NCBI GenBank assembly: GCA_035559535.1
Contig: DATMBG010000042.1
Coordinates: 62,001-126,000 of the forward strand
Direction: 5' to 3'
Length of the DNA: 64,000 bases
DNA from: Candidatus Limnocylindrales bacterium
Lineage (GTDB): Bacteria > Moduliflexota > Moduliflexia > Moduliflexales > JAUQPW01
Shown here one piece after another: positions 1 through 64,000 of this stretch. The position numbers and the translations under genes were made by a program. The notes beneath the pieces were generated by a model. The model saw nothing but the letters and a program-made list of their open reading frames with translations. It was not told the origin of the DNA and searched no databases. Each line of letters starts with the position of its first letter. Within the stretch, counting starts at the first letter, position 1.

Positions 1-192
1 ACCGGGGTTGGCATTGACAAAGCAAATCTCGAGAGAATCTTTGAGCCCTTTTTTACCACCAAAGCCAAGGGGAGTGGGCTAGGGTTACCCTTGGTTCGGC
101 AGATTCTTAAAGAGCATCGGGGAGAGATTGAGTGTATCAGTGAAAAGGGAGCCGGTACGACCTTTATCGTCTGGCTCCCTATAGCAAGATGA
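1..192 (+). CDS. Sensor histidine kinase, C-terminal HATPase_c fragment (5' end outside window)
   Basis: Frame 1 reads TGVGIDKANLERIFEPFFTTKAKGSGLGLPLVRQILKEHRGEI...TTFIVWLPIAR*, containing the G1, F and G2 boxes. Confidence 0.93.
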   Translation, partial: TGVGIDKANLERIFEPFFTTKAKGSGLGLPLVRQILKEHRGEIECISEKGAGTTFIVWLPIAR

Positions 193-351
193 GTATTTTA
201 TCCGATAAAGATGGAAGCTATCTTCAGAGCGTTAAGGGGCGACAATGGGTGGTATTTTTCATCTACTCAGGTCAGTTTCATATACAGGGTCCAACCATCA
301 TTTAGATCGACTCGAACTACGCCATAATCTCCACAGTCTTTCCCCATTTGC

Positions 352-464
352 CCTAAACCCCTGGATAAACTCAAGACAGGCTTGTCCACGTGTTTCTTTT
401 CTTCTATAATCCCCTTTAGAATTCCTACCTAAACCCCTGGATAAACTCAAGACAGGCTTGTCCA
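352..464. repeat. Two identical 37-bp direct repeats (352-388, 428-464), REP-like
   Basis: cctaaacccctggataaactcaagacaggcttgtcca occurs twice, 39 bp apart. Confidence 0.85.
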
Positions 465-937
465 AGGGTGAACATCGCACCAACCACAGCGTCCGACCAA
501 TAACCCATCTCAGTCGGAAATTGGCATCACCTCTTATACCAAATCAGTATTGAAATGGGGTATAAAGTAAGGACCGCCCCTCCCCAGGAGGCAACTTATT
601 CAATCCGAGCTGTTTCAAATCATGGACTCCTTGAGAATTTAAGGTTAGAAAACCCTCTAAAGAGAATGAATCCCCTGGTTTTAGATTAGACAAACATAAA
701 TCAAAAAAGTTGAAAATCAATAAAAATTTTCAGGTGATTTTTTGATTGCATCTCTAAGGAATTTAAGATATACAGGTAGAGTTTGAAAGTTAATGAATGT
801 TTTCCAAATTTGTTTGGAAAGGATATAAACCCAGCAATAGGGGAGAGAGTGATTAACCCATCTCAGAGAACAAAAGCTTAAAGGATCCGGGCGCTACCTG
901 GAGAGAAGGATTTAATTCCCAAAATAAAAAAGATTCT

Positions 938-3328
938 ATGTTAGAATTTTTGAAAAAGCTCCTGGCATTACCCCTAACCTCGATGGTGAGAACACTTGTT
1001 GTTTGGGGTTTTATTGATCTTTCGAAATTAGAAAAAGAGCTGAAAAGTGAACTCATCAAAGGATTGACCCTGATGACCCCGGATAATGCCCAATTGTACC
1101 ATTCAATCCAGCAAGAGTTGGCCGAGCATAAGCGGACGGAAGAACAGTTACAACAACGCATTGAGCAACTTCAGAGTATTTACCATCTCAACAGTGCCAC
1201 CAGCCGTGCAGAAGTTCTCGAAGAGATCTACACCGAAGCTCTGAACGCTTTGCAACGTACGTTGAAGGCGGATCGGGCTTCGGTGTTACTATTTGATCCG
1301 GATGGCATCATCCGCTTTAAAGCCTGGAGAGGACTTTCCGATAACTACCGAAAAGCTGGAGAAGGTCATTGTCCGTGGTCACGCCACGAAAAGAACCCAC
1401 AGCCGATCCTGGTTCCTGATGTGGAAAAGGAGCCGAGTTTGCAGTCTCTCCGACCCGCCATTTTAAAGGAGGGCATCCGGGCTCTCGGTTTCATTCCCCT
1501 GGTGTATCAAGGTCAGTTGTTAGGGAAATTTATGATTTATTATAACACCCTGCATGAGTTCACCGATGAGGAAGTTCAGTTGGCGCAAACCATCGCCAGT
1601 CATATTGCCTTTGCCATAGAGCGCAAGCGGGCGGAGGATGCGTTGCGAGAGAGTGAAGAACGATATGCCCTTGCTGCCCGTGGGGCTAACGATGGACTGT
1701 GGGATTGGAATTTGAAAACTGGTGAGATCTATTACTCTCCCCGTTGGAAGTCGATGCTCGGTTATGAGGAAAACGAGATCAAAAATAGCCTCGAGGAGTG
1801 GTTTAGCCGGGTGCATCCTGAGGACATTGAAAATTTAAAGGCACGAATCGATTTACATCTGGAAGGCCTCACTCCCTTTGAAAACGAACATCGGATGAAA
1901 CATAAGGACGGAACTTACCGCTGGATGCTAAGTCGAGGACTTGCAGTTCGAGATGCAGAAGGGAAGGCTTATCGCATGGCCGGTTCTCAGACCGATATTA
2001 CCGACCGTAAGGTGGCCGAAATGCAACTCTTGCATGATGCGTTTCACGATGCCTTAACAGGCCTACCCAATCGAGCTCTGTTCATGAATCGCCTGGAGCA
2101 TGCAACCGAGCGTTCAAAACGCCGTCAGAATTATCAGTTTGCGGTCCTCTTTCTGGACCTGGATCGCTTTAAGGTTGTTAATGATAGTCTGGGCCATCTG
2201 GCCGGAGATCAGCTCCTTGTTGAGATTGCTCGAAGGTTGGTGGAGTGTTTGCGCCCTGGAGATACCGTTGCCCGTCTGGGGGGAGATGAGTTTGCCATCC
2301 TTCTCGATGGGATCGAAAGTCTTAATGATGCCATTCGTGTTTCGGACAGGATCCAAAAAGAACTGATGTCCCCCTTCAATTTAAATGGACAGGAGGTCTG
2401 TACAACCACCAGCATAGGGATTGCGCTAAATACCATAGGGTATATCCAACCCGACGATCTTCTACGGGATGCCGATATTGCCATGTATCGGGCCAAAGCG
2501 CTGGGTAAGGCAAGGTATGCCGTGTTTGATGCCGGTATGCATACACGGGCTGTGGAACTCTTACACCTGGAGGCCAGCCTTCGACGAGCTATCGAACAGC
2601 AGGAGTTTCGACTTTATTACCAACCCATCCTATGTTTGAAAAGTGGTAAGATAACCGGAGTTGAGGCGCTCCTACGCTGGCAACACCCTCAGCGGGGTCT
2701 TATCTCTCCAGGGGAGTTTATCCCGGTTGCGGAAGAAACCGGATTGATTGTGGCCATCGGGGAATGGGTAATACAAACGGCATGCACACAAAGTAAAGCC
2801 TGGCAAGATATGGGCCTACCCCCACTCTTCGTGGCCATAAACCTGTCGGCTCGCCAGTTTCAGCATCAAAATTTGCTGGAGTTGATCAAAAAGATCCTTA
2901 AAGAGACGGGTATGGCTGCTCAAACCCTTAAACTGGAAATTACCGAAAGTATTGCCATGAGAGATCTCGATTTCAGCATCCCGATATTAAAAGAATTGAG
3001 TGCCATGGGAGTCCAGATCTTAATAGATGATTTTGGTACCTGTTATTCTTCACTGGGTTATTTAAACCGCTTTCCCATTAACGCCTTAAAAATTGATCAG
3101 TCTTTTGTGAAGGATATCCCAAACAATGCGGATAATGCGGCCATTATCAAAGCCATTATTGCCATGGCCCATAGTCTCAAGTTGAAAGTGATCGCCGAGG
3201 GAGTGGAAACCGAAGAACAGTTAACCTTTTTACGCTCGCAAGCCTGTGACGAGATCCAAGGTTACTTACTCAGCCACCCACTCCCTGCTGAGGTGTTTGC
3301 ACGCCTGTACCCCACCTTTTCCCTCTAA
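938..3328 (+). CDS. GAF-PAS/PAC-GGDEF-EAL diguanylate cyclase/phosphodiesterase (start uncertain)
   Basis: GAF region; PAS (GLWDWNL...HPED); HDALTGLPNR; RPGD I-site followed by GGDEF; VEALLRW; LEITE; IDDFGTCYSSL; AEGVE. Confidence 0.96.
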   Translation: MLEFLKKLLALPLTSMVRTLVVWGFIDLSKLEKELKSELIKGLTLMTPDNAQLYHSIQQELAEHKRTEEQLQQRIEQLQSIYHLNSATSRAEVLEEIYTEALNALQRTLKADRASVLLFDPDGIIRFKAWRGLSDNYRKAGEGHCPWSRHEKNPQPILVPDVEKEPSLQSLRPAILKEGIRALGFIPLVYQGQLLGKFMIYYNTLHEFTDEEVQLAQTIASHIAFAIERKRAEDALRESEERYALAARGANDGLWDWNLKTGEIYYSPRWKSMLGYEENEIKNSLEEWFSRVHPEDIENLKARIDLHLEGLTPFENEHRMKHKDGTYRWMLSRGLAVRDAEGKAYRMAGSQTDITDRKVAEMQLLHDAFHDALTGLPNRALFMNRLEHATERSKRRQNYQFAVLFLDLDRFKVVNDSLGHLAGDQLLVEIARRLVECLRPGDTVARLGGDEFAILLDGIESLNDAIRVSDRIQKELMSPFNLNGQEVCTTTSIGIALNTIGYIQPDDLLRDADIAMYRAKALGKARYAVFDAGMHTRAVELLHLEASLRRAIEQQEFRLYYQPILCLKSGKITGVEALLRWQHPQRGLISPGEFIPVAEETGLIVAIGEWVIQTACTQSKAWQDMGLPPLFVAINLSARQFQHQNLLELIKKILKETGMAAQTLKLEITESIAMRDLDFSIPILKELSAMGVQILIDDFGTCYSSLGYLNRFPINALKIDQSFVKDIPNNADNAAIIKAIIAMAHSLKLKVIAEGVETEEQLTFLRSQACDEIQGYLLSHPLPAEVFARLYPTFSL

Positions 3329-3338
3329 CCCTGGTTTC

Positions 3339-5465
3339 TCAACTCACCGAAGTACTCAGGGGTTGAGTCCGTTTGCAGCCATCTCGATATACCGCGACCG
3401 CTTTAAGCCCCATCTTCCAGGCCTCCATATATACCTGCCAGATGTCTTCAGGGGTCGCCTCCTGGGGCATATTAATGGTTTTGGACACTCCCCCCGACAA
3501 GAAAGGCTGAACGGCCCCTAACATCTTGAGATGACCGCTATAATGGATGGATCGGGTTCCTTTTGAGGGTTTGAACGCACAGTCAAAGACGGCAAGATGC
3601 TCCGGTTTTAGCCCCGGGGCTCCTTCAATGGTATCGTTCTGATCGATATACTCAACGATGGCGTGGATCTGCTCTGTAGAATAGCCCAACTTTTTCAAAG
3701 CCTCCGGAACCGTCCGGTTGACTATTTTGATTAAACCTCCCCCTGCCAGTTTTTTATATTTAACCAGACTGATATCCGGCTCCACCCCGGTGGTATCACA
3801 ATCCATGTAAAATCCTATAGTCCCTGTAGGAGCTAAAAGGGTGACCTGGGCATTCCGATACCCATACCGCTGGCCCATGCGATAAGCATCCTCCCAAACC
3901 TGTTCGGCCACCTCTATTAAAGATCGAGATATCTCTAGGCGGTCTATTTTAGCCAGATAAGAAATGTGTTTTTTAATGACCTTTAACATGGGTTCCCGAT
4001 TTACGGCATACTCCTGGAAGGGACCGAGTTCTCTGGCGATCATGGCAGAGGTTTTATAAGCCTGCCCACTCATGAGGGCTGTAATAGCTCCGGCATAAGC
4101 CCGGCCGGCATCGCTGTCATAGGGGAGACCCTCCGACATCAGAAGCGCTCCTAAATTGGCATATCCCAACCCCAGGGGACGAAATTTCTGGCTATTTCCC
4201 TGGATGGTTTGGGTGGGATAGCCGGAATTACCGACCAGGATCTCCATGGCGATGGTCATGATACTTACCACATGGCAGAACCCTGCTACATCCCAAGAAC
4301 CTTCATGGCGAAATTTCATTAGGTTTAGAGACCCCAGAATACAGGCCGAATTATCCAAAAACATGAATTCACTACAGGAGTTGGAAGCCTGAATACGACC
4401 GGAAGCCGGACAGGTATGCCAGTCATTGATGGTGGTATCGAATTGTAAACCGGGATCCCCACAGATATAGGCTGAATCCACGATCCGCTTCATTAGATCT
4501 CGAGCTGAATAGGTATCCACAACCTCGCCGGTAGTCACGGCCCGGGTTTGCCATTTCTTATCCTGTAAGACAGCCCACATAAAATCATCTGTAACCCGAA
4601 CGCTGTGGTTTGCGTTCTGAAAAGCCACCGTGTCATAGGCTCCACCGGACACATTAAATTCTCCGTTGTACCCGGCTTCGATGAGCGCCCAGGCTTTTTT
4701 CTCTTCATTGGCCTTGCAGTCGATAAATTCCAAAATATCCGGGTGATCTATATTCAAAATGGCCATCTTAGCGGCACGGCCTGTACGACCGCCACTTTTT
4801 ATGATACCCGCCATGGTATCACACCCCCGCATGAAGGAAACCGGTCCACTGGATTTACCACCTCCGGAGAGCTTCTCCTTAGAGGAACGTAAGGTAGAGA
4901 AATTGGTCCCGGTACCCGATCCATATTTAAAAAGTATTCCCTCTGTTTTAATGAGATCTAAAACCGACTCCAGAGTATCCTCCACAGAGTTGATAAAAGA
5001 TCCCGAACATTGGGGATGCTCTTCAATTCCTACGTTGAACCATACTGGGCTATTAAAAGCGGCTTTCTGATGAACTAAAATATGACAGAGTTCGTGGTAG
5101 AAGGTTTCGGCATCTTCACAGGAAGTAAAATACCCATCTTTAAGACCCCAATCCGTGATGGTTCGAGCAACACGATTAATCAAACTCTTGACACTCCGCT
5201 CTCGCCGGGGAGTTCCTAAAGCTCCATAAAAATATTTTCGTATGACTACATTGGTTGCCGTCTGAGACCAAAATTTCGGAACCTCCACCTCTCTCTGCTC
5301 AAAAATCGTTTCACCTTTTTCATCGGTAAAGCTGGCCACCCGGAGTTCCCATTCTACTTCCTCAAAGGGATGCACCTCCGGGGTGGTGTAAAATCTCTTT
5401 ATCTTTAAGCCCCTGGTTTTCGTTGAAATCGATGGAACTTCTCTATTTTTCATGGTTTTCAACAT
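3339..5465 (-). CDS. nrdJ: Class II (adenosylcobalamin-dependent) ribonucleotide reductase homolog, C-terminally short, with altered active-site motifs
   Basis: FNSPVWFN, SGPVSFM, NxCxE (ASNSCSE), RPLGLGYANLG, LLAPTGTI, VSKTIN, GLKAVAVYRDG; ends at QPLSTSVS. Confidence 0.9.
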   Translation of the reverse strand: MLKTMKNREVPSISTKTRGLKIKRFYTTPEVHPFEEVEWELRVASFTDEKGETIFEQREVEVPKFWSQTATNVVIRKYFYGALGTPRRERSVKSLINRVARTITDWGLKDGYFTSCEDAETFYHELCHILVHQKAAFNSPVWFNVGIEEHPQCSGSFINSVEDTLESVLDLIKTEGILFKYGSGTGTNFSTLRSSKEKLSGGGKSSGPVSFMRGCDTMAGIIKSGGRTGRAAKMAILNIDHPDILEFIDCKANEEKKAWALIEAGYNGEFNVSGGAYDTVAFQNANHSVRVTDDFMWAVLQDKKWQTRAVTTGEVVDTYSARDLMKRIVDSAYICGDPGLQFDTTINDWHTCPASGRIQASNSCSEFMFLDNSACILGSLNLMKFRHEGSWDVAGFCHVVSIMTIAMEILVGNSGYPTQTIQGNSQKFRPLGLGYANLGALLMSEGLPYDSDAGRAYAGAITALMSGQAYKTSAMIARELGPFQEYAVNREPMLKVIKKHISYLAKIDRLEISRSLIEVAEQVWEDAYRMGQRYGYRNAQVTLLAPTGTIGFYMDCDTTGVEPDISLVKYKKLAGGGLIKIVNRTVPEALKKLGYSTEQIHAIVEYIDQNDTIEGAPGLKPEHLAVFDCAFKPSKGTRSIHYSGHLKMLGAVQPFLSGGVSKTINMPQEATPEDIWQVYMEAWKMGLKAVAVYRDGCKRTQPLSTSVS

Positions 5466-5631
5466 GCTATGACCCTCCTGTTAAGGGACGGTCTGGGCCC
5501 TTCTTCCATTTCGAGAAGGAAAACTCGGACCCACTTATTTGCTAAAAAAATCAGGATCTGCTAAGGAAATTAGGAAGGCCAATAGGAAAGGAACAAGAGA
5601 AAGAGAGACGGAAGATCCTATTGTTGCTTCG

Positions 5632-5731
5632 CTATTTCCTTCGGCAACCCTTCTACCATAGTGTAAATAACACCTTAGGCAGTGGCTTTCCGTCCCGCTC
5701 TTTCGAGTGGTTTGGCTTTATCGAGAAATAA
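5632..5731 (-). ncRNA. Cyclic di-GMP-I (GEMM-I) riboswitch upstream of nrdJ
   Basis: Minus strand reads TATTTCTCGATAAAGCCAAACCACTCGAAAGAGCGGGACGGAAAGCCACTGCCTAAGGTGTTATTTACACTATGGTAGAAGGGTTGCCGAAGGAAATA: P2 with GAAA tetraloop, GGGACGGAAAGCC junction, CCTAA...ATGG receptor, GGTTGCCGA end. Confidence 0.9.
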
Positions 5732-5812
5732 CGTACGAATCTTGACAAAAACCTTTCCTCTGTCAAGAAACCCTTACAAGGAACCTATACTCAGGAAATG
5801 ACTTGGTGCTAA

Positions 5813-5829
5813 CGCAAGAACTATACCAC
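5813..5829 (-). promoter_or_regulatory. Putative sigma54 (-24/-12) promoter for the riboswitch-nrdJ transcript
   Basis: Minus strand TGGTAT-AGTTC-TTGC versus consensus TGGCAC-N5-TTGC, with correct spacing, about 80 bp upstream of the aptamer. Confidence 0.6.
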
Positions 5830-6411
5830 ATGATAAAATAAGTTTAATTAAGTTATTTTAGCCTCCCTAAGGAGAAAAAACCCAGGAGGTTGTCTTCTAA
5901 AAAACTGAAAATTCTTGCGGTTTTAAAACTTTATTTGTGGCAAAGAAACCACCGAATTTCTCCTGGAATCGGAATTAAAGTCCTATGCAGGAGAGGTAAC
6001 CCCATCTATGAAAATTATTTCAACCTTCTTCAAAACAGGAAGTTAACGGGTCAGACCTACGATTTTAGGCTACAGGACAGGAAATATCATCGCCTCCTCC
6101 TCCTTGCCCCACTTTTCAGGGATAGTTTTCTTCTAACCTCCTTTCCTTGCAGGGAAGAGGAATCGAAGGGGTTAGATCCCAAAAGTCTTCCTCCTCTTCC
6201 GAAGTTTCTAGATGAAGGAGGGGTGAGATACAGACCGGTCTTTTAAAGTATCTCTGGACCGGTTTCCCTCAGGCTGTTGTACTTGTGACAAAGAACCCTT
6301 ATATTAACATCAGGTGGGGAAGTTATCCGTTGGGGAATAGAAGGATTATAGGAAATCTGACGGGACTTTACCAACCTTTTAGATGGATCCTCAGGGTCAA
6401 CAAACTGTTTT

Positions 6412-7218
6412 ATGCAGGTTCATTTTTTAATCGAGAAAGGCTCCGGCCCCCTTAATGAAGATAATCTGGTCATAACCCAAAATATTTTTGGAGTCTTCGA
6501 TGGCGTAACCAGCCTGGATAATTACAGAGATCCCCACGGGAATACAGGCGGATTGCTTGCTTCCCGTATTGCCAAAAGGGTTTTTGAAAAAGGGGGTAAA
6601 CCCCTGGTCGATCTGGCCCTGGAAGCAAATTCTCTCCTCAGAGAGGAAATGCTCAAACATGGAATAGATCTTTCTAAAAAGGTCAGTTTATGGGGCACTA
6701 CCGCAGCCGTGATCCAAATCAACCGGGATACCTTCGATTGGATACAAATCGGGGACAGTCCAATCCTGGTCCTTTACGATAAGAATTCCTACAAACTGCT
6801 TGTGGAGGACTACGACCATGATCGGGAGACCCTCATTCTCTGGAAAGAACTGGCAGATAAGAAGATCAAAAATATCCGGGAATTTCTTTTGGAACCCTTA
6901 CAGAAAGCAAGGGAAAAAGCCAATGTTTCCTACGGTGTCCTTAACGGGGAAAGGGAGATGATCGGGTTCTTAAATCGAGGTACAGAAGATTTAGAAAATG
7001 TGAAACATATCCTTGTTTTTACCGATGGGTTGTTTATTCCCCAGGAGAACCCCCGGCATAAAGATCCTTTGGGTCTACTGGTAAGTCTCTTTTTAGAGGG
7101 GGGTCTAGAAAGGATAAGAGACTACGTAAGGGAAAGAGAAAAAAGCGATCCAGAATGTTGGAAATATCCGAGGTTTAAGCCCCACGATGATATAGCAGCT
7201 GTTTCGATTTCTTTTTAA
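6412..7218 (+). CDS. PP2C-like (PPM family) phosphatase domain protein
   Basis: NED, VFDGV, GTT, IGDS, FTDG and HDD motifs. Confidence 0.8.
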   Translation: MQVHFLIEKGSGPLNEDNLVITQNIFGVFDGVTSLDNYRDPHGNTGGLLASRIAKRVFEKGGKPLVDLALEANSLLREEMLKHGIDLSKKVSLWGTTAAVIQINRDTFDWIQIGDSPILVLYDKNSYKLLVEDYDHDRETLILWKELADKKIKNIREFLLEPLQKAREKANVSYGVLNGEREMIGFLNRGTEDLENVKHILVFTDGLFIPQENPRHKDPLGLLVSLFLEGGLERIRDYVREREKSDPECWKYPRFKPHDDIAAVSISF

Positions 7219-7765
7219 CAGGCTTGGAACGGTAGAACTTTGTCGCTGGTCCCGGTAATAGGTGATAAAAACAGTATTCTGGATGGTATGCTTCGCCGAC
7301 TTAGAGGAGTCGGAGCCACCCCTTAACCTGGCCCTCTCCACCTGCATATCCCCAACTGATTTAATCAAGCCATCAAGGAATCTTACAGTGTAGCAGGAAT
7401 GGCCGGCGGTGGAAGACCCTATTTGCTACAACCAGGCCGCCGGGGTTTTTCGGTCATTTAACATTGTCAAGTTAAATACCTTTGTTTCTTTAATGGAGAA
7501 ACCCTTTAATAGAGAAACTCCAAATAATCCTACGAAAGGGTCATAACCCATTGGGTCGCCACAAGGCATAAAAATCACAAGGCGATTTTCGTTGGGATTC
7601 CGAAGATTTTTTCCTTTTCATTCGTATAAATGAGTATAAATAGATATATGGCCTTCAAGGTGAAGGGATCTGAATAGATTGTTTTGTGTATGGACCAACT
7701 CCTGGATGCTTATCCAGCTTTATATTCAGGAGGGGGAGTTGGTATCCCATAGGAGGAAAAACGAA

Positions 7766-8206
7766 ATGAGAAAGGCAAGTTTAATTTGGTTAGTTACAGG
7801 TGCTTTACTCTGGGCTTCAGGGTGTACCGGATATAGTACCCAAACGGGAGCTGCTATCGGTGCCGGAGCCGGGGCCCTGGCCGGACAGGCCTTAGGTCAT
7901 AATACCCGGAGTACTTTACTTGGTACAGCCTTAGGGGGGATAACCGGAGCTGTGGTGGGAAATGCCATAGATAAATACAATGAACAGAGGTATGGTCCCC
8001 CCCCTCATCCTACCTGGGGTCGCTCTGATTATAATACCGGCTACGGTCATTGGGTAACCGTTCCAGGTCAATGGGTCCAGGGGCAATGGGTTCCAGAACA
8101 TCAGGTATGGGTTCCAGATTTACCGGGCTGGAATAGTTCTCCACAACTACCTCCGGTCCCCTTAAAGCAAGAGACTGTGATGAATAGATCCGGATACCCG
8201 GATTAG
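7766..8206 (+). CDS. Glycine-zipper lipoprotein with Trp-rich (WVxG) repeats
   Basis: AGGAGG at 7751 before ATG 7766; lipobox ASG-C; GAAIGAGAGALAG...GTALGGITGAVVG; GHWVTVPGQWVQGQWVPEH. Confidence 0.85.
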   Translation: MRKASLIWLVTGALLWASGCTGYSTQTGAAIGAGAGALAGQALGHNTRSTLLGTALGGITGAVVGNAIDKYNEQRYGPPPHPTWGRSDYNTGYGHWVTVPGQWVQGQWVPEHQVWVPDLPGWNSSPQLPPVPLKQETVMNRSGYPD

Positions 8207-8491
8207 TAGAGTATGGCCATCTGCTTGTTAATACCGATTATCAAACGAGGACGTTTAACCTACTGAATCCTTCTTTTTTTCTCCCTTGACAAATTCCGTC
8301 CAGAGCAGGATGGTAAAAGTAATCTCCGGGCAGGAAACGAATTTGTTTTCAAAGCAGAAAAGGATTGATAGAGGGAATTACCTCCTCGACGGCAGGTGGT
8401 CCTACCCTCCTCCAGGTTAGATAGCAAACCTGCAGGAGAGGTCTGCCACCTGGCCGGGCTGATAAGATACTCGATGGGCTCCGGTTGGGGT

Positions 8492-10690
8492 ATGAATCTT
8501 AGGTCTGGCTTCCTCCCAGGAAGGAAACTACGTGGTTTTAGGTCACCGCATAGCTGGATTTTAGACTGGATTCTGTTGTTTATCTTCCTGTTCTTCCCTC
8601 CCACTCCCCTCTTTGCCGGGGAGGAAGGGAAAGATGCCATCCCCCTTTTAATCCACCATCTAGAAGTTCGTCTGACTCCTGAGGATCACAGGCTTCAGGT
8701 CCAGGATACTCTTCAAGTCCGCATGAATTCCGGCTTGATAAACTCAGATCAAGGGATCCTCTCTTTTTTTATGAATGGGGCGCTGAAAATCCTGGAAATT
8801 TATCCAGAGAAGTCAGATCAAACCCTCACCTGGCATAGTTTTCCAAGGGATCATAGATCTCAGGAGATTCGATTGCAGATCCCTGCAGAGGCAAGAGAAA
8901 CCTTTTCCTTTACCCTTCGTTACGAAGGAATCATCTATGACCCGATTCAGAAATCTCAGGATCTGAGCTTTATTACGGGAGACGAAACCACCGGATTAAT
9001 CGGAGAAGAAGGAGTTTATTTATCGGAAGATACCCACTGGTATCCGGAAATACCCAAATCTTTATCTCTTTTTAACCTTGTGGTCACCATTCCGGAGCCC
9101 TGGGTTGTTGTTACCCAGGGAGAGTTAATCGCACGAGAGACCAGAGAAGGTTTATCTAAAAGTCAATGGCGATCTGAGATTCCTGCAGAAGCCCTTACCC
9201 TGGTTGCCGGGAAGTATCGGGTTCAGACCCGGAATTGGAATGGGGTGGTCATGTCGGCTTATTTTTCTCCGGAAAATGAATCTCTGGCCGACAAATTCCT
9301 TGGGGCCGCCGGAGAGTATATTCAGTTGTATTCTCAAATCCTGGGCCCCTATCCCTACAAAAAGTTCGATATAGTGGAGAATTTCTTTTCCAGCGGATAT
9401 GGATTCCCCTCATTTACCCTGTTGGGAAAAGAAGTCATCCGACAAGGAGAACGGGCTTTGCAACCCGGTTATCTGGACCATGAGATCGTCCACTCCTGGC
9501 TGGGGAATTACGTATTCTACGATCCGGATAAAGGAAATTGGGTAGAGGCTTTGACTACCTATTGTGCCAATTATTACTATAAGGAGCTTAAACAAGGTGA
9601 AGAAGCAGCCTTTAGGTACCGAAAGAGGGCCAGCCAACAGTACAGTATACGGGTTACCCCGGAGAAAGAGTATCCAGTTCGGGCCTTCAAAGGAAAAACC
9701 GAAGATTACGAAAATGACATCGGCTATACCAAAGGATCTATGATCTTCCATCAACTCCGTCGATGGATAGGAGATGATTCTTTTTTTCTGGGCTTAAAGG
9801 AAATCATCCGACGATATGGTGGACACCGGGCCGACTGGGAAGATTTGCAAAAAGTTTTTGAAGAGATTTCCCACCAACCGCTGGATTGGTTCTTTCGCCA
9901 ATGGTTAGATTTAAAGGGAGGTCCCGAACTGAAATTGGAAGATGTAAAATTAGAAGCCCTTCCCAAAGGCTATCGGATTACGGGTCAGGTGGTTCAACGC
10001 GGAGATGTTTACCGACTTCGACTTCCCATCCAGCTTCGTTTCGAAGAGGAAAGAAGAATTTTGCATCTGGATCTTACCGAGCGGGAGACTCCCTTTATCT
10101 ATACGGTGGATCGGGCTCCCCTTGCTTTAATCCTGGATCCTGAATACCATGTTTTTCGTAAGATAGCTCCAGAAACTTTGATCCCCTGCCTCAATGCCCT
10201 TTTAGAAGATAAAGATAAACTTTTGATCTATCCGACCCAAGGAACAGCCGATGAAATCACTATTTATCGAGGTTTGGCAGAAATGGTCGCGACCCGAAAG
10301 GGGGGGAAAGTTCTGGCGGATACCACTCTAACCGGAGATTTATTGACCCAAAACTCTCTCTTTATCCTGGGTGATGCCCGGAAATCAGCCCCTGTCAAGG
10401 AATGGCTGACTCATCTTCCAGAAGGTTTTGAGCTAAAAGAAGATGCCTTCAGGCTGGGAGGTAAGGAATATAAAGGAGAAGAAATGGCCCTCCTGATAAC
10501 CTGGCGCAATCCAAAAAATCCGATGAAATATCTGACCCTCTATTTTGGATTAGCCCCCGGTGCCCTTTCCCGGGCTCGATATCTGTTCTATTACGGTTGG
10601 GATAGTTACATAATTTTTGAGAAGGGCTACCCCATTCAACGGGATGATTGGCCGGAAGAGTCTCCCAATACCGTCTATTATTTCCGATAA
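8492..10690 (+). CDS. Exported M1-family zinc aminopeptidase (start uncertain; ORF open from 8396)
   Basis: HEIVH plus downstream WVEAL Glu; YTKG catalytic Tyr; hydrophobic N-terminal signal. Confidence 0.88.
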   Translation: MNLRSGFLPGRKLRGFRSPHSWILDWILLFIFLFFPPTPLFAGEEGKDAIPLLIHHLEVRLTPEDHRLQVQDTLQVRMNSGLINSDQGILSFFMNGALKILEIYPEKSDQTLTWHSFPRDHRSQEIRLQIPAEARETFSFTLRYEGIIYDPIQKSQDLSFITGDETTGLIGEEGVYLSEDTHWYPEIPKSLSLFNLVVTIPEPWVVVTQGELIARETREGLSKSQWRSEIPAEALTLVAGKYRVQTRNWNGVVMSAYFSPENESLADKFLGAAGEYIQLYSQILGPYPYKKFDIVENFFSSGYGFPSFTLLGKEVIRQGERALQPGYLDHEIVHSWLGNYVFYDPDKGNWVEALTTYCANYYYKELKQGEEAAFRYRKRASQQYSIRVTPEKEYPVRAFKGKTEDYENDIGYTKGSMIFHQLRRWIGDDSFFLGLKEIIRRYGGHRADWEDLQKVFEEISHQPLDWFFRQWLDLKGGPELKLEDVKLEALPKGYRITGQVVQRGDVYRLRLPIQLRFEEERRILHLDLTERETPFIYTVDRAPLALILDPEYHVFRKIAPETLIPCLNALLEDKDKLLIYPTQGTADEITIYRGLAEMVATRKGGKVLADTTLTGDLLTQNSLFILGDARKSAPVKEWLTHLPEGFELKEDAFRLGGKEYKGEEMALLITWRNPKNPMKYLTLYFGLAPGALSRARYLFYYGWDSYIIFEKGYPIQRDDWPEESPNTVYYFR

Positions 10691-10698
10691 CCGGACAA

Positions 10699-10719
10699 AG
10701 GCGCCTTAAGCTGGCGCCT
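10699..10719. terminator. Possible hairpin between convergent peptidase and mreB genes
   Basis: aggcgcc-ttaagct-ggcgcct; U-tract is weak. Confidence 0.3.
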
Positions 10720-10822
10720 GTGGAGAATGAGTGAAGGAGAACTCATGGCCGATTTCAATGGGGAATCCGTATCAGGACCCCCTGAAAGGTAAAGGAATAG
10801 TGAATTTTTCCCGGGGAAGAGG

Positions 10823-11845
10823 TTAGCCCACGGATATTCGACTCAATAAGTCCATATTATCCAAAACCTTGCCGGTTCCAAGAGCTACAGAGGTCAGAGG
10901 ATCCTCGGCCAGGATAATGGGTAAACCGGTTTCTTCCTGAAGTTGGATATCCAGGTTTCGAAGTAGGGAACCCCCTCCGGTTAATACGATCCCTTTGTCA
11001 ATAATGTCTGCGGATAATTCGGGAGGGATATGCTCCAGGGTTGTTTTCACAGCTTCCACAATAGCCAGTACCGTCTCACTGAGTGCATCTCGGATCTCTT
11101 CACTTGAAAGGGTCAGGGTCTTGGGAATCCCTTCTATCAAATCTCGACCTCTAATTTTTGTAATTTCTTCTTTGTCCAGGGGATAAGCAGAACCCCAGGT
11201 CATTTTAATATACTCCGCCGTTCTTCCTCCAATGAGTAAACTGTGCTTTTTCTTAATATATTGAATAATCGCTTCATCCATTTCATCCCCGGCCACACGA
11301 ATGGAACAGCTATGAACAATCCCTGCCATGGAAATAACCGCTACTTCTGTGGTCCCGCCTCCAATGTCCACAATCATATTCCCAGAAGGTTCTTCTATAG
11401 GTAAACCTACCCCCATAGCCGCAGCCATAGGCTCTTCAATCAGATAAACTTCGCTGGCCCCGACCTGAAGAATCGAGTCTTTTACGGCTTTTTTTTCGAC
11501 TTCTGTAATTCCCGATGGAACTGCTACCACAATCCTGGGATGAATAAAGAAGTATTTTCGGTTGTAAACTTTTCTAATGAAGTAATCCAACATTTGTTGG
11601 GTAATTCTAAAATCCGAGATAACCCCGTCTTTTAAGGGTCGAATAACACTGACAGATCCCGGAACCTTACCCAGCATTTCTTTAGCTTCCTTACCAACCG
11701 CCAGGATTTTATTGGTCTTAAGATCAACCGCCACCACGGAGGGTTCATTGACCACAATGCCCCGTCCCTTCATATAAATCAACGTATTGGCTGTACCTAG
11801 ATCAATGGCCAGGTCTTTAGAAAACCAACTTAAAGGTGGAATCAT
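10823..11845 (-). CDS. mreB: Rod shape-determining actin-like protein MreB/Mbl
   Basis: AIDLGTANT, IEEPMAAA, VDIGGGTTEVA, LTGGGSLL. Confidence 0.96.
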   Translation of the reverse strand: MIPPLSWFSKDLAIDLGTANTLIYMKGRGIVVNEPSVVAVDLKTNKILAVGKEAKEMLGKVPGSVSVIRPLKDGVISDFRITQQMLDYFIRKVYNRKYFFIHPRIVVAVPSGITEVEKKAVKDSILQVGASEVYLIEEPMAAAMGVGLPIEEPSGNMIVDIGGGTTEVAVISMAGIVHSCSIRVAGDEMDEAIIQYIKKKHSLLIGGRTAEYIKMTWGSAYPLDKEEITKIRGRDLIEGIPKTLTLSSEEIRDALSETVLAIVEAVKTTLEHIPPELSADIIDKGIVLTGGGSLLRNLDIQLQEETGLPIILAEDPLTSVALGTGKVLDNMDLLSRISVG

Positions 11846-11984
11846 AAAGAATTCTCCTACAAAAAAGCCGATAGCAAATGCCTCCCAGAGATTTGCTATG
11901 ACGACTCCTTCTCATACCCTCTAAAATCATCGGTATCCCTTTACCCTACCCTCTCACCCCACTTCCCGGCTCCTTGCTGGGGTA

Positions 11985-12110
11985 GGTCTTTTAGACCTAA
12001 CCCCCTCCGACTCTCCTTCCCTGGGAGGGAAAGAAAGAGTTGGGAGGAAAGGCCATCCCCGAGTTCCCCTTCCCCGCGTTGGGAAGAGGTTAGGGGGTCA
12101 GGTGAGAAAA
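11985..12110. repeat. C-run/G-run palindromic REP-like element; similar elements near 6140-6175, 19250-19337, 20849-20921, 22398-22445, 35363-35470, 55425-55495 and 60385-60527
   Basis: Hairpins such as ccttccctgggagggaa, cccttccccgcgttgggaagagg and ctccccgtggacggggag. Confidence 0.65.
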
Positions 12111-12217
12111 AACTACCCTCGAAAGCCTTCTGACTCCTCTCCGGAGACTTCAGAAAAGAAGGAGAGGCGACAGAGAAGGAAGAATAAGGACTCTGTTCCG
12201 AAAATGGCTCTTTTTAT

Positions 12218-12664
12218 TTAACCCTGTTTCCGGCATTTTTGTAAGTGAGCCAATAATTCTTGCAAGATGAGAGGGGCTACAGGCTTTGTAAAGTGATAAT
12301 CAAATCCTGCTTCCTGAGCTCGACGCCGATCTTCCTCCTGCCCATACCCCGTCACAGCTACCCGTACCGTCTTAGACAATTGGGTATCTTGTCGAAGCCA
12401 TCGAGCGATTTGATAGCCATCCATTCCCGGTAAATCAATATCCAACAGGACAACTTCGGGTAGATAACTCAGGGCTACCTTCGTGGCTTCTAAACCATCA
12501 TGGACTACCCGGACCTCATAGCCCCACAACTCCAATAAATCCCCCAGGGCGGTTGCGATATCTACATCATCCTCCACCACCAGTACACGGAAACGTTTCG
12601 CAGTGACCCTGGCTTCCTTTTCATTGAGGAGAATCTCTTTTTCGGTAGTTTCTTTTACCATCAT
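12218..12664 (-). CDS. Stand-alone response regulator receiver (CheY-like)
   Basis: VLVVEDD, LLDIDLPGMDG, VTG, FTKP; AAAGGAG RBS before ATG 12664. Confidence 0.9.
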   Translation of the reverse strand: MMVKETTEKEILLNEKEARVTAKRFRVLVVEDDVDIATALGDLLELWGYEVRVVHDGLEATKVALSYLPEVVLLDIDLPGMDGYQIARWLRQDTQLSKTVRVAVTGYGQEEDRRRAQEAGFDYHFTKPVAPLILQELLAHLQKCRKQG

Positions 12665-12785
12665 AACCGGATCTCCTTTTCTATACCGGTGTCCCAAGCT
12701 GTCTGGGACCATCGTATAGAACCTCCTATTTTCAGGCCGGTACACCCCTTCTTCGGGTTTTTCTGTTCTAATTAACGTATGTTAC

Positions 12786-12813
12786 TCTATAGCATAAACT
12801 TATTTTATGTCAA
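12786..12813 (-). promoter_or_regulatory. Putative sigma70 promoter of the receiver gene
   Basis: TTGACA-16 bp-TATAGA with TG extension, minus strand. Confidence 0.45.
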
Positions 12814-12896
12814 TATAAAAGTTAATCTTATTGAGGAAATCGGAATCAGAATTGAAAGTCTTGTCTGGCCAAATTCGGCCAGACAAGGCCTCCTAT

Positions 12897-13844
12897 TTAG
12901 GCCGGGATTTCTTCCCTGGAGGGAAAGCCATGTTGGATTCTTCCGATGGGACCCTCATGCACCAGGGTGGTCTTATAGAGTTCCAGATGACCATCGGCTG
13001 CATAAAGCCGACAGCGTGCCCGAACAGCCTCCATCTCCTCCGGGGTCATCGGCTTGAAACCACAAGCAATTTGCAGATTCTGGTGAAGTATTTCCAAAGA
13101 ATTTATACCGCTGACCGTGGTGGCAACGGGAAGACTCATGGCATAGCGGAGCGCTTCGGCAACCGAAATGATTTTTTTGACCGCCGGTACGGTAAGTCGC
13201 CCGGTAAGGCTTTTCATACCAATGGCTCCGATACCCCGTCGATTGAGTTCCGGCAAAACCTGCTGTTCAAAACTACGAAAAGTTGCATCGAAACAATTAA
13301 GCGGGAGCTGACAGGTATCGAAAGGATAATTGTAGGAGAGCATTTTCAAATGGATGGCAGGATTTTTATGGCCTGTAAAGCCGACAAAACGAACTTTACC
13401 TTCACGTTTAGCCTGATCGAGGGCTTCGATGACCCCATCCCGAGCGAAATGCAGTTCCGGATCATTTTCATAAACAACCTCATGGATCTGCCACAGATCC
13501 AGATAATCCGTTCGGAGTCGGCGTAAAGATTGTTCCAGTTGCTGCAGGGCCGTTTTACGATCCCGTCCATGGGTACACACTTTGGTCATCAGAAAAACTT
13601 TATCCCGACGGCCCTGCAGACCTTTACCCATCCATTCTTCACTGCGACCGTCGTTATACTCCCAGGCATTATCCATGAAGGTTACTCCCATATCGACCGC
13701 TTCCTGGACGATACGGATAGCTTCTTCTTCGCTCTTTGCGATGCCCAGATGGAAACCCCCTAATCCCAAGGCTGAAACTTGAATCCCTGTCTTTCCTAAA
13801 GGTCGGCGAGGAATCTCACCGGAAAGTTTATAAGAACCGGTCAT
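12897..13844 (-). CDS. Aldo/keto reductase
   Basis: LGKTGIQVSALGLGG, DNAWEY, MTK, SLRRLRTDYLDLWQIH. Confidence 0.93.
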   Translation of the reverse strand: MTGSYKLSGEIPRRPLGKTGIQVSALGLGGFHLGIAKSEEEAIRIVQEAVDMGVTFMDNAWEYNDGRSEEWMGKGLQGRRDKVFLMTKVCTHGRDRKTALQQLEQSLRRLRTDYLDLWQIHEVVYENDPELHFARDGVIEALDQAKREGKVRFVGFTGHKNPAIHLKMLSYNYPFDTCQLPLNCFDATFRSFEQQVLPELNRRGIGAIGMKSLTGRLTVPAVKKIISVAEALRYAMSLPVATTVSGINSLEILHQNLQIACGFKPMTPEEMEAVRARCRLYAADGHLELYKTTLVHEGPIGRIQHGFPSREEIPA

Positions 13845-13954
13845 AGGATCATTCTCCTTAATTTTAAGGGTTGAGTTCGAACCATTCGATGCGCCTTAAG
13901 CAACCTTTACCTCTATCTTCCCAGGAAAGTCAAGAATTTTATACAGATTTTCTA

Positions 13955-15121
13955 TCAGAGACGCCTGGAACGTCCGATGACTTTCCGAAGGGGAATTAAA
14001 ATCCATCGACCGTAGCCGGCGAGGCAGGAAAAAACGCCCAGAAGAGGAACAAGAAACCAGGTACGAAGCGGGGTATATTCTTCGTAGGTGTCGTAACGGA
14101 CTATTTTTCGTTGGGAAAGTATGATGGATTTCAAACTTGTGTAGAAGGTGGAACTCTCTTCCACGTAGTAATATGAACCTCCTCCGGCTACCGCCATCCG
14201 ACGCAGGATCTCTTCATCCAATGAGGAAGTTTGGATAGAACTGGTAGGGTCGTCGGGGTTTGTTCGGTAGTAACTCACCACACGTCCCTTCTCATCCTGG
14301 GTCTTTACCAATAGCACCTCCTCGGCATGACGTACACCCAGGGCGTCTTCTTTTATTTTTCCTATTCCGACCGTATAGAGGAGAATACGAGGATTCTTGG
14401 TATGAAGGTCATTTATTCTGCGAATCGCTTCGAGGCGATTTTGCTCCGAACCCCCTTCCTTGCCCCCATCGGAGATTAAAATCCCCACATCCGTGGTATC
14501 GGAATCCGCAGGAAATCGCGAAAGAAGATCTTCCCACGCGACGATTGCGGCCTGAAGGCTTGTACCCGGTACATCGATGGTATTTTCGTCTACGGCCTGA
14601 ATATAGGAGGTAATTTCGTAAGGACTCGTTGAGAAAAGAAAGGAGGTTGGAAATGCCGCACCGGCAAAGGGGATAACGGCCACCTGATAATTGCCACCGA
14701 TTTCCTCATTGCTCCAGAGGAAATCCACCAGATCTTGAAGGGTTTTTTTGGCAACGGCAAGACGACTTGGCTCCAGATCCCGTGCATAAGCCATGGACAG
14801 GGAGGTATCCAGGAGAAAGGTGATACGGATGCCGGTAAAAACAGGTTTCTCCTGAATCTTTTTTTTCATGGGTTCGGCAAGGACCATCAGGAAGAGCAGA
14901 TAGACTATACAGTATAAGATCCATCGGGTAACGACAACCCTTCTCTTCGGGAGGGTGGAACCTCTGAGATGCATCTGGATCCAGGGGTCTGCTAATACCT
15001 GCTCACGCTTCCGGTACGCGTACCAGGCACCCAGAAGAATCAAGGGGATCAGTATACTTCCCCACAGCCATTCAGGTTTTTGGAATATCACGCTCCAGGG
15101 CCCTTTTTCCCCGTCCTCCAA
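13955..15121 (-). CDS. Membrane-anchored vWA protein (MxaL/BatB-like); start may be GTG 15091
   Basis: FQKPEWLW N-terminus with two TM segments; MIDAS DTSLS...GTS...ISDG; DLEPSRLAVAK; LDEEILRRMAVAGGGSY; C-terminal TM. Confidence 0.85.
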   Translation of the reverse strand: MEDGEKGPWSVIFQKPEWLWGSILIPLILLGAWYAYRKREQVLADPWIQMHLRGSTLPKRRVVVTRWILYCIVYLLFLMVLAEPMKKKIQEKPVFTGIRITFLLDTSLSMAYARDLEPSRLAVAKKTLQDLVDFLWSNEEIGGNYQVAVIPFAGAAFPTSFLFSTSPYEITSYIQAVDENTIDVPGTSLQAAIVAWEDLLSRFPADSDTTDVGILISDGGKEGGSEQNRLEAIRRINDLHTKNPRILLYTVGIGKIKEDALGVRHAEEVLLVKTQDEKGRVVSYYRTNPDDPTSSIQTSSLDEEILRRMAVAGGGSYYYVEESSTFYTSLKSIILSQRKIVRYDTYEEYTPLRTWFLVPLLGVFSCLAGYGRWILIPLRKVIGRSRRL

Positions 15122-15154
15122 CCCCGGGAAGGGGGAAAGGAAGCAAGAATTCGA

Positions 15155-15934
15155 TTAATGGGTTCTTCCGGCAGGTACATCATTCATCTGGATTTTCTCA
15201 TTGGGGCGTTGAGGCAACATTTTCAGGATGATCTGTCGTTGTTGCGTGCTATCTCCTGTGAGGGAACCGGCTTTCTCCAAAGCCTTTTGGTTTTGTTCCA
15301 AGAGTTCAAGGGCCGTCTGGGCATTGCGATCTTTTGGTAGGTAAGCGAGGACTTTCTTGAGTTTGCTCCGCGCAACTTCGGTGAAATCGGAGAGTTTGGT
15401 GGCATCCTCTCCGGCAAAGATAGATCTTTCCACAGCAAATAAGGCAAACCGGTACAACCACTGCGCGGTTAAGATGGGATCATCGAAAGTTTCAGGAAGA
15501 AGCGCTACAACCCCATCTGCTTTTGTTGCCATGTCCATGGCCTCATTTAAATATCTCTTGGCCTCGGGGTGATTTTTGCTGTAAAGGAGGAATTGTTGTG
15601 CTCTGGCGACCTTTTTTTCCATTTGGAGCATGTAGCTTTCTGCAAGTTTTGCCATAAGCAGATTCTTGATACGAGCCTGTTCTTTCTCCTCTATCACCCT
15701 AGAGAGTTTGGGGAATTGATCTTTCAGGATCGCTTCCCAGGCTTCAGGAGAAGAAGCTTTTTTCATCTCGTCATTTATTTCACGGATTAAGGCCTCTATT
15801 TCCTTTTGTTCCTCGACCACACGCCTTTGATATAAGGCTTCTTCACGGGCACGTTTCTGCATCGCCTGTTTTATCCAAAAGCCCTCGCCGAGAAAAAGTA
15901 TTGTAAGAATGGTATAGATTATTAACCGTCCCAT
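15155..15934 (-). CDS. Helical/TPR-like protein with N-terminal anchor (MxaK/BatC-like)
   Basis: N-terminal TM, helical character, PKDRNAQTALELL resembling the P.D..A..NLE motif; lies between two vWA genes. Confidence 0.55.
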   Translation of the reverse strand: MGRLIIYTILTILFLGEGFWIKQAMQKRAREEALYQRRVVEEQKEIEALIREINDEMKKASSPEAWEAILKDQFPKLSRVIEEKEQARIKNLLMAKLAESYMLQMEKKVARAQQFLLYSKNHPEAKRYLNEAMDMATKADGVVALLPETFDDPILTAQWLYRFALFAVERSIFAGEDATKLSDFTEVARSKLKKVLAYLPKDRNAQTALELLEQNQKALEKAGSLTGDSTQQRQIILKMLPQRPNEKIQMNDVPAGRTH

Positions 15935-16027
15935 AAAAGGATTGTAATCCTGGGTCAGAAGTCCGGAGCCAGAACTTTCTCTTTCTTTGCTTTGATTTCC
16001 GGCTTTTGACCTCCGGCTATAAGGCTG

Positions 16028-17317
16028 TTATATCTCTCCGGTAAGTGAACGGGCAAAGGTATATTCTGCAATCCCCCAGCAGAGAAAAAAGACGAACCCT
16101 GCCAATATAAACCATCGACTATACGAAGCACGTTTTGGGATTTGTATAGTGGTGAAGTGATTGAGATGTTTTTCAAAAATTTCCTTTACTGCCTGTTCCA
16201 TATTAACCAAGGGGTCGTCCTTTCGTACCAGAAGGAAATCCCCGCCGGTTTCTTGCGCTGCCAATTTAAGTTGGACAAGAAAATTTTCGATGGAGATAAA
16301 ATAAATGGGAAGCTTTAAATAAGCCGCAAACTCCAATAATTTCCAGAGAGAGGGATCCCGGGTTTCGAAAGACTTCAGGTCGTCATAGACTGCGTCAGTA
16401 AAAATCAAGATGGTCCATTCCTGGATTTTCGGTTGGATAGAACTCATTTTTTTGCTAAGTTCAGGAGGAAGTACAAAGTGTCCGCTTTGAGGTCGCAAAG
16501 CTTTCCTGAGGAGATTCATTTCATCTTCTGTAAAAATAGATTCCCTGGCTACCCTTAGGGCCTGTTCTAAGCCTGTGGAAGGGACGAACGCGGAGCCTGT
16601 AGGAGGAAGAAGTGTTGGATTGGTCGACGGGGTATTTGGCTCTGAGGCATAGCGAAAGATGAGGTTTGAAAGGGCTGCATAGAAAGCGATATGAATGTTG
16701 GTGTCTCCTCCCAGAATCACCGGACTCCACTCGAAACGCTCGACCTGATCTCGGAGCCTTCGGTAATCGGTACTTGGAAAAAGAATCACGGCAGGGTCTC
16801 GGGCAAAGGCCATAAGGGAGATAAGCGGTTTCTTTTTTTGATAGGGAGAGAGGGCTGCTGCTTCGGTCATATCCACGAATTTCTTAAGGGCACGGCACAT
16901 CCCTTTCATTCTTGGATATAGCTCGATTTCCTCTTCAGCCAGGCAGGTAATGGGTTTTACTCCGGGATAGACATTCAGGGTCTTGCGCTCAAACATGGAA
17001 CCTGAGGAATCCACCAGCAGGAGTATGTTGGGAGTTTCCAGTTTTTCTTCAGTCCAGAAATAGCCATGGGTAATCTCCGCAAGGGCCAGGATCACCGATA
17101 GGTAGGTCAGGGTCTTAAAAACCGTTGGAAGTACGAAGTGGATCCGACTTTGCCATTGCCTGAGTCGTTCACGGAAGGTCAGGTACTCCGGCTTTACATG
17201 GAGGTGTGCTTTTTGAAGCGCATAACGACGTACCCTGAAGAGGAATTCAACCAAAACAACAGGTAAGAGTAATAACCATTCAGGGTGTGAGGCTTCATAT
17301 CCAAATATTTCAAACAT
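16028..17317 (-). CDS. Membrane-anchored vWA protein (MxaC/BatA-like)
   Basis: HPEWLLLLP N-terminus; MIDAS DSSGS...GDT...FTD; LAAQETGGDF; C-terminal TM. Confidence 0.85.
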   Translation of the reverse strand: MFEIFGYEASHPEWLLLLPVVLVEFLFRVRRYALQKAHLHVKPEYLTFRERLRQWQSRIHFVLPTVFKTLTYLSVILALAEITHGYFWTEEKLETPNILLLVDSSGSMFERKTLNVYPGVKPITCLAEEEIELYPRMKGMCRALKKFVDMTEAAALSPYQKKKPLISLMAFARDPAVILFPSTDYRRLRDQVERFEWSPVILGGDTNIHIAFYAALSNLIFRYASEPNTPSTNPTLLPPTGSAFVPSTGLEQALRVARESIFTEDEMNLLRKALRPQSGHFVLPPELSKKMSSIQPKIQEWTILIFTDAVYDDLKSFETRDPSLWKLLEFAAYLKLPIYFISIENFLVQLKLAAQETGGDFLLVRKDDPLVNMEQAVKEIFEKHLNHFTTIQIPKRASYSRWFILAGFVFFLCWGIAEYTFARSLTGEI

Positions 17318-17335
17318 GGCTGGCTTCCTTCAAAC

Positions 17336-19003
17336 CTAGGATCCCATTTTCAGACGCTTCAGGGACATAATCAAGGACTTGACATCGGAGGTTAATCGGG
17401 TCAGCGTCTCTTCTTGAAGGGTAAAATTCGGCCGGTAAACCTTCTCTAACTCCCTATAGATTGTTTTAAGGAGGTCACGTTCCTTTTCATCTAACCGACT
17501 GCCACAGTTTTCCATCACTTCGCCAAGTCCTGGGTGGGGGCTTAACTCACCGGGAAAGAGGTTTTTCAATGCCAGGGAGAGGGCCTCATAGACCTTTTCA
17601 TAACTTTCGAGGGAAGGATGTTGCTGGGCTTCATTTAAAAGCTGCATACAGACCTCTTGCCAGGGTTTTTCAAGGGGTCCGCGAGGAATCTGTCGATTCC
17701 TCTGTTGCAAGAGGGTTCTCCCCCTTACCAGGCTGGCGATACCGAATAGACCTGCCAGGATAAACGAGGCATAGGAGAGTAAGACAGGTCTAAATGGGAG
17801 CTTGGCTATAAAGGGAATAGAATCCAGTCTGGAGGATGAGATAAAAGGAGCAGCGGGAAGGGGAGTAACCTGAATTTCAGGAACAGTCAGCAAAGTTGCC
17901 GGAGGAAATGAGGTTACAACTCCTGCAAGATGGGAAATTACAAAGAAGTTGGCAATATTGGTAGTAATCGTCTTTAACTCTCCATTCTCGGTAAAGTTAA
18001 TAGGAGGCCCAGAAATTACCCACTTTCCAACGGAATCGGTACCTGTAGCCTGTACTTCAAAAAGGCGCAACTTCCAGGTCAGGGTTACGATCTCTCCAGA
18101 TCCATTACGAACTCTGTTGACCTCGGGTTCTGGAGAAACCTCAAAATATCTGGCCTTACCTCCACTGACAGGTTTAGGAATAAACTCTGCACTTCCCAAA
18201 GGGGAAATCAGTTTAGGATCTATCTGAATCCGCTCTGGAGCAAAATTTTGAATGATCAAAGAAACCGTCCTGACCTCATCTAACTGCCCGGTTTCGGGAG
18301 TGACCTTAAGTTCCGCAATAACTGGGGGGTGAAGATAATGAAATCTGGGATAGGCACGACGTACCCATGAGTCGGTGGCGGCAAGATTTACAAGGCGTAA
18401 AAGCGTTAAGGGGGGTTTAATTTCCGAAAAAGAAATGTGAAAGGTACTGTTCTCGGATACGGTTACGGCTCCAACTGTAAAGTCACCATATTTTTTCAAC
18501 TCTTGAAGGATATGCTCCTGTAAATCCTGGACTGAAAAGAATTCCTTGGGTTCGATCACCATCCCCGTCATTTCTGCTGCAATCCCATGGACCAGGTAGA
18601 CGAACTCAGCACGGGCAACCTCAGAGGTGTTGATAAGATTTACAGCCTCTACGATCTTTGCCGGAGGAATCGTTTCCTCAAACTGGACAAACCATCGATT
18701 CGTCGGCATATTCCAGTTCATTTCCGGTTTATATTCACGAAGAGGAAACCCTGAAAGGGTTTTTGAGAGAAATTCCTCTTGTTTTTCCGGTAGTGCGTAA
18801 GAGAGTGTAAATTGAACAATGATTCTCGGTGCAAGCTCTAATGGCTCCCGCACGTTAACATCCTCGGTGTACGAATACATCTCCCCTAAACTGATGGCAG
18901 GATAAGCCTGACATTCCAGCCCGGCAAGCATCCAGAATGTAAACAAACTCAGCAGGCTAAGACCCATGGTGAAAAGAAGAAGGACTTGCTTTGGCATTCT
19001 CAT
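17336..19003 (-). CDS. Exported single-pass membrane protein (MxaA/BatD-like architecture)
   Basis: Signal peptide, large beta-rich region, TM (VLLSYASFILAGLFGIASLV), helical tail; GAGGAG RBS; first gene of the vWA cluster. Confidence 0.6.
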   Translation of the reverse strand: MRMPKQVLLLFTMGLSLLSLFTFWMLAGLECQAYPAISLGEMYSYTEDVNVREPLELAPRIIVQFTLSYALPEKQEEFLSKTLSGFPLREYKPEMNWNMPTNRWFVQFEETIPPAKIVEAVNLINTSEVARAEFVYLVHGIAAEMTGMVIEPKEFFSVQDLQEHILQELKKYGDFTVGAVTVSENSTFHISFSEIKPPLTLLRLVNLAATDSWVRRAYPRFHYLHPPVIAELKVTPETGQLDEVRTVSLIIQNFAPERIQIDPKLISPLGSAEFIPKPVSGGKARYFEVSPEPEVNRVRNGSGEIVTLTWKLRLFEVQATGTDSVGKWVISGPPINFTENGELKTITTNIANFFVISHLAGVVTSFPPATLLTVPEIQVTPLPAAPFISSSRLDSIPFIAKLPFRPVLLSYASFILAGLFGIASLVRGRTLLQQRNRQIPRGPLEKPWQEVCMQLLNEAQQHPSLESYEKVYEALSLALKNLFPGELSPHPGLGEVMENCGSRLDEKERDLLKTIYRELEKVYRPNFTLQEETLTRLTSDVKSLIMSLKRLKMGS

Positions 19004-19722
19004 GATGATATCTCCTCATGGGATTTTTGACCCTTCTGAGAGAGAGAATTATTTTTAAATCTACTCTCTTCTACGTTGGTGTCAAGGGTCTGACAGAATT
19101 TAATCTTATCCCTATTCAAGGACCTGGATTGGACTTTCTCCTTGACCTTCACCCCTATAGAATTTATCCTCTCAGAAAAAGAGATTAAAAGCAAGAGATT
19201 TCTTAAAATTTGTAACTGTAACAATTTAGTAGGTGTCACTTTTTCTGTCTGAACACCCCCCTGGCCCCCTCCAGGAGGGACTGATATGGGGTTGCTACTG
19301 CTGAAGTCCCCCCCTAGGAGGACCAGGGGAGTGTTTCTTTTTCCATCGGATTTGATCCTTCCGCTTTTGATAAGTTTATGAATCGCCATACGAGTTACAT
19401 CCTGCAGATCCACCGCTTCTGTGACCTTCCTCAAATCGTCTTGAGATTCCATGAAAAAACGATCTACACCTATAAAGTAGATCAGTCAAGGAAATTTTTC
19501 ACAAAAGCGCAAGAACGGGGTTGTAGGGGCATCTTCACACCTGCGTAATTTTTTTATTGACGACGCCAGATAAAGGTGTAAAACTCCCTCCTGAATTTTT
19601 ACCACATATCCTCAGGCGGGTTTAAAACCCGTTCCTACGTTGGACTCAACCTAGACGTTTCTCTGACTCCGAACCCGCGACGGAAAGGACGTCGGGGGAG
19701 TCAGTGATACAGGGAGGATCAC

Positions 19723-20436
19723 ATGACCGGCCAGATTCGGATTCCGGCCAAGGAACTGGGAGAGCTGACCCTGCCGGATTTCTGCCCCTGCTGCTTCTGG
19801 ATTAAGCTCCATCTGCCGGAAGGACTACCTTTTCAGATCTTCCCCGGAATTTTTAACTCCATCGATGCCTACACCAAACGCCTCATCCAGAAATGGTTCG
19901 ACCAGTATGGAAGACCTCCTTCCTGGCTGTCCGATCTGGGAGATATCCACACATATCGGGAACCCCCCCATCATTCAAAGTTTCAGGTTTTTGATCCAGA
20001 CACTTCCATACTGCTTACCGGAACCCCCGACGCCGTGTTTGTTCAGGCCGATGGATCCTATCTGATTGCAGACTACAAAACGGCCCGGTTTACTGGTACC
20101 CAGGATAAACTCTCTTCCAAATACGAGGTACAGCTTAACGCCTATGCCTACATCGGGGAACACTGCGGGCTTTCTCCGGTTTCAGGTCTGGCATTGATTT
20201 ACCTGGAACCGGTGATCGACGTTAAGGGGGTAGACGAAGAGGATCCTGTAACGCCGGAGGGTTTTATTCTGGAGTTTTCGGCAAAGATTCTCCCGGTTCG
20301 GCTGGACTTCCAGAAGATTCCCCTGTTGGTCCGCAAAGTACGGGAGATTTATGATCAGGATCGCCCTCCCCGTGGGGTAGATGGATGTAAGAATTGTGAG
20401 TTACTCCGGCACCTGATGACCGTTGCTACAGCCTGA
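19723..20436 (+). CDS. PD-(D/E)XK nuclease, RecB/Cas4-like, stand-alone
   Basis: CPCC at N-terminus, GTPD, DYKT, QLNAY, CKNC; GGGAGG RBS. Confidence 0.85.
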   Translation: MTGQIRIPAKELGELTLPDFCPCCFWIKLHLPEGLPFQIFPGIFNSIDAYTKRLIQKWFDQYGRPPSWLSDLGDIHTYREPPHHSKFQVFDPDTSILLTGTPDAVFVQADGSYLIADYKTARFTGTQDKLSSKYEVQLNAYAYIGEHCGLSPVSGLALIYLEPVIDVKGVDEEDPVTPEGFILEFSAKILPVRLDFQKIPLLVRKVREIYDQDRPPRGVDGCKNCELLRHLMTVATA

Positions 20437-21109
20437 TAGGTAGCAGGTTCAGAGATTTTTTAGAAAGATGGGCCATGGGGTGCTTATGTTAAGCGTGGTC
20501 AGAGTCCTTATGGGGTTTGGGACATATCAGGAAAGGTAAGGGGGGGTGTGAAGAGTGTTTCCTTAAATTTCCTGCCAAAGTTTATATCCACAGATAAATA
20601 CCTGTTAATAATTTCCGGGCAAGGGTAACCGGCCGGTTACCCTTATTCAGTAAAATCTTCCAGATCACTTATTTTATCTCAAAAGACCGCATTTCGAAAC
20701 ATCTACGGTAGTACTTACAGAAGAATTGGTCGTTTTGTCGGTTGCTGTTATCTTAACCGGGGTCCTGGCGTATACATCGCAAGTGACCGGTGCCCCTATA
20801 AAGGTAAAGGTGCGGATGGACTTGAAGTCTCCCTCTTATAGAGACCGACTCTCCCTCACCCCCTTCCCCCTCTCCTGAAGCTTCAGGAAAGGGGGTGAGG
20901 TGGGGAAGGGGGGGGGAAGGCAGACGGTCGCGCTCTCAGCTGAGCCTTATCCGGGCGTGTAGGGAGGCAAGGGAGGAACCGTATTGTTTAGGATAGACTT
21001 CAATTTGAAAGCGGTATCCTTTGGAGGGAACTTCCGCAGATAAAAAGCTTCAAATTCCCTGTCGGTTGGGTTATCAAAGCTTCCTCAGAGAATATATACT
21101 TCCCCCGGC

Positions 21110-21217
21110 CCTCCATAACCCTTTGAGGATGGCATTTTTCGTGGATCCAATCCGGGCCTTCCTGATCAATCAATTGGAAAGCCTTCATAACCCTTTGAGA
21201 ATGGTATTTTTCGTGGA
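21110..21217. repeat. Two 36-bp imperfect direct repeats, period 72 bp
   Basis: cctccataaccctttgaggatggcatttttcgtgga (21110-21145) versus ccttcataaccctttgagaatggtatttttcgtgga (21182-21217); 3 mismatches. Confidence 0.8.
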
Positions 21218-21228
21218 CTGTAGCCTTA

Positions 21229-22359
21229 TTATTTAGACTCTTCTACCGTTCGCAGATGGTGGGTTCCACCCCGTCGAACCTGGATGAGTTCGGCGACAAT
21301 ACTCACGGCAATTTCCCCCGGATTATCGGCCCCAATATCAAGGCCAATGGGCGCATGAACTCGATCCAGTAACTCCCTGGGGATCCCTTTTCCTTGAAGT
21401 TTGTCCCACATGAGTTTAATTTTTCTTTTACTTCCGATCATTCCAATATATTTGGCCTGACTCCATACCACCTGTTCCATAATCTTTTCATCGTGCTGAT
21501 GCCCTCGGGTTACAGCAACGATGTAGGAAGATTCATTAAATCCTGGGGTCAATTTTTTAGCTACCGTAGTAAAATCATCGATGATAATCTCATCCGCTTC
21601 CGGGAATCGCTCCTTGTTTCCAAACAGGGGGCGATCTTCTATAACGATCAACTTAAAACCGGCTATTTTGGCTACCTTGGCTATCTCCAGGGAAACATGC
21701 CCACCTCCGAACAAATATAAAACCGGCTGGGCCAGTAAGGACTCGATGAAAACCCTGAGGACGGTACCTGGGGTTGTATTGAGTTTTTTGGCTTCTTCCT
21801 CGGTTAATGTGAAGTTCATGATCTTGAGGATATCCTGACCGAGTATCTTTTGAGCTTCGACCCGTACTTCTTCTTCAATACGACCCCCTCCGAGGGTTCC
21901 AACGGTGGAACCATCTTTTCGGATGAGCATCTTGGAATGCTCTTTAACCAGGTCGTAGGTGGTATCGGAAATAATCGTTGCCAGGGCAACCGATTGATTC
22001 TCATCTCGAAGCCGTACAATCTCCTCAAAAACCTCATCCATCCGCCCCGGTACGATGGGTTCTGTGAAAAAGTCTACGGTACCTCCACAGTTCAACCCGC
22101 TTTCCCCGGCATGTTTTTCAGTTAAAATAAACCGGGAAACTTTGGAAATATCCTGCTTCATGACCTCTTTAGCTTCTGCCCAAACATCTGCCTCCATACA
22201 TCCTCCACCCACCGTCCCTATGATGGTTCCATCCTGTAAAACCAGCATCTTAGATCGGGGACTCATGGGAAGAGAACCCTTGCTATTGATAATGGTAGAA
22301 AGCGCTGCCCGCTCCCCTCTGGCTTTAGCCCTTAAAATTTCCCTGAATACATCTTTCAT
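21229..22359 (-). CDS. xdhC: XdhC/CoxI family molybdoenzyme maturation factor
   Basis: Two GTVGGGC/GTLGGG modules, CGG, LFGGGHVS, TRGHQHD, YIGMIGS, APIGLDIGA. Confidence 0.93.
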   Translation of the reverse strand: MKDVFREILRAKARGERAALSTIINSKGSLPMSPRSKMLVLQDGTIIGTVGGGCMEADVWAEAKEVMKQDISKVSRFILTEKHAGESGLNCGGTVDFFTEPIVPGRMDEVFEEIVRLRDENQSVALATIISDTTYDLVKEHSKMLIRKDGSTVGTLGGGRIEEEVRVEAQKILGQDILKIMNFTLTEEEAKKLNTTPGTVLRVFIESLLAQPVLYLFGGGHVSLEIAKVAKIAGFKLIVIEDRPLFGNKERFPEADEIIIDDFTTVAKKLTPGFNESSYIVAVTRGHQHDEKIMEQVVWSQAKYIGMIGSKRKIKLMWDKLQGKGIPRELLDRVHAPIGLDIGADNPGEIAVSIVAELIQVRRGGTHHLRTVEESK

Positions 22360-22543
22360 AATTTACCTCTCTTGACGGGTTGTAAGGAAAAAAAGGTAAC
22401 CCCCCTCCTTTACCCTCCCCGTGGACGGGGAGAGAAGAGGGTTAGTTCTTTCTCTATTTTTAGAGAATAGGCTCTTCCCAGGGAGGTGTCAAGCATTTTT
22501 CCAATTCCAGGTGGACCTCCCAGGGATAAAAAATTCCCTGAGA

Positions 22544-23752
22544 CTATTCCAGACCATCGCCCTTTTTCTGAAGTATAGTGTAACTAATCTCATTATAAAT
22601 TTCCTTGAGGGATTTTTCTTTATGGACTTCGGCAATCTTTTTACAGTCCTCGTACTCCGGGGTTGCACTAATGATACGGCCATTCCAGCGTGCTACCTTA
22701 ACCTTTACTTTCCCGTAGGGGGTATTCCAGTCGACCAACTCCCGCTCTGCCTTCATACGCTCCATTTCCTGCCAACGAATCCCCAGAGTTGTGGTTTCTC
22801 GAAGGATGAGGGTAGAGATTTCCGGCAGGAGCGATGGAGTACAGATAACGGTTAATAAAGTCCCGGGTCGGCTCTTCTTCATGAGAACCGGAGTCAGATA
22901 AACATCCAGAGCTCCTGCTTTAAAGAGTTGGTCCATGACATACTCGTAAAACTGGGGATTCATATCGTCGATGTTCGTTTCAATAACGACCACCCGTTCC
23001 TGACTCCTTTCCTCCGGTCCCTCAGGAACTTTCTGCTCTTGCAATTCTCCTATACAAAGCCTTAGCACATTGGGAATCGGAAAATCCTTTGTCCCTGCCC
23101 CATATCCAATAGCTTGAAGGGTCATGGCTGGCGGATTTCCGAATTCCGAACCCAGGGTAGTTAAGATGGCTGCTCCGGTAGGCGTAACCAGTTCTCCCTC
23201 TATATCTGAAAAGAAAACCGGTTTACCTTTAAGTAAAGCCAGCGTAGCCGGCGCTGGAAGCGGAATACGGCCATGGGCACAATCTACAAAACCTCTTCCC
23301 AAGGTGAAACGAGAAACATAAATTTTCTCTATTCCAAGCCTGTATAATCCACAAACCGCTCCGACGATATCCACCATAGAGTCCACGGCACCGATTTCAT
23401 GGAAGTGTACCTCTTCCACAGGCATTCGATGAATCTCGGCTTCTACCTGGGCAATACGCTGGAAAATTTGCCCGGCCCGATCCTTAAGAAAAGGCGCCAG
23501 GGTACTCCGGTTCAGAATCTCTAAAATATCGGATAAATGCCGGTGCTCTGGGTTTTCTTCGGCTTTTACTTCCACATGAGTTCCAGACAATCCCAGTTTC
23601 TGGACTTTCTTAACCGAAATTTGGTAACCGGAAAAAGGAAGCTTCTTGAGTTCTGCCTGAAGTTCTTCAAGAGGGAGACCTGCATCTAGAAGGGCTCCTA
23701 AAATCATGTTTCCACTGACTCCGGAAAAACAATCAAAATAGGCTATTTTCAT
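22544..23752 (-). CDS. larC: Nickel pincer cofactor biosynthesis protein LarC
   Basis: YFDCFSGVSGNMILGAL, VHFHEIGAVDS, CAHG..P.PAPAT, ELVTPTGAA, ETNIDD, PEYEDC. Confidence 0.95.
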   Translation of the reverse strand: MKIAYFDCFSGVSGNMILGALLDAGLPLEELQAELKKLPFSGYQISVKKVQKLGLSGTHVEVKAEENPEHRHLSDILEILNRSTLAPFLKDRAGQIFQRIAQVEAEIHRMPVEEVHFHEIGAVDSMVDIVGAVCGLYRLGIEKIYVSRFTLGRGFVDCAHGRIPLPAPATLALLKGKPVFFSDIEGELVTPTGAAILTTLGSEFGNPPAMTLQAIGYGAGTKDFPIPNVLRLCIGELQEQKVPEGPEERSQERVVVIETNIDDMNPQFYEYVMDQLFKAGALDVYLTPVLMKKSRPGTLLTVICTPSLLPEISTLILRETTTLGIRWQEMERMKAERELVDWNTPYGKVKVKVARWNGRIISATPEYEDCKKIAEVHKEKSLKEIYNEISYTILQKKGDGLE

Positions 23753-23800
23753 AAGTTTTCCCAATATAAGCAAATCTGTTGCGCACGGCGCCTCTATCCC

Positions 23801-24211
23801 TTATAGGTCATTTTTAATTCGGAGAAAGAATTCTTTATCCTTCGGGTGTGTCAATAAATCCGCTACCTTATCTTTTTCAACCCACCTTGCTTCGGGGTTT
23901 TCTGAATCCTGGGGATTTAAAACTTCCTGGTCGGTCCGAAATAAAAACATATGAATTGTTTTAAGTTCGGTCGGATCTTCATCACCATTCAAACCGATCT
24001 TATACCGCCGATAACTGCCCAGATCCTTCACCAATTTTAAATTACCAACCCCAGATTCTTCATAAATTTCCCGTTTAGCAGCCGTTAGGGCATCTTCACT
24101 GTCTTCAATATGGCCTTTAGGTAAAGACCAGGAAGTTCCGTTCTGATTAACCACCAGGACCTGTCCCTTTGGGTTAATAACCACGCCACCGGCGCTCTGG
24201 GTTTGTTTCAT
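23801..24211 (-). CDS. Nudix hydrolase
   Basis: SAGGVV and Nudix box PKGHIEDSEDALTAAKREIYEESG. Confidence 0.92.
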   Translation of the reverse strand: MKQTQSAGGVVINPKGQVLVVNQNGTSWSLPKGHIEDSEDALTAAKREIYEESGVGNLKLVKDLGSYRRYKIGLNGDEDPTELKTIHMFLFRTDQEVLNPQDSENPEARWVEKDKVADLLTHPKDKEFFLRIKNDL

Positions 24212-24246
24212 AGTCTGACTTTCGGTAAGCACTTTAAAAGCGAAAG

Positions 24247-25356
24247 TTATTTCCTATCCATCGGGGTTATCCAGTCATTCTCCTTGAAGATTTCCTGGAG
24301 TTTTCGTTCATCTTCGGGAGAAGGTAAAACCTTTTGAAGATAAAGGGTATAATCTGCCTCGTTTAAAGGTTCTCCTTTAACAGTGTAAGTTTTCCCGGCG
24401 TAACCTCCAATTCTTCGGTTAAACTTCATATCTGGTACATAAAGTTTAGGTTTATCTTCAGGGATGAGTTTGTTGAGGTTATCGACGAGCCAGCTAATTT
24501 CCTTATGGAAAAGAGCCCGGGCCGCTTCATTGAGGTTATTCTTATCGGCGGGTTCTTTGGTTTCTCCTTCGTTGTATCGGGCTTTCAATCCAGATACATA
24601 GGCCCAGTGGGCTGAAGAAGAATGATCGGTGCCAAAAAGGTCATAAGCTGTTGGGATCCATTTGTTGAAATATTTTTGAATGATTTCTACCGGGATTTTA
24701 CCCGCCATGAGAATTCTTCGCAACCCGGTATGGCCGGTTCCCAGGTGGTAGGATTCTTCTTTGAGCATGGCTTTGGTGCTCCGACCTAAGGGAGCGAATC
24801 CACAACGACTCAACATCTGGAGTTGAAACTTTCCGTCTCGATCGATAAATTCGGTATAGACAAAGAAATCCAGCCAGTTATTGACCTCTTCGTTAAAAGA
24901 ACCCAGGAGGCGATTCCGTTTAAAGGCCCGCCGTTCCAAAAGTTTTCTGGCTTCCAATTTTCCTGAATCACCGAAATAGTTCACCAACAGATACGACATC
25001 TGGTACCCGTGGCGCATTTCTTCGGTCATGACCCGCAGGAGGCTCTGAAGATCTTCGTCGCTGGGTGCAGTCTGAACCAGATGCCGCTGCTGTTCTACCG
25101 AGGCAAACTCGGTATCTCCTTGATAGACAATGAGGGTTAGAAGGGCATCCCGAACTTGCTGATTGGGGATCTGAAGGACGGTCTCCCATTTCCGCTGTCC
25201 TGCAAAGTCTCCGAATTCAATCTCTGGAGAGTCAACTTCTACAAATTTGGTCTCAAATTTGTAATCTCCGATAAGCTTTGAATCGAACCCGATATCGTTT
25301 CGCCATTGGGCGAACATATCGATCCAATCATCGAAGGTAGAGATTTTTTTTATCAT
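24247..25356 (-). CDS. BoxB-like di-iron aromatic-CoA epoxidase subunit (PaaA/BoxB family)
   Basis: QGDTEFASVEQQR, EEMRH, DRDGKFQL, EESYH, DLFG; shorter than canonical BoxB. Confidence 0.8.
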   Translation of the reverse strand: MIKKISTFDDWIDMFAQWRNDIGFDSKLIGDYKFETKFVEVDSPEIEFGDFAGQRKWETVLQIPNQQVRDALLTLIVYQGDTEFASVEQQRHLVQTAPSDEDLQSLLRVMTEEMRHGYQMSYLLVNYFGDSGKLEARKLLERRAFKRNRLLGSFNEEVNNWLDFFVYTEFIDRDGKFQLQMLSRCGFAPLGRSTKAMLKEESYHLGTGHTGLRRILMAGKIPVEIIQKYFNKWIPTAYDLFGTDHSSSAHWAYVSGLKARYNEGETKEPADKNNLNEAARALFHKEISWLVDNLNKLIPEDKPKLYVPDMKFNRRIGGYAGKTYTVKGEPLNEADYTLYLQKVLPSPEDERKLQEIFKENDWITPMDRK

Positions 25357-25467
25357 TTTTCTCCGGTTCGTTGTCCGTTGTTCCCTTTTTTCTCAAAAAT
25401 CGGTTAAAACCAACCTTCCAACACTTTTATACCCTGAAAGTAGGGTAAAAAAACAACGGACAAAAAC

Positions 25468-26256
25468 TTATTTCCCTTGAAATTTGGGTATCCGTTTTTC
25501 TACATAGGCACTCAATCCTTCCTTAGCATCTTCGGATTGGAAAAGTTGTTGTTGGAGTTCACGCTCCAGAGCCAGGGCTTCGGCAAAGGAAATTTCCAAA
25601 CCGGATTGAACAGCCCGTTTAATGCGGCCTACTGCTTTACTGGCTTTGTTGGGGGGAACAAACTGTTGGGCATATTCCAGGACCTGCTTGAAGAAGTCTC
25701 CTTCTTCGAAAATATAATTAATCAAGCCCATTTCCAGGGCCTCCTCAAAGGAAAAGGTCCGACCTGTTACCATCAACTCTATGGCCCGTGATTTACCGAT
25801 TAAACGAGCTAATCTTTGAGTTCCTCCGGTTCCGGGCAAAACTCCCAGGTTGATCTCCGGTAATCCGATTTTACCTCCGTCTTTCTTGGCGATCCGAATA
25901 TCACAGGCCATGGCCACTTCAAGACCACCTCCAACGGTATGGCCATTCAGGGCAGCGATGACCAGTTTCGGTGTATGCTCGAGCCGATTCAATGTTTCAT
26001 TGGCATGAAGACAGAAATTGTACTTAAATTGAGGCGATACCTCTGAAAGCATCTTAATATTTGCCCCGGCCGAGAAGAACTTTTCCCCTGCCCCACGGAT
26101 TACCAGAACGTAAACCTGGTCATCAAATCGTGCGGCTAAAATGGCATCATCCAATTGCCGCATCATTTCATAGCTGTAAGTATTTGCCGGAGGATCGTTT
26201 AGCTCAATAATGGCTATCCCGTTCTCAACCCGATAATCAATCAATTTTTTTTCCAT
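25468..26256 (-). CDS. Enoyl-CoA hydratase/isomerase
   Basis: FSAGANI, GGGLE, PEINLGVLPGTGGTQRL; both catalytic Glu present. Confidence 0.93.
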   Translation of the reverse strand: MEKKLIDYRVENGIAIIELNDPPANTYSYEMMRQLDDAILAARFDDQVYVLVIRGAGEKFFSAGANIKMLSEVSPQFKYNFCLHANETLNRLEHTPKLVIAALNGHTVGGGLEVAMACDIRIAKKDGGKIGLPEINLGVLPGTGGTQRLARLIGKSRAIELMVTGRTFSFEEALEMGLINYIFEEGDFFKQVLEYAQQFVPPNKASKAVGRIKRAVQSGLEISFAEALALERELQQQLFQSEDAKEGLSAYVEKRIPKFQGK

Positions 26257-26341
26257 AAATTAGAAAACAAGAATCAGAAATCAGCATGTAGAGTAGCCCA
26301 GGGGTCTCCGACATCTGACTTCTAACCCTTATTTGCAAAGG

Positions 26342-27112
26342 TTATTGGTTCTTCCATATGGGTCGTCGTTTTTCCAGGAAGGCTTTTAATCCTTCTTCGG
26401 CGTCGTGGGTTTTCATCAGAGTATTCAGGTAGAGACCTTCAATGGAAGGTAAAGTTTCTTTCCAGGGAGATATGGCTCCGCACACAAGCGCCCGTTTAGC
26501 CAGTTTTAACCCCACAGCACTTTTATCGATTAAACGATTGATAAGATCCGTGGTTGCCTTTTCCAACTCCTCAAAGGGTACCACCTGGTTGATCAGACCT
26601 AATTCTCTGGCTTCATAGGCCGAGATAGGGTCTCCGGTCAGAAGTAGTTCGGAAGCTTTTTTATATCCTATTTGGTGGGGCAACAGAGCCGAAGCAACAG
26701 GAGCAAAGATCCCCAGTTTGATCTCTGGTTGTCCGAAAACAGCTTCTGAAGCAGCGATGGCCAGGTCACAACAGGCCACCAACTCACAACCACCTCCCAG
26801 GGCCATTCCGTTCACAACGGCCAACGTAACGGCCTCCACCTGACTAAGTGTCTCTACCACCCTATGAACCTTCTGGATCATGGCCTCAACTTTGTCGGGG
26901 AGGTGGTCCTTGATATCCACTCCTGCCGAAAAGGCTTTATTTCCACTTCCGGTTAAAATCAAAACCTTAAGTTGAGGGTTTCCCCGAGCCAGATCCAACG
27001 CGCTATGAAGCTCCTCCAGGGTCATTAAATCCAGAATATGAAGGGGTGGTCGATTCAAGACAATTCGGGCTACAGGAGGTTCTATTTCGAACTGGATACA
27101 CTTAAAATCCAT
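26342..27112 (-). CDS. Enoyl-CoA hydratase family protein resembling cyclohexa-1,5-dienecarbonyl-CoA hydratase (Dch/BamR)
   Basis: LNRPPLHILD, FSAGVDIKDH, GGGCE, GQPEIKLGIFAP, YLNTLM.THDAEEG. Confidence 0.8.
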   Translation of the reverse strand: MDFKCIQFEIEPPVARIVLNRPPLHILDLMTLEELHSALDLARGNPQLKVLILTGSGNKAFSAGVDIKDHLPDKVEAMIQKVHRVVETLSQVEAVTLAVVNGMALGGGCELVACCDLAIAASEAVFGQPEIKLGIFAPVASALLPHQIGYKKASELLLTGDPISAYEARELGLINQVVPFEELEKATTDLINRLIDKSAVGLKLAKRALVCGAISPWKETLPSIEGLYLNTLMKTHDAEEGLKAFLEKRRPIWKNQ

Positions 27113-27265
27113 CTTTGACCTGAAGAACGGAAGAGCCAGAGAAGATAAGATTCTTTCCTTCCCCCCCTACTTCCATACTTCCACACTCCCATACTCCGTA
27201 TTTACTTCTTGTATGTCGTTATCAAATCCAAAAATCCGAAACTTCCATACTTCCATACTCCGTAT

Positions 27266-27619
27266 TTACTCCCACTCCAGAGCTCCTTTCTTCCAGGCAT
27301 AAACGAGTCCGGCCACTAACATGAGGAGAAAGACGATCATCTCGACAAAACCAAATACACCCAGTTCACGAAACACCGTTGCCCAGGGAAAAAGGAAAAT
27401 GATCTCAATATCGAAAAGGATAAAAAGTATGGCTACAATGTAGAATTTAACAGGGATCCGGACCACCGAGGTTTGAAGGGGTTGAACCCCACTTTCAAAG
27501 GGTTCCAGTTTGGCCTTGGTGAGTCTTTTGGGTCCTAAGATTGAGGTCAATAACAGAAGTCCTCCGGCAATAAGCGCGGAAAAGAGAGCCAGAATGAGGA
27601 CAGGAATGTATGTATTCAT
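27266..27619 (-). CDS. nuoA: NADH-quinone oxidoreductase subunit A
   Basis: KLEPFESG, FYIVAILFILFDIE, YAWKKGALEWE. Confidence 0.95.
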   Translation of the reverse strand: MNTYIPVLILALFSALIAGGLLLLTSILGPKRLTKAKLEPFESGVQPLQTSVVRIPVKFYIVAILFILFDIEIIFLFPWATVFRELGVFGFVEMIVFLLMLVAGLVYAWKKGALEWE

Positions 27620-27628
27620 CAGAAAGAG

Positions 27629-27800
27629 GTATAGGAGTGTGGAGGTGGGGGATATGGGGGTATGGGAGTGTGGGGGTGGAGGAGTATGGAAGTGTGGAGG
27701 CGTGGAAGTATGTGAGAATTTACCTCCATACCCCCTCCCTCCCTACTCCTATGCTCCCATGCTCTCACACTTCCATACCCCCCCACCTCCACACTCTTAT
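27629..27800. repeat. 8-nt-periodic G-rich/C-rich inverted repeat; related tracts at 27165-27262, 30948-31016, 34645-34725, 51292-51403 and 55331-55373
   Basis: Arrays of gtatggga/gtgtggag followed by complementary cccatact/ccacactt units. Confidence 0.8.
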
Positions 27801-27804
27801 TCCC

Positions 27805-28362
27805 TTAGGGTTCCCAGATCGTTTCCGGTTGACCGGCTCGTTGGTTAACCAGGCGAGCCAGGACGAAAAGCAAATCTGAAAGTCGGTTTAGATACTTAAT
27901 GATTTCCTTATTGATGTCGTGGTTCTGTGCCAGGGTCACCACGCGACGCTCCGCCCGGCGGGAGACCGTTCTGGCAAAATGGAGGTAGGCCGCGCCGGGA
28001 GTCCCACCCGGTAAGATAAAGCGGGTCAAGGGAACCAGTTCCGCTTCGCATTGATCGATCCATTCTTCTAATCGGGTTATCTGTTCCGGTACAATACGGG
28101 GTATGGGTTTTCGAGCTTCCAGCTTTGGTTGGTTAAAGGGAGTTGCCAGATCCGCACCTACCTTAAATAGTTCCGATTGAATGTTCTCCAGGATATTTCG
28201 AATTTGGGTATCGGTTATAAAGGATACGGCCAGTCCCAAAACCGAATTAAGCTCATCTACGGTTCCGTAGGCTTCCACATAGGGGGAATCTTTCAGAACA
28301 CGTTCCCCACCGAATAAACCTGTTTCCCCTTTATCTCCGGTTCGTGTGTAGATTTTCATCAT
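27805..28362 (-). CDS. Cob(I)alamin adenosyltransferase, PduO type
   Basis: [40 protein letters not shown]. Confidence 0.95.
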
Positions 28363-29252
28363 GGGATTTTAATGTCCAACAACTCCCGGTGTTGGTTGAC
28401 CTGCTCATCGGCATGATAGGAGCTTCTAACAAGAGGACCGGATTCCACATGCCGGAATCCCATCTCTTCCCCTCGAGCTTTTAGCATTTTGAACTCATCC
28501 GGGTGGTAGTATCGAACAACCGGGAGATGTTGTTGGGAGGGTTGGAGGTATTGACCTAAGGTTAAAATGTCACACTGCACCCCACGTAAATCTGACATCA
28601 CCGCATAAACTTCTTCGATGGTTTCTCCGAGGCCCAGCATAATTCCAGTTTTGGTTACAAACCCCTGGGTTTTGGCCCTTCTTAACACCTCCAGGCTCTG
28701 TTGATAGTTCGCCTGAGGCCGAACTTTACGATATAATCGAGGAACCGTCTCGACGTTATGAGCTAAGATATCCGGCCTGGCCGCTAAAACGGTCATCAAA
28801 GCTTCTTCAGAGCCTTTAAAATCAGGTATCAAAACCTCAAGGGTGCAGGTCGGGTTTGCCTGTCGAACCCGGCGAATGGTCTCGGCCCAGATAGAAGAAC
28901 CTCCATCCTTCAGTTCATCCCGATTAACCGAGGTTATCACCACATGCTTCAGTCCAAGTTTACGAATTGCCTCGGCGACCCGCCGGGGTTCGTCCCAGTC
29001 TACTCCCAGCGGTCGACCGGTCGGTACATCACAAAAACCGCAACTCCGGGTGCAAATATTCCCCAGAAGCATAAAGGTAGCAGTTCTCCGATTCCAACAT
29101 TCCCCAATATTGGGACAGCTGGCACTCTCACAAACCGTGTGGAGCTTGTGGTCTCGAACCAGCTTTTTAAGCTCAAAGAAATTTTCACCTTGAGGCATCC
29201 GAACCTTGAGCCAGGGTGGATGCTTCCTTGCTTTAGGTGGACTTATTTCCAT
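28359..29252 (-). CDS. lipA: Lipoyl synthase
   Basis: [24 protein letters not shown]. Confidence 0.98.
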
Positions 29253-29357
29253 ACTTTCTCAACCTTTAGTAGGTCAACCGTCACCGGTTGATAATCCATA
29301 AGTAACAATCAGCGATTAACAGTTTTTGTTTATTGTTCATTGCTGACTGTTTACCGC

Positions 29358-30044
29358 TTAGGATTCGTAGTATTCCGGGTACTCGCGTTCGGCAATTTTA
29401 CCCGGTTCAATAGGGTTTATCAACAAATTCAGGGCATCTTTAATAACCTTCTTGTGAAGTTCCTTCTGTCCGGGTTTACCGACCGAGTGCCCTATTTTAA
29501 ATCCCTTGGGACTAAGGGCCCTGGAAGGCCTTCCCATATGTGTCTGCTCTTTATCCGTTGTGATTAAAACCGATGGAATGGCCATCATTTCCAAAGCCCG
29601 CTGAATCGACACAACTGCGCGATGGCATAAAGGTCACCCGCCCGTCATCAGGGTAATATCGGCCCGGCTATTCTGGATCTGCTTGACAATTTCTGGAATG
29701 GTTTTCTCACGGACCTCTCTAAAAGCCTGGGTATAGCCCATGCTGATATGAATTTCAGAAACCGCACCGATAAATTTTTCCTGGGCCAGTTCTCTCAGGC
29801 GATCTATAGGGAAAACGCAGTTAATATCCTTATCTGCATCGGAATGGTCGTAGTGTCCGTGGGTGATCCTGAGATCTCGGCTTTCTACATTTCCTGGAAT
29901 TATACGAAAACTTGTATCTCCATCTAAAATAAAAGGAGGCTGGTCTTTCAAATGCACACCGGCCGTACTGACCAGTGCCACTTTACTTTCTTCAAGCTTA
30001 CCGGTAAAGGGTGTGTAAGGAATACACAAACGGGAGATTTCCAT
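29358..30044 (-). CDS. prdB: Selenoprotein B of the glycine/betaine/sarcosine/D-proline reductase family (PrdB-like), 228 aa, Sec at codon 137
   Basis: ORFs 29634..30044 and 29358..29612 are in frame across TGA 29634-29636: TGG-U-PLCHRAVVSIQRALE; VALVSTAGVH, GDTSFR, HGHYDH, DINCVFPIDRL. Confidence 0.9.
29605..29623 (-). promoter_or_regulatory. Putative bacterial SECIS hairpin
   Basis: AUCG-CGC-AGUU-GUG-U-CGAU; loop starts after a 17-nt spacer from the UGA, has G at loop position 2, and the stem has a bulged U. Confidence 0.6.
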
Positions 30045-30119
30045 TTCTTTTAAAGTGGGTAGTAAGCAACAGGTTATAAACCTCTGCCCTTTGGCGCTTA
30101 TCTTTTTAATATCCCTTGC

Positions 30120-30941
30120 TTAGCGCCCACCTGCCCTTTGCCTGAGTTTCTCAACAAAACTATAAGGGATCGCCCGCATACCCATGGGGGTACCGCCACC
30201 TCGCTCCCCGTGATAATCGGAACCTCCACTTTCCAGGAGATGGTATCTTTGGGCCAGTCTGGCATAATGTTGAGGATCTCCCGGGAAGTTTTGAGGAGGG
30301 ATCGTTTCAATCCCATCCAGTCCTTTTTTTGCCAATTCCGGAATTATTCCATCCTGGTTATAGCAGCCGGGATGGGCCAATACCGAGACCCCTCCAATGG
30401 ATTGAATCAAAGCTATTCCTTCTTCGGGACTTAGGGGATACTTTTCTGCAAAGATCGGTCCCTGATCTCCGAGATATTTTTGAAAGGCTTCTTCATAGGA
30501 GGTTACATAACCCTCCTCGACCAGGACCTCGGCGATATGCGGTCGGCCAACCACTCCAGATCCTGCTTTTGTCAGAACCGATTCGATTCGAATCGGAAGA
30601 CCCTTCCGATTGAGTTGGGCAATCATTTTTTCTACCCTTCGGATCCTTCCGATTTTGAAAAGTTCCAGATAGTCCAGGAATTTCTGATCCTTATAATCGA
30701 TAAAGTATCCGAGTATATGGATATCCTTACCTTGATAGGTAACACTCAGCTCTACCCCGGGTATTACCTCGATTCCCAGTTCCTTGGCAACAGCCATGGC
30801 CGGATCAATACCACTTACGGTATCATGGTCGGTGATGCTGATGGCCTTCAAATTAGCCAACTTGGCTCGTTTTACAACCTCCTCAGGCGTGGAAGTTCCG
30901 TCCGAATGGACGGTATGTACATGTAAATCTGCCAGTTCCAA
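30120..30941 (-). CDS. PHP domain phosphoesterase (TrpH/YciV-like)
   Basis: DLHVHTVHSDG, ITDHD, GVE, HILGY, GRPH, LAHP, GGSDYHG. Confidence 0.93.
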   Translation of the reverse strand: MELADLHVHTVHSDGTSTPEEVVKRAKLANLKAISITDHDTVSGIDPAMAVAKELGIEVIPGVELSVTYQGKDIHILGYFIDYKDQKFLDYLELFKIGRIRRVEKMIAQLNRKGLPIRIESVLTKAGSGVVGRPHIAEVLVEEGYVTSYEEAFQKYLGDQGPIFAEKYPLSPEEGIALIQSIGGVSVLAHPGCYNQDGIIPELAKKGLDGIETIPPQNFPGDPQHYARLAQRYHLLESGGSDYHGERGGGTPMGMRAIPYSFVEKLRQRAGGR

Positions 30942-31064
30942 CAGGAAAGTATGGGAGTATGGAAGTAGGAGCGTGTGGGAGGTAGAGTCTCCCCTCCCCC
31001 TCCCCTACTTCCACACGTTTCGTGGACCTTTACCCACTGCCTATCACCCGGTGGTTTCCGTTTT

Positions 31065-32522
31065 TTACACGGCGAGCGTCATGGGATTTTCCAGAATTTT
31101 CTTCAATTCCTGTAAAAACTTGGCGGCGGTGGCGCCATCGGTAACCCGATGATCGCAGGATAGGGTCACTTTCATACGATGGCCGACTCGAATTTGGCCT
31201 TCCACCACCACCGGTTTTTCCTGGATCGAGCCGACGGCCAAGATAGCCCCTTCCGGGGGGTTAATAATTGCAGCAAAGTTCTCCACATCGTACATACCCA
31301 GATTGGAGATGGTAAAGGTACTACCGGTATATTCTTCGGGTTTTAATTTTTTCGATCGAGCCTTTTCGGCCAGATCTTTGGCTTCTCGGGCAATTTGCCC
31401 CAGGCTTTTAACCTCGCAATTTCGGATCACCGGGGTTATTAATCCATCTTCCAGAGCGACCGCTACACCGATATGGATTCCTTTATAAACTCTGATCTTA
31501 TCGCCTGCAAAGGAAGCATTCAATTGGGGATATTTCATAAGGGCTTTGGCTACGGCTTTAATAATCAGGTCGTTAAAGCTGATTTTAAGGTCTTCTTCCA
31601 GCTCGTTGACTAATTTGCGAAATTCCATCGCCTTCCCCATATCGATTTCTGATGTGATATAAAAATGGGGGACAGGCCCTTTGCTTTCGGCCATTCGTCT
31701 GGCGATGGTTTTTCGCATCATAGTCAACTCTTTTTCTTCGAATTCCGCAGGTGCAGGGGCAACCGGTACTTCGGGGGTAACTTCTATTTTTCCAGGCACC
31801 CATCGCGGTGGACGTTCTGGCTCATAAGAAGGTATTTTTTCGGCCCTTTCCATAAACATCTCGATATCCCGTTTGATCACCCGACCCAGGGGGCCACTTC
31901 CCTTTATTTGAGAAAGATCGAGTCCTAAGTTCTTGGCCATTCTTCGAGCCATGGGGGAAGCTTTAACATGTTCTGGCTCTTCTTCCATTTCCGTCAGTTC
32001 TTCAGCACTTCCAACTTCAGGTTTTTTAGCGGCTTCCATCTCGTCCGCTCTTCCCCCCTTCATTACTTCGAGGTGGCGTTTTTTCTCCCGTTCCCCTTCT
32101 TTGATTTTTTCTGGCTCTTCAAATTCTTCGGCCTCTTTAACTTGTGTTCTTTTCTCCTGCCTGGTCTCTACCACCTCGGCAGGTTTTTCAATTTCTCCAG
32201 CACCTCTCCTCGGGGTAGGACTTTCAGCTTTTCCGGCTTCTTTCTGCCCTTCTCCTCCGGGAAGTAAGCTGGAGATATCCTCATGGGGTTCTGCAATAAT
32301 TGCAATCAACTCCCCCACCGGAGCGGATTCCCCTTCCTTTTTAAGGATCTTTTTTAAAATCCCTGAGGCGTAGGCTTCCATTTCTAGATTGGCTTTATCT
32401 GTCTCGATCTCAGCGATGACGTCCCCGCTCTGAACTTTGTCCCCTTCTTTCTTCAGCCACTTGACAATCACCCCTTCCTGCATCGTATCGCTGAGTTTAG
32501 GCATTGTAACTTTACTTGCCAT
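31065..32522 (-). CDS. pdhC: Pyruvate dehydrogenase E2, dihydrolipoamide acetyltransferase
   Basis: One lipoyl domain (ETDKA), binding domain ASPMARR...GSGPLGRV, DHRVTDG. Confidence 0.96.
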   Translation of the reverse strand: MASKVTMPKLSDTMQEGVIVKWLKKEGDKVQSGDVIAEIETDKANLEMEAYASGILKKILKKEGESAPVGELIAIIAEPHEDISSLLPGGEGQKEAGKAESPTPRRGAGEIEKPAEVVETRQEKRTQVKEAEEFEEPEKIKEGEREKKRHLEVMKGGRADEMEAAKKPEVGSAEELTEMEEEPEHVKASPMARRMAKNLGLDLSQIKGSGPLGRVIKRDIEMFMERAEKIPSYEPERPPRWVPGKIEVTPEVPVAPAPAEFEEKELTMMRKTIARRMAESKGPVPHFYITSEIDMGKAMEFRKLVNELEEDLKISFNDLIIKAVAKALMKYPQLNASFAGDKIRVYKGIHIGVAVALEDGLITPVIRNCEVKSLGQIAREAKDLAEKARSKKLKPEEYTGSTFTISNLGMYDVENFAAIINPPEGAILAVGSIQEKPVVVEGQIRVGHRMKVTLSCDHRVTDGATAAKFLQELKKILENPMTLAV

Positions 32523-32605
32523 GTTTCTAGAGACCGGAGGCCGGAGGCTGGGGGTTTGTAAAGACTCCGATCCCCGACCTCAAGCCCCAAGTCTCAAGAT
32601 ATCTT

Positions 32606-33586
32606 TTAGTCAAAGTATAAGACCTTTTTGACGGCTTCTATAACCCTCGCTTTATTGGGTATAGTGGCCATTTCTAAATTCTTCGCATAGGGCATGGGAA
32701 CGTTTCTCGCTGCTACCCGCTCGATGGGAGCATCAATATAGTCAAAAGCCTTACGGTAGATAATCTCCGCAATCTGAGCCCCAAATCCTCCAAATTCCCA
32801 ACCTTCTTCAACAATCACCGCCCGGTTGGTTTTACGAACCGAGTTAAGAATTGTGGTTTCATCCAAGGGCCTCAAAGTCCGGGGATCTACAATTTCTACC
32901 TCAATACCCTCTTTAGCCAATTCTTCAGCCGCCTCCATAGCCAGGAGGACCATTTTGGAATAAGCTATAATGGTTACATCGCTCCCTTTTCTTTTGATAT
33001 CGGCTTTTCCAAGGGGAATGGTGTATTCTCCTTCAGGAACTTCCCCTTTCGTACCGTATAACAACTCCCCTTCGATAAAAATAACGGGATTATCATCCCG
33101 GATGGCACTTTTAAGTAAGCCTTTGGCGTCCTTAGGGACACCCGGCATAACGACTTTGAGTCCCGGGACATAACAAAACCAGGTTTCCAGGGAGTGGGAA
33201 TGCTGGGCTGCCAGTGAATGGGCAGCTCCTCCAGGGCCTCGGATCACCATGGGGATCTTAAACTGTCCTCCCGACATGTATCGAATCTTAGCCGCACTGT
33301 TTACAATCTGATCCATGGCCACGATAGAGAAATTAAAGGTCATCATTTCGATGACTGGTCTCAATCCTACCATAGCTGCACCGACTCCTACCCCGGTAAA
33401 GGCCTCTTCGGTGATAGGGGTGTCAATGACCCTTTTTTCTCCAAATTCTTCTAGTAAACCCTGGCTGACTTTATAGGCTCCTTGATAGAGACCTACCTCC
33501 TCTCCCATGAGAAAAACCCTTTCATCTCGACGCATTTCCTCTCGAAGAGCCTGGTTGAGTGCTTCTCGATAAGTTATAACCGGCAT
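32606..33586 (-). CDS. pdhB: Pyruvate dehydrogenase E1 beta subunit
   Basis: YREAL, GEEV, DTPITE, AAQHS, DPRTLRPLD; start reset to MPVIT. Confidence 0.96.
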   Translation of the reverse strand: MPVITYREALNQALREEMRRDERVFLMGEEVGLYQGAYKVSQGLLEEFGEKRVIDTPITEEAFTGVGVGAAMVGLRPVIEMMTFNFSIVAMDQIVNSAAKIRYMSGGQFKIPMVIRGPGGAAHSLAAQHSHSLETWFCYVPGLKVVMPGVPKDAKGLLKSAIRDDNPVIFIEGELLYGTKGEVPEGEYTIPLGKADIKRKGSDVTIIAYSKMVLLAMEAAEELAKEGIEVEIVDPRTLRPLDETTILNSVRKTNRAVIVEEGWEFGGFGAQIAEIIYRKAFDYIDAPIERVAARNVPMPYAKNLEMATIPNKARVIEAVKKVLYFD

Positions 33587-33661
33587 GTGGAAATACTCAG
33601 GCGTAAGGCGAAAGGTCAAGGAAACTTTTCCTTTCACCCTTCGCCTTGTCCCTTTCGCCTT

Positions 33662-34615
33662 TTAGGCGTAAACATCCTCATACAACCATTCTTCAGGTGG
33701 TTCCGGACTCTTTTCCGCAAACTCTACAGCTTCCTCCACGATGGCTTTAATCTCTTTTTCCATTTCTTCAAACTTCTCTTCGGAAAGAATCCCTTCCGCG
33801 ATGAGTTTCTGCTTAAAGGTGACAATAGGATCTCGTTTCCTTTGTTCGTTAACTTCCTCTTTTGTTCGATATTGAGCAGGATCCGACATGGAATGTCCCC
33901 GGAAGCGGTAGGTTCTAACTTCCAGAAAAGTAGGTATTTTTTCATGTCGGGCCCGTTCTACGGCTTTACCAACCTTCTCCCAAACCTCTAATACGTTCAT
34001 TCCATCCACAAGCTCGCCGGGAATATCGTAGGCTTTGGCCTTCAAGTACATCTCCGGACCGGCCATGGCACGGGTTACTGCAGTTCCCATTCCATAGAAG
34101 TTATTTTCACAGATGTAAATGACGGGAAGCTTCCACAAAGACGCTAAATTCAGAGATTCATGGAAAACTCCTGTATTTACAGCTCCATCTCCAAAAAAGC
34201 ACAACACAACCTGATCCTTCCCCTCGTAGTTGATAGCAAAGCCAACGCCTGTAGCCAGAGGAATATGTCCTCCTACGATGGCATGTCCCCCCAGGAAGTT
34301 TCTTTCCGCATCAAAAAGATGCATGGATCCACCCTTTCCACGTGAAATTCCCGTGGCCTTTCCAAAGAGCTCGGCCATGATCTTTCGAGGTTCGGTTCCT
34401 ATCGCCAAAGCATGTCCATGCTCCCGGTAAGAAGCTATCACATAATCATCCTTTCGAATGGCCGCAATAGCACCCACTGCTACCGCTTCTTGACCAATAT
34501 AGAGATGGCAAAATCCACCAATTTTACCCATCATATACATCTCTGCGGCTTTTTCTTCAAACCGCCGGATGAGTAACATCTGACGATACATTTCAATTAA
34601 TTTTTCACTGTCCAT
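33662..34615 (-). CDS. pdhA: Pyruvate dehydrogenase E1 alpha subunit
   Basis: GGFCHLYIGQEA, GKGGSMH, GDGA...ENN, YRFRGHSMSDP. Confidence 0.97.
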   Translation of the reverse strand: MDSEKLIEMYRQMLLIRRFEEKAAEMYMMGKIGGFCHLYIGQEAVAVGAIAAIRKDDYVIASYREHGHALAIGTEPRKIMAELFGKATGISRGKGGSMHLFDAERNFLGGHAIVGGHIPLATGVGFAINYEGKDQVVLCFFGDGAVNTGVFHESLNLASLWKLPVIYICENNFYGMGTAVTRAMAGPEMYLKAKAYDIPGELVDGMNVLEVWEKVGKAVERARHEKIPTFLEVRTYRFRGHSMSDPAQYRTKEEVNEQRKRDPIVTFKQKLIAEGILSEEKFEEMEKEIKAIVEEAVEFAEKSPEPPEEWLYEDVYA

Positions 34616-34877
34616 ATGCGTTCTATGTTGCTAAGATTGAGGGTTGTTGGTGGGATGGTGTGGTAGGGGAGCGGTGGGGTAGTGTTCCCATCCCATAACC
34701 CCACAACCCCATAACCCCACAACCTCACTGACTACCCGCTACTGCCAGAACCGCATCCATAATCCTGGTATATCCTGGGCCGAGGCCTTATTTAAAGTAC
34801 TCAATTTTTCTTGAATAATGACCTGATCTATCCATGTCCCTATCTAAAGGGACCACTCCTGATCTTTCTTACTTATT

Positions 34878-35066
34878 CTATGGGATATAGTTTAATTCAG
34901 AAACCTTTGTTAAATCAAGGAAGTAATCGGAGTTCAGAGCCTTTCTTCCCATGGGTAATCCTAAATCCATTCCACCGACTAAAGCCTTCACATGCCGGGG
35001 AGACATATCCGGCAGGGAGAAAATCTCTTGAATCCTGTTAGATCGCAGGTATTGAAAATTTTTCAA
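34878..35066 (-). pseudogene. N-terminal relic of a xanthine/CO dehydrogenase-family FAD-binding subunit
   Basis: MKNFQYLR...VKALVGGMDLG...FLDLTKVSELNYI matches the F.Y.RP...AK.LAGGTDL...LIDL..I.EL.YI pattern; stops after 62 aa. Confidence 0.55.
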
Positions 35067-35129
35067 TGGGAACTCCCTTCCTTATCCCCCTTCCGGGGTA
35101 AATTTTTTATAACCCAACCCCTTAACCCC

Positions 35130-35362
35130 CTAGGTGCCAGGCTAAGCTGAAAAGCCCATCAGGGGCCAACAGTGGGTAGCCTCCGGCGAAAATTCGGAAG
35201 ATTCAGAAATTCAGAATTTTTTCAAGCTCCCCGGTAGTGTCCTGTTAAACAGGTCGCCTCGCTGGGACTTAGAGGAGGATAGAATCCTGCCTCCCCTGAC
35301 TTACGCCAGGGGCTATCCACAGGTTGCCCCGCCGGGGCTAACCTTCTTATCCTGGTACCTAG
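35130..35362. mobile_element. MITE/REPIN-like palindromic element
   Basis: Ends ctaggtgccaggctaag ... cttatcctggtacctag are inverted (2 mismatches), CTAG at both ends; inner pair gtgggtagcctccggcg / cgccaggggctatccac. Confidence 0.6.
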
Positions 35363-35835
35363 ACCCCCTAATCCCCTTCCCAATGCGGAAAGGGGAACAC
35401 GGGGATGGCCCGAATCCCCACTCTCCCCTCCCCCTCCAGGGAAGGGAAGTCGAAGGGGTCAGGCTCAAAAAACCTATTCCAGAAAGCCCCTTATCCCAGG
35501 ATCAACATAGGGTTAGTTCTCCATACCCTTGAACCTCGGGTCAGTATTTTATCTTATTTTTAATGGAAAAAAGGTCAATTATAATTTAACCTTTCAAGAG
35601 GTTGTGGGCCAATAAATTTTTAACCATAGGAAGGTGGGCGAAGAAGCAAAGTTTTATTTGCGGGAAATACAGGAAGTAGAGAAAGGAACAGGAAGGATCT
35701 GGCGTCGAACCCAGACCTGGTAGCAGGAATTACCTTATCCGGGATCGACTACCAGTTACATAACCCCCGAGGATTCTTTCCATAGACCTGATGAGAAAGA
35801 TACGTATTTCCTCTCATACCTGTCGAAAGACAGGA

Positions 35836-36708
35836 TCAGGTTTCTACTTTTTCTTTGACCTGATCCGGAACTTTGACCTTATACATCTTGCGAAGTCGCT
35901 GGATGGCCGCTTCCTTAATCTGTCGAACCCGTTCCCGGGAGATTCCCATCATTTTTCCGATTTCCCTTAATGTCATCGGTTCCTGACCCTCTAATCCAAA
36001 GTAAAGCTTGATCACCTGAGCCTCTCGCTCCCCTAATTTGGATAAAGAATGGTTGATAGACTCCCGGGTCATGCTTTCATCCACCATTTTATCGGGAAGA
36101 TGCCCGTCTTCATCGGATATAAAATCTATGAAACTGCTATCCTCATCGGTTGTTAAAGGGGAGTTTAAAGAGAGGTGTGGCTGAAACATGGTAACCGCCT
36201 CTCGAACCAGTTCGGGATCTATACCCATGGCTTCCGCGACTTCTTCATCATCGGGTTCACGACCCAGCTCTTGGGTTAAAGCGTTTAACTTTTCATGGAT
36301 CTTCGAAAAAGACCAGGCTCGCTTGATGGGAACCCGAACGATTTGAGATTGATCGGCGAGGGCTTTAAAGATACCTTGCTTAATCCACCAGACAGCATAG
36401 GAAATGAACCTGGCGTCTTTGGTTTGGTCGAATCTTTTAACCGCTTTAATGAGACCCATGTTCCCCTCGCTGATAAGGTCTGAAAGAGGTAATCCTAAAT
36501 GTCTATATTTTTTGGCAATACTTACTACAAACCGTAAGTTAGAAGTAATGAGTTGATTCGCAGCTACTTGATCACCCCTTTTAATTCGCTCACTCAAATT
36601 AATTTCCTCTTCTCGACTCAGAAGAGGATAATGACTGATTTCCTTAAGATATTGGTCGAGTAGAGTGGTAGAACCCGGAGAACCAACAGCTAACTCATCT
36701 TTCATCAC
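35836..36708 (-). CDS. Sigma70-family factor (RpoD/RpoS-like, lacking region 1.1)
   Basis: YLKEISHYPLLSREEE, NLRFVVSIAKKY, DLISEGNMGL, YAVWWI, TLREIG...SRERVRQI. Confidence 0.95.
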   Translation of the reverse strand: MMKDELAVGSPGSTTLLDQYLKEISHYPLLSREEEINLSERIKRGDQVAANQLITSNLRFVVSIAKKYRHLGLPLSDLISEGNMGLIKAVKRFDQTKDARFISYAVWWIKQGIFKALADQSQIVRVPIKRAWSFSKIHEKLNALTQELGREPDDEEVAEAMGIDPELVREAVTMFQPHLSLNSPLTTDEDSSFIDFISDEDGHLPDKMVDESMTRESINHSLSKLGEREAQVIKLYFGLEGQEPMTLREIGKMMGISRERVRQIKEAAIQRLRKMYKVKVPDQVKEKVET

Positions 36709-37302
36709 AACATAAGCTCCTTTGCCTATCCGATCAGTCCTCCCTACAGAGAAACTGATGATGCAAATTTCCTTAATAGGTTAATTTTTAACTTAAAAGC
36801 AAAAATAAAATTTAAATCTGAACTTTTATGATGCAGGAGCTATCTATTTGTGCTCAAATTTTCAGCAAAATTTTCTTCTCCCAATACGAAAACTTGGCAA
36901 GGTTACTCCAGCTTAGTTAACGTTTACGTAAATGTCAAGTTTTTTTAGAAATTTCTCTCCACATCTTGAGCACCAGCTGCCAACTTACCCAGGGTCGATG
37001 AGCCGATCCGAATCCAAAGATGTCTCTGTTCCTGCAAAAATAATCAAAACTTGTGCCACCCTTTTAAACCAGGGCCCGGAGGGGATAGATCTCCAGCAGG
37101 AACAAGCCTTCAGGTAAGGGAATTCACAAGGGCCAGGTCGGGGATGGAGGGTCTGATTCGGGCCAGCCTACAACCTGTCTCGAATTTACTAAAGAGCCGG
37201 GCTGTTTTATTTAGGATTCTAGAAAAACCAGAAATCAACTATTTCCAGGGGATCGCTCTGGAGAAGAAGGTTGGTCAAAATGTCAACCCTGCCTGTCAAA
37301 GT

Positions 37303-38331
37303 TTAACATTTTGTCAAGGCAATGAGGTTTTTTCTAAGATAACGAGCGATGATCCATCCATCGAGATACTTAAAGGGAAAAGTGCCGCTGGTATAATGGC
37401 CACAGGGAAGAAAAAATTTGTCATGGGGAATACCCAGTCGGTGGTATTCCTCGAAGAGTTGTTGAGCCAGGTAAGGGAGAAAGGTTAAATCGTATCTGGC
37501 GGAAATCAACAGACCGGCTTTAGAGAGGCCTTGCAATTTATGAACAAAGGGTAAGGGGCTGATCACAGACCAAAAGGTCCGCAGCTCCGGCAAAGAGACG
37601 TACCCTTCCAGGCCTTTACGAACATGTTGAGTGGTAATCCCCGTCCAAACCACGTCTGCAAAGTAACTGGATACATGATTAAAAGCTCCAACTCTAAGTC
37701 GGGTATCATGGCTAAAAGCGAGGAAAGCGATGCAGGACCCGATACTGGTTCCTGTAACCCCAAGATAGGAATAACCCTGTTGTTCCAGCCAATTTGCTGC
37801 TAATCGAACTTCCAAGACTGCCTGACGGCAGGCTTGAATGGTTCGTCCGATATTAGGGCTTACCAGGTAGTCGGCCCGTTGGAGATGGGCAGGTTTTCGT
37901 TTTTCGTGATAAGGTAACGTAAGTCGTAAAGCCGTCAATCCAAAGTAATTCAGTAACCGGCAAAGTCCCACATGACTTTCGGAATCTGCATTCCACTGAG
38001 GGATAACAATAACGGCTTTACCTTGGGAATTTACGGGAAAAAAGCGTGCATAGACCGTATTGTTAACCTGATGGGGAGTTTGAATGGGGCTGGGAAAAGT
38101 AAGCTCGTTCCCATGGAGGATGTATTCCTTAACCGGAGGAGGGGTATAAAAAGGGGTACTGTGGTTCAAGATTTTTGCAGCGTAAGCACGGAGATACTCT
38201 CTAGGGGAAAGCGATGGGAGGGAATCATTTCCATCGATCCATTCCAGACCCCACTCAAAGGGTAACACCCTACGATTTGTATCTTTTTGAGAACAGGCTA
38301 TTTCCCGGGCGTGGATCCACTTCCGTATCAT
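37303..38331 (-). CDS. Alpha/beta hydrolase
   Basis: GTSIG nucleophile elbow, ARYD acid, PCGH histidine. Confidence 0.8.
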   Translation of the reverse strand: MIRKWIHAREIACSQKDTNRRVLPFEWGLEWIDGNDSLPSLSPREYLRAYAAKILNHSTPFYTPPPVKEYILHGNELTFPSPIQTPHQVNNTVYARFFPVNSQGKAVIVIPQWNADSESHVGLCRLLNYFGLTALRLTLPYHEKRKPAHLQRADYLVSPNIGRTIQACRQAVLEVRLAANWLEQQGYSYLGVTGTSIGSCIAFLAFSHDTRLRVGAFNHVSSYFADVVWTGITTQHVRKGLEGYVSLPELRTFWSVISPLPFVHKLQGLSKAGLLISARYDLTFLPYLAQQLFEEYHRLGIPHDKFFLPCGHYTSGTFPFKYLDGWIIARYLRKNLIALTKC

Positions 38332-38412
38332 CTGTACGTACCCTGGGCTGTGGGTGGAGGATTAAGAGTCGCAGGTAGCCCCACGATCCTCCACCCACAG
38401 CCTGCCAGCTTT

Positions 38413-39750
38413 TCACCTGCCACTGATGGTCATTTCAGCAACTTTAAACGTGGGACTTGCAATAGCTCCCATAAACTCCAGATCATTTCCGACCATGGTG
38501 ATATTTTTCATCATTTCTTCCATATTTCCGGCTACGGTAATCTCATGGACAGGGTAGGCTAACTCTCCGTTTTCAATCCAGATTCCATAGGCGCCGCGAG
38601 AGTAATCCCCGGTTACCATGTTCGCACCCATACCCATCATCCAGACAAGGTAGAGTCCATTTTTTACACTGGCGATGATTTCTTCCGGCGTATGGGGGCC
38701 GGTCTGAAGGAAGAAGTTGGTCGGTCCAATGGTCGGGGTACTGGAATAATCTCGTACGGCATTTCCTGTTGGAGAAGCCCCTACTTTACGAGCTGTGTAG
38801 GTATCATAGAAATACGTTTTCAGGGTTCCCTTTTCCAGGACGATTTTTCTCCGTGTGGGGACCCCTTCTCCATCAAAAGGTCGGGATCCCAATCCCCCCG
38901 GTAAAGTTCCGTCATCGATTAAAGTGACCAAATCCGAAGCCACCTTATGGCCCAGTTTTCCGGCTAAAAAGGAGGCTCTTTTATACACGGCATCCCCATT
39001 CAGGGCACCAAAAATAGCCTGCCAGAAAGAGGCACCGGCTTGGGGATCGAAGACCACGGGAACTTTTTGGGTTTTTACTTTTCGGGCATTGAGCATGCGT
39101 ACAGTCCGATGTGCGGCTTTTCTTCCTATGGACTCCGGGCCGGCCAGATCCTTAAAAAACCGCTTATGGGACCACCACCAACCCACCTGTTTACGTCCCT
39201 GTTCCTCGGCGACGGTGGTACAGCTTAATTCCACAGAGGTGGTCGTATAACTGCTCAAGAATCCTCGAGAATTGGCTATTATAACGGTACCGATATGATC
39301 CCGGTACCTGCTTTCTTCGGTATTGTTAATCCGGGTATCGTAAGCAAAGGCAGCTTTTTCCATATCCCGGGCCATTTGGATTTTGGTTTCGTCCTCCACC
39401 TCTGCTAGATGTGGGTCAAAGAGATTTAATTCAGGGAGTTCTGTAACCTTCTCTTGGGGGAGTCCATGGTACTTATCGGGGGTACTCTCCCGGGCCAGAG
39501 CGAGGGTCTTTTTAACGAGATTTTCCAGAGCATCCGATGAGAAATCGGAAGTATAGCCAAATCCCAATCGACCTTCCACAAAAAGACGAAGACCCAACCC
39601 CTTGGAGGCTGCCCGTGTCAGGGTTTCTATGTCTCCCTGATGGATGTTTACCTCAAATCTGTCTCGATAGTGTAGATATACTTCAGACTCTGTAGCTCCC
39701 AGCTTTTGGGCCTGGGCTACCAGATCCTCTGCCAGATGTTTATAATCCAT
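38413..39750 (-). CDS. pmbA: PmbA/TldE protein
   Basis: SRPFDGEG, TGDYSRG, TVAGN; no HExxxH; adjacent to tldD. Confidence 0.92.
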   Translation of the reverse strand: MDYKHLAEDLVAQAQKLGATESEVYLHYRDRFEVNIHQGDIETLTRAASKGLGLRLFVEGRLGFGYTSDFSSDALENLVKKTLALARESTPDKYHGLPQEKVTELPELNLFDPHLAEVEDETKIQMARDMEKAAFAYDTRINNTEESRYRDHIGTVIIANSRGFLSSYTTTSVELSCTTVAEEQGRKQVGWWWSHKRFFKDLAGPESIGRKAAHRTVRMLNARKVKTQKVPVVFDPQAGASFWQAIFGALNGDAVYKRASFLAGKLGHKVASDLVTLIDDGTLPGGLGSRPFDGEGVPTRRKIVLEKGTLKTYFYDTYTARKVGASPTGNAVRDYSSTPTIGPTNFFLQTGPHTPEEIIASVKNGLYLVWMMGMGANMVTGDYSRGAYGIWIENGELAYPVHEITVAGNMEEMMKNITMVGNDLEFMGAIASPTFKVAEMTISGR

Positions 39751-39824
39751 ACAGAAACTTTAGGCTGCAGACCATGGGGTAGCTTTCTACTTTTCCACCC
39801 AGATTCACTGCCCAGGGTCCATGG

Positions 39825-41234
39825 CTACATGGCCGTTCCTCCTACGGTCATTTCTGAGATCTTCACCGTAGGCAATCCCACTCCCACGGGTTTTGACTGA
39901 CCGTTTTTTCCACAGGTACCGATGCCGGTATCAAACTCCAAATCATTCCCTACCCTGGTGACTCGGGTCAGAACATCCGGGCCGTTTCCGATGAGGGTAG
40001 CCCCTCGAACCGGTCTGGTAATATGACCTCCTTCAATGAGATACCCTTCGCTTACTTGAAAGACAAAGTTTCCCGAGGTAATATCTACCTGGCCTCCTCC
40101 CAGGGTTTTGGCATAAAACCCCTTCTGAACGGATCGAATGATATCTTCCGGATCCTCTTCTCCGGCCAGCATAAAGGTATTGGTCATGCGAGGCATGGGG
40201 ATATGGCGGAAGGATTCACGACGTCCATTCCCGGTTAATGGATGTTTCATCAAGCCAGCATTTAACCTGTCGTACATATAATCTTTTAAAATACCTTTTT
40301 CGATAAGTACCTTTCTTTGTCCGGGTATACCCTCATCGTCGATATGGATGCTCCCGCGTTTTCCGGCCAGAGTTGCATCGTCCACCACCGTGCAGAGTTC
40401 AGAGGCCACTTTTTGACCGATTTTACCGGTATAAAACGAGGTTTTCTTTCTGATGAAATCCCCCTCCAATCCGTGTCCAACCGCCTCATGTAAGAGAACT
40501 CCACTCCATCCGTGATTTAGGACAACCGTTTGAATTCCAGCCGGTGCCTCTGCAGCAGTCAGTTGCACGATCGCCTGGCGGGCTGCTTCCCGTGCAATGG
40601 TTTCCGGGGTAAACGTGGTATAAAAATCAAATCCAACCAGACCCCCTCCACCATAATAACCCCGCTGCCGAATCCCCTTATCTTCAGCCAGAGCCGTTAC
40701 ATTCAGGCGACAGATGGTTTGTTTATCCTCGGCCCAGAGCCCGTTGGAGTTGACAATGATAAGGTCTTTGGTGATATCTACAAAGCTGGCCATGACCTGA
40801 ATAATACGTGGATCATAGGCCTTTGCAGTGGTGTTGGCACGCCAGAGAAGATCCGATTTCTTTTTCACCTCGACCCCATCCGGGGGAATCTTCACCAGGT
40901 AATAGGAAGGGCCTTCATGCTGAATTTTTGAAATATTCACAGGTCCTATATCCCGCTTCGGCGAATCGGCAATGAGGGCAGCCGTTTTGGCCGCTTTTTC
41001 CAGATTCTCGTAGGAAAAATCGTCGGAATAGGCATATCCTGTTTTCTCTCCGGATATCACCCGAATTCCTACCCCCTGGATGACCCCACTGCTGTCTTCC
41101 TTAATCTTATCCTCTTCTAAAGCAATGGTATTCAACACAGTGTGTTCTATGTAGATTTCCGCAAAGTTTCCACCTCTGGAAAGGGCTATTCCTAGTAACT
41201 TTTCTAACATCGTCTGGGGTAATCGATATTCCAT
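39825..41234 (-). CDS. tldD: TldD metalloprotease
   Basis: HEAVGHGLEGD, DDEG, TGNGRRES, PRMTNT, CGKNGQ. Confidence 0.96.
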   Translation of the reverse strand: MEYRLPQTMLEKLLGIALSRGGNFAEIYIEHTVLNTIALEEDKIKEDSSGVIQGVGIRVISGEKTGYAYSDDFSYENLEKAAKTAALIADSPKRDIGPVNISKIQHEGPSYYLVKIPPDGVEVKKKSDLLWRANTTAKAYDPRIIQVMASFVDITKDLIIVNSNGLWAEDKQTICRLNVTALAEDKGIRQRGYYGGGGLVGFDFYTTFTPETIAREAARQAIVQLTAAEAPAGIQTVVLNHGWSGVLLHEAVGHGLEGDFIRKKTSFYTGKIGQKVASELCTVVDDATLAGKRGSIHIDDEGIPGQRKVLIEKGILKDYMYDRLNAGLMKHPLTGNGRRESFRHIPMPRMTNTFMLAGEEDPEDIIRSVQKGFYAKTLGGGQVDITSGNFVFQVSEGYLIEGGHITRPVRGATLIGNGPDVLTRVTRVGNDLEFDTGIGTCGKNGQSKPVGVGLPTVKISEMTVGGTAM

Positions 41235-41537
41235 GTTATCCTCCTTTTTTAAGATGCCAAAGCGCTATTATATTATATTACCCCAGAAGGGGAGGATGCT
41301 AGGGATTTCATAAATTCTGGTTCTGGATAAAGCCTGAGATTTTTCTTGAAAGGAAGGGAATCCTTTGATAAACTGAAAGCAAAATCCCGGCCCTGAATCC
41401 CCAGCAGGAGGGACCAATAAATCTGCTCATCTTAAGGAGGGAAAAAACCTTTAGGGAAAACATCCTCTATCAATTCCAGGTTGAAGGGTTTCATAAAGCT
41501 GTATCCCGTTCGCCCTGGGGGAGGAACTGTATCGTTT

Positions 41538-41960
41538 ATGGCTTACTTGGATTCGAAAGAGATCTTAGATAGGTTTGTGGAAACCTATTTAGAAGAACAG
41601 CGCATGATTGCACAATTGAAGGAGCATACCCGGGAGATCCGATATGATTTTCTCCGCAAAAAGGCAGAAAAAATCGTAGAAGAAGATCTCATCCACACGA
41701 AATTTCTGGAAGAAAAAATTAAAGAGAGGGGTGGATCTTTACCTGCTGCGCCGGCAGTTGTGATAAGAGGTGGTTTTTTGCGGGATAAACTGGCCTGGGA
41801 TCTCAGAGATAAGCAGATGTTAGAGGCCCGGTACATTGAGCTGGCTAACCAGATCCTGGATGAAGAGGAAGAGTTGGGAAAGGCCTTACGGAAAATAGCG
41901 AGGGAAGAAAAGGAGCATGAATCTTTATTGATGGAGATACTTATGAAGATAAACCCTTAA
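41538..41960 (+). CDS. Ferritin-like four-helix protein
   Basis: GGAGGA RBS; EE...EEDLIH...REEKEH pattern. Confidence 0.65.
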   Translation: MAYLDSKEILDRFVETYLEEQRMIAQLKEHTREIRYDFLRKKAEKIVEEDLIHTKFLEEKIKERGGSLPAAPAVVIRGGFLRDKLAWDLRDKQMLEARYIELANQILDEEEELGKALRKIAREEKEHESLLMEILMKINP

Positions 41961-42106
41961 CCGATTTGGGGTTTACCATAAATTTTTTCCTGCCGGTTTG
42001 ACACTTTTTTCTTGCCAGTTTGACCGGATTTCGCCTAATATATCCTCAAATCTTTTTAGTGCCTTGAATTTTCCTGAACCCACTTCCTAAAAAAGGAGAA
42101 GAGGTT

Positions 42107-42985
42107 ATGAAAATGACTGGACCCGCCGCTATTATGAGTAAAGTTATCGAAGAAACCCTTTCCCCAAAAGAAGATGAAGAAGAGAAGATCGGTTATATTC
42201 GTCCCTCCTCCCTGGCCAAGGGGTGTGTACTTTATGTGGCAATGGAATTGTTGAAAATGCCTAAGGAAGAGATCGATACCCGGGTCAAACGGATTTTAGA
42301 GGCCGGCACTTCGGGTCACCTTCGAATCGCCAGATATTTCTCTAAGATAACCGTTGCCAAAGAGTTACCCTTTATCGATGAAGAATACCGCATTAAAGGT
42401 CAATGCGACGCACTTATTTACATTTCACCGGATTTAGATGTGGAACAGAGTGGATTTTATGTGGTGGAAATTAAAACAACCAGTTCTGCCGAATTTGACA
42501 GGATTAAGGAAGCCGGACAGCCCAAAGAAGAACACGTCCTGCAATGTCTGATTTATATTTGGGGACTTACCCGCTATTATAAATCGATTCCGATCCGGGG
42601 AGGGATTATTTATTATGAAAACCGGGATACTCTGGACTATCACCTGTTTAATGTGGGATATGATGAGAGTCGGTTACTTCCTCTTTTGACCCAGGTCAAA
42701 GCGATGCTGCCGGATTTAATCATTGAGGGGAAACTTCCCATGGATGCCCATCTTCCTCTGGATCATTGGGGACATGAGTACTGTCCTTATCTTTCTATCT
42801 GTGAAGTCGGTCAGGAAGCCCTGAAACTCAAGAAAGAGAAAAAACCGGAAATTCCAGATCGGGTTCTGGCCGAGATCATTGGAATGCGGATTGTAAAAAA
42901 ACAGCGTGCTAAGGAAGAAAAGGCTAAATCCCGCAAGACCCCCCGGACATTGGAAGAATTATCCTCTGAGTTTAACTGGGAGTAA
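42107..42985 (+). CDS. PD-(D/E)XK nuclease, Cas4/RecB-like
   Basis: RPSSL..C, GTSGH, GQCD, VEIKT, QCLIY, HEYCPYLSIC; AAGGAG RBS. Confidence 0.85.
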   Translation: MKMTGPAAIMSKVIEETLSPKEDEEEKIGYIRPSSLAKGCVLYVAMELLKMPKEEIDTRVKRILEAGTSGHLRIARYFSKITVAKELPFIDEEYRIKGQCDALIYISPDLDVEQSGFYVVEIKTTSSAEFDRIKEAGQPKEEHVLQCLIYIWGLTRYYKSIPIRGGIIYYENRDTLDYHLFNVGYDESRLLPLLTQVKAMLPDLIIEGKLPMDAHLPLDHWGHEYCPYLSICEVGQEALKLKKEKKPEIPDRVLAEIIGMRIVKKQRAKEEKAKSRKTPRTLEELSSEFNWE

Positions 42986-43104
42986 TAAGGAGGAGATAGA
43001 CAAAAAAGTTACCTGGAGTTGGATGGGTTTTCCTTGCTTTTTGGTGGTAATTTAAATAAGATAATCTTTAAGGAAGCAGATGAGAAAGGTAGGATACGTA
43101 GGAA

Positions 43105-44094
43105 ATGGCAGATGAAAAAACGAAAAAGCAGTGGACAATTCTAGAACTTATTCAATGGACCACCCATTACTTCCAGAGCAAAGGTATTCAAAGCCCTCGC
43201 TTAACTGCCGAGCTTTTATTAGCTTATACCTTAGGGGTTGAGCGTATCTCTCTTTATATCCACTATGATAAGCCTTTGAATTCCAGGGAATTAGCCGCAT
43301 TTAAAGAAAATATTCAACGTCGGATCCGGAGAGAGCCCACTCAATACATCACCGGTAAACAGGAATTTTGGTCTATGACCTTCAAAGTCACTCCGGATGT
43401 TTTAATTCCACGTCCTGAAACCGAATTACTTGTGGAAACAGCTTTGAGGCTTTTTAAGCAGCCGGCTCAGACGGCAGATCCCTTGTCCGGCCCCCTTACC
43501 CTGGCCGATATAGGGACCGGAAGTGGTAATATTGCTATTGCCCTCGCAAAGGAATTGAAAAATTGTGTGATCTACGCCTCTGATATTTCTGAGAAAGCCC
43601 TGGAGGTTGCCCGATATAATGCAAAGAACCTTTTAGAAAATCCTGATCAGATTATCTTTCTGAAGGGAGATCTCTTACAACCCTTCGAAAAACCCGACTC
43701 AATTCAGGTCGAAGGGCTTGGGATACGATCCCCGTATCGGGAAGGGACCGGTTCTTCCGACAAGGTGAAATTTAACGGAATTCTCTGTAACCCTCCCTAT
43801 ATCTCAGAAAAAGATTATGCCAGATTAGCCCCGGAGGTGGGTCAGTATGAACCGAAGATAGCTTTGTTGGGAGGAAAAGACGGATTATCCTACTATCGTC
43901 GACTCTTTTCTACCTCGGCAGGACATCTTTTTACACCGGGGTATCTGATTCTAGAAATGGGATTTGGTCAGAAAGAGGCCATCCTGCAGATGATAGAGCG
44001 TACACCTGGGTTAACTTTGCAGGAAGTCGTAAAAGACTATGCCGGTATAGATCGGGTTGTTGTGGCTCGTAAGGTGGACGATGCCCGACCATGA
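43105..44094 (+). CDS. prmC: Release factor glutamine methyltransferase
   Basis: REPTQYITG, LIPRPETE, DIGTGSG, NPPY, EP..AL.GG.DGL. Confidence 0.96.
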   Translation: MADEKTKKQWTILELIQWTTHYFQSKGIQSPRLTAELLLAYTLGVERISLYIHYDKPLNSRELAAFKENIQRRIRREPTQYITGKQEFWSMTFKVTPDVLIPRPETELLVETALRLFKQPAQTADPLSGPLTLADIGTGSGNIAIALAKELKNCVIYASDISEKALEVARYNAKNLLENPDQIIFLKGDLLQPFEKPDSIQVEGLGIRSPYREGTGSSDKVKFNGILCNPPYISEKDYARLAPEVGQYEPKIALLGGKDGLSYYRRLFSTSAGHLFTPGYLILEMGFGQKEAILQMIERTPGLTLQEVVKDYAGIDRVVVARKVDDARP

Positions 44095-44104
44095 AAGGGG
44101 AAAA

Positions 44105-44998
44105 ATGAGATCCACGAATTATTCTAAAAGTCACGAAAAGCTCGAGGATATAACCTTCGTTATATTTGACTTTGAGACCACAGGTCTTTATCCCTTACAA
44201 GGAGATAAGATCTGTGAGATCGGGGCGGTTAAAACCATTGGTATGAAGACGGTGGATCAGTTCAGTCAACTGGTAAATCCGCTCCGCCCCATTCCTCAAG
44301 AAGCTTCCAAATTTAATGGTATTACAGACGCTGTGGTTCGAAAGGCCCCTGTTCTTGGGGAAGTCTTACCCAAATTTCTGGATTTTATCGATCCCGACGC
44401 GGTTTTGGTTGCCCATAATGTGCCGGTAGATCTCAGTTTTTTCATTGCAGCTTTGCAGGAACTGGAGCTGAAACCCCTCAAAAATCTTGTCATCGATACG
44501 CTGTATCTTTCCAGAAAACTCTACCCCCATTATCGCCATCACAATCTGGATGAGCTGAGGTATCGGTTTAAGCTGGGTTATTCAAATGTCCACCGTGGAC
44601 TTGGAGATGCCCTGGCTACCCGGGACCTTCTCTGGATTTTATTAGACGATGTTATGGACACGGGAGATGATACGTTTCAAGGAGTCCTCCGATTCCACGG
44701 CCTTCCCTATCGGTTTCCCAAAATCAGGGATATGGTAGCCCACCTGTATTCTTCAGATCTCGCGGAAAAGCTAGAAACGGCTATGCTGAATCATCGGGCC
44801 CTGCTCTTGGAATATATTTCTCCAGGTCAGAGTACTTCCCGTTTGGTCGATCCCTATTTCCTCTTACAGTTGGGTAAGCACTGTTATTTGAGAGCTTATT
44901 GCCATCTACGGGGTAAAATGAGTACTTTTCGATTAGATCGGATTTTGAAAATGGAGCTGACCGATGTCATTTTTACCAAAGACCTAAGTCTCTATTAA
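44105..44998 (+). CDS. DEDDh 3'-5' exonuclease (DnaQ-like) fused to a C-terminal WYL domain
   Basis: DFETTG, AHN...D, HRGLGD; RLVDPY...[10 protein letters not shown]...FRLDRI. Confidence 0.9.
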
Positions 44999-45071
44999 CG
45001 TAGAGTCCGTTGTCTTCTGTCGGGGAGTGGATTATCCATTTTATCCCAGACAACAGCCAACGGACAACCTT

Positions 45072-46403
45072 ATGGATAAAATTCTGATCCGGGGGGGTAA
45101 ATCTTTAAAAGGTGTTGTAGAACCCAGTGGGGCGAAAAATTCAGCATTACCCATTCTGGCCGCGACGTTACTGGCCGAAGGAGAAAGTTGTATAAGAAAT
45201 ATCCCCCGGCTGCGAGATATCGATACCTTCACTTATCTGTTAAAACACCTGGGAGCCCAGATCATCTATCGGGAGGCCGAGGTCGGTTCGGAGACCCAGA
45301 TCCCTTCAGGAGATCCTCGCGACCCGGAGAGAAGACCCCCCTTGCCCTTACTTTACGTGGTTACAGATTCCGTAAATAACTTTGAAGCCCCTTATGATTT
45401 GGTACGAACCATGCGGGCTTCGGTTTTGGTACTGGGACCTTTGCTGGCCAGATTCGGAAGAGCTCGGGTTTCTTTACCGGGAGGATGTGCCATTGGAGCC
45501 CGTCCTATTAATCTACACCTCGAGGGGTTAAAACAACTCGGTGCAGAAATTACCTTACAACACGGTTATATAGAGGCTAAAGCCGGTCGATTAAAGGGTA
45601 CCGATATCTATTTAGACCTTCCGACGGTTACCGGAACAGAAAATATCATGATGGCCGCAACTCTGGCAAAGGGTCGAACCGTAATTCAAAACGCAGCCAG
45701 AGAGCCCGAGGTAGTAGACCTGGCAGAGGCTTTAAATAAAATGGGGGCTCACATTTGGGGAGCCGGTACCCAAACCCTTGAAATAGAAGGTGTATCCCAT
45801 CTTACCCGTTTGGATCATACCATCATGCCAGATCGTATCGAAACAGGAACGTTTTTAGTGGCCGCTGCCATTACCAATGGAGATATTGAGATTAAAAATT
45901 GCCGTCCTGAAGACCTCTCGGCTGTTATTGCCAAGCTTCAAGAAGCCGGGGTTTCCATTGACCAGCCCAGTCCAACCTCCCTGAGGGTAAAGCGGGACGG
46001 TGAAATTAAAGCTGTTAATGTTAAAACTCAGCCCTATCCGGGATTTCCTACGGATATGCAGGCTCAAATCATGGCCCTTATGTGCCTCGCTAAGGGTTCC
46101 AGCGTAATTACCGAAACCATTTTTGAAAATCGGTTCATGCATGTCCTGGAATTGCTTCGTATGGGGGCACAGATTCAAATCACAGGGAATACTGCCGTGG
46201 TACTCGGAGTTCCAAAGCTGAGCGGTGCTCCGGTCATGGCCACCGATCTCAGGGCCAGTGCTTCTCTGGTCTTGGCTGGACTCGCTGCCGAAGGGGAAAC
46301 CCTTATCTCTCGAGTTTATCACTTAGATCGAGGATACGAACGAATCGAAGAAAAACTCTCCAGATTGGGAGCCGATATAACCCGAATAAAAGATAGAGGA
46401 TGA
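45072..46403 (+). CDS. murA: UDP-N-acetylglucosamine 1-carboxyvinyltransferase
   Basis: [22 protein letters not shown] (active-site Cys kept), [16 protein letters not shown]. Confidence 0.98.
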
Positions 46404-46719
46404 AAATAACCCGGTTATTTATCCCAACCTTGAGTATTCCTTAGACTGAAGAGATTTACTATATCCGGCCTGCCAAGTGTCCAAAGACCGGGGTCTGGTG
46501 AAAATTAACTTTGAGTTTATTTAGTCCTTGCTTTTATTGCCTTCAACATAGAAACGAATCAATTGGCAATTTGTTTCTTTTAAAGATCCTGTAAAATTCG
46601 CCAGAATCCAGTTTTTAAGTTGTTTTCGCCAATTTCCCTACCTGTCAACGCATTACGGCAGGCAGTCGAAACACCAGGAGTAACAATCGTGTTTAGATTG
46701 TACCAGACCGGCGTGTGTG

Positions 46720-46769
46720 CTTCCCTTCCACCTGTGGTTCGACGTAACTCACCACGGGTGGAAGGAAGG
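46720..46769. repeat. Palindromic REP-like hairpin
   Basis: ccttccacc-tgtggt-tcgacgtaactc-accacg-ggtggaagg. Confidence 0.6.
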
Positions 46770-46907
46770 TGAGACAGGAGAGGGATGTAGGGATAAGGGC
46801 AGACGGGTTGTTAAAAGTTAACTTTACCATGTTCTAGTAAGAGAGGGAAAGTATAATTCCTTTCTCTGATTATTCAGCAACTGCTCAATGTCGGTTATCC
46901 TTCCTCT

Positions 46908-47609
46908 TTAGGTTTTTACCCCATATCCGATATACAACATGGATAAGTCCTCCCGGGAAAGCTTAAACTGAACATCATCCCGGCGAAATAATCCCCGCCA
47001 CAGGCTCATATTCGGAACAAGACCGTGGGTTTCCATATTCTGGATGCCCTGGGCTGCCATCAACTTTATTAATCTGGGGAGCGGAACCAGTTTTTTAAAT
47101 TGATGGGTCCCTTTGGGAATAAAACCACAAAGATATTCACCGATAAATTTTAGAACCAGCAGAGATTTCAAGGTCTTATTGATTGTATCGTATAAGAAAA
47201 GTCCTTCGGGTTTTAAAACCCGGCTACTTTCTGCAATCACCCGATCCAAATCTTCTACATGCTCCAGAAAATCAGAGCTAACAATGGCATCAAAAACCCC
47301 GGAGGGGAAAGGAAGGTTTTCGGCCTTACTACAGACCAAGCAGGTTTTGGTGAGATGGGGTCGGGCAGCCTGAAGGGCACTGGGAAGTCGATCTAGGGCA
47401 TAGAGTTCGATTCCTTCAACTTCCAGAGCTGAAGAAAGAATCCCACCCCCACATCCTAACTCGAGTACTTTTCGGCAGGAATGCCGTTTCAATACATGGA
47501 GAAAATAGGTGGATCGAGCCGGATTCATCCGGTGTAGTCCCCCCATGGGACCTTCCGGGTTCCACCACTCATCTTTTAGAGAATTGAATAATTCGAGATC
47601 TCGCTCCAC
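46908..47609 (-). CDS. UbiG-like SAM-dependent O-methyltransferase
   Basis: WWNPEGPMGGLHRMNPAR, LELGCGGG, LEHV, DTINKT, GTH. Confidence 0.85.
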   Translation of the reverse strand: MERDLELFNSLKDEWWNPEGPMGGLHRMNPARSTYFLHVLKRHSCRKVLELGCGGGILSSALEVEGIELYALDRLPSALQAARPHLTKTCLVCSKAENLPFPSGVFDAIVSSDFLEHVEDLDRVIAESSRVLKPEGLFLYDTINKTLKSLLVLKFIGEYLCGFIPKGTHQFKKLVPLPRLIKLMAAQGIQNMETHGLVPNMSLWRGLFRRDDVQFKLSREDLSMLYIGYGVKT

Positions 47610-48039
47610 TTTACAATGCCTTTAACCGTCAACTGTTCTATCCCTCTACTTTCCTGGGGTCCTTCTCTGGCCCTCAGGTAGGAGCAGGTTTCAAACTTAT
47701 TCTTATTTTAAATACAAATGGGTTTTACAAAAATTCCAGAATCCTTATCAAGTTCCTCAAAGGATAACTCAAAATATAAATATATCAAAAGATTCTCCCG
47801 TGTCATGGGTTATTTATCCTAGATAGTCATTAATTTTATCTCGTAGAGAGGAAGGTACGTAAAAGTCCTTTTCCTTATAGTGAGCAGTGAGGGTTTATCC
47901 CTTTTCATTCTTAAAAACCTATTCCCATGAGGTCCCGGGGGTCCTTGGTCAGGATCACCTTGACAGGAGGTATCGTAATAAATACCTTAAAAGGAGGGGA
48001 GCTGTTAAAAATTTATTTACAAAGGAGGAGAATCCTACG

Positions 48040-48762
48040 ATGAAAAAAATAATTCCCTTACTTGGGATGGGTATCTTTATGTGGATGGAGTGGGTGCCCC
48101 CTGAGATTTCGGAAGTATGGGCCCAGATGAGTTCGGCCCAGACGAACGGACAACGTGTATCACCGGTTATTCCTCCAAATCCTTCCTCTGTAACCCTTCA
48201 ACCGTTGATTCCTGTGAATCCCTCTTCTCAACCCCTTCGACCCATTACCCCTTCCAGGCCGTCTGCCGTTCAACTTCAGCCGGTGATTCCTGCGAATCCC
48301 TCTTCGCCACCTCTTCAACCCGTTATACCTCAGACCCCGTCCGTTACTCGACTTCAGCCGGTGATTCCTGCGAGTCCCTCTTCGCCACCTCTTCAACCCG
48401 TTATACCTTCTGGACCTGCGTTGGTTCCAATTCAGCCGGTGATCCCGCAGATCCTGCAGCCGGTTCCAGGAATTCCGGTAGATTTCGGATTTTTATTAAG
48501 TCCCATACGAGGGAGCCTTTTTCAGGCAAGTACCAATTCCAGAAGCGGAAATATCGCAGTGGCGGGTCAACAAATTCAATCCGCACTGGCCGAATTAAAT
48601 TTACTCCAACACCAGGTCCCGGCTGTAGCTCCTCAGGTTCAGCAGGCCCAAAGTAACTTGAGGGAAGCCTTACAACTCCTGGATCGAAACAGGCCCGATG
48701 AAGCCGTCCGGTCCATCCGACAAGCCGATGAGATTCTCACGTCTATTTTAAACCCGGATTAA
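48040..48762 (+). CDS. Secreted Pro-rich repeat protein
   Basis: AGGAGGAG RBS; N-terminal signal; seven 13-aa LQPVIPxxPSxxx units; helical C-terminus. Confidence 0.75.
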   Translation: MKKIIPLLGMGIFMWMEWVPPEISEVWAQMSSAQTNGQRVSPVIPPNPSSVTLQPLIPVNPSSQPLRPITPSRPSAVQLQPVIPANPSSPPLQPVIPQTPSVTRLQPVIPASPSSPPLQPVIPSGPALVPIQPVIPQILQPVPGIPVDFGFLLSPIRGSLFQASTNSRSGNIAVAGQQIQSALAELNLLQHQVPAVAPQVQQAQSNLREALQLLDRNRPDEAVRSIRQADEILTSILNPD

Positions 48763-48789
48763 CAAAAAGATGGCAAACGGCGAATAGCG

Positions 48790-49596
48790 ATGCCTACTTG
48801 CAATTCGCTATTCGCCATTGGCCTTTACAAGGCCGTGAACTCCTATCGATACTTATCCCAGATTTATGATCAATGGGAAAAACTCATGGGAGCTTCCTTT
48901 AGTATGCTGATTTTCCCTAAGCTCCAACAGGTCCTGGAAAGAACCCATCGCCCCATACAGAAAATGGTAGACCTGGCTTGCGGGACCGGAACCATGGCTA
49001 TCGCCATGGCGAAAATGGGCGTGGAGGTAATCGGAATCGACCTTTCAGAAGGTATGCTGGAAAAAGCCAGGGCAAAGGCCAAAAAGGCCGGGCTCTCCAT
49101 CCCCTTCTTCTGCCAGGATATGCGTTCCTTTAGCCTCACAGAAAAGGTTGACCTTGTAACCTCTTTTTACGATAGCCTCAATCATCTCCTGACTCCGGAA
49201 GATCTCCAACAAACCTTTGATGCAGTTGCCAGAAATCTCAATCCCGGGGGTCTGTTTATTTTCGATGTTAACAATAAAAATTGCTTTGAAAAATTGTGGC
49301 AGGGGACTTCGGTATTCCATCATGAAGAATTTACCCTCATCCTTGAGAATACCTTCGATGAGAAAAGCTTCCGGGCTCAGAGTCTTTCCACCATATTTCG
49401 TCGTAAGGATAAAGGACCTTTGTTCGAGAAGGCCACAGAACTTTGCGAGGAACGGTATTATCCCGATGAAGTTATTTATAACGGGCTAAATAGGGCGGGA
49501 TTTAAAGTTTTGGAAAAGGAAGATTTTAATCCTTTTTGGGAGATTATTTCCATAGGGCCAGTGAAAGAGTTCTGGATATGTGAAAAGCAGCGTTAA
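48790..49596 (+). CDS. Class I SAM-dependent methyltransferase (start uncertain)
   Basis: DLACGTG, GIDLSEGML, QDMR, DSLNH, LNPGGLFIFD. Confidence 0.92.
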   Translation: MPTCNSLFAIGLYKAVNSYRYLSQIYDQWEKLMGASFSMLIFPKLQQVLERTHRPIQKMVDLACGTGTMAIAMAKMGVEVIGIDLSEGMLEKARAKAKKAGLSIPFFCQDMRSFSLTEKVDLVTSFYDSLNHLLTPEDLQQTFDAVARNLNPGGLFIFDVNNKNCFEKLWQGTSVFHHEEFTLILENTFDEKSFRAQSLSTIFRRKDKGPLFEKATELCEERYYPDEVIYNGLNRAGFKVLEKEDFNPFWEIISIGPVKEFWICEKQR

Positions 49597-49676
49597 GGGT
49601 CTGGAATCAAAGGCCGGCAGGGAAAGGAATCTGCTAAATCCCGGGTTATTCTGAATGCCGATTCCTGACCTTTCTT

Positions 49677-51272
49677 CTAAAATTCCTCTTCTCCGACTTC
49701 TTCTTTGGCCAGGGCATCTTGAGCTTTTTGGAGTTCCTCTTCCCGAAGGGCTTTTTTCAAGATTTTACCGGTTGGTGTTTTTGGCAGGGAAGTTCGGAAC
49801 TCGAAGTATTTAGGGTTTTTGTACATGGCGATCTTTTCATGGCAGAATCGTCTGAACTCTTTTTCGGTCGCCGTGACCCCTTCCTTTAGGGTAATAAAGG
49901 CCTTCGGGACTTCCCCCCGCTGTTTATCGGGAACTCCAATAACTGCGCATTCGGCCACTTTGGGATGGGTATAGAGAACCTCTTCCACTTCCCGGGGGTA
50001 CACGTTCATCCCTCGAACGATGAGCATGTCTTTTTTACGATCTACGATGTAGATGTATCCCTCCTCGTCGATCTTAACCAGGTCTCCGGTATGTAGCCAT
50101 CCCTCCTGGAGGGTCTTGGCTGTTTCCTCAGGTTGATTATAATACCCCACCATAACCGTATCCCCTTTAACGAGTAACTCTCCTACCTTGTTGGGCGTCT
50201 CGATACTGTTTCCATCTTCATCTATGACCTTAATCTGGACCCCCTTGATGGGTAATCCTACGGATAGAGGTTTTCGCTTCCCATGGAGGGGATTGACGCT
50301 AACACCGGCCGAGGCCTCAGATAAACCGTAACCTTCCAACAGGGGAATTTTAAATTTTTTTTCAAATTGTTTTAGAACCTCCGCAGGAAGGGCTGCAGCG
50401 CCTGAAATACAAACCCGAATGGGATTAATCCAATGGAAGAACCTGGGAACTTTTGCAGTAACCAGGGCGTGGTAAACCGGAGGGATTCCTACTAAAACAG
50501 AAACCCTGGAGAACAAAATAGTATTCACAACCCGTTTGAAAGGTTTTACAGAGGTTAAAAGGATAACCCGAGCTCCTTGACTGAAAGTAGCCAGTGTACA
50601 GTTGATAAACGTGTAAGCGTGGAATAAGGGGAGAAAAACCAAAACACGATCCCGATGACTGATCCGGATGGCATCGATATTGGCATCAATAGCCGCCAAG
50701 AGGTTTTTATGGGAAAGCATGGCCCCTTTGGGTTTCCCTGTGGTACCCGATGTATAGTGGATCACAACCACATCTTCTTTTCTCACCCCAAATTTTTCTT
50801 CAAGCTCCAGAGGTTCTTTATCAAAGCGTTCAAGGGGAATAGCTCCCTCCACCCCATCTTTTCCGCCCACCATAAGGATAGATTTTAATTTCGGCAGATC
50901 GGATCGGATCGGCTTAACGAGTTCAAATAACTCGGGGCTGGTTACAAGGGTGGAAACCTCACAGTCATTCAAAATGAATTTGACCTCTTCGGAAGATAAA
51001 AAAGTGTTGATAGGTACGTTGATTCCACCCAGTTTAGAAACTGCAAAATAGGTGAAAATAAACTCCGGACAATTAGGAAGAAGAATCGCAACCTTATGAC
51101 CGAATCGAACCCCCAGTTTATTTAAACCATTGGCAATCTGGTTGACCCTCTGGTTCATCAGCCGATAGGTAAACTTTTTTCCTTCAAAAATAAGACCCTT
51201 TCGCCGGGGATGTTCCGCAGCAATCTCCTCTAACATGGTCCCTAAAGTCATAGAGGGATCTTGAAGATTCAT
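49677..51272 (-). CDS. Long-chain fatty acid-CoA ligase
   Basis: YTSGTTGKPKG, EGYGLSE, TGD, LPKTPTGK. Confidence 0.93.
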   Translation of the reverse strand: MNLQDPSMTLGTMLEEIAAEHPRRKGLIFEGKKFTYRLMNQRVNQIANGLNKLGVRFGHKVAILLPNCPEFIFTYFAVSKLGGINVPINTFLSSEEVKFILNDCEVSTLVTSPELFELVKPIRSDLPKLKSILMVGGKDGVEGAIPLERFDKEPLELEEKFGVRKEDVVVIHYTSGTTGKPKGAMLSHKNLLAAIDANIDAIRISHRDRVLVFLPLFHAYTFINCTLATFSQGARVILLTSVKPFKRVVNTILFSRVSVLVGIPPVYHALVTAKVPRFFHWINPIRVCISGAAALPAEVLKQFEKKFKIPLLEGYGLSEASAGVSVNPLHGKRKPLSVGLPIKGVQIKVIDEDGNSIETPNKVGELLVKGDTVMVGYYNQPEETAKTLQEGWLHTGDLVKIDEEGYIYIVDRKKDMLIVRGMNVYPREVEEVLYTHPKVAECAVIGVPDKQRGEVPKAFITLKEGVTATEKEFRRFCHEKIAMYKNPKYFEFRTSLPKTPTGKILKKALREEELQKAQDALAKEEVGEEEF

Positions 51273-51437
51273 AGGTTTCTATCCCCGAAGGGTATGGGGG
51301 TATGGGGGTATGGGGGTATGGGAGTATGGGAGTATAAGTAATTATTCTCCCACACTCCCATACTCCCATACCCCCATACCCCCACACTTTCCCACTCCCA
51401 TACCTTTCATAGCCCTTCGGGGAGGCTCTGTCTCTTT

Positions 51438-52940
51438 TCACCTGAGTTCTCTTTTGAGAATTTTACCTGTAGGCGTTTTGGGTAGAGATTTTCTGAACTC
51501 GATATAACGAGGTATCTTATATCTGGCCAGTTTTTCCATACAATATCGTCGGATTTCTCGTTCAGTCAGGGCAGCACCTTCTTTAAGGACGATAAAGGCT
51601 TTGGGTACCTCTCCGCGCTGTTCATCCTTTACCCCGATCACGGCACATTCTACTATCTGGGGATGGGAGAGCAGGACCTCTTCGATCTCCCTGGGGTATA
51701 CGTTGATCCCTCGTACCAACAGCATATCCTTCTTTCGATCTAGAATGTAGAGATACCCATCTTCATCAAGCTTTCCTATATCTCCCGTTAATAACCAGCC
51801 ATCTCGAAGGACACTTTGAGTTGCTTCAGGTAAGCGGTAATATCCAAGCATGACATTGGGGCCTTTAACGGCGATTTCTCCTTCCTGTCCCACCGGAAGA
51901 TCATTTCCTTCTGCATCGACTATCTTGACCTGAACCTGGGGTATAGGCAGGCCTACCGAACCTACCTTTCGGACCCCTTCTAACGGGTTAACCGAAACAA
52001 CCGGAGAGGCCTCCGATAAACCATAGCCTTCGAGCAACGGAGCTCCGAATTTCTTCTCTATCTTTTCAATGGTTGCCGCCGAGAGTGGAGCCGAACCCGA
52101 GATAAAAGCCCGAATGGCATGAAGATATTTAACAATCCAGGGTACTTTTCTCTCGGCCAGAATATTGAAAACCGCCGGAACCCCTACAAAAATGGTCACA
52201 CGGTCCCATAAGATGCTCTTTTTTATTTCCTCCAAGGACTTTACCGATTCCAACAGGATGATTCTGGCTCCCCCATATATGGGGGCTAAAACACAAACCG
52301 TAAAGGTAAAGGCATGAAAAAGTGGTAAAAACAACAGGAACCTATCCCTATGGGAAAATTTAAATGCCCGGATGCAACTCTCGATATTTGAATACAGATT
52401 CTTATGGGACAACATAACTCCCTTGGGATGACCGGTTGTACCAGAGGTATAAATTAAAACGGCCAGATTCTCAGGATTTAGCTTTTTTCCCGGAGATACA
52501 GGGAGTTCAGCTTCCATTAACCTGTTCAACGAAAGAAATTCTTTCGAGTCGTCATCCATCAAGATTGTGTATTTTAATGACAACACCTGAGGTAGTATGG
52601 GTTGAAGGGTTTCTAAAAATTTTTTAGAAGTAATTATCGCCTTGAGCTGGCAATCATTCATAATATAGGCCAGCTCTACGCCGGTCAGAAAAGTGTTAAG
52701 AGGAACGACAACTCCTCCGGTTTTAAGAATGGCGAAATAGCTGATAATATATTCCGGCTTATTCTCAAGAAGTATACCAACCTTGTCCCCTTCCTGTACA
52801 TCCCGTTTAAGAAGAGCCTGGCTTAATCGATTGACGGCTTCATCCAGTTGCTTAAAGGTTATTTTTTGCTTGCCGAATTTAATCGCTATGTGATGCGGGA
52901 ATCTTTCGGCAGTTTCTTCCAACATCTGACCTAAGATCAT
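51438..52940 (-). CDS. Long-chain fatty acid-CoA ligase (tandem paralog)
   Basis: YTSGTTGHPKG, EGYGLSE, TGD, LPKTPTGK. Confidence 0.93.
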   Translation of the reverse strand: MILGQMLEETAERFPHHIAIKFGKQKITFKQLDEAVNRLSQALLKRDVQEGDKVGILLENKPEYIISYFAILKTGGVVVPLNTFLTGVELAYIMNDCQLKAIITSKKFLETLQPILPQVLSLKYTILMDDDSKEFLSLNRLMEAELPVSPGKKLNPENLAVLIYTSGTTGHPKGVMLSHKNLYSNIESCIRAFKFSHRDRFLLFLPLFHAFTFTVCVLAPIYGGARIILLESVKSLEEIKKSILWDRVTIFVGVPAVFNILAERKVPWIVKYLHAIRAFISGSAPLSAATIEKIEKKFGAPLLEGYGLSEASPVVSVNPLEGVRKVGSVGLPIPQVQVKIVDAEGNDLPVGQEGEIAVKGPNVMLGYYRLPEATQSVLRDGWLLTGDIGKLDEDGYLYILDRKKDMLLVRGINVYPREIEEVLLSHPQIVECAVIGVKDEQRGEVPKAFIVLKEGAALTEREIRRYCMEKLARYKIPRYIEFRKSLPKTPTGKILKRELR

Positions 52941-53102
52941 GTTAACCTTTATATTTCTCCTGAAAAAGATTTATATTTGGTTATACCCTATAGCTAAGGA
53001 ATTAAATTAAGATAAGATTAAATAGAGTTATTAACAAGAAGTCAAGGAGAAAATTTGAAAGGCCTGAGAACCTTCTTGTCCCTGAGGCATTTTGTTTTCT
53101 AC

Positions 53103-53131
53103 TTGACAGATCCGGGTCGTTATTATATTCT
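53103..53131 (+). promoter_or_regulatory. Putative sigma70 promoter
   Basis: TTGACA-17 bp-TATTCT. Confidence 0.55.
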
Positions 53132-53209
53132 GTTTCAAGACTATAGGGAGACAAGATTATCAAGATTATAGGGAGAAAGGTTTAACTATCGGGAAAGGGA
53201 GTTAACATC

Positions 53210-54166
53210 ATGGGTATTTCTGCCGAAGATAAAGGTAAAGGAAAACGCATTATCATGCAGTTTTTTAAAACCATGGCTCACGTACAAAGAGCCCTTTTAG
53301 TCCTTTTTGAGAAGGACGAGTATCAGGGAATTCAACGTCTGTTGCTGTTGTTAAATCCTGAAAGTAAAGTGGAAATTGACTCGATTGACAACCTGCGCAG
53401 AGGGCTAAGCATGATTTTGCAACATATTTACTCCCTCCCCTTTGAGGATAAAGAAGGGCATTTTCTGGAATTGATGCGATGTAAATCCCATCAGGAAGTC
53501 CTCCAAAAAGAAAAAGCGGCTTTTATTGATTATTTTCTGGGCAATCAGCCCGTGTTCAAGAGTTATTTAAAACAAGTTGCCGTGGAGGATGGAAACTATT
53601 ATGTTTTCAATCAAATTTGTAAAGAACTTCTCAACCGTCAGGAAGAAGTGAAAGACTTAAGGACTTTTAAAAGCAGCCTGAGGGATTTGCAGAATATATT
53701 GGCCAGGCGCATGGCTAATGGAAGTAGTGAGGAAGCTATTCTGGAGGATTTAAAAAAGAAAGTTAAAGAAGCCCCTGCTTCTGGATCTGTCTCGATTCCC
53801 AAACCAGGGTTCTCTGCCTTAGAACTCGTTCCCGACAATAAATCTCCCCATACCGGTGAAGAGGCCGGTAAATATAACTCTTCCCTGGTATCTGAACGTG
53901 CCCCATCGCTTTCCCTACAGCCTCCTTCTGAGGAAGAAAAACGCCGGGCCATAGAAACGATTCTGAATGGACCTAAGTATGAACCCCTTCGAAGGCTTCT
54001 ACTTAAAACGGTTGTAGAAGATCCCCAATTTCATACTTTTCAAAGTTATCTCAATAATATCCTGCCTCCGCCAGAACGGATTGTGGCCAGAGATTTAGAT
54101 TCCTTTTCTAAAGGTCTCCAGAGGATTAAAGAATTCAGAGATAATCTGGAAAGGGAGTTAAGTTAG
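53210..54166 (+). CDS. Hypothetical helical protein
   Basis: 318-aa ORF with RBS and promoter; no family motif recognised. Confidence 0.75.
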   Translation: MGISAEDKGKGKRIIMQFFKTMAHVQRALLVLFEKDEYQGIQRLLLLLNPESKVEIDSIDNLRRGLSMILQHIYSLPFEDKEGHFLELMRCKSHQEVLQKEKAAFIDYFLGNQPVFKSYLKQVAVEDGNYYVFNQICKELLNRQEEVKDLRTFKSSLRDLQNILARRMANGSSEEAILEDLKKKVKEAPASGSVSIPKPGFSALELVPDNKSPHTGEEAGKYNSSLVSERAPSLSLQPPSEEEKRRAIETILNGPKYEPLRRLLLKTVVEDPQFHTFQSYLNNILPPPERIVARDLDSFSKGLQRIKEFRDNLERELS

Positions 54167-54260
54167 AAGCGTCCTTGGGTTATGAAGTAATCGAGTTTTA
54201 ACCCTGGCGAATCAAACCGGATTTCATCGGTAGATAAATCTTCTGGGGTTACCTGCAAGC

Positions 54261-55316
54261 ATGTTTCACAAGATTTTAGTAGTACAGACGGCCTTTATCG
54301 GGGATGTTTTATTGACAACCCCCCTGCTAAAGGCTCTTCGTCAACTCTTCCCATATACTACCATCTCGGTCCTTGTTCGGCCCCCCTCCCAATCCTTACT
54401 TAAAAATAATCCCGATGTAGATGAAATTCTCATCTATGACAAGCGGGACTCCGATAAAGGAATCAAGGCTTTCTTTAGAGTTGTCAAAGAACTCCGGAAG
54501 TCCAATTTTAACCTGGCCTTATCGCCCCACCGCTCCTTACGAACCGCCTTGCTTTTATGGATGGCTGGAATTCCTAAACGAATCGGATTCAAAACCGGAT
54601 TGGGTCAGTATTTGTATCACCATAGAGTTCCTTTTCGCTCCTATAAGCATGACATCGAACGTAATCTTTCTCTTTTGGCTCCTTTGACCTTGACTCCCAA
54701 GATTTTTTCCACAGAGATGGTCCTTCCTGTAATCCAGGAGGATCAGGAGGCTGCCGCCCAACTTCTGGAAAGGGCGGGTGTAGATTTAAAGAGAAAACCT
54801 CTTATTGGAATCAGCCCGGGTTCCATATGGCCGACCAAAAGATGGATTCCGGAGAAATTCTCGGAATTAATTCCCCGACTCATAGAAAATTACCGGGGAA
54901 CCGTCCTTCTTTTAGGAAGCAAGGAAGACCTTGACCTTTGCAAGAAAATTTCTTCTCAATGTCGATTTAGCTCGGAGGATCAACGTCGTTGTCTGATCAA
55001 TCTGGCCGGCCAGACAACGCTATCGGATTTGGCTGCAATCATCGACCGATGCGATCTCTTTATCACCAACGACAGCGGCCCGATGCATATTGCATCGGCA
55101 AGAAAGATTCCTACCGTCGCTATTTTTGGCTCTACGGTACCCTCTCAAGGCTACGCACCTTTACATAAAAAAGCCGTTGTGGTTGAAAAAACGCTTCCCT
55201 GCAGACCCTGTGGGGAGCACGGACGCAAGAAATGTCCCCAGGGTCATTTCCTCTGCATGAAAGCCATTACGGTAGAGGATGTTTTAGGAGCTGCCGAAAG
55301 TCTCCTGGGTATTTAA
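54261..55316 (+). CDS. waaF: LPS heptosyltransferase II (GT9)
   Basis: TAFIGDVLL, PGSIWPTKRW, NLAGQT, NDSGPMHIA, CRPC. Confidence 0.85.
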   Translation: MFHKILVVQTAFIGDVLLTTPLLKALRQLFPYTTISVLVRPPSQSLLKNNPDVDEILIYDKRDSDKGIKAFFRVVKELRKSNFNLALSPHRSLRTALLLWMAGIPKRIGFKTGLGQYLYHHRVPFRSYKHDIERNLSLLAPLTLTPKIFSTEMVLPVIQEDQEAAAQLLERAGVDLKRKPLIGISPGSIWPTKRWIPEKFSELIPRLIENYRGTVLLLGSKEDLDLCKKISSQCRFSSEDQRRCLINLAGQTTLSDLAAIIDRCDLFITNDSGPMHIASARKIPTVAIFGSTVPSQGYAPLHKKAVVVEKTLPCRPCGEHGRKKCPQGHFLCMKAITVEDVLGAAESLLGI

Positions 55317-55744
55317 AAAGACAGGAAGATGGAGTAGGGGAGTGTGGGGTGTGGGAGTAGGGAGGTGTGGGAAGTAGGGGCGGAAGGCCTTCCGCCCCTA
55401 CTTGGAGATCTGCCGGTTTTCCCTTTCCCCACTCCACCCCCTTCCCTCCCCGCCTGCGGGGAGGGAGAGAGGGGCCAGGGGGGTGTTGGGGTTAATAAAG
55501 TAATTCCTTCTGGTCTTATGCTGGTGCTTGAGTAGGGGCGGAAGGCCTTCCGCCCCTACTTAAAAAAGGCGGGCACAGTATAGGGAAAAAACCTGTTATC
55601 CCTATAAGAAAAGCTTGCATAAGGTCACCCCACTGCGGCTAACCTTCTTAACCCGCCTATGGAGTCAGGGGGTCAGGCGAGAAAAAATCTAACATAGGGG
55701 CGTACGGCCGTACGCCCCTACTCCCCGACCTTCATACTTCGGAG

Positions 55745-56884
55745 ATGAATATCGCTCACATAACAACAGAGGTTTCATGGCGAGGTGGAGAGGTCCAATT
55801 GTTTTATTTGTCCCTGGGTCTGGCCCGAAAAGGTTACACCAACTTTCTCATCACCCCGCCTGGAAGTGCCCTGGCCGGGAGAGTTGAAGCTCTTGAAGAA
55901 CCTTCCTTAAAGCCCCATCTGAAAATCATTACCCTTTCCATGAGGGGAGAATGGGATGTTCAGGCCGTCTTTCGGATGGCTCAAATTTTACGTCAAGAAC
56001 AGGTTCACATCCTCCACATGCATACGGCCCATGCGGTAACTTTGGGTTCTCTGGCCGGTAAAATTGCCCGAATTCCCGTCTGTATCCTCTCCCGCAGGGT
56101 TCAATTTCCCCTTCGCTCCCGATTAAGCCGATTCAAGTATCAATGGGGTATCGACAAAATTATAGCCGTTTCCCATGAAGTCCGAAGTCAGCTTCTGAGA
56201 AGTGGAATCGAGGAAGATAAAATCATTGTAATCCCCAGTGGGGTCGATTTAGTCAGGTTTAATCCCCGGATCCTATCCGGCCGATTACATCTGGAACTCA
56301 AGCTTCCTGAAGATGCCTTACTGGTGGGTGTCATAGGATATCTCTCTCCCGAAAAAGGTCAATCTTTGCTGATTCAGGCCGTTCCCGAGATCTTGAAACA
56401 GATTCCAGAAGTCAAAGTTATCCTGGTGGGGGATGGTCCCTTGCGATCAGCCCTTCAAAGCCAGATCAATACCCTGGGTTTAAATCAAACCGTTTATTTG
56501 TTGGGATTCCGGTCGGATATTCCTGAAATTCTGGCAGATCTGGATATCCTTCTCTCAACCTCTTTCTCTGAAGGCTCTCCAGGCACTGTAAAGGAGGCCA
56601 TGGCCCTGGGAAAACCGGTCATAGCCCTGGATACAGGTGGGGTCCGGGAACTTATTACCCATGGAGTTGAAGGAATCCTGATTCCTTATCGGGAAGCTGC
56701 AAAGGGAGGTTTTCATAAAGAACTCGTGGGGGAGCTAGCCGCTGCAGTTATTGCCTTGCTGAAGGATAGGAAGAAAAGACAACACATGGGCCAGGCCGCC
56801 GTCAAGAAAATCCAGGCCTACGGCATGGATAAGATGGTCGAAAGGACAGAAGCTCTTTACCTGGAAATTTTAAGAAAAAAGTAG
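55745..56884 (+). CDS. Glycosyltransferase family 4
   Basis: RGGE, EKGQ, LGFRSDI, EGSPGTVKEAMA (EX7E). Confidence 0.92.
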   Translation: MNIAHITTEVSWRGGEVQLFYLSLGLARKGYTNFLITPPGSALAGRVEALEEPSLKPHLKIITLSMRGEWDVQAVFRMAQILRQEQVHILHMHTAHAVTLGSLAGKIARIPVCILSRRVQFPLRSRLSRFKYQWGIDKIIAVSHEVRSQLLRSGIEEDKIIVIPSGVDLVRFNPRILSGRLHLELKLPEDALLVGVIGYLSPEKGQSLLIQAVPEILKQIPEVKVILVGDGPLRSALQSQINTLGLNQTVYLLGFRSDIPEILADLDILLSTSFSEGSPGTVKEAMALGKPVIALDTGGVRELITHGVEGILIPYREAAKGGFHKELVGELAAAVIALLKDRKKRQHMGQAAVKKIQAYGMDKMVERTEALYLEILRKK

Positions 56885-57001
56885 GGACGTAAGGCCTTAC
56901 GCCCCTACAAGAACACGGTAAAGTCACTGTAACCGTTACAACGGTAAATTCTTCCTTGACTTGTACGGGCGTACGGCTGTACGCCCGTACTTATTAAGTA
57001 T

Positions 57002-57817
57002 ATGTCCGCTTTATCTGTAACCCTCATCACCTATAACGAGGAAAATAAGATCGCCGACGCCCTGGAAAGTGTTAAGTGGGCAGATGAAATCGTTGTTGTC
57101 GATTCTTTCAGTACCGATCGTACCCTGGAGATTTGCAAACGTTATACCGATAAAGTCTATCAGATTCCCTGGCAGGGCTATGTAGTTCAAAAAAACCTGG
57201 CCCTGGAAAAGGCATCCCATGAATGGATTTTAAACCTGGATGCCGATGAGCGGGTCTCTCCGGAACTGGCAGAGGAAATAAAGAGGGCTTTACAAACCGA
57301 TGAGTTTGACGGTTATTATATCCCGAGGCGGGTTTTTTACCTGGGAACCTGGATCCGATATGCCGGCTGGTACCCGGACTATAAACTGCGATTGTTTAAG
57401 AAGAGCCTGGCCAGGTGGGAAGGACCGGGCATCCATGAAAAGGTGGTATTAAAGGGAAGGGTCGGCTACTTGAAGGGAGACCTTTACCACTTTTCCTACG
57501 ATAATTTAGCTCATCACGTCAACAAGATTAACCAGTTTACCACCATTGCCGCTGAACAGATCCGAAAACCCGTTCGAGGTCATACCATTTTTTTGAGGGC
57601 GCTTTTTGCTTTTTTCAAGAAATATTTCCTTAAAAGAGCTTTCTTAGAGGGAACCCGGGGCCTTATTATAAGTGGAATGTCCGCTTTTCAGGTATTTATT
57701 AAATATGCCAAGATGTGGGAACTCTCCCAAAATCCCAAAGGGCATGGGGACACGAAACCATGGGAACTCGGGAAAATTGATAAGGCGCGGGAGCAGGAGG
57801 ACTTGGAAAGGCAATGA
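57002..57817 (+). CDS. Glycosyltransferase family 2 (KdtX/WaaE-like)
   Basis: TYNEE, VVDSFSTD, LDADER, WYPD, IHE. Confidence 0.92.
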   Translation: MSALSVTLITYNEENKIADALESVKWADEIVVVDSFSTDRTLEICKRYTDKVYQIPWQGYVVQKNLALEKASHEWILNLDADERVSPELAEEIKRALQTDEFDGYYIPRRVFYLGTWIRYAGWYPDYKLRLFKKSLARWEGPGIHEKVVLKGRVGYLKGDLYHFSYDNLAHHVNKINQFTTIAAEQIRKPVRGHTIFLRALFAFFKKYFLKRAFLEGTRGLIISGMSAFQVFIKYAKMWELSQNPKGHGDTKPWELGKIDKAREQEDLERQ

Positions 57818-57853
57818 ATTATCTTCCACCTCCCTGTCTTTAGTCCTAAGAAA

Positions 57854-58984
57854 ATGAACCTTCTTCAGATCATCAATGTCCGCTGGTGGAACGCAGAAGC
57901 TTCCTATGCCTTGAATTTATCCAAAGGTCTTCGGGACCGGGGACATAAAGTAACCATCCTGGGCCTTCCCCATAGTCCGGTTATACGCCGGGCGGAGGAA
58001 GAAAATTTCCCGATCCTTACCTCCTTTGACCTGTGGGGTTTTAATCCCTATACGCTCTACAAGGGATTCCGCGGATTTTTGCGCTTCCTGAATCAGGAAA
58101 GATTCGATGTGATCAATGCCCACCGCTCGGAAGGATACTGCTTCGTTGCCCTGGCTGCTAAACTGGCTCAAAATAAACCGGCCCTGGTACGAACCCGGGG
58201 GGATATGCGTCCGGTCCGAAATAACCCCTTAAACCGATTCTTGTATGGAAAATGGACCGATAAGGTGATTACCTCTGGGGAAGTCATTCGAAGGAATCTA
58301 TGCCGGGATCTCTTTCTTTCTGCTCATCAGGTTCAAACCATCTACGGGAGTGTAGATCTCCAAAGATTTCATCCTTTTTTAGATGGAAGGGTGAAAAGAA
58401 AAGAACTTACCCTTGAGGAAAACGTCAAACTTATCGGCATCATCGGAAGAGTAGGATACATCAAGGGGCATCAATATCTTATCGCAGCGGCTTCCAAGAT
58501 TATTCAGATAGATCCTTCGGTCCGATTTTTATTGGCGATTAAGGAAGAAGATGAAGACATTGTGCGACTCAAAGACCTCATCGGGCAACTCCATCTTTCC
58601 CCTTATTTTATCCTGACAGGGTTTCATCCGGATATTGAGAAGGTCATGGCGGCATTGGATATAGGTATTGTAACTTCTATTGGATCAGAGGCCAATTGTC
58701 GGGTAGTTTTAGAGTTGATGGCATCGGGAAAGCCAATCGTAGCTACCCAGGTTGGAATTATTCCAGAGGTTATCGATAACGGCGTGAATGGAGTGCTGGT
58801 ACCTCCTAAAAATTCAGAAGCCCTGGCCGAGGCCATCGGTTTTCTGTTAAAAAATCCGGAAAAAGCCCGCAGTTTAGCCCAAGAAGCCCGTAAAACCGCC
58901 GAACGTAGATTTAATATCCATCGCCTGGTAGAGGAAACCGAGGCGGTTTATCGGGAGGCTTTAAAGGTCAGGCTGGTAAGATAA
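57854..58984 (+). CDS. Glycosyltransferase family 4
   Basis: IKGH, EANCRVVLELMA (EX7E), GVLVPPKN. Confidence 0.92.
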   Translation: MNLLQIINVRWWNAEASYALNLSKGLRDRGHKVTILGLPHSPVIRRAEEENFPILTSFDLWGFNPYTLYKGFRGFLRFLNQERFDVINAHRSEGYCFVALAAKLAQNKPALVRTRGDMRPVRNNPLNRFLYGKWTDKVITSGEVIRRNLCRDLFLSAHQVQTIYGSVDLQRFHPFLDGRVKRKELTLEENVKLIGIIGRVGYIKGHQYLIAAASKIIQIDPSVRFLLAIKEEDEDIVRLKDLIGQLHLSPYFILTGFHPDIEKVMAALDIGIVTSIGSEANCRVVLELMASGKPIVATQVGIIPEVIDNGVNGVLVPPKNSEALAEAIGFLLKNPEKARSLAQEARKTAERRFNIHRLVEETEAVYREALKVRLVR

Positions 58985-59001
58985 GGACGAAAATTTCTAA
59001 A

Positions 59002-60024
59002 ATGTTGGAAGCCCATAAAATACTCGTTATTCAACTTCGTCAGGTAGGAGATGTCCTTCTCACTACCCCCGCTTTGAGGGTCTTGCGGACCTACTATCCC
59101 CATAGCCATATAGCTTTTCTGACGGAAAGAGCTTCCGCTCCTCTGGTCAGGAATAACCCTCATCTGGATGAGGTGATTATAAGAAATCGCTACGGTTCCT
59201 GGCGGGAAGAACTTGAACTGATCCGTCAGATTCGCCGTCAGCAATACGATTTGGTCCTTGATTTCTTCAGAAATCCCCGAAGTGGCTGGCTTACGCTTCT
59301 CAGCGGAGCAAAATATCGGGTGGCCAGCTACCATCCTCTCAGGGCTTTTTTTTACAATATTACACCCAAAATTCAGGCCGGCAAAGGCTATGCCACTCTG
59401 GATAAGCTCGCCTTGTTAAAGGCCATCGGCCTGGAAGGAGATCTCACTCCGCCCTATCTGGAAGTACCCGAAGAAGCCAGGGCTTATATCGAGGAATTTC
59501 TCGCCGCTCAGGGCATCTCTAAGCCTGACTTGGTCATCACTATCAGTCCTACAAGCCGAAGGCAACATCGGAAATGGATACCGGAGAAATATGCCCAATT
59601 AGCCGACTGGCTTTCAGATACCTGTGGAGCTAAAATCATCTTTCTCTGGGGACCCGGAGAAAAAGAAGAAGTGGTATCGATCCTCAAAAAATGCCATCGT
59701 CCCCATATCCTGGCCTGTCCTACCGACCTTCTTCAACTGGCTGCTCTGTTGGATAAAAGCCGGCTTCATATCGGAAATGAATCGGCTCCCCGACATATCG
59801 CGGTAGCCAGAGGAACCCCCACGCTAACCATTCTGGGACCGACAAATGAAGCAAACTGGACCTACCCTTCGCCTTTCCATCGGGTGGTCTATGAATCCGT
59901 CTCCTGCCGACCCTGTGAAAAGAAAAGTTGTGCCTACCAGATGGAGTGTATGCGATATCTGACGGTAGAAAAGGTAGCCGAAGCCTGTAAAGAACTTCTT
60001 GAACAGATAAGGAGTGAAGACTAA
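59002..60024 (+). CDS. Glycosyltransferase family 9 (heptosyltransferase-like)
   Basis: QLRQVGDVLLTTP, RKW, GNESAPRHIA, CRPC. Confidence 0.9.
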   Translation: MLEAHKILVIQLRQVGDVLLTTPALRVLRTYYPHSHIAFLTERASAPLVRNNPHLDEVIIRNRYGSWREELELIRQIRRQQYDLVLDFFRNPRSGWLTLLSGAKYRVASYHPLRAFFYNITPKIQAGKGYATLDKLALLKAIGLEGDLTPPYLEVPEEARAYIEEFLAAQGISKPDLVITISPTSRRQHRKWIPEKYAQLADWLSDTCGAKIIFLWGPGEKEEVVSILKKCHRPHILACPTDLLQLAALLDKSRLHIGNESAPRHIAVARGTPTLTILGPTNEANWTYPSPFHRVVYESVSCRPCEKKSCAYQMECMRYLTVEKVAEACKELLEQIRSED

Positions 60025-60610
60025 GAGAGGGCTTCTCTACCTGCTGAAGGCTGAAGGAGTAGGGGCGTAAGGCCTTACGCCCCTACGTTCTTAAATCCCC
60101 AACTTGATGCAAAGGTCTGCGACCTTGCAGATTTATAATATTGGCATTTAGATAAAGTAGGGGCGTAAGGCCTTACGCCCCTACGTTCTTTAACCTTTCT
60201 CTTTATCCCCTAGATAAAAATTATGACCGAAAAGTTTTTATAGCACCTTGACAATCTACCGGCAGAAATATCTTTTTAATAAACTCCTTTTGAGGACCCC
60301 GGAGGGTACCCCATAGACATCAAACTAAGAGTAGGGGCATAAGGCCTTATGCCCCTACAATTTGTAAAGCTAATTTTGGGTTATTCTCCTTCACCCCAGA
60401 CCCCTCCCCCCTCTTCCCCCGTGGACGGGGGGAAGGGGTGGGGGCGGAGAGGGGAGTGGAGAGTTGATCTGGAGACTTGCCGGCTCCTTGCTCCCCTTGT
60501 GGAAGCGGGACCGGGGGTGAGGGGAAAGAGTAGGGGCGTAAGGCCTTACGCCCCTACAAGAAATGGAACGCTTAGGGTGCCTGATGGAATAAAGAGATAG
60601 GAGGATAAAG

Positions 60611-61318
60611 ATGAAGTATCGCGAAATAGCCGAAGAAATTTCTTCTCATCTGGAACTGGACATTCCTCCCATAGGCCTTTCGTTTGTCGAAACCCTACCG
60701 GATGGAATACCTGTATTTGACCGGGATACACCTTCTGCCTGTAGCTTCTGGCGAAAAGCGGAGTCCGCCATCTTCTATGCTCCGGCAGAAAAGCATTTTA
60801 ACTGCCCGGTGGGTTCAAAGGTCATGGGATTTGATATGCCCGAAGCGATTCAAGAGGAACTTAAAGGATTTGTTCAGAAGATGTGCAATGCCGGCTATTT
60901 ATCCCCGGAAGAAGCTGAAAAACTTCCTTCCATCAAGAAGAAAAAGAGTGGAATTGTCTACGGACCTTTGAAGGATTTCCCCCTGGAACCCGATTTAATC
61001 TTAATGTGGTTGACGCCACGCCAGGCCATGCTATGCGGCGAGGCTGCCGGAAATGTCCGTTGGACCTCAATTTCCCCCTCTGCTACCTTTGGACGACCGG
61101 CCTGTGCAGCTTTACCCATTGCATTTGAACAAGGACGATCTACCCTCTCCCTGGGTTGTATGGGTATGCGAACCTTTACCGAAATTCAAGAAGATAAAAT
61201 CCTGGCGGTTCTCCCAGGGAAAAGGATTCAGGAATTTCTTGAAGCCCTGAAGGTCACCCTTGAAGCTAATCGGGTCATGAAAGCCTTCTACCAGGAACAT
61301 AAAGCAAAGTTCTTGTAG
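60611..61318 (+). CDS. DUF169-like protein
   Basis: LEL..PPIGL, AC.FW, NCPVG, PACA, SLGCMGMR; GGAGG RBS. Confidence 0.7.
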   Translation: MKYREIAEEISSHLELDIPPIGLSFVETLPDGIPVFDRDTPSACSFWRKAESAIFYAPAEKHFNCPVGSKVMGFDMPEAIQEELKGFVQKMCNAGYLSPEEAEKLPSIKKKKSGIVYGPLKDFPLEPDLILMWLTPRQAMLCGEAAGNVRWTSISPSATFGRPACAALPIAFEQGRSTLSLGCMGMRTFTEIQEDKILAVLPGKRIQEFLEALKVTLEANRVMKAFYQEHKAKFL

Positions 61319-61480
61319 GGGCGTAAGGCCTTACGCCCCTACAAGAACACGGAGCCTTACGCCCCTATAAGAACACGGAGTATAGAGGCTAAATAGCGAT
61401 TCAAGAAGGAATACTCAGTTCCCTGAGAGCCGGTAGTTGAAGCAGGGGGAAGTTTCTTTCATTAAATTCTATTTTTTTCC

Positions 61481-61529
61481 TTGACGGAAATTTTCTTTGA
61501 AGCTATTATTGTTATAGTGTTCTATAACA
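61481..61529 (+). promoter_or_regulatory. Sigma70 promoter with an adjacent palindromic operator (GntR autoregulation)
   Basis: TTGACG-17 bp-TATTAT immediately followed by TGTTATAG-tgtt-CTATAACA (61510-61529). Confidence 0.7.
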
Positions 61530-61566
61530 CTTTAAGTTCAAATTCCAGATTGGGGAATTTTTGGCC

Positions 61567-62583
61567 ATGCAACTTTCCATTGATAAAAATAGCGGCTTCT
61601 CGATCAAGGCACAGCTTGCCGAGCAGATCAAATTCTTGATCAAGACTGGTAAACTGCAGCCCCATGAACGGCTTCCGACGGTTCGACAGCTGGCCGGCTT
61701 TCTAAGGATAAATCAGAATACCGTCTTTACCGTTTATAAAGAGTTGGAAAAGGAAAAGTTTCTTTATTGCTTACATGGTAAGGGGTGCTTTGTAGCCGAG
61801 CAGAAGGCCCGAACGGAGGAGAAAAACATGTCCGAGCTCCTGGAAATTTTGGAGGAGGCAATTGCCAAGGCAAAGGCGAAAGGGATTAGCCCAGAAGAGT
61901 TTGCTCTGGCCGCTTTCAGTAGAGCCCAGATGGAAGCCAGGAAGAAACCTCGTCCCCTCGAAGTTCATTTCATCGAGTGTAACCAGGCGGATTTGAAATT
62001 CTACAAAGAGCAACTGGAGAAGGAGGTTGGGATTGAAATTAAGACCTTTCTGGTAGATGAGGTAGAGCGGCAAATCAACACTGGATATTATCCTTCGAAG
62101 GATATAGATCTCGCGGTGACGACCTTCTTTCATTTGCATGAAATCAAGGAGCTCTTGAAAAATGCCCCCTTTGAGGTTATCGGAATTATGGCGGGTCCTC
62201 ATATTAAAACGCTCATGGAGTTGTCCAGTTTACCGGAGAAAACCCGGCTTGGAATTGTGTGTATTAGCTGGCGTGGAGTTAAAAACATGGAGGGATCCAT
62301 CCTTAACTCGGGACTTACCAACGTCATTCCGATTCCTTTTCCTATGACCGATCTGGCTTTATTTAAGGAGAAAATTCAACAGGTAGATACCGTTTTAACT
62401 TCCCAGGCCTGCTTTGAGAAAGTTAAAGCTCAATTACCTCCCCAGGTAAAATTGATCGTATATGACCGGGTGTTAGACCAGGGAGGAATCCAGATGCTGA
62501 AAGAGGCTATTGAGGAAATCCGGCAGAGGAAGCAGAAAGGGATTGAAAGTCAACAACCGGACTCTGGAAGCCAACCCGGGTAG
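61567..62583 (+). CDS. GntR-family transcriptional regulator with a large C-terminal domain
   Basis: QL..QIK..I..GKL.P.ERLPTVRQLA..L.IN.NTV...Y.EL...GKGCFV. Confidence 0.92.
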   Translation: MQLSIDKNSGFSIKAQLAEQIKFLIKTGKLQPHERLPTVRQLAGFLRINQNTVFTVYKELEKEKFLYCLHGKGCFVAEQKARTEEKNMSELLEILEEAIAKAKAKGISPEEFALAAFSRAQMEARKKPRPLEVHFIECNQADLKFYKEQLEKEVGIEIKTFLVDEVERQINTGYYPSKDIDLAVTTFFHLHEIKELLKNAPFEVIGIMAGPHIKTLMELSSLPEKTRLGIVCISWRGVKNMEGSILNSGLTNVIPIPFPMTDLALFKEKIQQVDTVLTSQACFEKVKAQLPPQVKLIVYDRVLDQGGIQMLKEAIEEIRQRKQKGIESQQPDSGSQPG

Positions 62584-62674
62584 GATATCCCGTTTCTATG
62601 TGACCCCTCTGGAAAAGGGGTCTGGATTACCAGACCTTCCTTTAGTTTCTAAGGGTTGTTTTCTTTTTCCAGCT

Positions 62675-62694
62675 TGTTCTAGTTTTTTAGAACA
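62675..62694. promoter_or_regulatory. Second putative GntR operator, upstream of the EamA gene
   Basis: TGTTCTAG-tttt-TTAGAACA; same geometry as 61510-61529. Confidence 0.6.
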
Positions 62695-62796
62695 TTAGAA
62701 CTATATAACCTCGCAACAACCGGGTGGTTTTTCTTCGTAGGGGCGTAAGGCCTTACGCCCCTACAAAGTTTTGAAAAGTTAATCTAACTCAAGGCT

Positions 62797-63849
62797 ATGA
62801 AGAAGGATAGGCGAAAGACTCATCATGCAGGCGTAAAGCGTTTAAACGTAAGTTCCTCTTCTGTTGGAGGGAAATCCCAAAAAGCTCTTCTCTTTATGGC
62901 ATTTGCCCTGATTTATGTGGTTTGGGGATCGACCTATCTGGCCATGCGTTTTGCCATTGAAGCGATCCCACCTTTTCTCATGATAGGTATACGATTCTTG
63001 ATTGCAGGGTCCATTCTTTACAACTGGGCCCGTTTTCAGAGTGCTTCTAAACCTACCCGCAAACATTGGGGGAACGCTACCATTATTGGAATCTTACTTC
63101 CGGCCTTTGGTACCGGTGGAGTAGCCTGGGCCGAACAATTTGTCCCTACCGGTTCTTGTAAGGGCGTAAGGCCTTACGCCCCTACTTTTATCCACCATGC
63201 CCATGTGGATGATTTTGATCGATGCCTTCCGACCGGGGGGACACGACCAAATCTACGGGTCCTGATCGGACTTATCGCCGGGTTTATCGGAGTCGCCCTT
63301 TTGATAGGTCCCGGAATCCTTACCGAAGAGGGTAAAAACATAGATCCCATGGGAGCGGTTGTTTTGATTGCCGCTGCCATTTCATGGGCGGAGGGTTCCA
63401 TCTTCTCCCGCCATGCTATTCTCCAGCCGGTTCCTTTCCAGACAGCAGGGATGGAAATGCTTGTAGGAGGTATACTCATGACCACCCTGGGACTCCTCCT
63501 GGGAGAAGGTTCTCGTATCCATCTTACCACACTTTCTGCGCGTTCCCTGCTTTCACTTTTATATCTCATTGTATTCGGTTCTCTTATAACCTATGTGGCT
63601 TATATCTGGTTACTCAAGAAAACTTCTGTAGCGGCTGTACCCACCTATGCCTAGGTTAATCCCATGGTTGCCATTTTTCTTGGCTGATGGCTTGCCGAGG
63701 AGGCTATTGGGTTAAGAATACTTCTGGCGGCCGCCATTATCATAGGTTCCGTAGCCGTAATTATTGGACAACAGGAGCGCCCATCGCCTCGAACTTCCAT
63801 ATTCCCGCGTATACTCCGGATCCAGACCCGTCATGAGTTGAATGGTTAA
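62797..63849 (+). pseudogene. EamA/DMT (YedA-like) transporter pseudogene
   Basis: IYVVWGSTYLA; REP at 63158 with a local frameshift; in-frame stops in YA*VNP (63652) and FLG*W (63685); frame continues to TAA 63847-63849. Confidence 0.85.
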
Positions 63850-63890
63850 TGGATCTCAGAGGAAACTTTAAAGGAGGTAAAGCGAAAGCG

Positions 63891-64000
63891 ATGACCCCGA
63901 CCGTAACAAAACAGGAACTGGAGCAACTCTTGCTGGAAACCCCCTTTGCAAAAATTTATGGATTCAAAATCCATGAGATCGGAGAGGGTCTATGTACCGT
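63891..64000 (+). CDS. Probable PaaI-like thioesterase, 5' fragment
   Basis: AAGGAGG RBS; MTPTVTKQELEQLLLETPFAKIYGFKIHEIGEGLCT. Confidence 0.55.
   Translation, partial: MTPTVTKQELEQLLLETPFAKIYGFKIHEIGEGLCT

Follow-up and report, generated by a model that had tools for sequence, protein, structure and literature searches.

To our knowledge, ribonucleotide reductases (RNRs) have been regarded as enzymes with one task only, in which the catalytic cysteines must not be touched. The cysteine at the position of Cys134 in the class II enzyme (NrdJ) of T. maritima donates a hydrogen atom directly and is the one that class III enzymes retain. In E. coli C225S R1, the chemistry is reportedly suicidal and inactivates or cleaves the protein. 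The closest described systems to the gene reported here are the dimeric class II RNRs with a cysteine-rich domain (NrdJd type; family NF005122), such as S. nassauensis NrdJd and the R. sphaeroides NrdJ of structure 7b9q. The window analysed (the whole stretch of DNA, 64,000 nucleotides) encodes a paralogue of the same fold and subfamily, which shares with them the N-x-C-x-E finger loop, the distal cysteine, the FNSP/APTGT diphosphate site, most of effector loop 1 and the N-terminal class II domain. Unlike them, it has serine for the alpha-face cysteine, NSC for NPC, CI for CN and, in five of the six members of its clade, glycine for the loop 2 arginine; moreover, the IscU-like/TSCPD domain and the Zn-finger cysteine tail are deleted and a c-di-GMP riboswitch is predicted upstream. 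Betaherpesvirus UL45 and M45 are catalytically dead homologues of the RNR large subunit, and inactive paralogues of the "prozyme" type regulate an active partner. The present gene resembles both in being conserved despite lost catalytic residues and in placing an inactive-type paralogue beside an active one, but those proteins are of another RNR class, viral or eukaryotic and of unrelated functions, and the paralogue keeps most of its catalytic residues.

Moonlighting is described for EBV BORF2 (PMC9669993). Active-site mutants of RNRs often release the base rather than reduce the substrate, as stated in PMC9026282 with reference to work on C225S R1, and S. nassauensis NrdJd without its tail is reported to lose TCEP-supported turnover while DTT still supports turnover (PMC5704485). 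The paralogue unites, at the same positions, the lesions of the engineered NrdJd deltaCRD (PMC5704485) and of E. coli C225S R1 (PMC9026282). Those variants are artificial and of the loss-of-function or suicide kind, whereas the paralogue is natural, under purifying selection and bears additional fixed changes in the second shell: a natural, selected copy has shed the reducing cysteine and the electron-delivery tail and kept the radical machinery. The split NrdJa and NrdJb of the Pseudomonas aeruginosa type likewise have a catalytic chain of about 700 aa without a cysteine-rich domain, as described in PMC9669993 and PMC5704485. Unlike that system, the paralogue has neither the extra C-terminal docking domain nor the active-site cysteine, and no separate NrdJb was found in its own genome (95.8% complete), where a search with PF12637 (TSCPD) gave one match, within the canonical 933-aa NrdJ.

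By sequence, the paralogue belongs to the class II RNRs. It makes up a complete catalytic core, with the N-terminal class II domain and the 10-stranded barrel and without a C-terminal domain, and it exceeds the curated cut-offs of the family models TIGR02504 (559.3 bits, cut-off 399.95) and NF005122 (1152.5 bits, cut-off 859), the latter match being confined to model positions 10-711 of 960. It also matches PF02867 (438.8 bits, E = 3.6e-131), PF08471 (77.4 bits) and the R. sphaeroides structure 7b9q (E = 3e-182), and is 75% identical over 689 aa to the canonical NrdJ of its own genome. The "ribonucleotide reductase-like protein" family NF005401 was considered as a precedent and rejected, as the paralogue (P0001) reaches 131.6 bits where the cut-off is 906; no member above this cut-off was found among 61 genomes and 14 controls. 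An AlphaFold2 model built from a 9-row alignment (mean pLDDT 46.3, pTM 0.34) was set aside as too poor. Among 19 runs listed, there was no RNA run that contained the paralogue. The features of the locus are collected in Table 1.

Table 1 Features of the nrdJ paralogue locus (positions in the window; residue numbers of the 708-aa protein)
Feature	Position	Strand	Basis or remark
GAF-PAS-GGDEF-EAL c-di-GMP turnover protein, convergent neighbor	938..3328	+	Pfam and NCBIfam matches; context
nrdJ paralogue, class II RNR (NrdJ) homologue, 708 aa	3339..5465	-	Open reading frame, Pfam/NCBIfam matches
C-terminal end ...TQPLSTSVS and stop	3339..3368	-	Right behind the last barrel strand
SACILGS, residues 373-379	4329..4349	-	Distal redox Cys375 retained, invariant Asn376 to Ile
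Finger loop ASNSCSEF, residues 360-367	4365..4388	-	Pro363 to Ser, Tyr367 to Phe; Asn362, thiyl-radical Cys364 and Glu366 retained
Loop 2 motif TGRAAK, residues 228-233	4767..4784	-	Gly229 (codon 4779-4781) for invariant Arg
Strand-A motif QCSGSF, residues 152-157	4995..5012	-	Ser156 in place of the alpha-face redox Cys
FNSP apical phosphate-binding loop, diphosphate type	5046..5057	-	Retained in 6/6 clade members
Shine-Dalgarno AGGAGGG	5473..5479	-	Read off the sequence; 7 nt upstream of the ATG at 5465; same in sister-species genome G001
Expression platform, long hairpin	5544..5650	-	Minimum-free-energy folds and pair list
c-di-GMP-I riboswitch aptamer, 5' UTR of the paralogue	5640..5726	-	RF01051, full length (1-87 of 87)

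Residues were mapped onto T. maritima NrdJ (1xje) by phmmer alignment and counted in 102 full-length canonical relatives and in the clade of the paralogue, represented by six protein clusters at 90% identity (P0001-P0006). The preliminary description of this DNA had read four altered motifs, QCSGSF, TGRAAK, ASNSCSEF and SACILGS, in an otherwise intact gene; all four are present in the uninterrupted 708-aa frame. The usual motifs that it gave for comparison are correct for the subfamily: in the canonical NrdJ of this genome the four are QCSACF, TRRAAK, ASNPCSEY and SACNLSS, and Cys156, Arg229, Pro363 and Asn376 each occur in 102/102 canonical relatives. The claimed replacement of the proximal redox cysteine is borne out, since Ser156 (codon TCT at 4998-5000, aga on the plus strand), found in 6/6 clade members, aligns with T. 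maritima Cys134, reportedly the equivalent of E. coli C225 (Larsson et al. 2004). The neighboring "QC" cysteine, Cys153, aligns with Leu131, so that the placement of this residue at the C225 position, which would have undone the claim, does not hold; P0006 lacks this cysteine (reading QS), and among 114 tallied sequences of canonical type 49 have Ala or Val instead. In the same motif Gly155 takes the place of an invariant alanine, and P0005 carries N159I and S160A just after Ser156. The radical residues and the distal cysteine remain, as had been stated: Asn362, Cys364 and Glu366, present in all six clade members, align with T. maritima N320, C322 and E324, and Cys375 with Cys333. The alpha-face redox cysteine pair (T. 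maritima C134 and C333) is therefore incomplete, the C333 equivalent being retained and the C134 equivalent being serine. Beside the retained residues, Ser363 and Ile376 (the latter aligned with Asn334) are common to 6/6 members, and the site of Asn359 varies in the clade (Gln, Arg or His). The apical P/F-N-S-P motif is described as the diphosphate type of phosphate-binding motif (PMC8365446); the distal APTGT phosphate loop and the last barrel strand are intact in 6/6 clade members.

The loop 2 change is also confirmed, but not across the whole clade: Gly229 is present in five of six clusters and P0006 retains the arginine. All 14 positions of this loop are at least 95% conserved among the canonical relatives, and in P0001-P0005 the region is altered by R229G, K227R and V235A. 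Loop 1 of these five follows the canonical consensus at conserved positions except for A205S, which is common to all six, while P0006 has three further changes there (T191R, K198T and G203N). With loop 2 changed in P0001-P0005 and loop 1 in P0006, the two subclades appear to be losing the specificity apparatus in different ways. The preliminary description had called the changes clustered. In a modest form this stands, as 7 of the 23 deviant conserved sites fall within five residues of the catalytic anchors, compared with 30 of the 307 remaining ones (p = 0.008, one-sided, post hoc), yet the enrichment weakens to p = 0.059 when the two index sites are left out. No clade-wide replacement cysteine occurs inside the catalytic motifs of the six clade members. 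C397 is the sole cysteine that 6/6 members have and the sister canonical proteins lack; it lies outside these motifs and is also Cys in 10/102 canonical relatives. A single nucleotide separates each of the codons of Ser156, Ser363 and Ile376 from its canonical counterpart (TGT, in the sister canonical gene, for position 156), yet the three residues are uniform in the clade. This uniformity could mean that the new residues are themselves selected, in a comparison of about three independent lineages with little power.

The second alteration concerns the C-terminus. Alignment with the canonical paralogues, which extend about 225 aa beyond its end, shows that the paralogue is without the TSCPD/IscU-like domain and without the Zn-finger cysteine tail; its end coincides with that of the NrdJ crystal constructs from R. 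sphaeroides (7b9q) and T. maritima (1xje). An element for C-terminal re-reduction is found neither in cis nor, in the 95.8%-complete genome, as NrdJb. The joint loss of the tail domain and of the active-site redox cysteine is the strongest coherent signal at this locus: with both gone, the whole path of reducing equivalents is missing, which favors a non-reducing protein. The paralogue is probably unable to perform ribonucleotide reduction.

The substitutions are not peculiar to one assembly. Ser156, Ser363 and Ile376 are common to the six clusters, which come from several sources and also share the region of the truncation point, and the signature substitutions recur in the sister-species genome G001. 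A clade sharing the changes, which the preliminary description had proposed to look for, thus exists. It is narrow, with six protein clusters and the genomes of two species, all of uncultured bacteria. A second homology search, starting from P0006, added no clade members to the six, which stand among a total of 166 proteins, and a metagenome scan with P0001 recovered canonical NrdJ loci only (best identity 69%). In the tree, the clade (support 100) is sister to the canonical NrdJ of the same lineage (support 99) and its root-to-tip length is about twice the canonical one. The paralogue is evidently a recent, lineage-specific duplicate of the lineage's own dimeric NrdJ. Two genomes carry the 708-codon frame uninterrupted, and the dN/dS, estimated from one genome pair (the paralogue and its G001 orthologue), is 0.085 at a dS of 0.25, against 0.041 for the canonical core. 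Variation within the clade affects 32 of 330 canonically conserved sites and 144 of 358 others. Since dN/dS is low and variation avoids the canonically conserved sites, the gene is not decaying, and the earlier preference for functional divergence over random decay, now backed by clade-wide changes and purifying selection, is upheld. A second refuting condition of the preliminary description, substitutions confined to this assembly together with a neutral dN/dS, is thereby contradicted too. Judging from these alignments, what has been retained under purifying selection comprises the fold, the radical loop, the distal cysteine, the phosphate loops for NDP, most of effector loop 1 and the helices of the dimer interface.

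The leader of the paralogue matches the c-di-GMP-I model (RF01051) with 77.7 bits (E = 1.4e-13, gathering score 35), and the G001 orthologue is preceded by the same element (75.6 bits). The aptamer is full length, as in known riboswitches of this type (GEMM-I), whereas the gene downstream is here an RNR homologue. At the canonical NrdJ locus (L005), no Rfam family matched in 5.5 kb, including 1.4 kb upstream of the gene. G20, A20 and C92 have been assigned roles in ligand contact in Vc2-type riboswitches, the cGAMP type having A at position 20 (PMC6140456). The cmscan alignment has a G before P2 and a C after P3, which, if the numbering is correctly carried over to the Rfam columns, probably correspond to G20 and C92 of Vc2. 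A cGAMP-type riboswitch was considered and set aside, as by the Rfam structure line a G probably stands at the selectivity position. Between aptamer and gene, the basal seven pairs of a long hairpin recruit the 3' strand of the aptamer (5644-5650), and the hairpin is followed by UGAUUUUUUU; hairpin and UGAUUUUUUU together form a predicted terminator-like element in competition with the aptamer. Binding of c-di-GMP would sequester the 5' half of the terminator-like stem and so turn expression on. This ON logic is the weaker because it is drawn from minimum-free-energy folds only and because the U-run behind the hairpin is interrupted in G001. The two genomes, G000 and G001, share 96% identity in the leader. 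A simple terminator scan did not have the leader hairpin among its calls. The riboswitch would join second-messenger signalling to the RNR family. Full-text literature searches, in which some papers were judged by title or the start of the abstract, returned no paper linking a c-di-GMP riboswitch to an RNR gene.

Several explanations may account for this combination. The one we favor, tentatively, is a regulatory pseudoenzyme induced by c-di-GMP, which cannot reduce, binds nucleotide and B12 and probably acts through the canonical NrdJ. At high c-di-GMP the paralogue protomer would be made, bind nucleotides and/or AdoCbl and pair with canonical NrdJ via the conserved alphaA/alphaB interface, and dNTP synthesis would be tuned in the c-di-GMP-high (sessile) state. 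Electron transfer in S. nassauensis NrdJd dimers appears from PMC5704485 to be mainly within the same subunit, and a tail-less partner would consequently not obviously be poisonous to a canonical protomer. If true, this would be the first bacterial pseudoenzyme or regulator for RNR and a way to study how lifestyle signals adjust the supply of dNTPs. Yet the constraint on the paralogue is tighter than a merely binding or dimerizing protein would need, and possible selection for the uniform Ser156, Ser363 and Ile376 also counts against this reading. That the protein is instead still a ribonucleotide reductase, a c-di-GMP-induced RNR of the biofilm state using Cys375 and an external reductant (either a small molecule or, inside a hetero-oligomer, canonical NrdJ lending its cysteine-rich tail in trans), seems improbable to us. 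Formate-dependent class III RNRs do function with one alpha-face cysteine. Inter-subunit electron transfer is reported for mixtures of S. nassauensis NrdJd mutants, the tail-less enzyme working with DTT (PMC5704485), and databases are said to contain tail-less class II enzymes with cysteine-free C-termini (PMC9669993). However, the cysteine lost here is the one aligned with T. maritima C134, invariant in the canonical relatives, and the loss of the loop 2 arginine in five members together with the altered loop 1 of the sixth is unexpected for a general reductase of four substrates.

The intact triad, Cys375, the FNSP/APTGT site and the last strand, under a constraint only about twofold relaxed, fit a working radical enzyme equally well. 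In that case, a neofunctionalized AdoCbl-dependent thiyl-radical enzyme would abstract the 3'-H from an NDP with a non-reductive outcome, for example 2'-dehydration to a 3'-keto-2'-deoxynucleotide, base elimination or isomerization; it would have one preferred substrate, so that four-way allosteric specificity would no longer be needed, and c-di-GMP would switch it on. We regard this as possible but unlikely. The apparent erosion of loops 1 and 2 is compatible with an enzyme of one substrate, the clade-fixed, non-conservative C156S, P363S and N376I adjoin catalytic residues, the deviant sites show an enrichment around the catalytic anchors, and the retention of the radical apparatus in all six members at low dN/dS is also consistent with it. 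Nevertheless, retained catalytic residues are weak evidence in a young paralogue still 75% identical to its parent type, and in laboratory mutants such chemistry is suicidal, inactivating or cleaving the protein. The gene is moreover monocistronic, lying between the riboswitch and the convergent gene, with no co-transcribed partner to handle an unstable product. The literature found held no enzyme of the B12-RNR fold with other chemistry, in searches not aimed at this question. In favor of this reading, active-site mutants made in the laboratory are described as losing the base in aberrant reactions (PMC9026282). If true, the paralogue would be a natural "C225S-type" RNR with the first second chemistry on the fold of class II RNRs, and c-di-GMP signalling would have a further, new output. 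The results do not separate a radical enzyme from a pseudoenzyme, and the new B12 thiyl-radical chemistry, named as possible in the headline of the preliminary description, is not supported by them. A duplicate in decay, as a young pseudogene, or an artefact of assembly or binning would explain the doubled branch length and the variability of several otherwise invariant sites within the clade. This is very improbable and already largely refuted by the intact frames and low dN/dS, by the shared truncation region and signature residues of six clusters of different sources, by the conserved riboswitch and leader, and by long contigs of two further metagenomes (X4 record 22 and X10 record 1), which, in terms of contiguity, span gene and leader gap-free.

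Besides the paralogue, its genome has two further intact NrdJ genes, one of 933 aa that has the tail and one of 608 aa, so that dNTP supply is covered without it. These two genes, the tail deletion and the c-di-GMP-I riboswitch were not part of the preliminary description. The convergent neighbor, itself predicted to turn over c-di-GMP, ends at 3328 and adjoins the 3' end of the paralogue at 3339; in G001, a convergent open frame of 815 aa lies in the matching position.

The four motifs quoted in the preliminary description (QCSGSF, TGRAAK, ASNSCSEF and SACILGS) are all present where it had placed them in the paralog (P0001, a class II ribonucleotide reductase or NrdJ homolog), and the codon at 4998-5000 is indeed TCT, corresponding to Ser156. 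The protein comprises a class II N-terminal domain (PF08471) and an RNR barrel (PF02867, 3.6e-131), and scores above the cut-off of NF005122, the NCBIfam equivalog of long B12-dependent RNRs (1152.5 bits vs 859), covering positions 10-711 only of the 960 in the model. Its C-terminus (...RTQPLSTSVS) is the exact end of the barrel; in the alignment, the canonical NrdJ runs some 225 residues further. Crystal constructs of NrdJ from R. sphaeroides (7b9q) and from T. maritima stop at the same boundary, so the paralog represents an entire catalytic core without the tail, and the end of the convergent neighbour gene, 10 bp from the paralog stop, leaves no space for a tail remnant. A split NrdJa/NrdJb enzyme is ruled out, as a TSCPD search of the genome found this domain in the canonical NrdJ only.

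The genome (58 contigs, 95.8% complete) carries three RNR-barrel genes including the paralog. The canonical 933-aa NrdJ on contig C22 has the motifs QCSACF, TRRAAK, ASNPCSEY and SACNLSS, the TSCPD domain and a C-terminal Cys-rich tail, and is 75% identical to the paralog over 689 residues with one single-residue gap. The third, short NrdJ ends in a C-terminal Cys pair, and its SACF, NPCGE and CNLGS motifs are canonical. All three copies have the diphosphate-type (P/F)NSP loop. The paralog is an extra copy, not the cell's RNR. The original observation is confirmed and strengthened, since the loss of the tail, the presence of the riboswitch and the existence of a canonical paralog are now added to it.

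Homologs were searched in a 5.8-billion-protein collection from P0001 and P0006. Among the 166 proteins listed, 158 are canonical in all three motifs, 2 missed one regular expression and 6 are variant. These six (P0001-P0006, 704-723 aa, TSCPD domain in 0/6) provide the clade with shared substitutions that had been proposed as a check: Ser156, Ser363, Ile376, Phe367 and the truncation are common to all of them, and Gly229 and Gly155 to five, P0006 (77% identical) having retained Arg229 and Ala155. Across 41 genomes (its own and 40 relatives), only the paralog's genome and that of a sister species of the same genus (G001) have the variant, both alongside a canonical copy; the seven genomes of the same order gave long-frame matches only (62-65% identity). 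The 160 nearest NrdJ loci in metagenome and genome collections correspond to 156 canonical copies, the G001 variant and 3 missed by the pattern. Long contigs of two further metagenome runs, from two studies (X4 record 22 and X10 record 1), match the paralog and its leader without gaps at ~94% overall identity; no RNA run covering the locus was among 19 runs listed. The variant is confined to a narrow uncultured lineage. Against the paralog region, a partial protein of 626 aa (P0007) outscores the canonical NrdJs (520-532 bits, 65-67% identity), although its own motifs are canonical; its end is a second copy-like stretch, ...CGDPGIQYDTTINDW, which may reflect a misassembly or an internal duplication.

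In a maximum-likelihood tree of 35 sequences (quick search, LG+G4), the six variants form one group (SH-aLRT = 100) whose sister group is that of the canonical NrdJs of the same lineage (99); the node joining the two groups also has a support of 99. This topology indicates that the paralog arose by duplication within this family. The root-to-tip path of the variant is about twice as long. Between the two genomes (Nei-Gojobori), dN and dS are 0.021 and 0.251 for the paralog (dN/dS = 0.085) and 0.011 and 0.271 for the canonical core (dN/dS = 0.041); the paralog is therefore under strong purifying selection, relaxed about twofold. Variation within the clade spares canonically conserved positions (32/330 vs 144/358). 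The preliminary interpretation, a repurposed radical enzyme or a pseudoenzyme rather than random decay, thus holds in part: decay is rejected by the purifying selection, and decay or artefact is very hard to credit as an explanation.

Residues were paired by aligning the paralog (phmmer) with the crystal sequence of T. maritima NrdJ (1xje/1xjk). Ser156 corresponds to Cys134, Cys375 to Cys333, Ile376 to Asn334, and N362, C364 and E366 to N320, C322 and E324; we take Cys134 and Cys333 to be the E. coli C225/C462 pair. The upstream "QC" Cys, Cys153, pairs with Leu131 and does not occupy the C225 position; an alignment placing it there would have undermined the original claim. This position is C in 65, A in 44 and V in 5 of the 114 sequences with the canonical redox Cys (among 120 listed), and Ser in P0006. 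By alignment, Cys153 is an improbable replacement redox Cys. Across 99 canonical sequences, 330 positions show a conservation of 95% or more; at least five of the six clade members deviate at 23 of these, vs 7 for the sister canonical group. C156S, R229G, P363S and N376I, whose BLOSUM62 scores are negative, fall on fully invariant sites, as do A155G and F218M, and each signature change is one nucleotide away from the sister canonical codon. Deviant sites lie within five residues of six catalytic/loop-2 anchors in 7/23 cases, vs 30/307 for the remaining conserved sites (p = 0.008 in a post hoc one-sided Fisher test; p = 0.059 without the two index sites). As the preliminary description stated, the radical N-x-C-x-E and the distal Cys375 remain, in 6/6 members; so do the last barrel strand, the F-N-S-P apical loop, which is of the diphosphate type (motif meaning from PMC8365446), and the APTGT loop. 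Effector loop 1 of P0001-P0005 follows the canonical consensus at conserved positions except for A205S, common to all six; P0006 also has T191R, K198T and G203N. Loop 2 of P0001-P0005 has K227R, R229G and V235A. The specificity apparatus thus appears, from the alignment, to be altered differently in two subclades, in loop 2 and in loop 1 respectively. P0005 has N159I and S160A directly after Ser156, and the N359 position is Q, R or H in the clade. The only new clade-wide Cys is C397, outside the catalytic motifs and also found in 10/102 canonical sequences. An AlphaFold2 model (9-row alignment; mean pLDDT 46.3) is too poor for 3D statements.

The leader of the paralog contains a full-length c-di-GMP-I aptamer, 175 nt before the start codon, which is also present at the G001 ortholog (75.6 bits), and no Rfam match was found in the 5.5-kb canonical NrdJ locus, including 1.4 kb upstream of the gene. 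The leaders of the two genomes are 96% identical over a 461-nt alignment, tighter than synonymous sites. The MFE fold pairs seven nucleotides of the aptamer 3' strand (5644-5650) with 5554-5561, closing a long hairpin followed by UGAUUUUUUU; folded alone, the downstream part forms the upper hairpin only, 12 nt from the U-run. This fold suggests an ON switch: with the ligand bound, the terminator base would not form. The reading has two caveats: a simple terminator scan of the leader does not list the hairpin, and G001 has an interrupted U-run. The G before P2 and the C after P3 would map to Vc2 G20 and C92, suggesting the c-di-GMP rather than the cGAMP type (roles of these residues according to PMC6140456). 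The genome has four such riboswitches; downstream of the other three, judging from translations only, are genes for a GAF-PAS-like signalling protein, for a probable exported protein and for an unknown protein (391-aa frame).

Coordinates of the paralog, its regulatory leader and other features (window positions unless a contig or locus is named)
Feature	Position	Strand	Remarks
Paralog ORF	3339-5465	-	708 codons, intact
Shine-Dalgarno AGGAGGG	7 nt upstream of paralog ATG	-	
c-di-GMP-I aptamer	5640-5726	-	RF01051, 77.7 bits vs gathering 35
Convergent neighbour	938-3328		GAF-PAS-GGDEF-EAL protein
ORF divergent from riboswitch promoter region	5890-6246	+	118 aa; no Pfam/NCBIfam family
Weak PP2C-like protein, divergent	6412-7218	+	PF13672, 24.5 bits vs cut-off 24
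VWA-domain protein	13955-15121		
Four consecutive ORFs	15155-19452	-	259, 429, 555, 150 aa; no Pfam family at E <= 1e-5
PduO-type cobalamin adenosyltransferase	27805-28362	-	PF01923, 9.5e-66
Lipoyl-synthase-like radical SAM gene	28359-29252		
2-oxoacid dehydrogenase E1/E2 genes	31065-34615		
RNase T-type exonuclease domain fused to C-terminal WYL domain	44057-44998	+	
Short NrdJ, 608 aa	L003 (contig C41):1192-3018	+	directly downstream of 211-aa ORF fragment, putative hydrogenase large-subunit C-terminus
Other c-di-GMP-I riboswitches (L186-L188)	C30:2425-2511, C35:15231-15316, C15:41031-41117		65.6-73.2 bits

The paralog is without both ends of the electron path, and two normal NrdJs remain in the genome. 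The most economical reading is a non-reducing protein: it would no longer reduce, would be retained for binding and assembly, and would be made on a c-di-GMP signal. That it is a c-di-GMP-induced regulatory pseudoenzyme, acting most plausibly on the active NrdJ paralog through the conserved dimer interface, is a tentative proposal, quite possible though short of even confidence. A non-reductive radical enzyme, closer to the new B12 chemistry first suggested, is rather unlikely; the almost complete retention of the radical machinery and the fixed, uniform second-shell changes speak for it. A reductase using another reductant seems improbable. The aberrant chemistry of C225S R1 is reportedly suicidal. 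RNR active-site mutations commonly lead to base loss, as PMC9026282 states citing the C225S R1 study.

According to PMC5704485, S. nassauensis NrdJd without its cysteine-rich domain stays active with DTT but no longer turns over with TCEP; none of the six tail cysteines is dispensable, and electron transfer between subunits can occur in higher oligomers. Class II tails have a Zn finger together with an IscU-like domain, and tail-less, Cys-free forms exist, of which ~40% are the NrdJa of split enzymes (PMC9669993).

Full-text literature searches returned no paper on an RNR gene with a c-di-GMP riboswitch; for nrdJ together with c-di-GMP this holds among the papers listed, judged by title or abstract start, and on the same basis none describes a bacterial RNR pseudoenzyme. 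The available passages of two large RNR phylogenies (PMC9531940, PMC9669993) make no mention of Cys-less class II members. The paralog is a new form of a known enzyme family and is readily testable. Elsewhere in the window, the PduO-type adenosyltransferase presumably enables the organism to convert cobalamin to AdoCbl. Its gene, 22 kb from the paralog, adjoins the radical SAM gene and has the 2-oxoacid dehydrogenase genes nearby, and the VWA-domain gene adjoins the four family-less ORFs.

Follow-up and report, generated by a model that had tools for sequence, protein, structure and literature searches.

Between the genes of a pyruvate dehydrogenase complex and lipA, the 64,000-nt stretch of DNA analyzed here (the window) encodes a predicted selenoprotein resembling the proline reductase subunit PrdB, and the conserved gene partner of its clade is an AhpE-like one-Cys/one-Sec peroxiredoxin, not the lipoyl genes. 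The reading that we favor, with a probability of roughly 0.55, is that the locus is an ordinary pyruvate dehydrogenase E1α-E1β-E2 operon followed by lipA, with its E3 (Lpd) encoded elsewhere and shared among complexes, and that a selenol/thiol oxidoreductase acting as partner of a peroxiredoxin has been inserted into it in this lineage alone. The inserted protein belongs to a widespread PrdA-independent clade (about 230-240 aa; motif (U/C)xxC(H)R) and would not be a proline or glycine reductase subunit.

The cluster lies on the minus strand in the order pdhA, pdhB, E2, PHP phosphoesterase, PrdB-like gene, lipA, PduO-type adenosyltransferase, and nuoA (Table 1). Profile matches within the window reproduced the order from pdhA to lipA, as well as the absence of lpdA and prdA from the window, both of which had been described in an earlier note on this DNA. 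The PrdB-like gene is co-oriented with its neighbors, and no terminator-like sites were found in the 123-, 75-, and 105-nt spacers around the PHP and PrdB-like genes; given the shared strand, the short spacers, and the lack of such sites, co-expression of the PrdB-like gene with E2 and lipA is possible. The repeat in the E2-PHP spacer is predicted to form a strong hairpin on the transcript (-53.5 kcal/mol, z = -3.2, 0 of 200 shuffles equally stable) and is one copy of a genome-wide repeat, with ~177 such loci by a loose pattern. The lipA gene is the single match found in the genome, and the PHP protein had as its best NCBIfam match NF041577 (3',5'-nucleoside bisphosphate phosphatase) at 195.3 bits, below the cutoff of 400.

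Table 1. Features of the pdh-lipA region, in window positions.
Feature	Position	Strand	Remarks
pdhA, pyruvate dehydrogenase E1 alpha, 317 aa	33662..34615	-	TIGR03182 498.6 bits (cutoff 393.9); PF00676
pdhB, E1 beta, 343 aa, GTG start	32606..33637	-	NF006667 540.2 bits (cutoff 321)
pdhC/E2, dihydrolipoyl acetyltransferase, 485 aa	31065..32522	-	TIGR01349 458.2 bits (cutoff 445)
E2 domains (residues)			lipoyl PF00364 4-76; E3-binding PF02817 186-221; catalytic PF00198 260-484
Palindromic repeat, 8-nt period, E2-PHP spacer	30948..31016		repeat families D2/D3, I16
PHP-domain phosphoesterase, 273 aa, TrpH/YciV-like	30120..30941	-	PF02811
PrdB-like putative selenoprotein, 228 aa, GG-U137-PL-C140-HR	29358..30044	-	read-through translation; TIGR04483, PF07355
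In-frame TGA, predicted Sec codon 137	29634..29636	-	on invariant Cys/Sec column; selA, selB in genome
SECIS-like hairpin (predicted), begins 7 nt past UGA	29599..29627	-	RNAalifold; coordinates counted by hand
lipA, lipoyl synthase, 297 aa	28359..29252	-	TIGR00510 395.3 bits (cutoff 310)
PduO-type cob(I)yrinic acid a,c-diamide adenosyltransferase	27805..28362	-	TIGR00636 226 bits (cutoff 108); 4-nt overlap with lipA
nuoA	27266-27619	-	after the adenosyltransferase gene, downstream of lipA

Under translation table 11, the PrdB-like gene appears as two open reading frames of 136 and 84 aa, and reading through the TGA joins them into one 228-aa protein. The TGA falls on a Cys/Sec column conserved among 121 aligned sequences; by our reading of the alignment, the closest 80 PrdB-like loci (of 574 relatives found) carry TGA at this column in 62 cases and Cys in 18. 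Beyond the TGA, the reading frame is conserved as far as the shared C terminus, and the congener keeps the same TGA. An RNAalifold consensus with 15 Sec-form homologues yielded a hairpin of 10 pairs, 2 of them with compensatory changes and 1 of them mismatched in the window copy. Folded alone, the 71-nt stretch 3' of the TGA was not unusually stable (z = 0.10), and the Rfam SECIS families gave no match. The genome encodes SelA (selA, 622 bits) and SelB (selB, 408.6 bits), each above its cutoff, together with four Sec-peroxiredoxin genes. An in-frame UGA, a downstream hairpin, and SelA/SelB are what marks a bacterial selenoprotein gene, and as judged from sequence this gene has them all; the earlier description of a UxxC selenoprotein thus stands.

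The window protein aligned end to end with the PrdB model TIGR04483 (model positions 20-232 of 238), and its score of 180.8 bits, like the 188.1 bits of a paralogue in the genome, lay below the equivalog cutoff of 300. It carries the UxxC redox motif of PrdB (GG-U137-P-L-C140-HR) and the conserved His/Asp-rich motif HxHYDHxDADxD, and it is 41.9% identical to the genuine PrdB of Terrisporobacter glycolicus, which is encoded on a plasmid in a prdC-prdA-prdB operon, and 50-58% identical to its best 120 homologues (~240 aa). In an AF2 model (pLDDT 95.9), U137 is placed at the N terminus of helix 138-153, following strand 130-135, an arrangement typical of redox-active pairs. The peroxiredoxin-linked PrdB-like clade has no curated model for scoring membership; the window protein shares with it at least about 50% identity, the (U/C)xxCHR and HxHYDHxDADxD motifs, and a nested position among the clade rows of a quick tree, and the window locus has no adjacent AhpE-like one-Cys/one-Sec peroxiredoxin gene. 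That maximum-likelihood tree, rooted on the paralogue, placed the protein among peroxiredoxin-linked rows of Nitrospinota and Myxococcota (SH-aLRT 87), with long branches that meet; a single, largely acidobacterial clade takes up 52 of its 81 ingroup rows. The paralogue itself, on contig C10, has unrelated surroundings and adjoins a cyclase gene and uvrB. Glycine/sarcosine/betaine reductase protein B was rejected as an identity: the GrdB, GrdF, and GrdH models matched in their C-terminal half only (about 221-425 of 431) at 41-45 bits against cutoffs of 65-800, the window protein has 228 aa versus about 430 aa, and no GrdE (PF09338) was found.

A PrdB is normally accompanied by an encoded PrdA pyruvoyl proprotein in a prdC-prdA-prdB operon, and none was found in this genome. 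The earlier note had described the window as lacking prdA/grdE, and two methods likewise found none in the genome: the PF09338 (PrdA/GrdE) profile had no match in the genome (95.8% complete), a search in which the control genomes were also without a hit and so provided no positive control, and tblastn with the genuine Terrisporobacter plasmid PrdA returned nothing at E ≤ 0.01 from the genome or from 80 homologue loci, with the query recovering itself in its own locus (L209) and, being a single query, having limited reach. A search for PrdC gave weak hits only, at 25-26% identity. The sequence data thus support the view that the PrdB-like selenoprotein would work without a PrdA/GrdE pyruvoyl partner.

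What does recur beside the genes of this clade is a peroxiredoxin. Among the closest 80 PrdB-like loci, taken from GTDB species genomes as the best 80 of the 574 relatives, 71 carry a one-Cys/one-Sec peroxiredoxin gene no more than 1.5 kb away, usually as the next gene upstream and in most cases co-oriented at a distance of 17-300 nt; two phyla dominate the set, so that the independent observations are far fewer than 71. By record titles, the paired loci span at least five phyla (Acidobacteriota, Chloroflexota, Myxococcota, Nitrospinota, and Methylomirabilota). The active-site residue of the peroxiredoxin is encoded by TGA in 57 of the 80 loci and is Cys in 16, while 6 loci have no peroxiredoxin in the retrieved DNA and 1 is partly covered. 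Homologues of this peroxiredoxin are named "mycoredoxin-dependent peroxiredoxin" or "peroxiredoxin" in public sources, and no second Cys is conserved in it, so that an external resolving partner would be needed. We found no paper linking the PrdB-like clade to peroxiredoxins, and we therefore infer its role from gene neighborhood alone. In the present genome, the Sec-peroxiredoxin ortholog (57.6% identity to an acidobacterial partner) is encoded on the same contig, 61 kb upstream, at C42:30193-30681; in the congener the distance is 48 kb, and the two genes co-occur in the same 2 of the 9 genomes of the phylum. With its partner non-adjacent here, the PrdB-like protein may have been given a new role in this lineage.

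The lipoyl surroundings, by contrast with the peroxiredoxin, proved not to be conserved. The pdh-PHP-PrdB-like-lipA arrangement occurs in 2 of the 9 genomes of the phylum, both from one genus and 97% identical to each other, such that its retention says little. None of E2, lipA, Lpd, PHP, PduO, or nuoA stood beside the PrdB-like gene in the closest 80 loci (best 80 of 574 relatives; E ≤ 1e-5), and none of the closest 80 E2 loci contained a PrdB-like, PHP, or peroxiredoxin gene. The E2 loci did show lipA nearby in 9 of 80, directly after E2 in two (L138 and L155), and the retrieved DNA of those two gave no Lpd hit. On the best reading, this genus alone has had the PHP and PrdB-like genes inserted between E2 and lipA. 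Because the gene for the partner Sec-peroxiredoxin is found 61 kb off on that contig, the position of the PrdB-like gene next to E2 and lipA is most likely due to a rearrangement, probably a local one, that need not mean anything for function. As a counterpoint, insertion into an operon can reflect function.

The lack of an E3 gene, which the earlier note had taken as a mark of a lipoyl-linked system, lost that significance as well. There is no lpdA within the window, which starts at C42:62001; TIGR01350 hits on the contig lie outside it (C42:52117-53493 and C42:33899-34528), and a stand-alone lpdA is found on another contig (C39:16385-17764, 572.9 bits). The window E2 retains its E3-binding domain (PF02817), and the genome holds seven E2 genes, none with an Lpd-family hit nearby. 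With E1α, E1β, and E2 above their equivalog cutoffs and Lpd on C39, the components of a pyruvate dehydrogenase complex are present. Of the earlier reading as a whole, the genuine UxxC selenoprotein and the absence of PrdA/GrdE held, and the conserved E2/lipA-linked system gained no support.

For the favored oxidoreductase, we infer from sequence a redox relay and its direction: peroxide would oxidize the selenol (or thiol) of the peroxiredoxin, U137 of the PrdB-like protein would attack the oxidized peroxiredoxin, C140 would resolve the mixed bond to give an internal selenenylsulfide, and a cellular dithiol system would re-reduce it. Two alternatives are much less probable. Were the TGA a genuine stop in a split or decaying gene, the two table 11 frames, the unremarkable z score of the stretch folded alone, and the unmatched Rfam families would be accounted for; the position of the TGA on the Cys/Sec column with TGA in most homologue loci, the conserved frame and the TGA shared by the congener, the compensatory changes in the hairpin, and the selenocysteine genes of the genome make this scarcely credible. 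Instead, the protein might really function in substrate reduction, as a subunit like PrdB or GrdB, together with an unrecognised pyruvoyl or carbonyl partner, and its full-length similarity to PrdB and its conserved His/Asp-rich motif would fit. We consider this very improbable in view of the missing PrdA/GrdE in the genome and in the 80 homologue loci, the weak PrdC hits, the score under the equivalog cutoff, and the peroxiredoxin as conserved neighbor.

In vitro, D-proline reductase can use dithiols such as dihydrolipoate, which speaks for a third alternative, a sharpened form of the proposal in the earlier note. Here the dihydrolipoyl arm of the neighboring E2 would donate electrons to the PrdB-like protein, which would either pass them to the Sec-peroxiredoxin or provide an alternative route of lipoyl re-oxidation or repair. 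Such a possible electron exchange is suggested by adjacency: the gene lies exactly between E2 and lipA, with short spacers and on one strand, in both genomes of the genus. Furthermore, no reductase gene recurs beside the peroxiredoxin/PrdB-like pair in 12 annotated loci from several phyla, and there is a precedent in the E2-bound reduced lipoate that powers AhpD, which in turn reduces AhpC (PMC12995895, PMC12028322). The linkage is nonetheless missing from all 80 closest loci on both the PrdB-like and the E2 side, it is shared by two genomes with 97% identity to each other, Lpd is present and E2 has its E3-binding domain, a strong repeat hairpin stands between E2 and the PHP gene, and the C10 paralogue has an unrelated context. 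We thus judge the lipoyl alternative unlikely, and favor the lineage-specific insertion of a peroxiredoxin partner.

Compared with the 26-kDa selenoprotein subunit PrdB of clostridial D-proline reductase (TIGR04483), the window protein is alike in size, fold family, and UxxC motif with Sec, but differs in its sub-cutoff score (180.8 of 300 bits), in that no PrdA was found, and in lacking a prdC-prdA-prdB operon; going by their names, its relatives belong to the Acidobacteriota, Chloroflexota, Myxococcota, Nitrospinota, and Methylomirabilota and do not live by fermenting amino acids. A UxxC family named "Proline reductase PrdB" has been catalogued in the Sargasso Sea selenoproteome (42 sequences; PMC1088965) and in GOS (235 selenoproteins and 110 Cys homologues; PMC2398784), and both catalogues list it as abundant in aerobic surface-ocean samples. 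The window protein shares pfam07355 and the UxxC motif with these marine proteins; the catalogues call the family proline reductase and give no partner, and term searches of both found a peroxiredoxin/PrdB gene neighborhood mentioned in neither (PMC1088965, PMC2398784). On the window protein, the label "proline reductase" is a misnomer. As for pdhA-pdhB-pdhC-lipA clusters without an adjacent lpd, the present one is like those E2 loci that have lipA nearby (9 of the closest 80), whereas none of these loci has PHP or PrdB-like genes between E2 and lipA (0 of the closest 80). In the present genome the usual peroxiredoxin/PrdB-like pair is split, with the PrdB-like gene between PHP and lipA.

To our knowledge, the mycobacterial relay is the only documented case in which the E2 lipoyl arm of pyruvate dehydrogenase feeds a small dithiol adaptor and, through it, a peroxiredoxin. 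That peroxynitrite reductase/peroxidase consists of Lpd, DlaT (E2), AhpD, and AhpC, with the lipoyl arm feeding the dithiol adaptor (PMC12995895). AhpD is a CxxC protein of the CMD family, whereas the window protein is a GrdB-family α/β protein, making the comparison one of analogy, not homology, and a lipoyl dependence of the PrdB-like protein is here a conjecture from adjacency in one genus. By this analogy, E2 lipoate, kept reduced through E1 turnover or else by NADH via Lpd, might pass electrons to U137/C140 of the PrdB-like protein, then to the one-Sec AhpE-like peroxiredoxin and to peroxide, a relay that we hold to be more doubtful still than lipoyl-arm exchange at large. If it were true, the splitting of the peroxiredoxin/PrdB-like pair and the re-insertion beside E2 and lipA would reveal the missing electron donor of the clade, and the system would be an independently arisen selenium analogue of mycobacterial Lpd-DlaT-AhpD-AhpC, with a GrdB-family adaptor in place of a thioredoxin or CMD fold.

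Under translation table 11, the PrdB-like gene reads as two open reading frames of 136 and 84 aa, and gene callers split PrdB-like genes in two at the UGA. When the TGA at 29634-29636 is read as selenocysteine, a single 228-aa protein with the motif GG-U137-PL-C140-HR is obtained, and we consider this selenocysteine reading secure. The TGA aligned on an invariant Cys/Sec column in 120 homologues. Across the 80 closest loci (GTDB species genomes at 50-56% identity, the best 80 of 574 relatives), a pattern search found TGA in this column in 58 and Cys in 18, and the 4 loci left unscored by the pattern also showed TGA, yielding a total of 62 Sec and 18 Cys forms. The same in-frame TGA is retained in a congener, i.e., one other genome of the same genus, and SelA and SelB are both encoded in the source genome. 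A hairpin located 7 nt past the UGA was common to 15 Sec-form homologues (10 consensus pairs, of which 2 show compensatory changes); in the window, this SECIS-like hairpin carries one mismatch. The 71-nt stretch after the UGA, folded alone, was not unusually stable (z = 0.10), and an Rfam scan of 29300-30100 returned no SECIS family and only two chance-level snoRNA matches. The spacing between Sec and Cys is one residue longer in acidobacterial clade members (loci L025-L098; U/C-P-N-V-C-H-R) than in the U-P-L-C-H-R form found elsewhere.

The gene lies in a run of six genes, all in the same orientation on the minus strand (28359-34615), in which the cut-offs passed by the three PDH genes and lipA are of equivalog or subfamily level. 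From pdhA through lipA the spacers measure 24, 83, 123, 75, and 105 nt; a PduO-type adenosyltransferase gene overlaps lipA by 4 nt, and a lone nuoA trails the cluster. A promoter and terminator scan of 27000-36000 found no intrinsic-terminator-like site in the cluster spacers, and its overall counts (9 promoter-like and 14 terminator-like sites vs 10.4 and 11.3 in shuffles) are uninformative. The 105 nt that separate the PrdB-like gene from lipA (29253-29357) form a stable hairpin (-28.7 kcal/mol, z = -3.35; none of 200 shuffles was as stable) that is followed by no U-tract.

Genes of the pdh-lipA cluster and copies of the dispersed repeat in the window
Feature	Position	Strand	Basis
pdhA	33662-34615	minus	score over cut-off (Pfam, NCBIfam)
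pdhB	32606-33637	minus	score over cut-off (Pfam, NCBIfam)
E2 acetyltransferase	31065-32522	minus	score over cut-off; lipoyl, E3-binding, and catalytic domains
PHP-domain phosphoesterase	30120-30941	minus	Pfam/NCBIfam
PrdB-like gene	29358-30044	minus	Pfam/NCBIfam
lipA	28359-29252	minus	score over cut-off (Pfam, NCBIfam)
Repeat copy	27155-27270
Repeat copy	27628-27804
Repeat copy	30948-31016
Repeat copy	34650-34723
Repeat copy	51292-51387

The window also contains copies of an intergenic repeat family, resembling REP elements, in which 8-nt-period units (GTATGGRA/GTGTGGAG and their complement) make up long imperfect palindromes. One such copy builds the hairpin of ~60 nt in the spacer between E2 and the PHP gene (-53.5 kcal/mol, z = -3.2), and contig C42, from which the window is taken, contains 18 arrays as compared to 0 in each of 5 shuffles. 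Copies flank the block from PHP to PduO and could be taken for insertion scars; because ~177 loci across the genome share the same repeat, its presence at this block carries no specific meaning.

The earlier note had proposed that the UxxC selenoprotein exchanges electrons with the lipoyl arm of E2, within a cluster that lacks E3 and prdA. A synteny survey argued against a conserved linkage of this kind: the PrdB-like gene was found in the pdh/lipA gene order only in the source genome and its congener (97% identical), i.e., in two of the nine genomes that GTDB holds for the phylum, and the lipA neighborhood of five other phylum genomes contained none of these neighbors. The clade itself is large, with 574 relatives in a genome scan and 680 in a word-index search, where no full-length relative exceeded 58% identity and one 136-aa fragment at 94% identity presumably stems from the same genus. 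At the 80 closest loci (best of 574), E2, lipA, PHP, PduO, nuoA, and Lpd were absent throughout (0/80, up to 9 kb on each side, E <= 1e-5), and distant E1-like genes appeared several kilobases off in four. Conversely, none of the 80 closest E2 loci had a PHP, PrdB-like, or peroxiredoxin gene nearby. The simplest history would be an ancestral pdhA-pdhB-pdhC-lipA cluster into which the PHP and PrdB-like genes were inserted in one lineage. That these two genes travel as a mobile unit was also considered and rejected, as a PHP homologue accompanied the PrdB-like gene in 0 of these 80 loci (best of 574).

Nor does the missing E3 carry the meaning that had been attached to it. A dihydrolipoyl dehydrogenase is encoded elsewhere in the genome (contig C39, 16385-17764; 572.9 bits) as a stand-alone gene adjoining M16 peptidase genes, and the window E2 retains its E3-binding domain. 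A second match to TIGR01350, at C42:52117-53493, 8.5 kb before the window, scored over the cut-off (414 vs 408.8 bits) and might pass for a nearby E3, yet it sits in a MerT/MerB-type cluster, and its product is probably MerA-like. This mercury-resistance-like cluster (C42:49000-58200) comprises a MerT-thioredoxin fusion, a redoxin, a DUF302 gene, the MerA-like flavoprotein, a glucodextranase-like gene, and MerB, and the flavoprotein, just past the lipoamide dehydrogenase cut-off, exemplifies over-calling by TIGR01350. The genome has seven E2-type genes, none of them near any Lpd-family match. Among the 80 closest E2 loci, on metagenome contigs, Lpd follows in 34 and lipA lies nearby in 9, and at two loci (L138 and L155) lipA comes directly after E2. 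Since Lpd is present elsewhere, the E3-binding domain is kept, and such E2-lipA loci recur, the pdhABC-lipA cluster without E3 is a recurring, ordinary arrangement.

By clustering the neighbors of the 80 closest PrdB-like loci (best of 574; Acidobacteriota, Chloroflexota, Myxococcota, Nitrospinota, and Methylomirabilota by record titles), we found a single partner that crosses phyla, a short peroxiredoxin of the AhpC/TSA family. In a direct tblastn count, 71 of these best 80 loci had it no more than 1.5 kb away, usually upstream by 17-300 nt in the same orientation and convergent in some Ktedonobacteria; three more loci had it at 1.8-3.2 kb, and six had no copy within up to 9 kb on each side. 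Its peroxidatic residue is encoded by TGA in 57 loci (…WTPV-U-T…) and is Cys in 16, with no gene in 6 and partial coverage in 1. With no second conserved Cys, and with close homologues publicly named "mycoredoxin-dependent peroxiredoxin" or "peroxiredoxin," it resembles the one-Cys enzymes of AhpE type and would require an outside partner. In 12 annotated loci from several phyla, no recurring reductase gene stood beside the pair. The locus is a lineage-specific variant of a known, uncharacterized family whose conserved partner is this peroxiredoxin.

In the source genome, a Sec-peroxiredoxin that is 57.6% identical to an acidobacterial partner lies at C42:30193-30681, preceded by nuoG/H/I-like genes plus one for a CCG-domain protein and followed by genes for a Clp ATPase and a thioredoxin-reductase-like protein (C42:33630-34553). 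Its distance to the PrdB-like gene is 61 kb, as compared to 48 kb in the congener. The two genes co-occur in the same two of the nine phylum genomes, which is a single evolutionary observation; the other seven have no PrdB-like gene, and one of them shows a distant Sec-peroxiredoxin match only. In a quick tree rooted on the paralogue, the window protein nested among peroxiredoxin-linked Nitrospinota and Myxococcota, a weak placement (SH-aLRT 87, long branches). Complex prediction for a natural Cys/Cys pair of peroxiredoxin and PrdB-like protein (locus L040) scored 0.00 against a mark of 0.32, a value that speaks neither for nor against the pairing. The genome is rich in selenoproteins, with two PrdB-like Sec genes and four peroxiredoxin genes whose peroxidatic position is an in-frame TGA, the other three at C10:79457-79930, C22:224809-225282, and C44:137367-137795. 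The peroxiredoxin, or the pair, repeatedly adjoins nuo genes (loci L022 and L024, and C42:22000-30700), with NuoB-like and Fer4 genes at a Methylomirabilota locus, a NuoN-like gene at a Nitrospinota locus, and the nuoG/H/I-like genes on C42, too few cases to judge.

The protein matched positions 20-232 of the 238 of TIGR04483 (PrdB) at 180.8 bits vs a 300-bit cut-off. With a genuine PrdB from a Terrisporobacter glycolicus plasmid, where the gene stands in the operon prdC-prdA-(small ORF)-prdB, it shares 41.9% identity. No prdA/grdE partner was found when the search was extended to the genome. PF09338 (pyruvoyl proprotein) had no match in the 95.8%-complete assembly, with control genomes likewise silent, and tblastn with the genuine PrdA, which recovered itself in its own locus, gave no match at E <= 0.01, either across the genome or among the 80 homologue loci. 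Matches to PrdC reached 25-26% identity only, one of them among the nuo genes of C42. The name "D-proline reductase (dithiol) PrdB" used in some public sources implies a Stickland-type fermentation where PrdA is not findable. The paralogue on contig C10 (4290-4955; fetched as L011, 4122-5006) has Sec in an A-U-GLC motif and is 38-40% identical to the PrdB-like protein; it directly follows a PF04199 "putative cyclase" gene and uvrB, and its long reading frame requires read-through of two further TGAs, so that its start position is uncertain. The AlphaFold model (pLDDT 95.9) predicts a generic alpha/beta sandwich with U137 at a helix N-terminus after a beta-strand. Structure comparisons gave no functional lead: no PDB chain matched the family profile at E <= 0.01, Foldseek vs PDB returned nothing at E <= 0.001, and VIA-align in wide mode reached a best Z of 9.1 to LacI-type sugar-binding cores, inside the background for generic alpha/beta folds. 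The ESM Atlas, queried with a Cys-form homologue, gave no usable match.

The Sec/Cys pair of PrdB is credited with resolving chemistry that forms an internal selenenylsulfide. On this model, peroxide would oxidize the peroxiredoxin selenol, U137 of the PrdB-like protein would attack the oxidized peroxiredoxin, C140 would resolve the mixed bond into an internal selenenylsulfide, and a cellular dithiol would re-reduce it. If true, the PrdB-like clade recharges one-Cys peroxiredoxins, a role that would close a gap, as it is, to our knowledge, unclear what reduces peroxiredoxins of the AhpE type outside actinobacteria. Our literature search found no tested function for the clade, no paper linking PrdB-like proteins to a peroxiredoxin or to lipoyl groups, and none on proline reductase with dihydrolipoate. 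Selenoproteome catalogues of surface-ocean metagenomes rank "proline reductase PrdB" (pfam07355, UxxC) with the most abundant selenoprotein families (passages of PMC1088965 and PMC2398784); term searches of the main texts of these two papers gave no mention of a Prx/PrdB neighborhood, and the GOS paper (PMC2398784) does report Prx/SelW and other pairs. Passages of two reviews (PMC13188914 and PMC9312934) treat PrdB solely as a D-proline reductase subunit.

Of the original proposal, the orphan redox selenoprotein stands, and the lipoyl-coupled system gains no support from the comparative evidence. For this locus the outcome is mainly corrective: neither the E3 absence nor the pdh-lipA setting is out of the ordinary, and the striking neighborhood is lineage-specific. 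The family-level pair of peroxiredoxin and PrdB-like protein is of more interest. What the locus does offer is a cheap, testable hint at the upstream donor: because the PrdB-like gene sits beside E2 and lipA, lipoyl-E2 is a candidate, albeit an unlikely one, by analogy with mycobacteria, where DlaT-bound reduced lipoate is described as powering AhpD and AhpC (passages of PMC12995895 and PMC12028322). In the DlaT-AhpD-AhpC system the route runs from the lipoyl arm to a peroxiredoxin; for the PrdB-like protein, such a route would be an analogy drawn from gene position.
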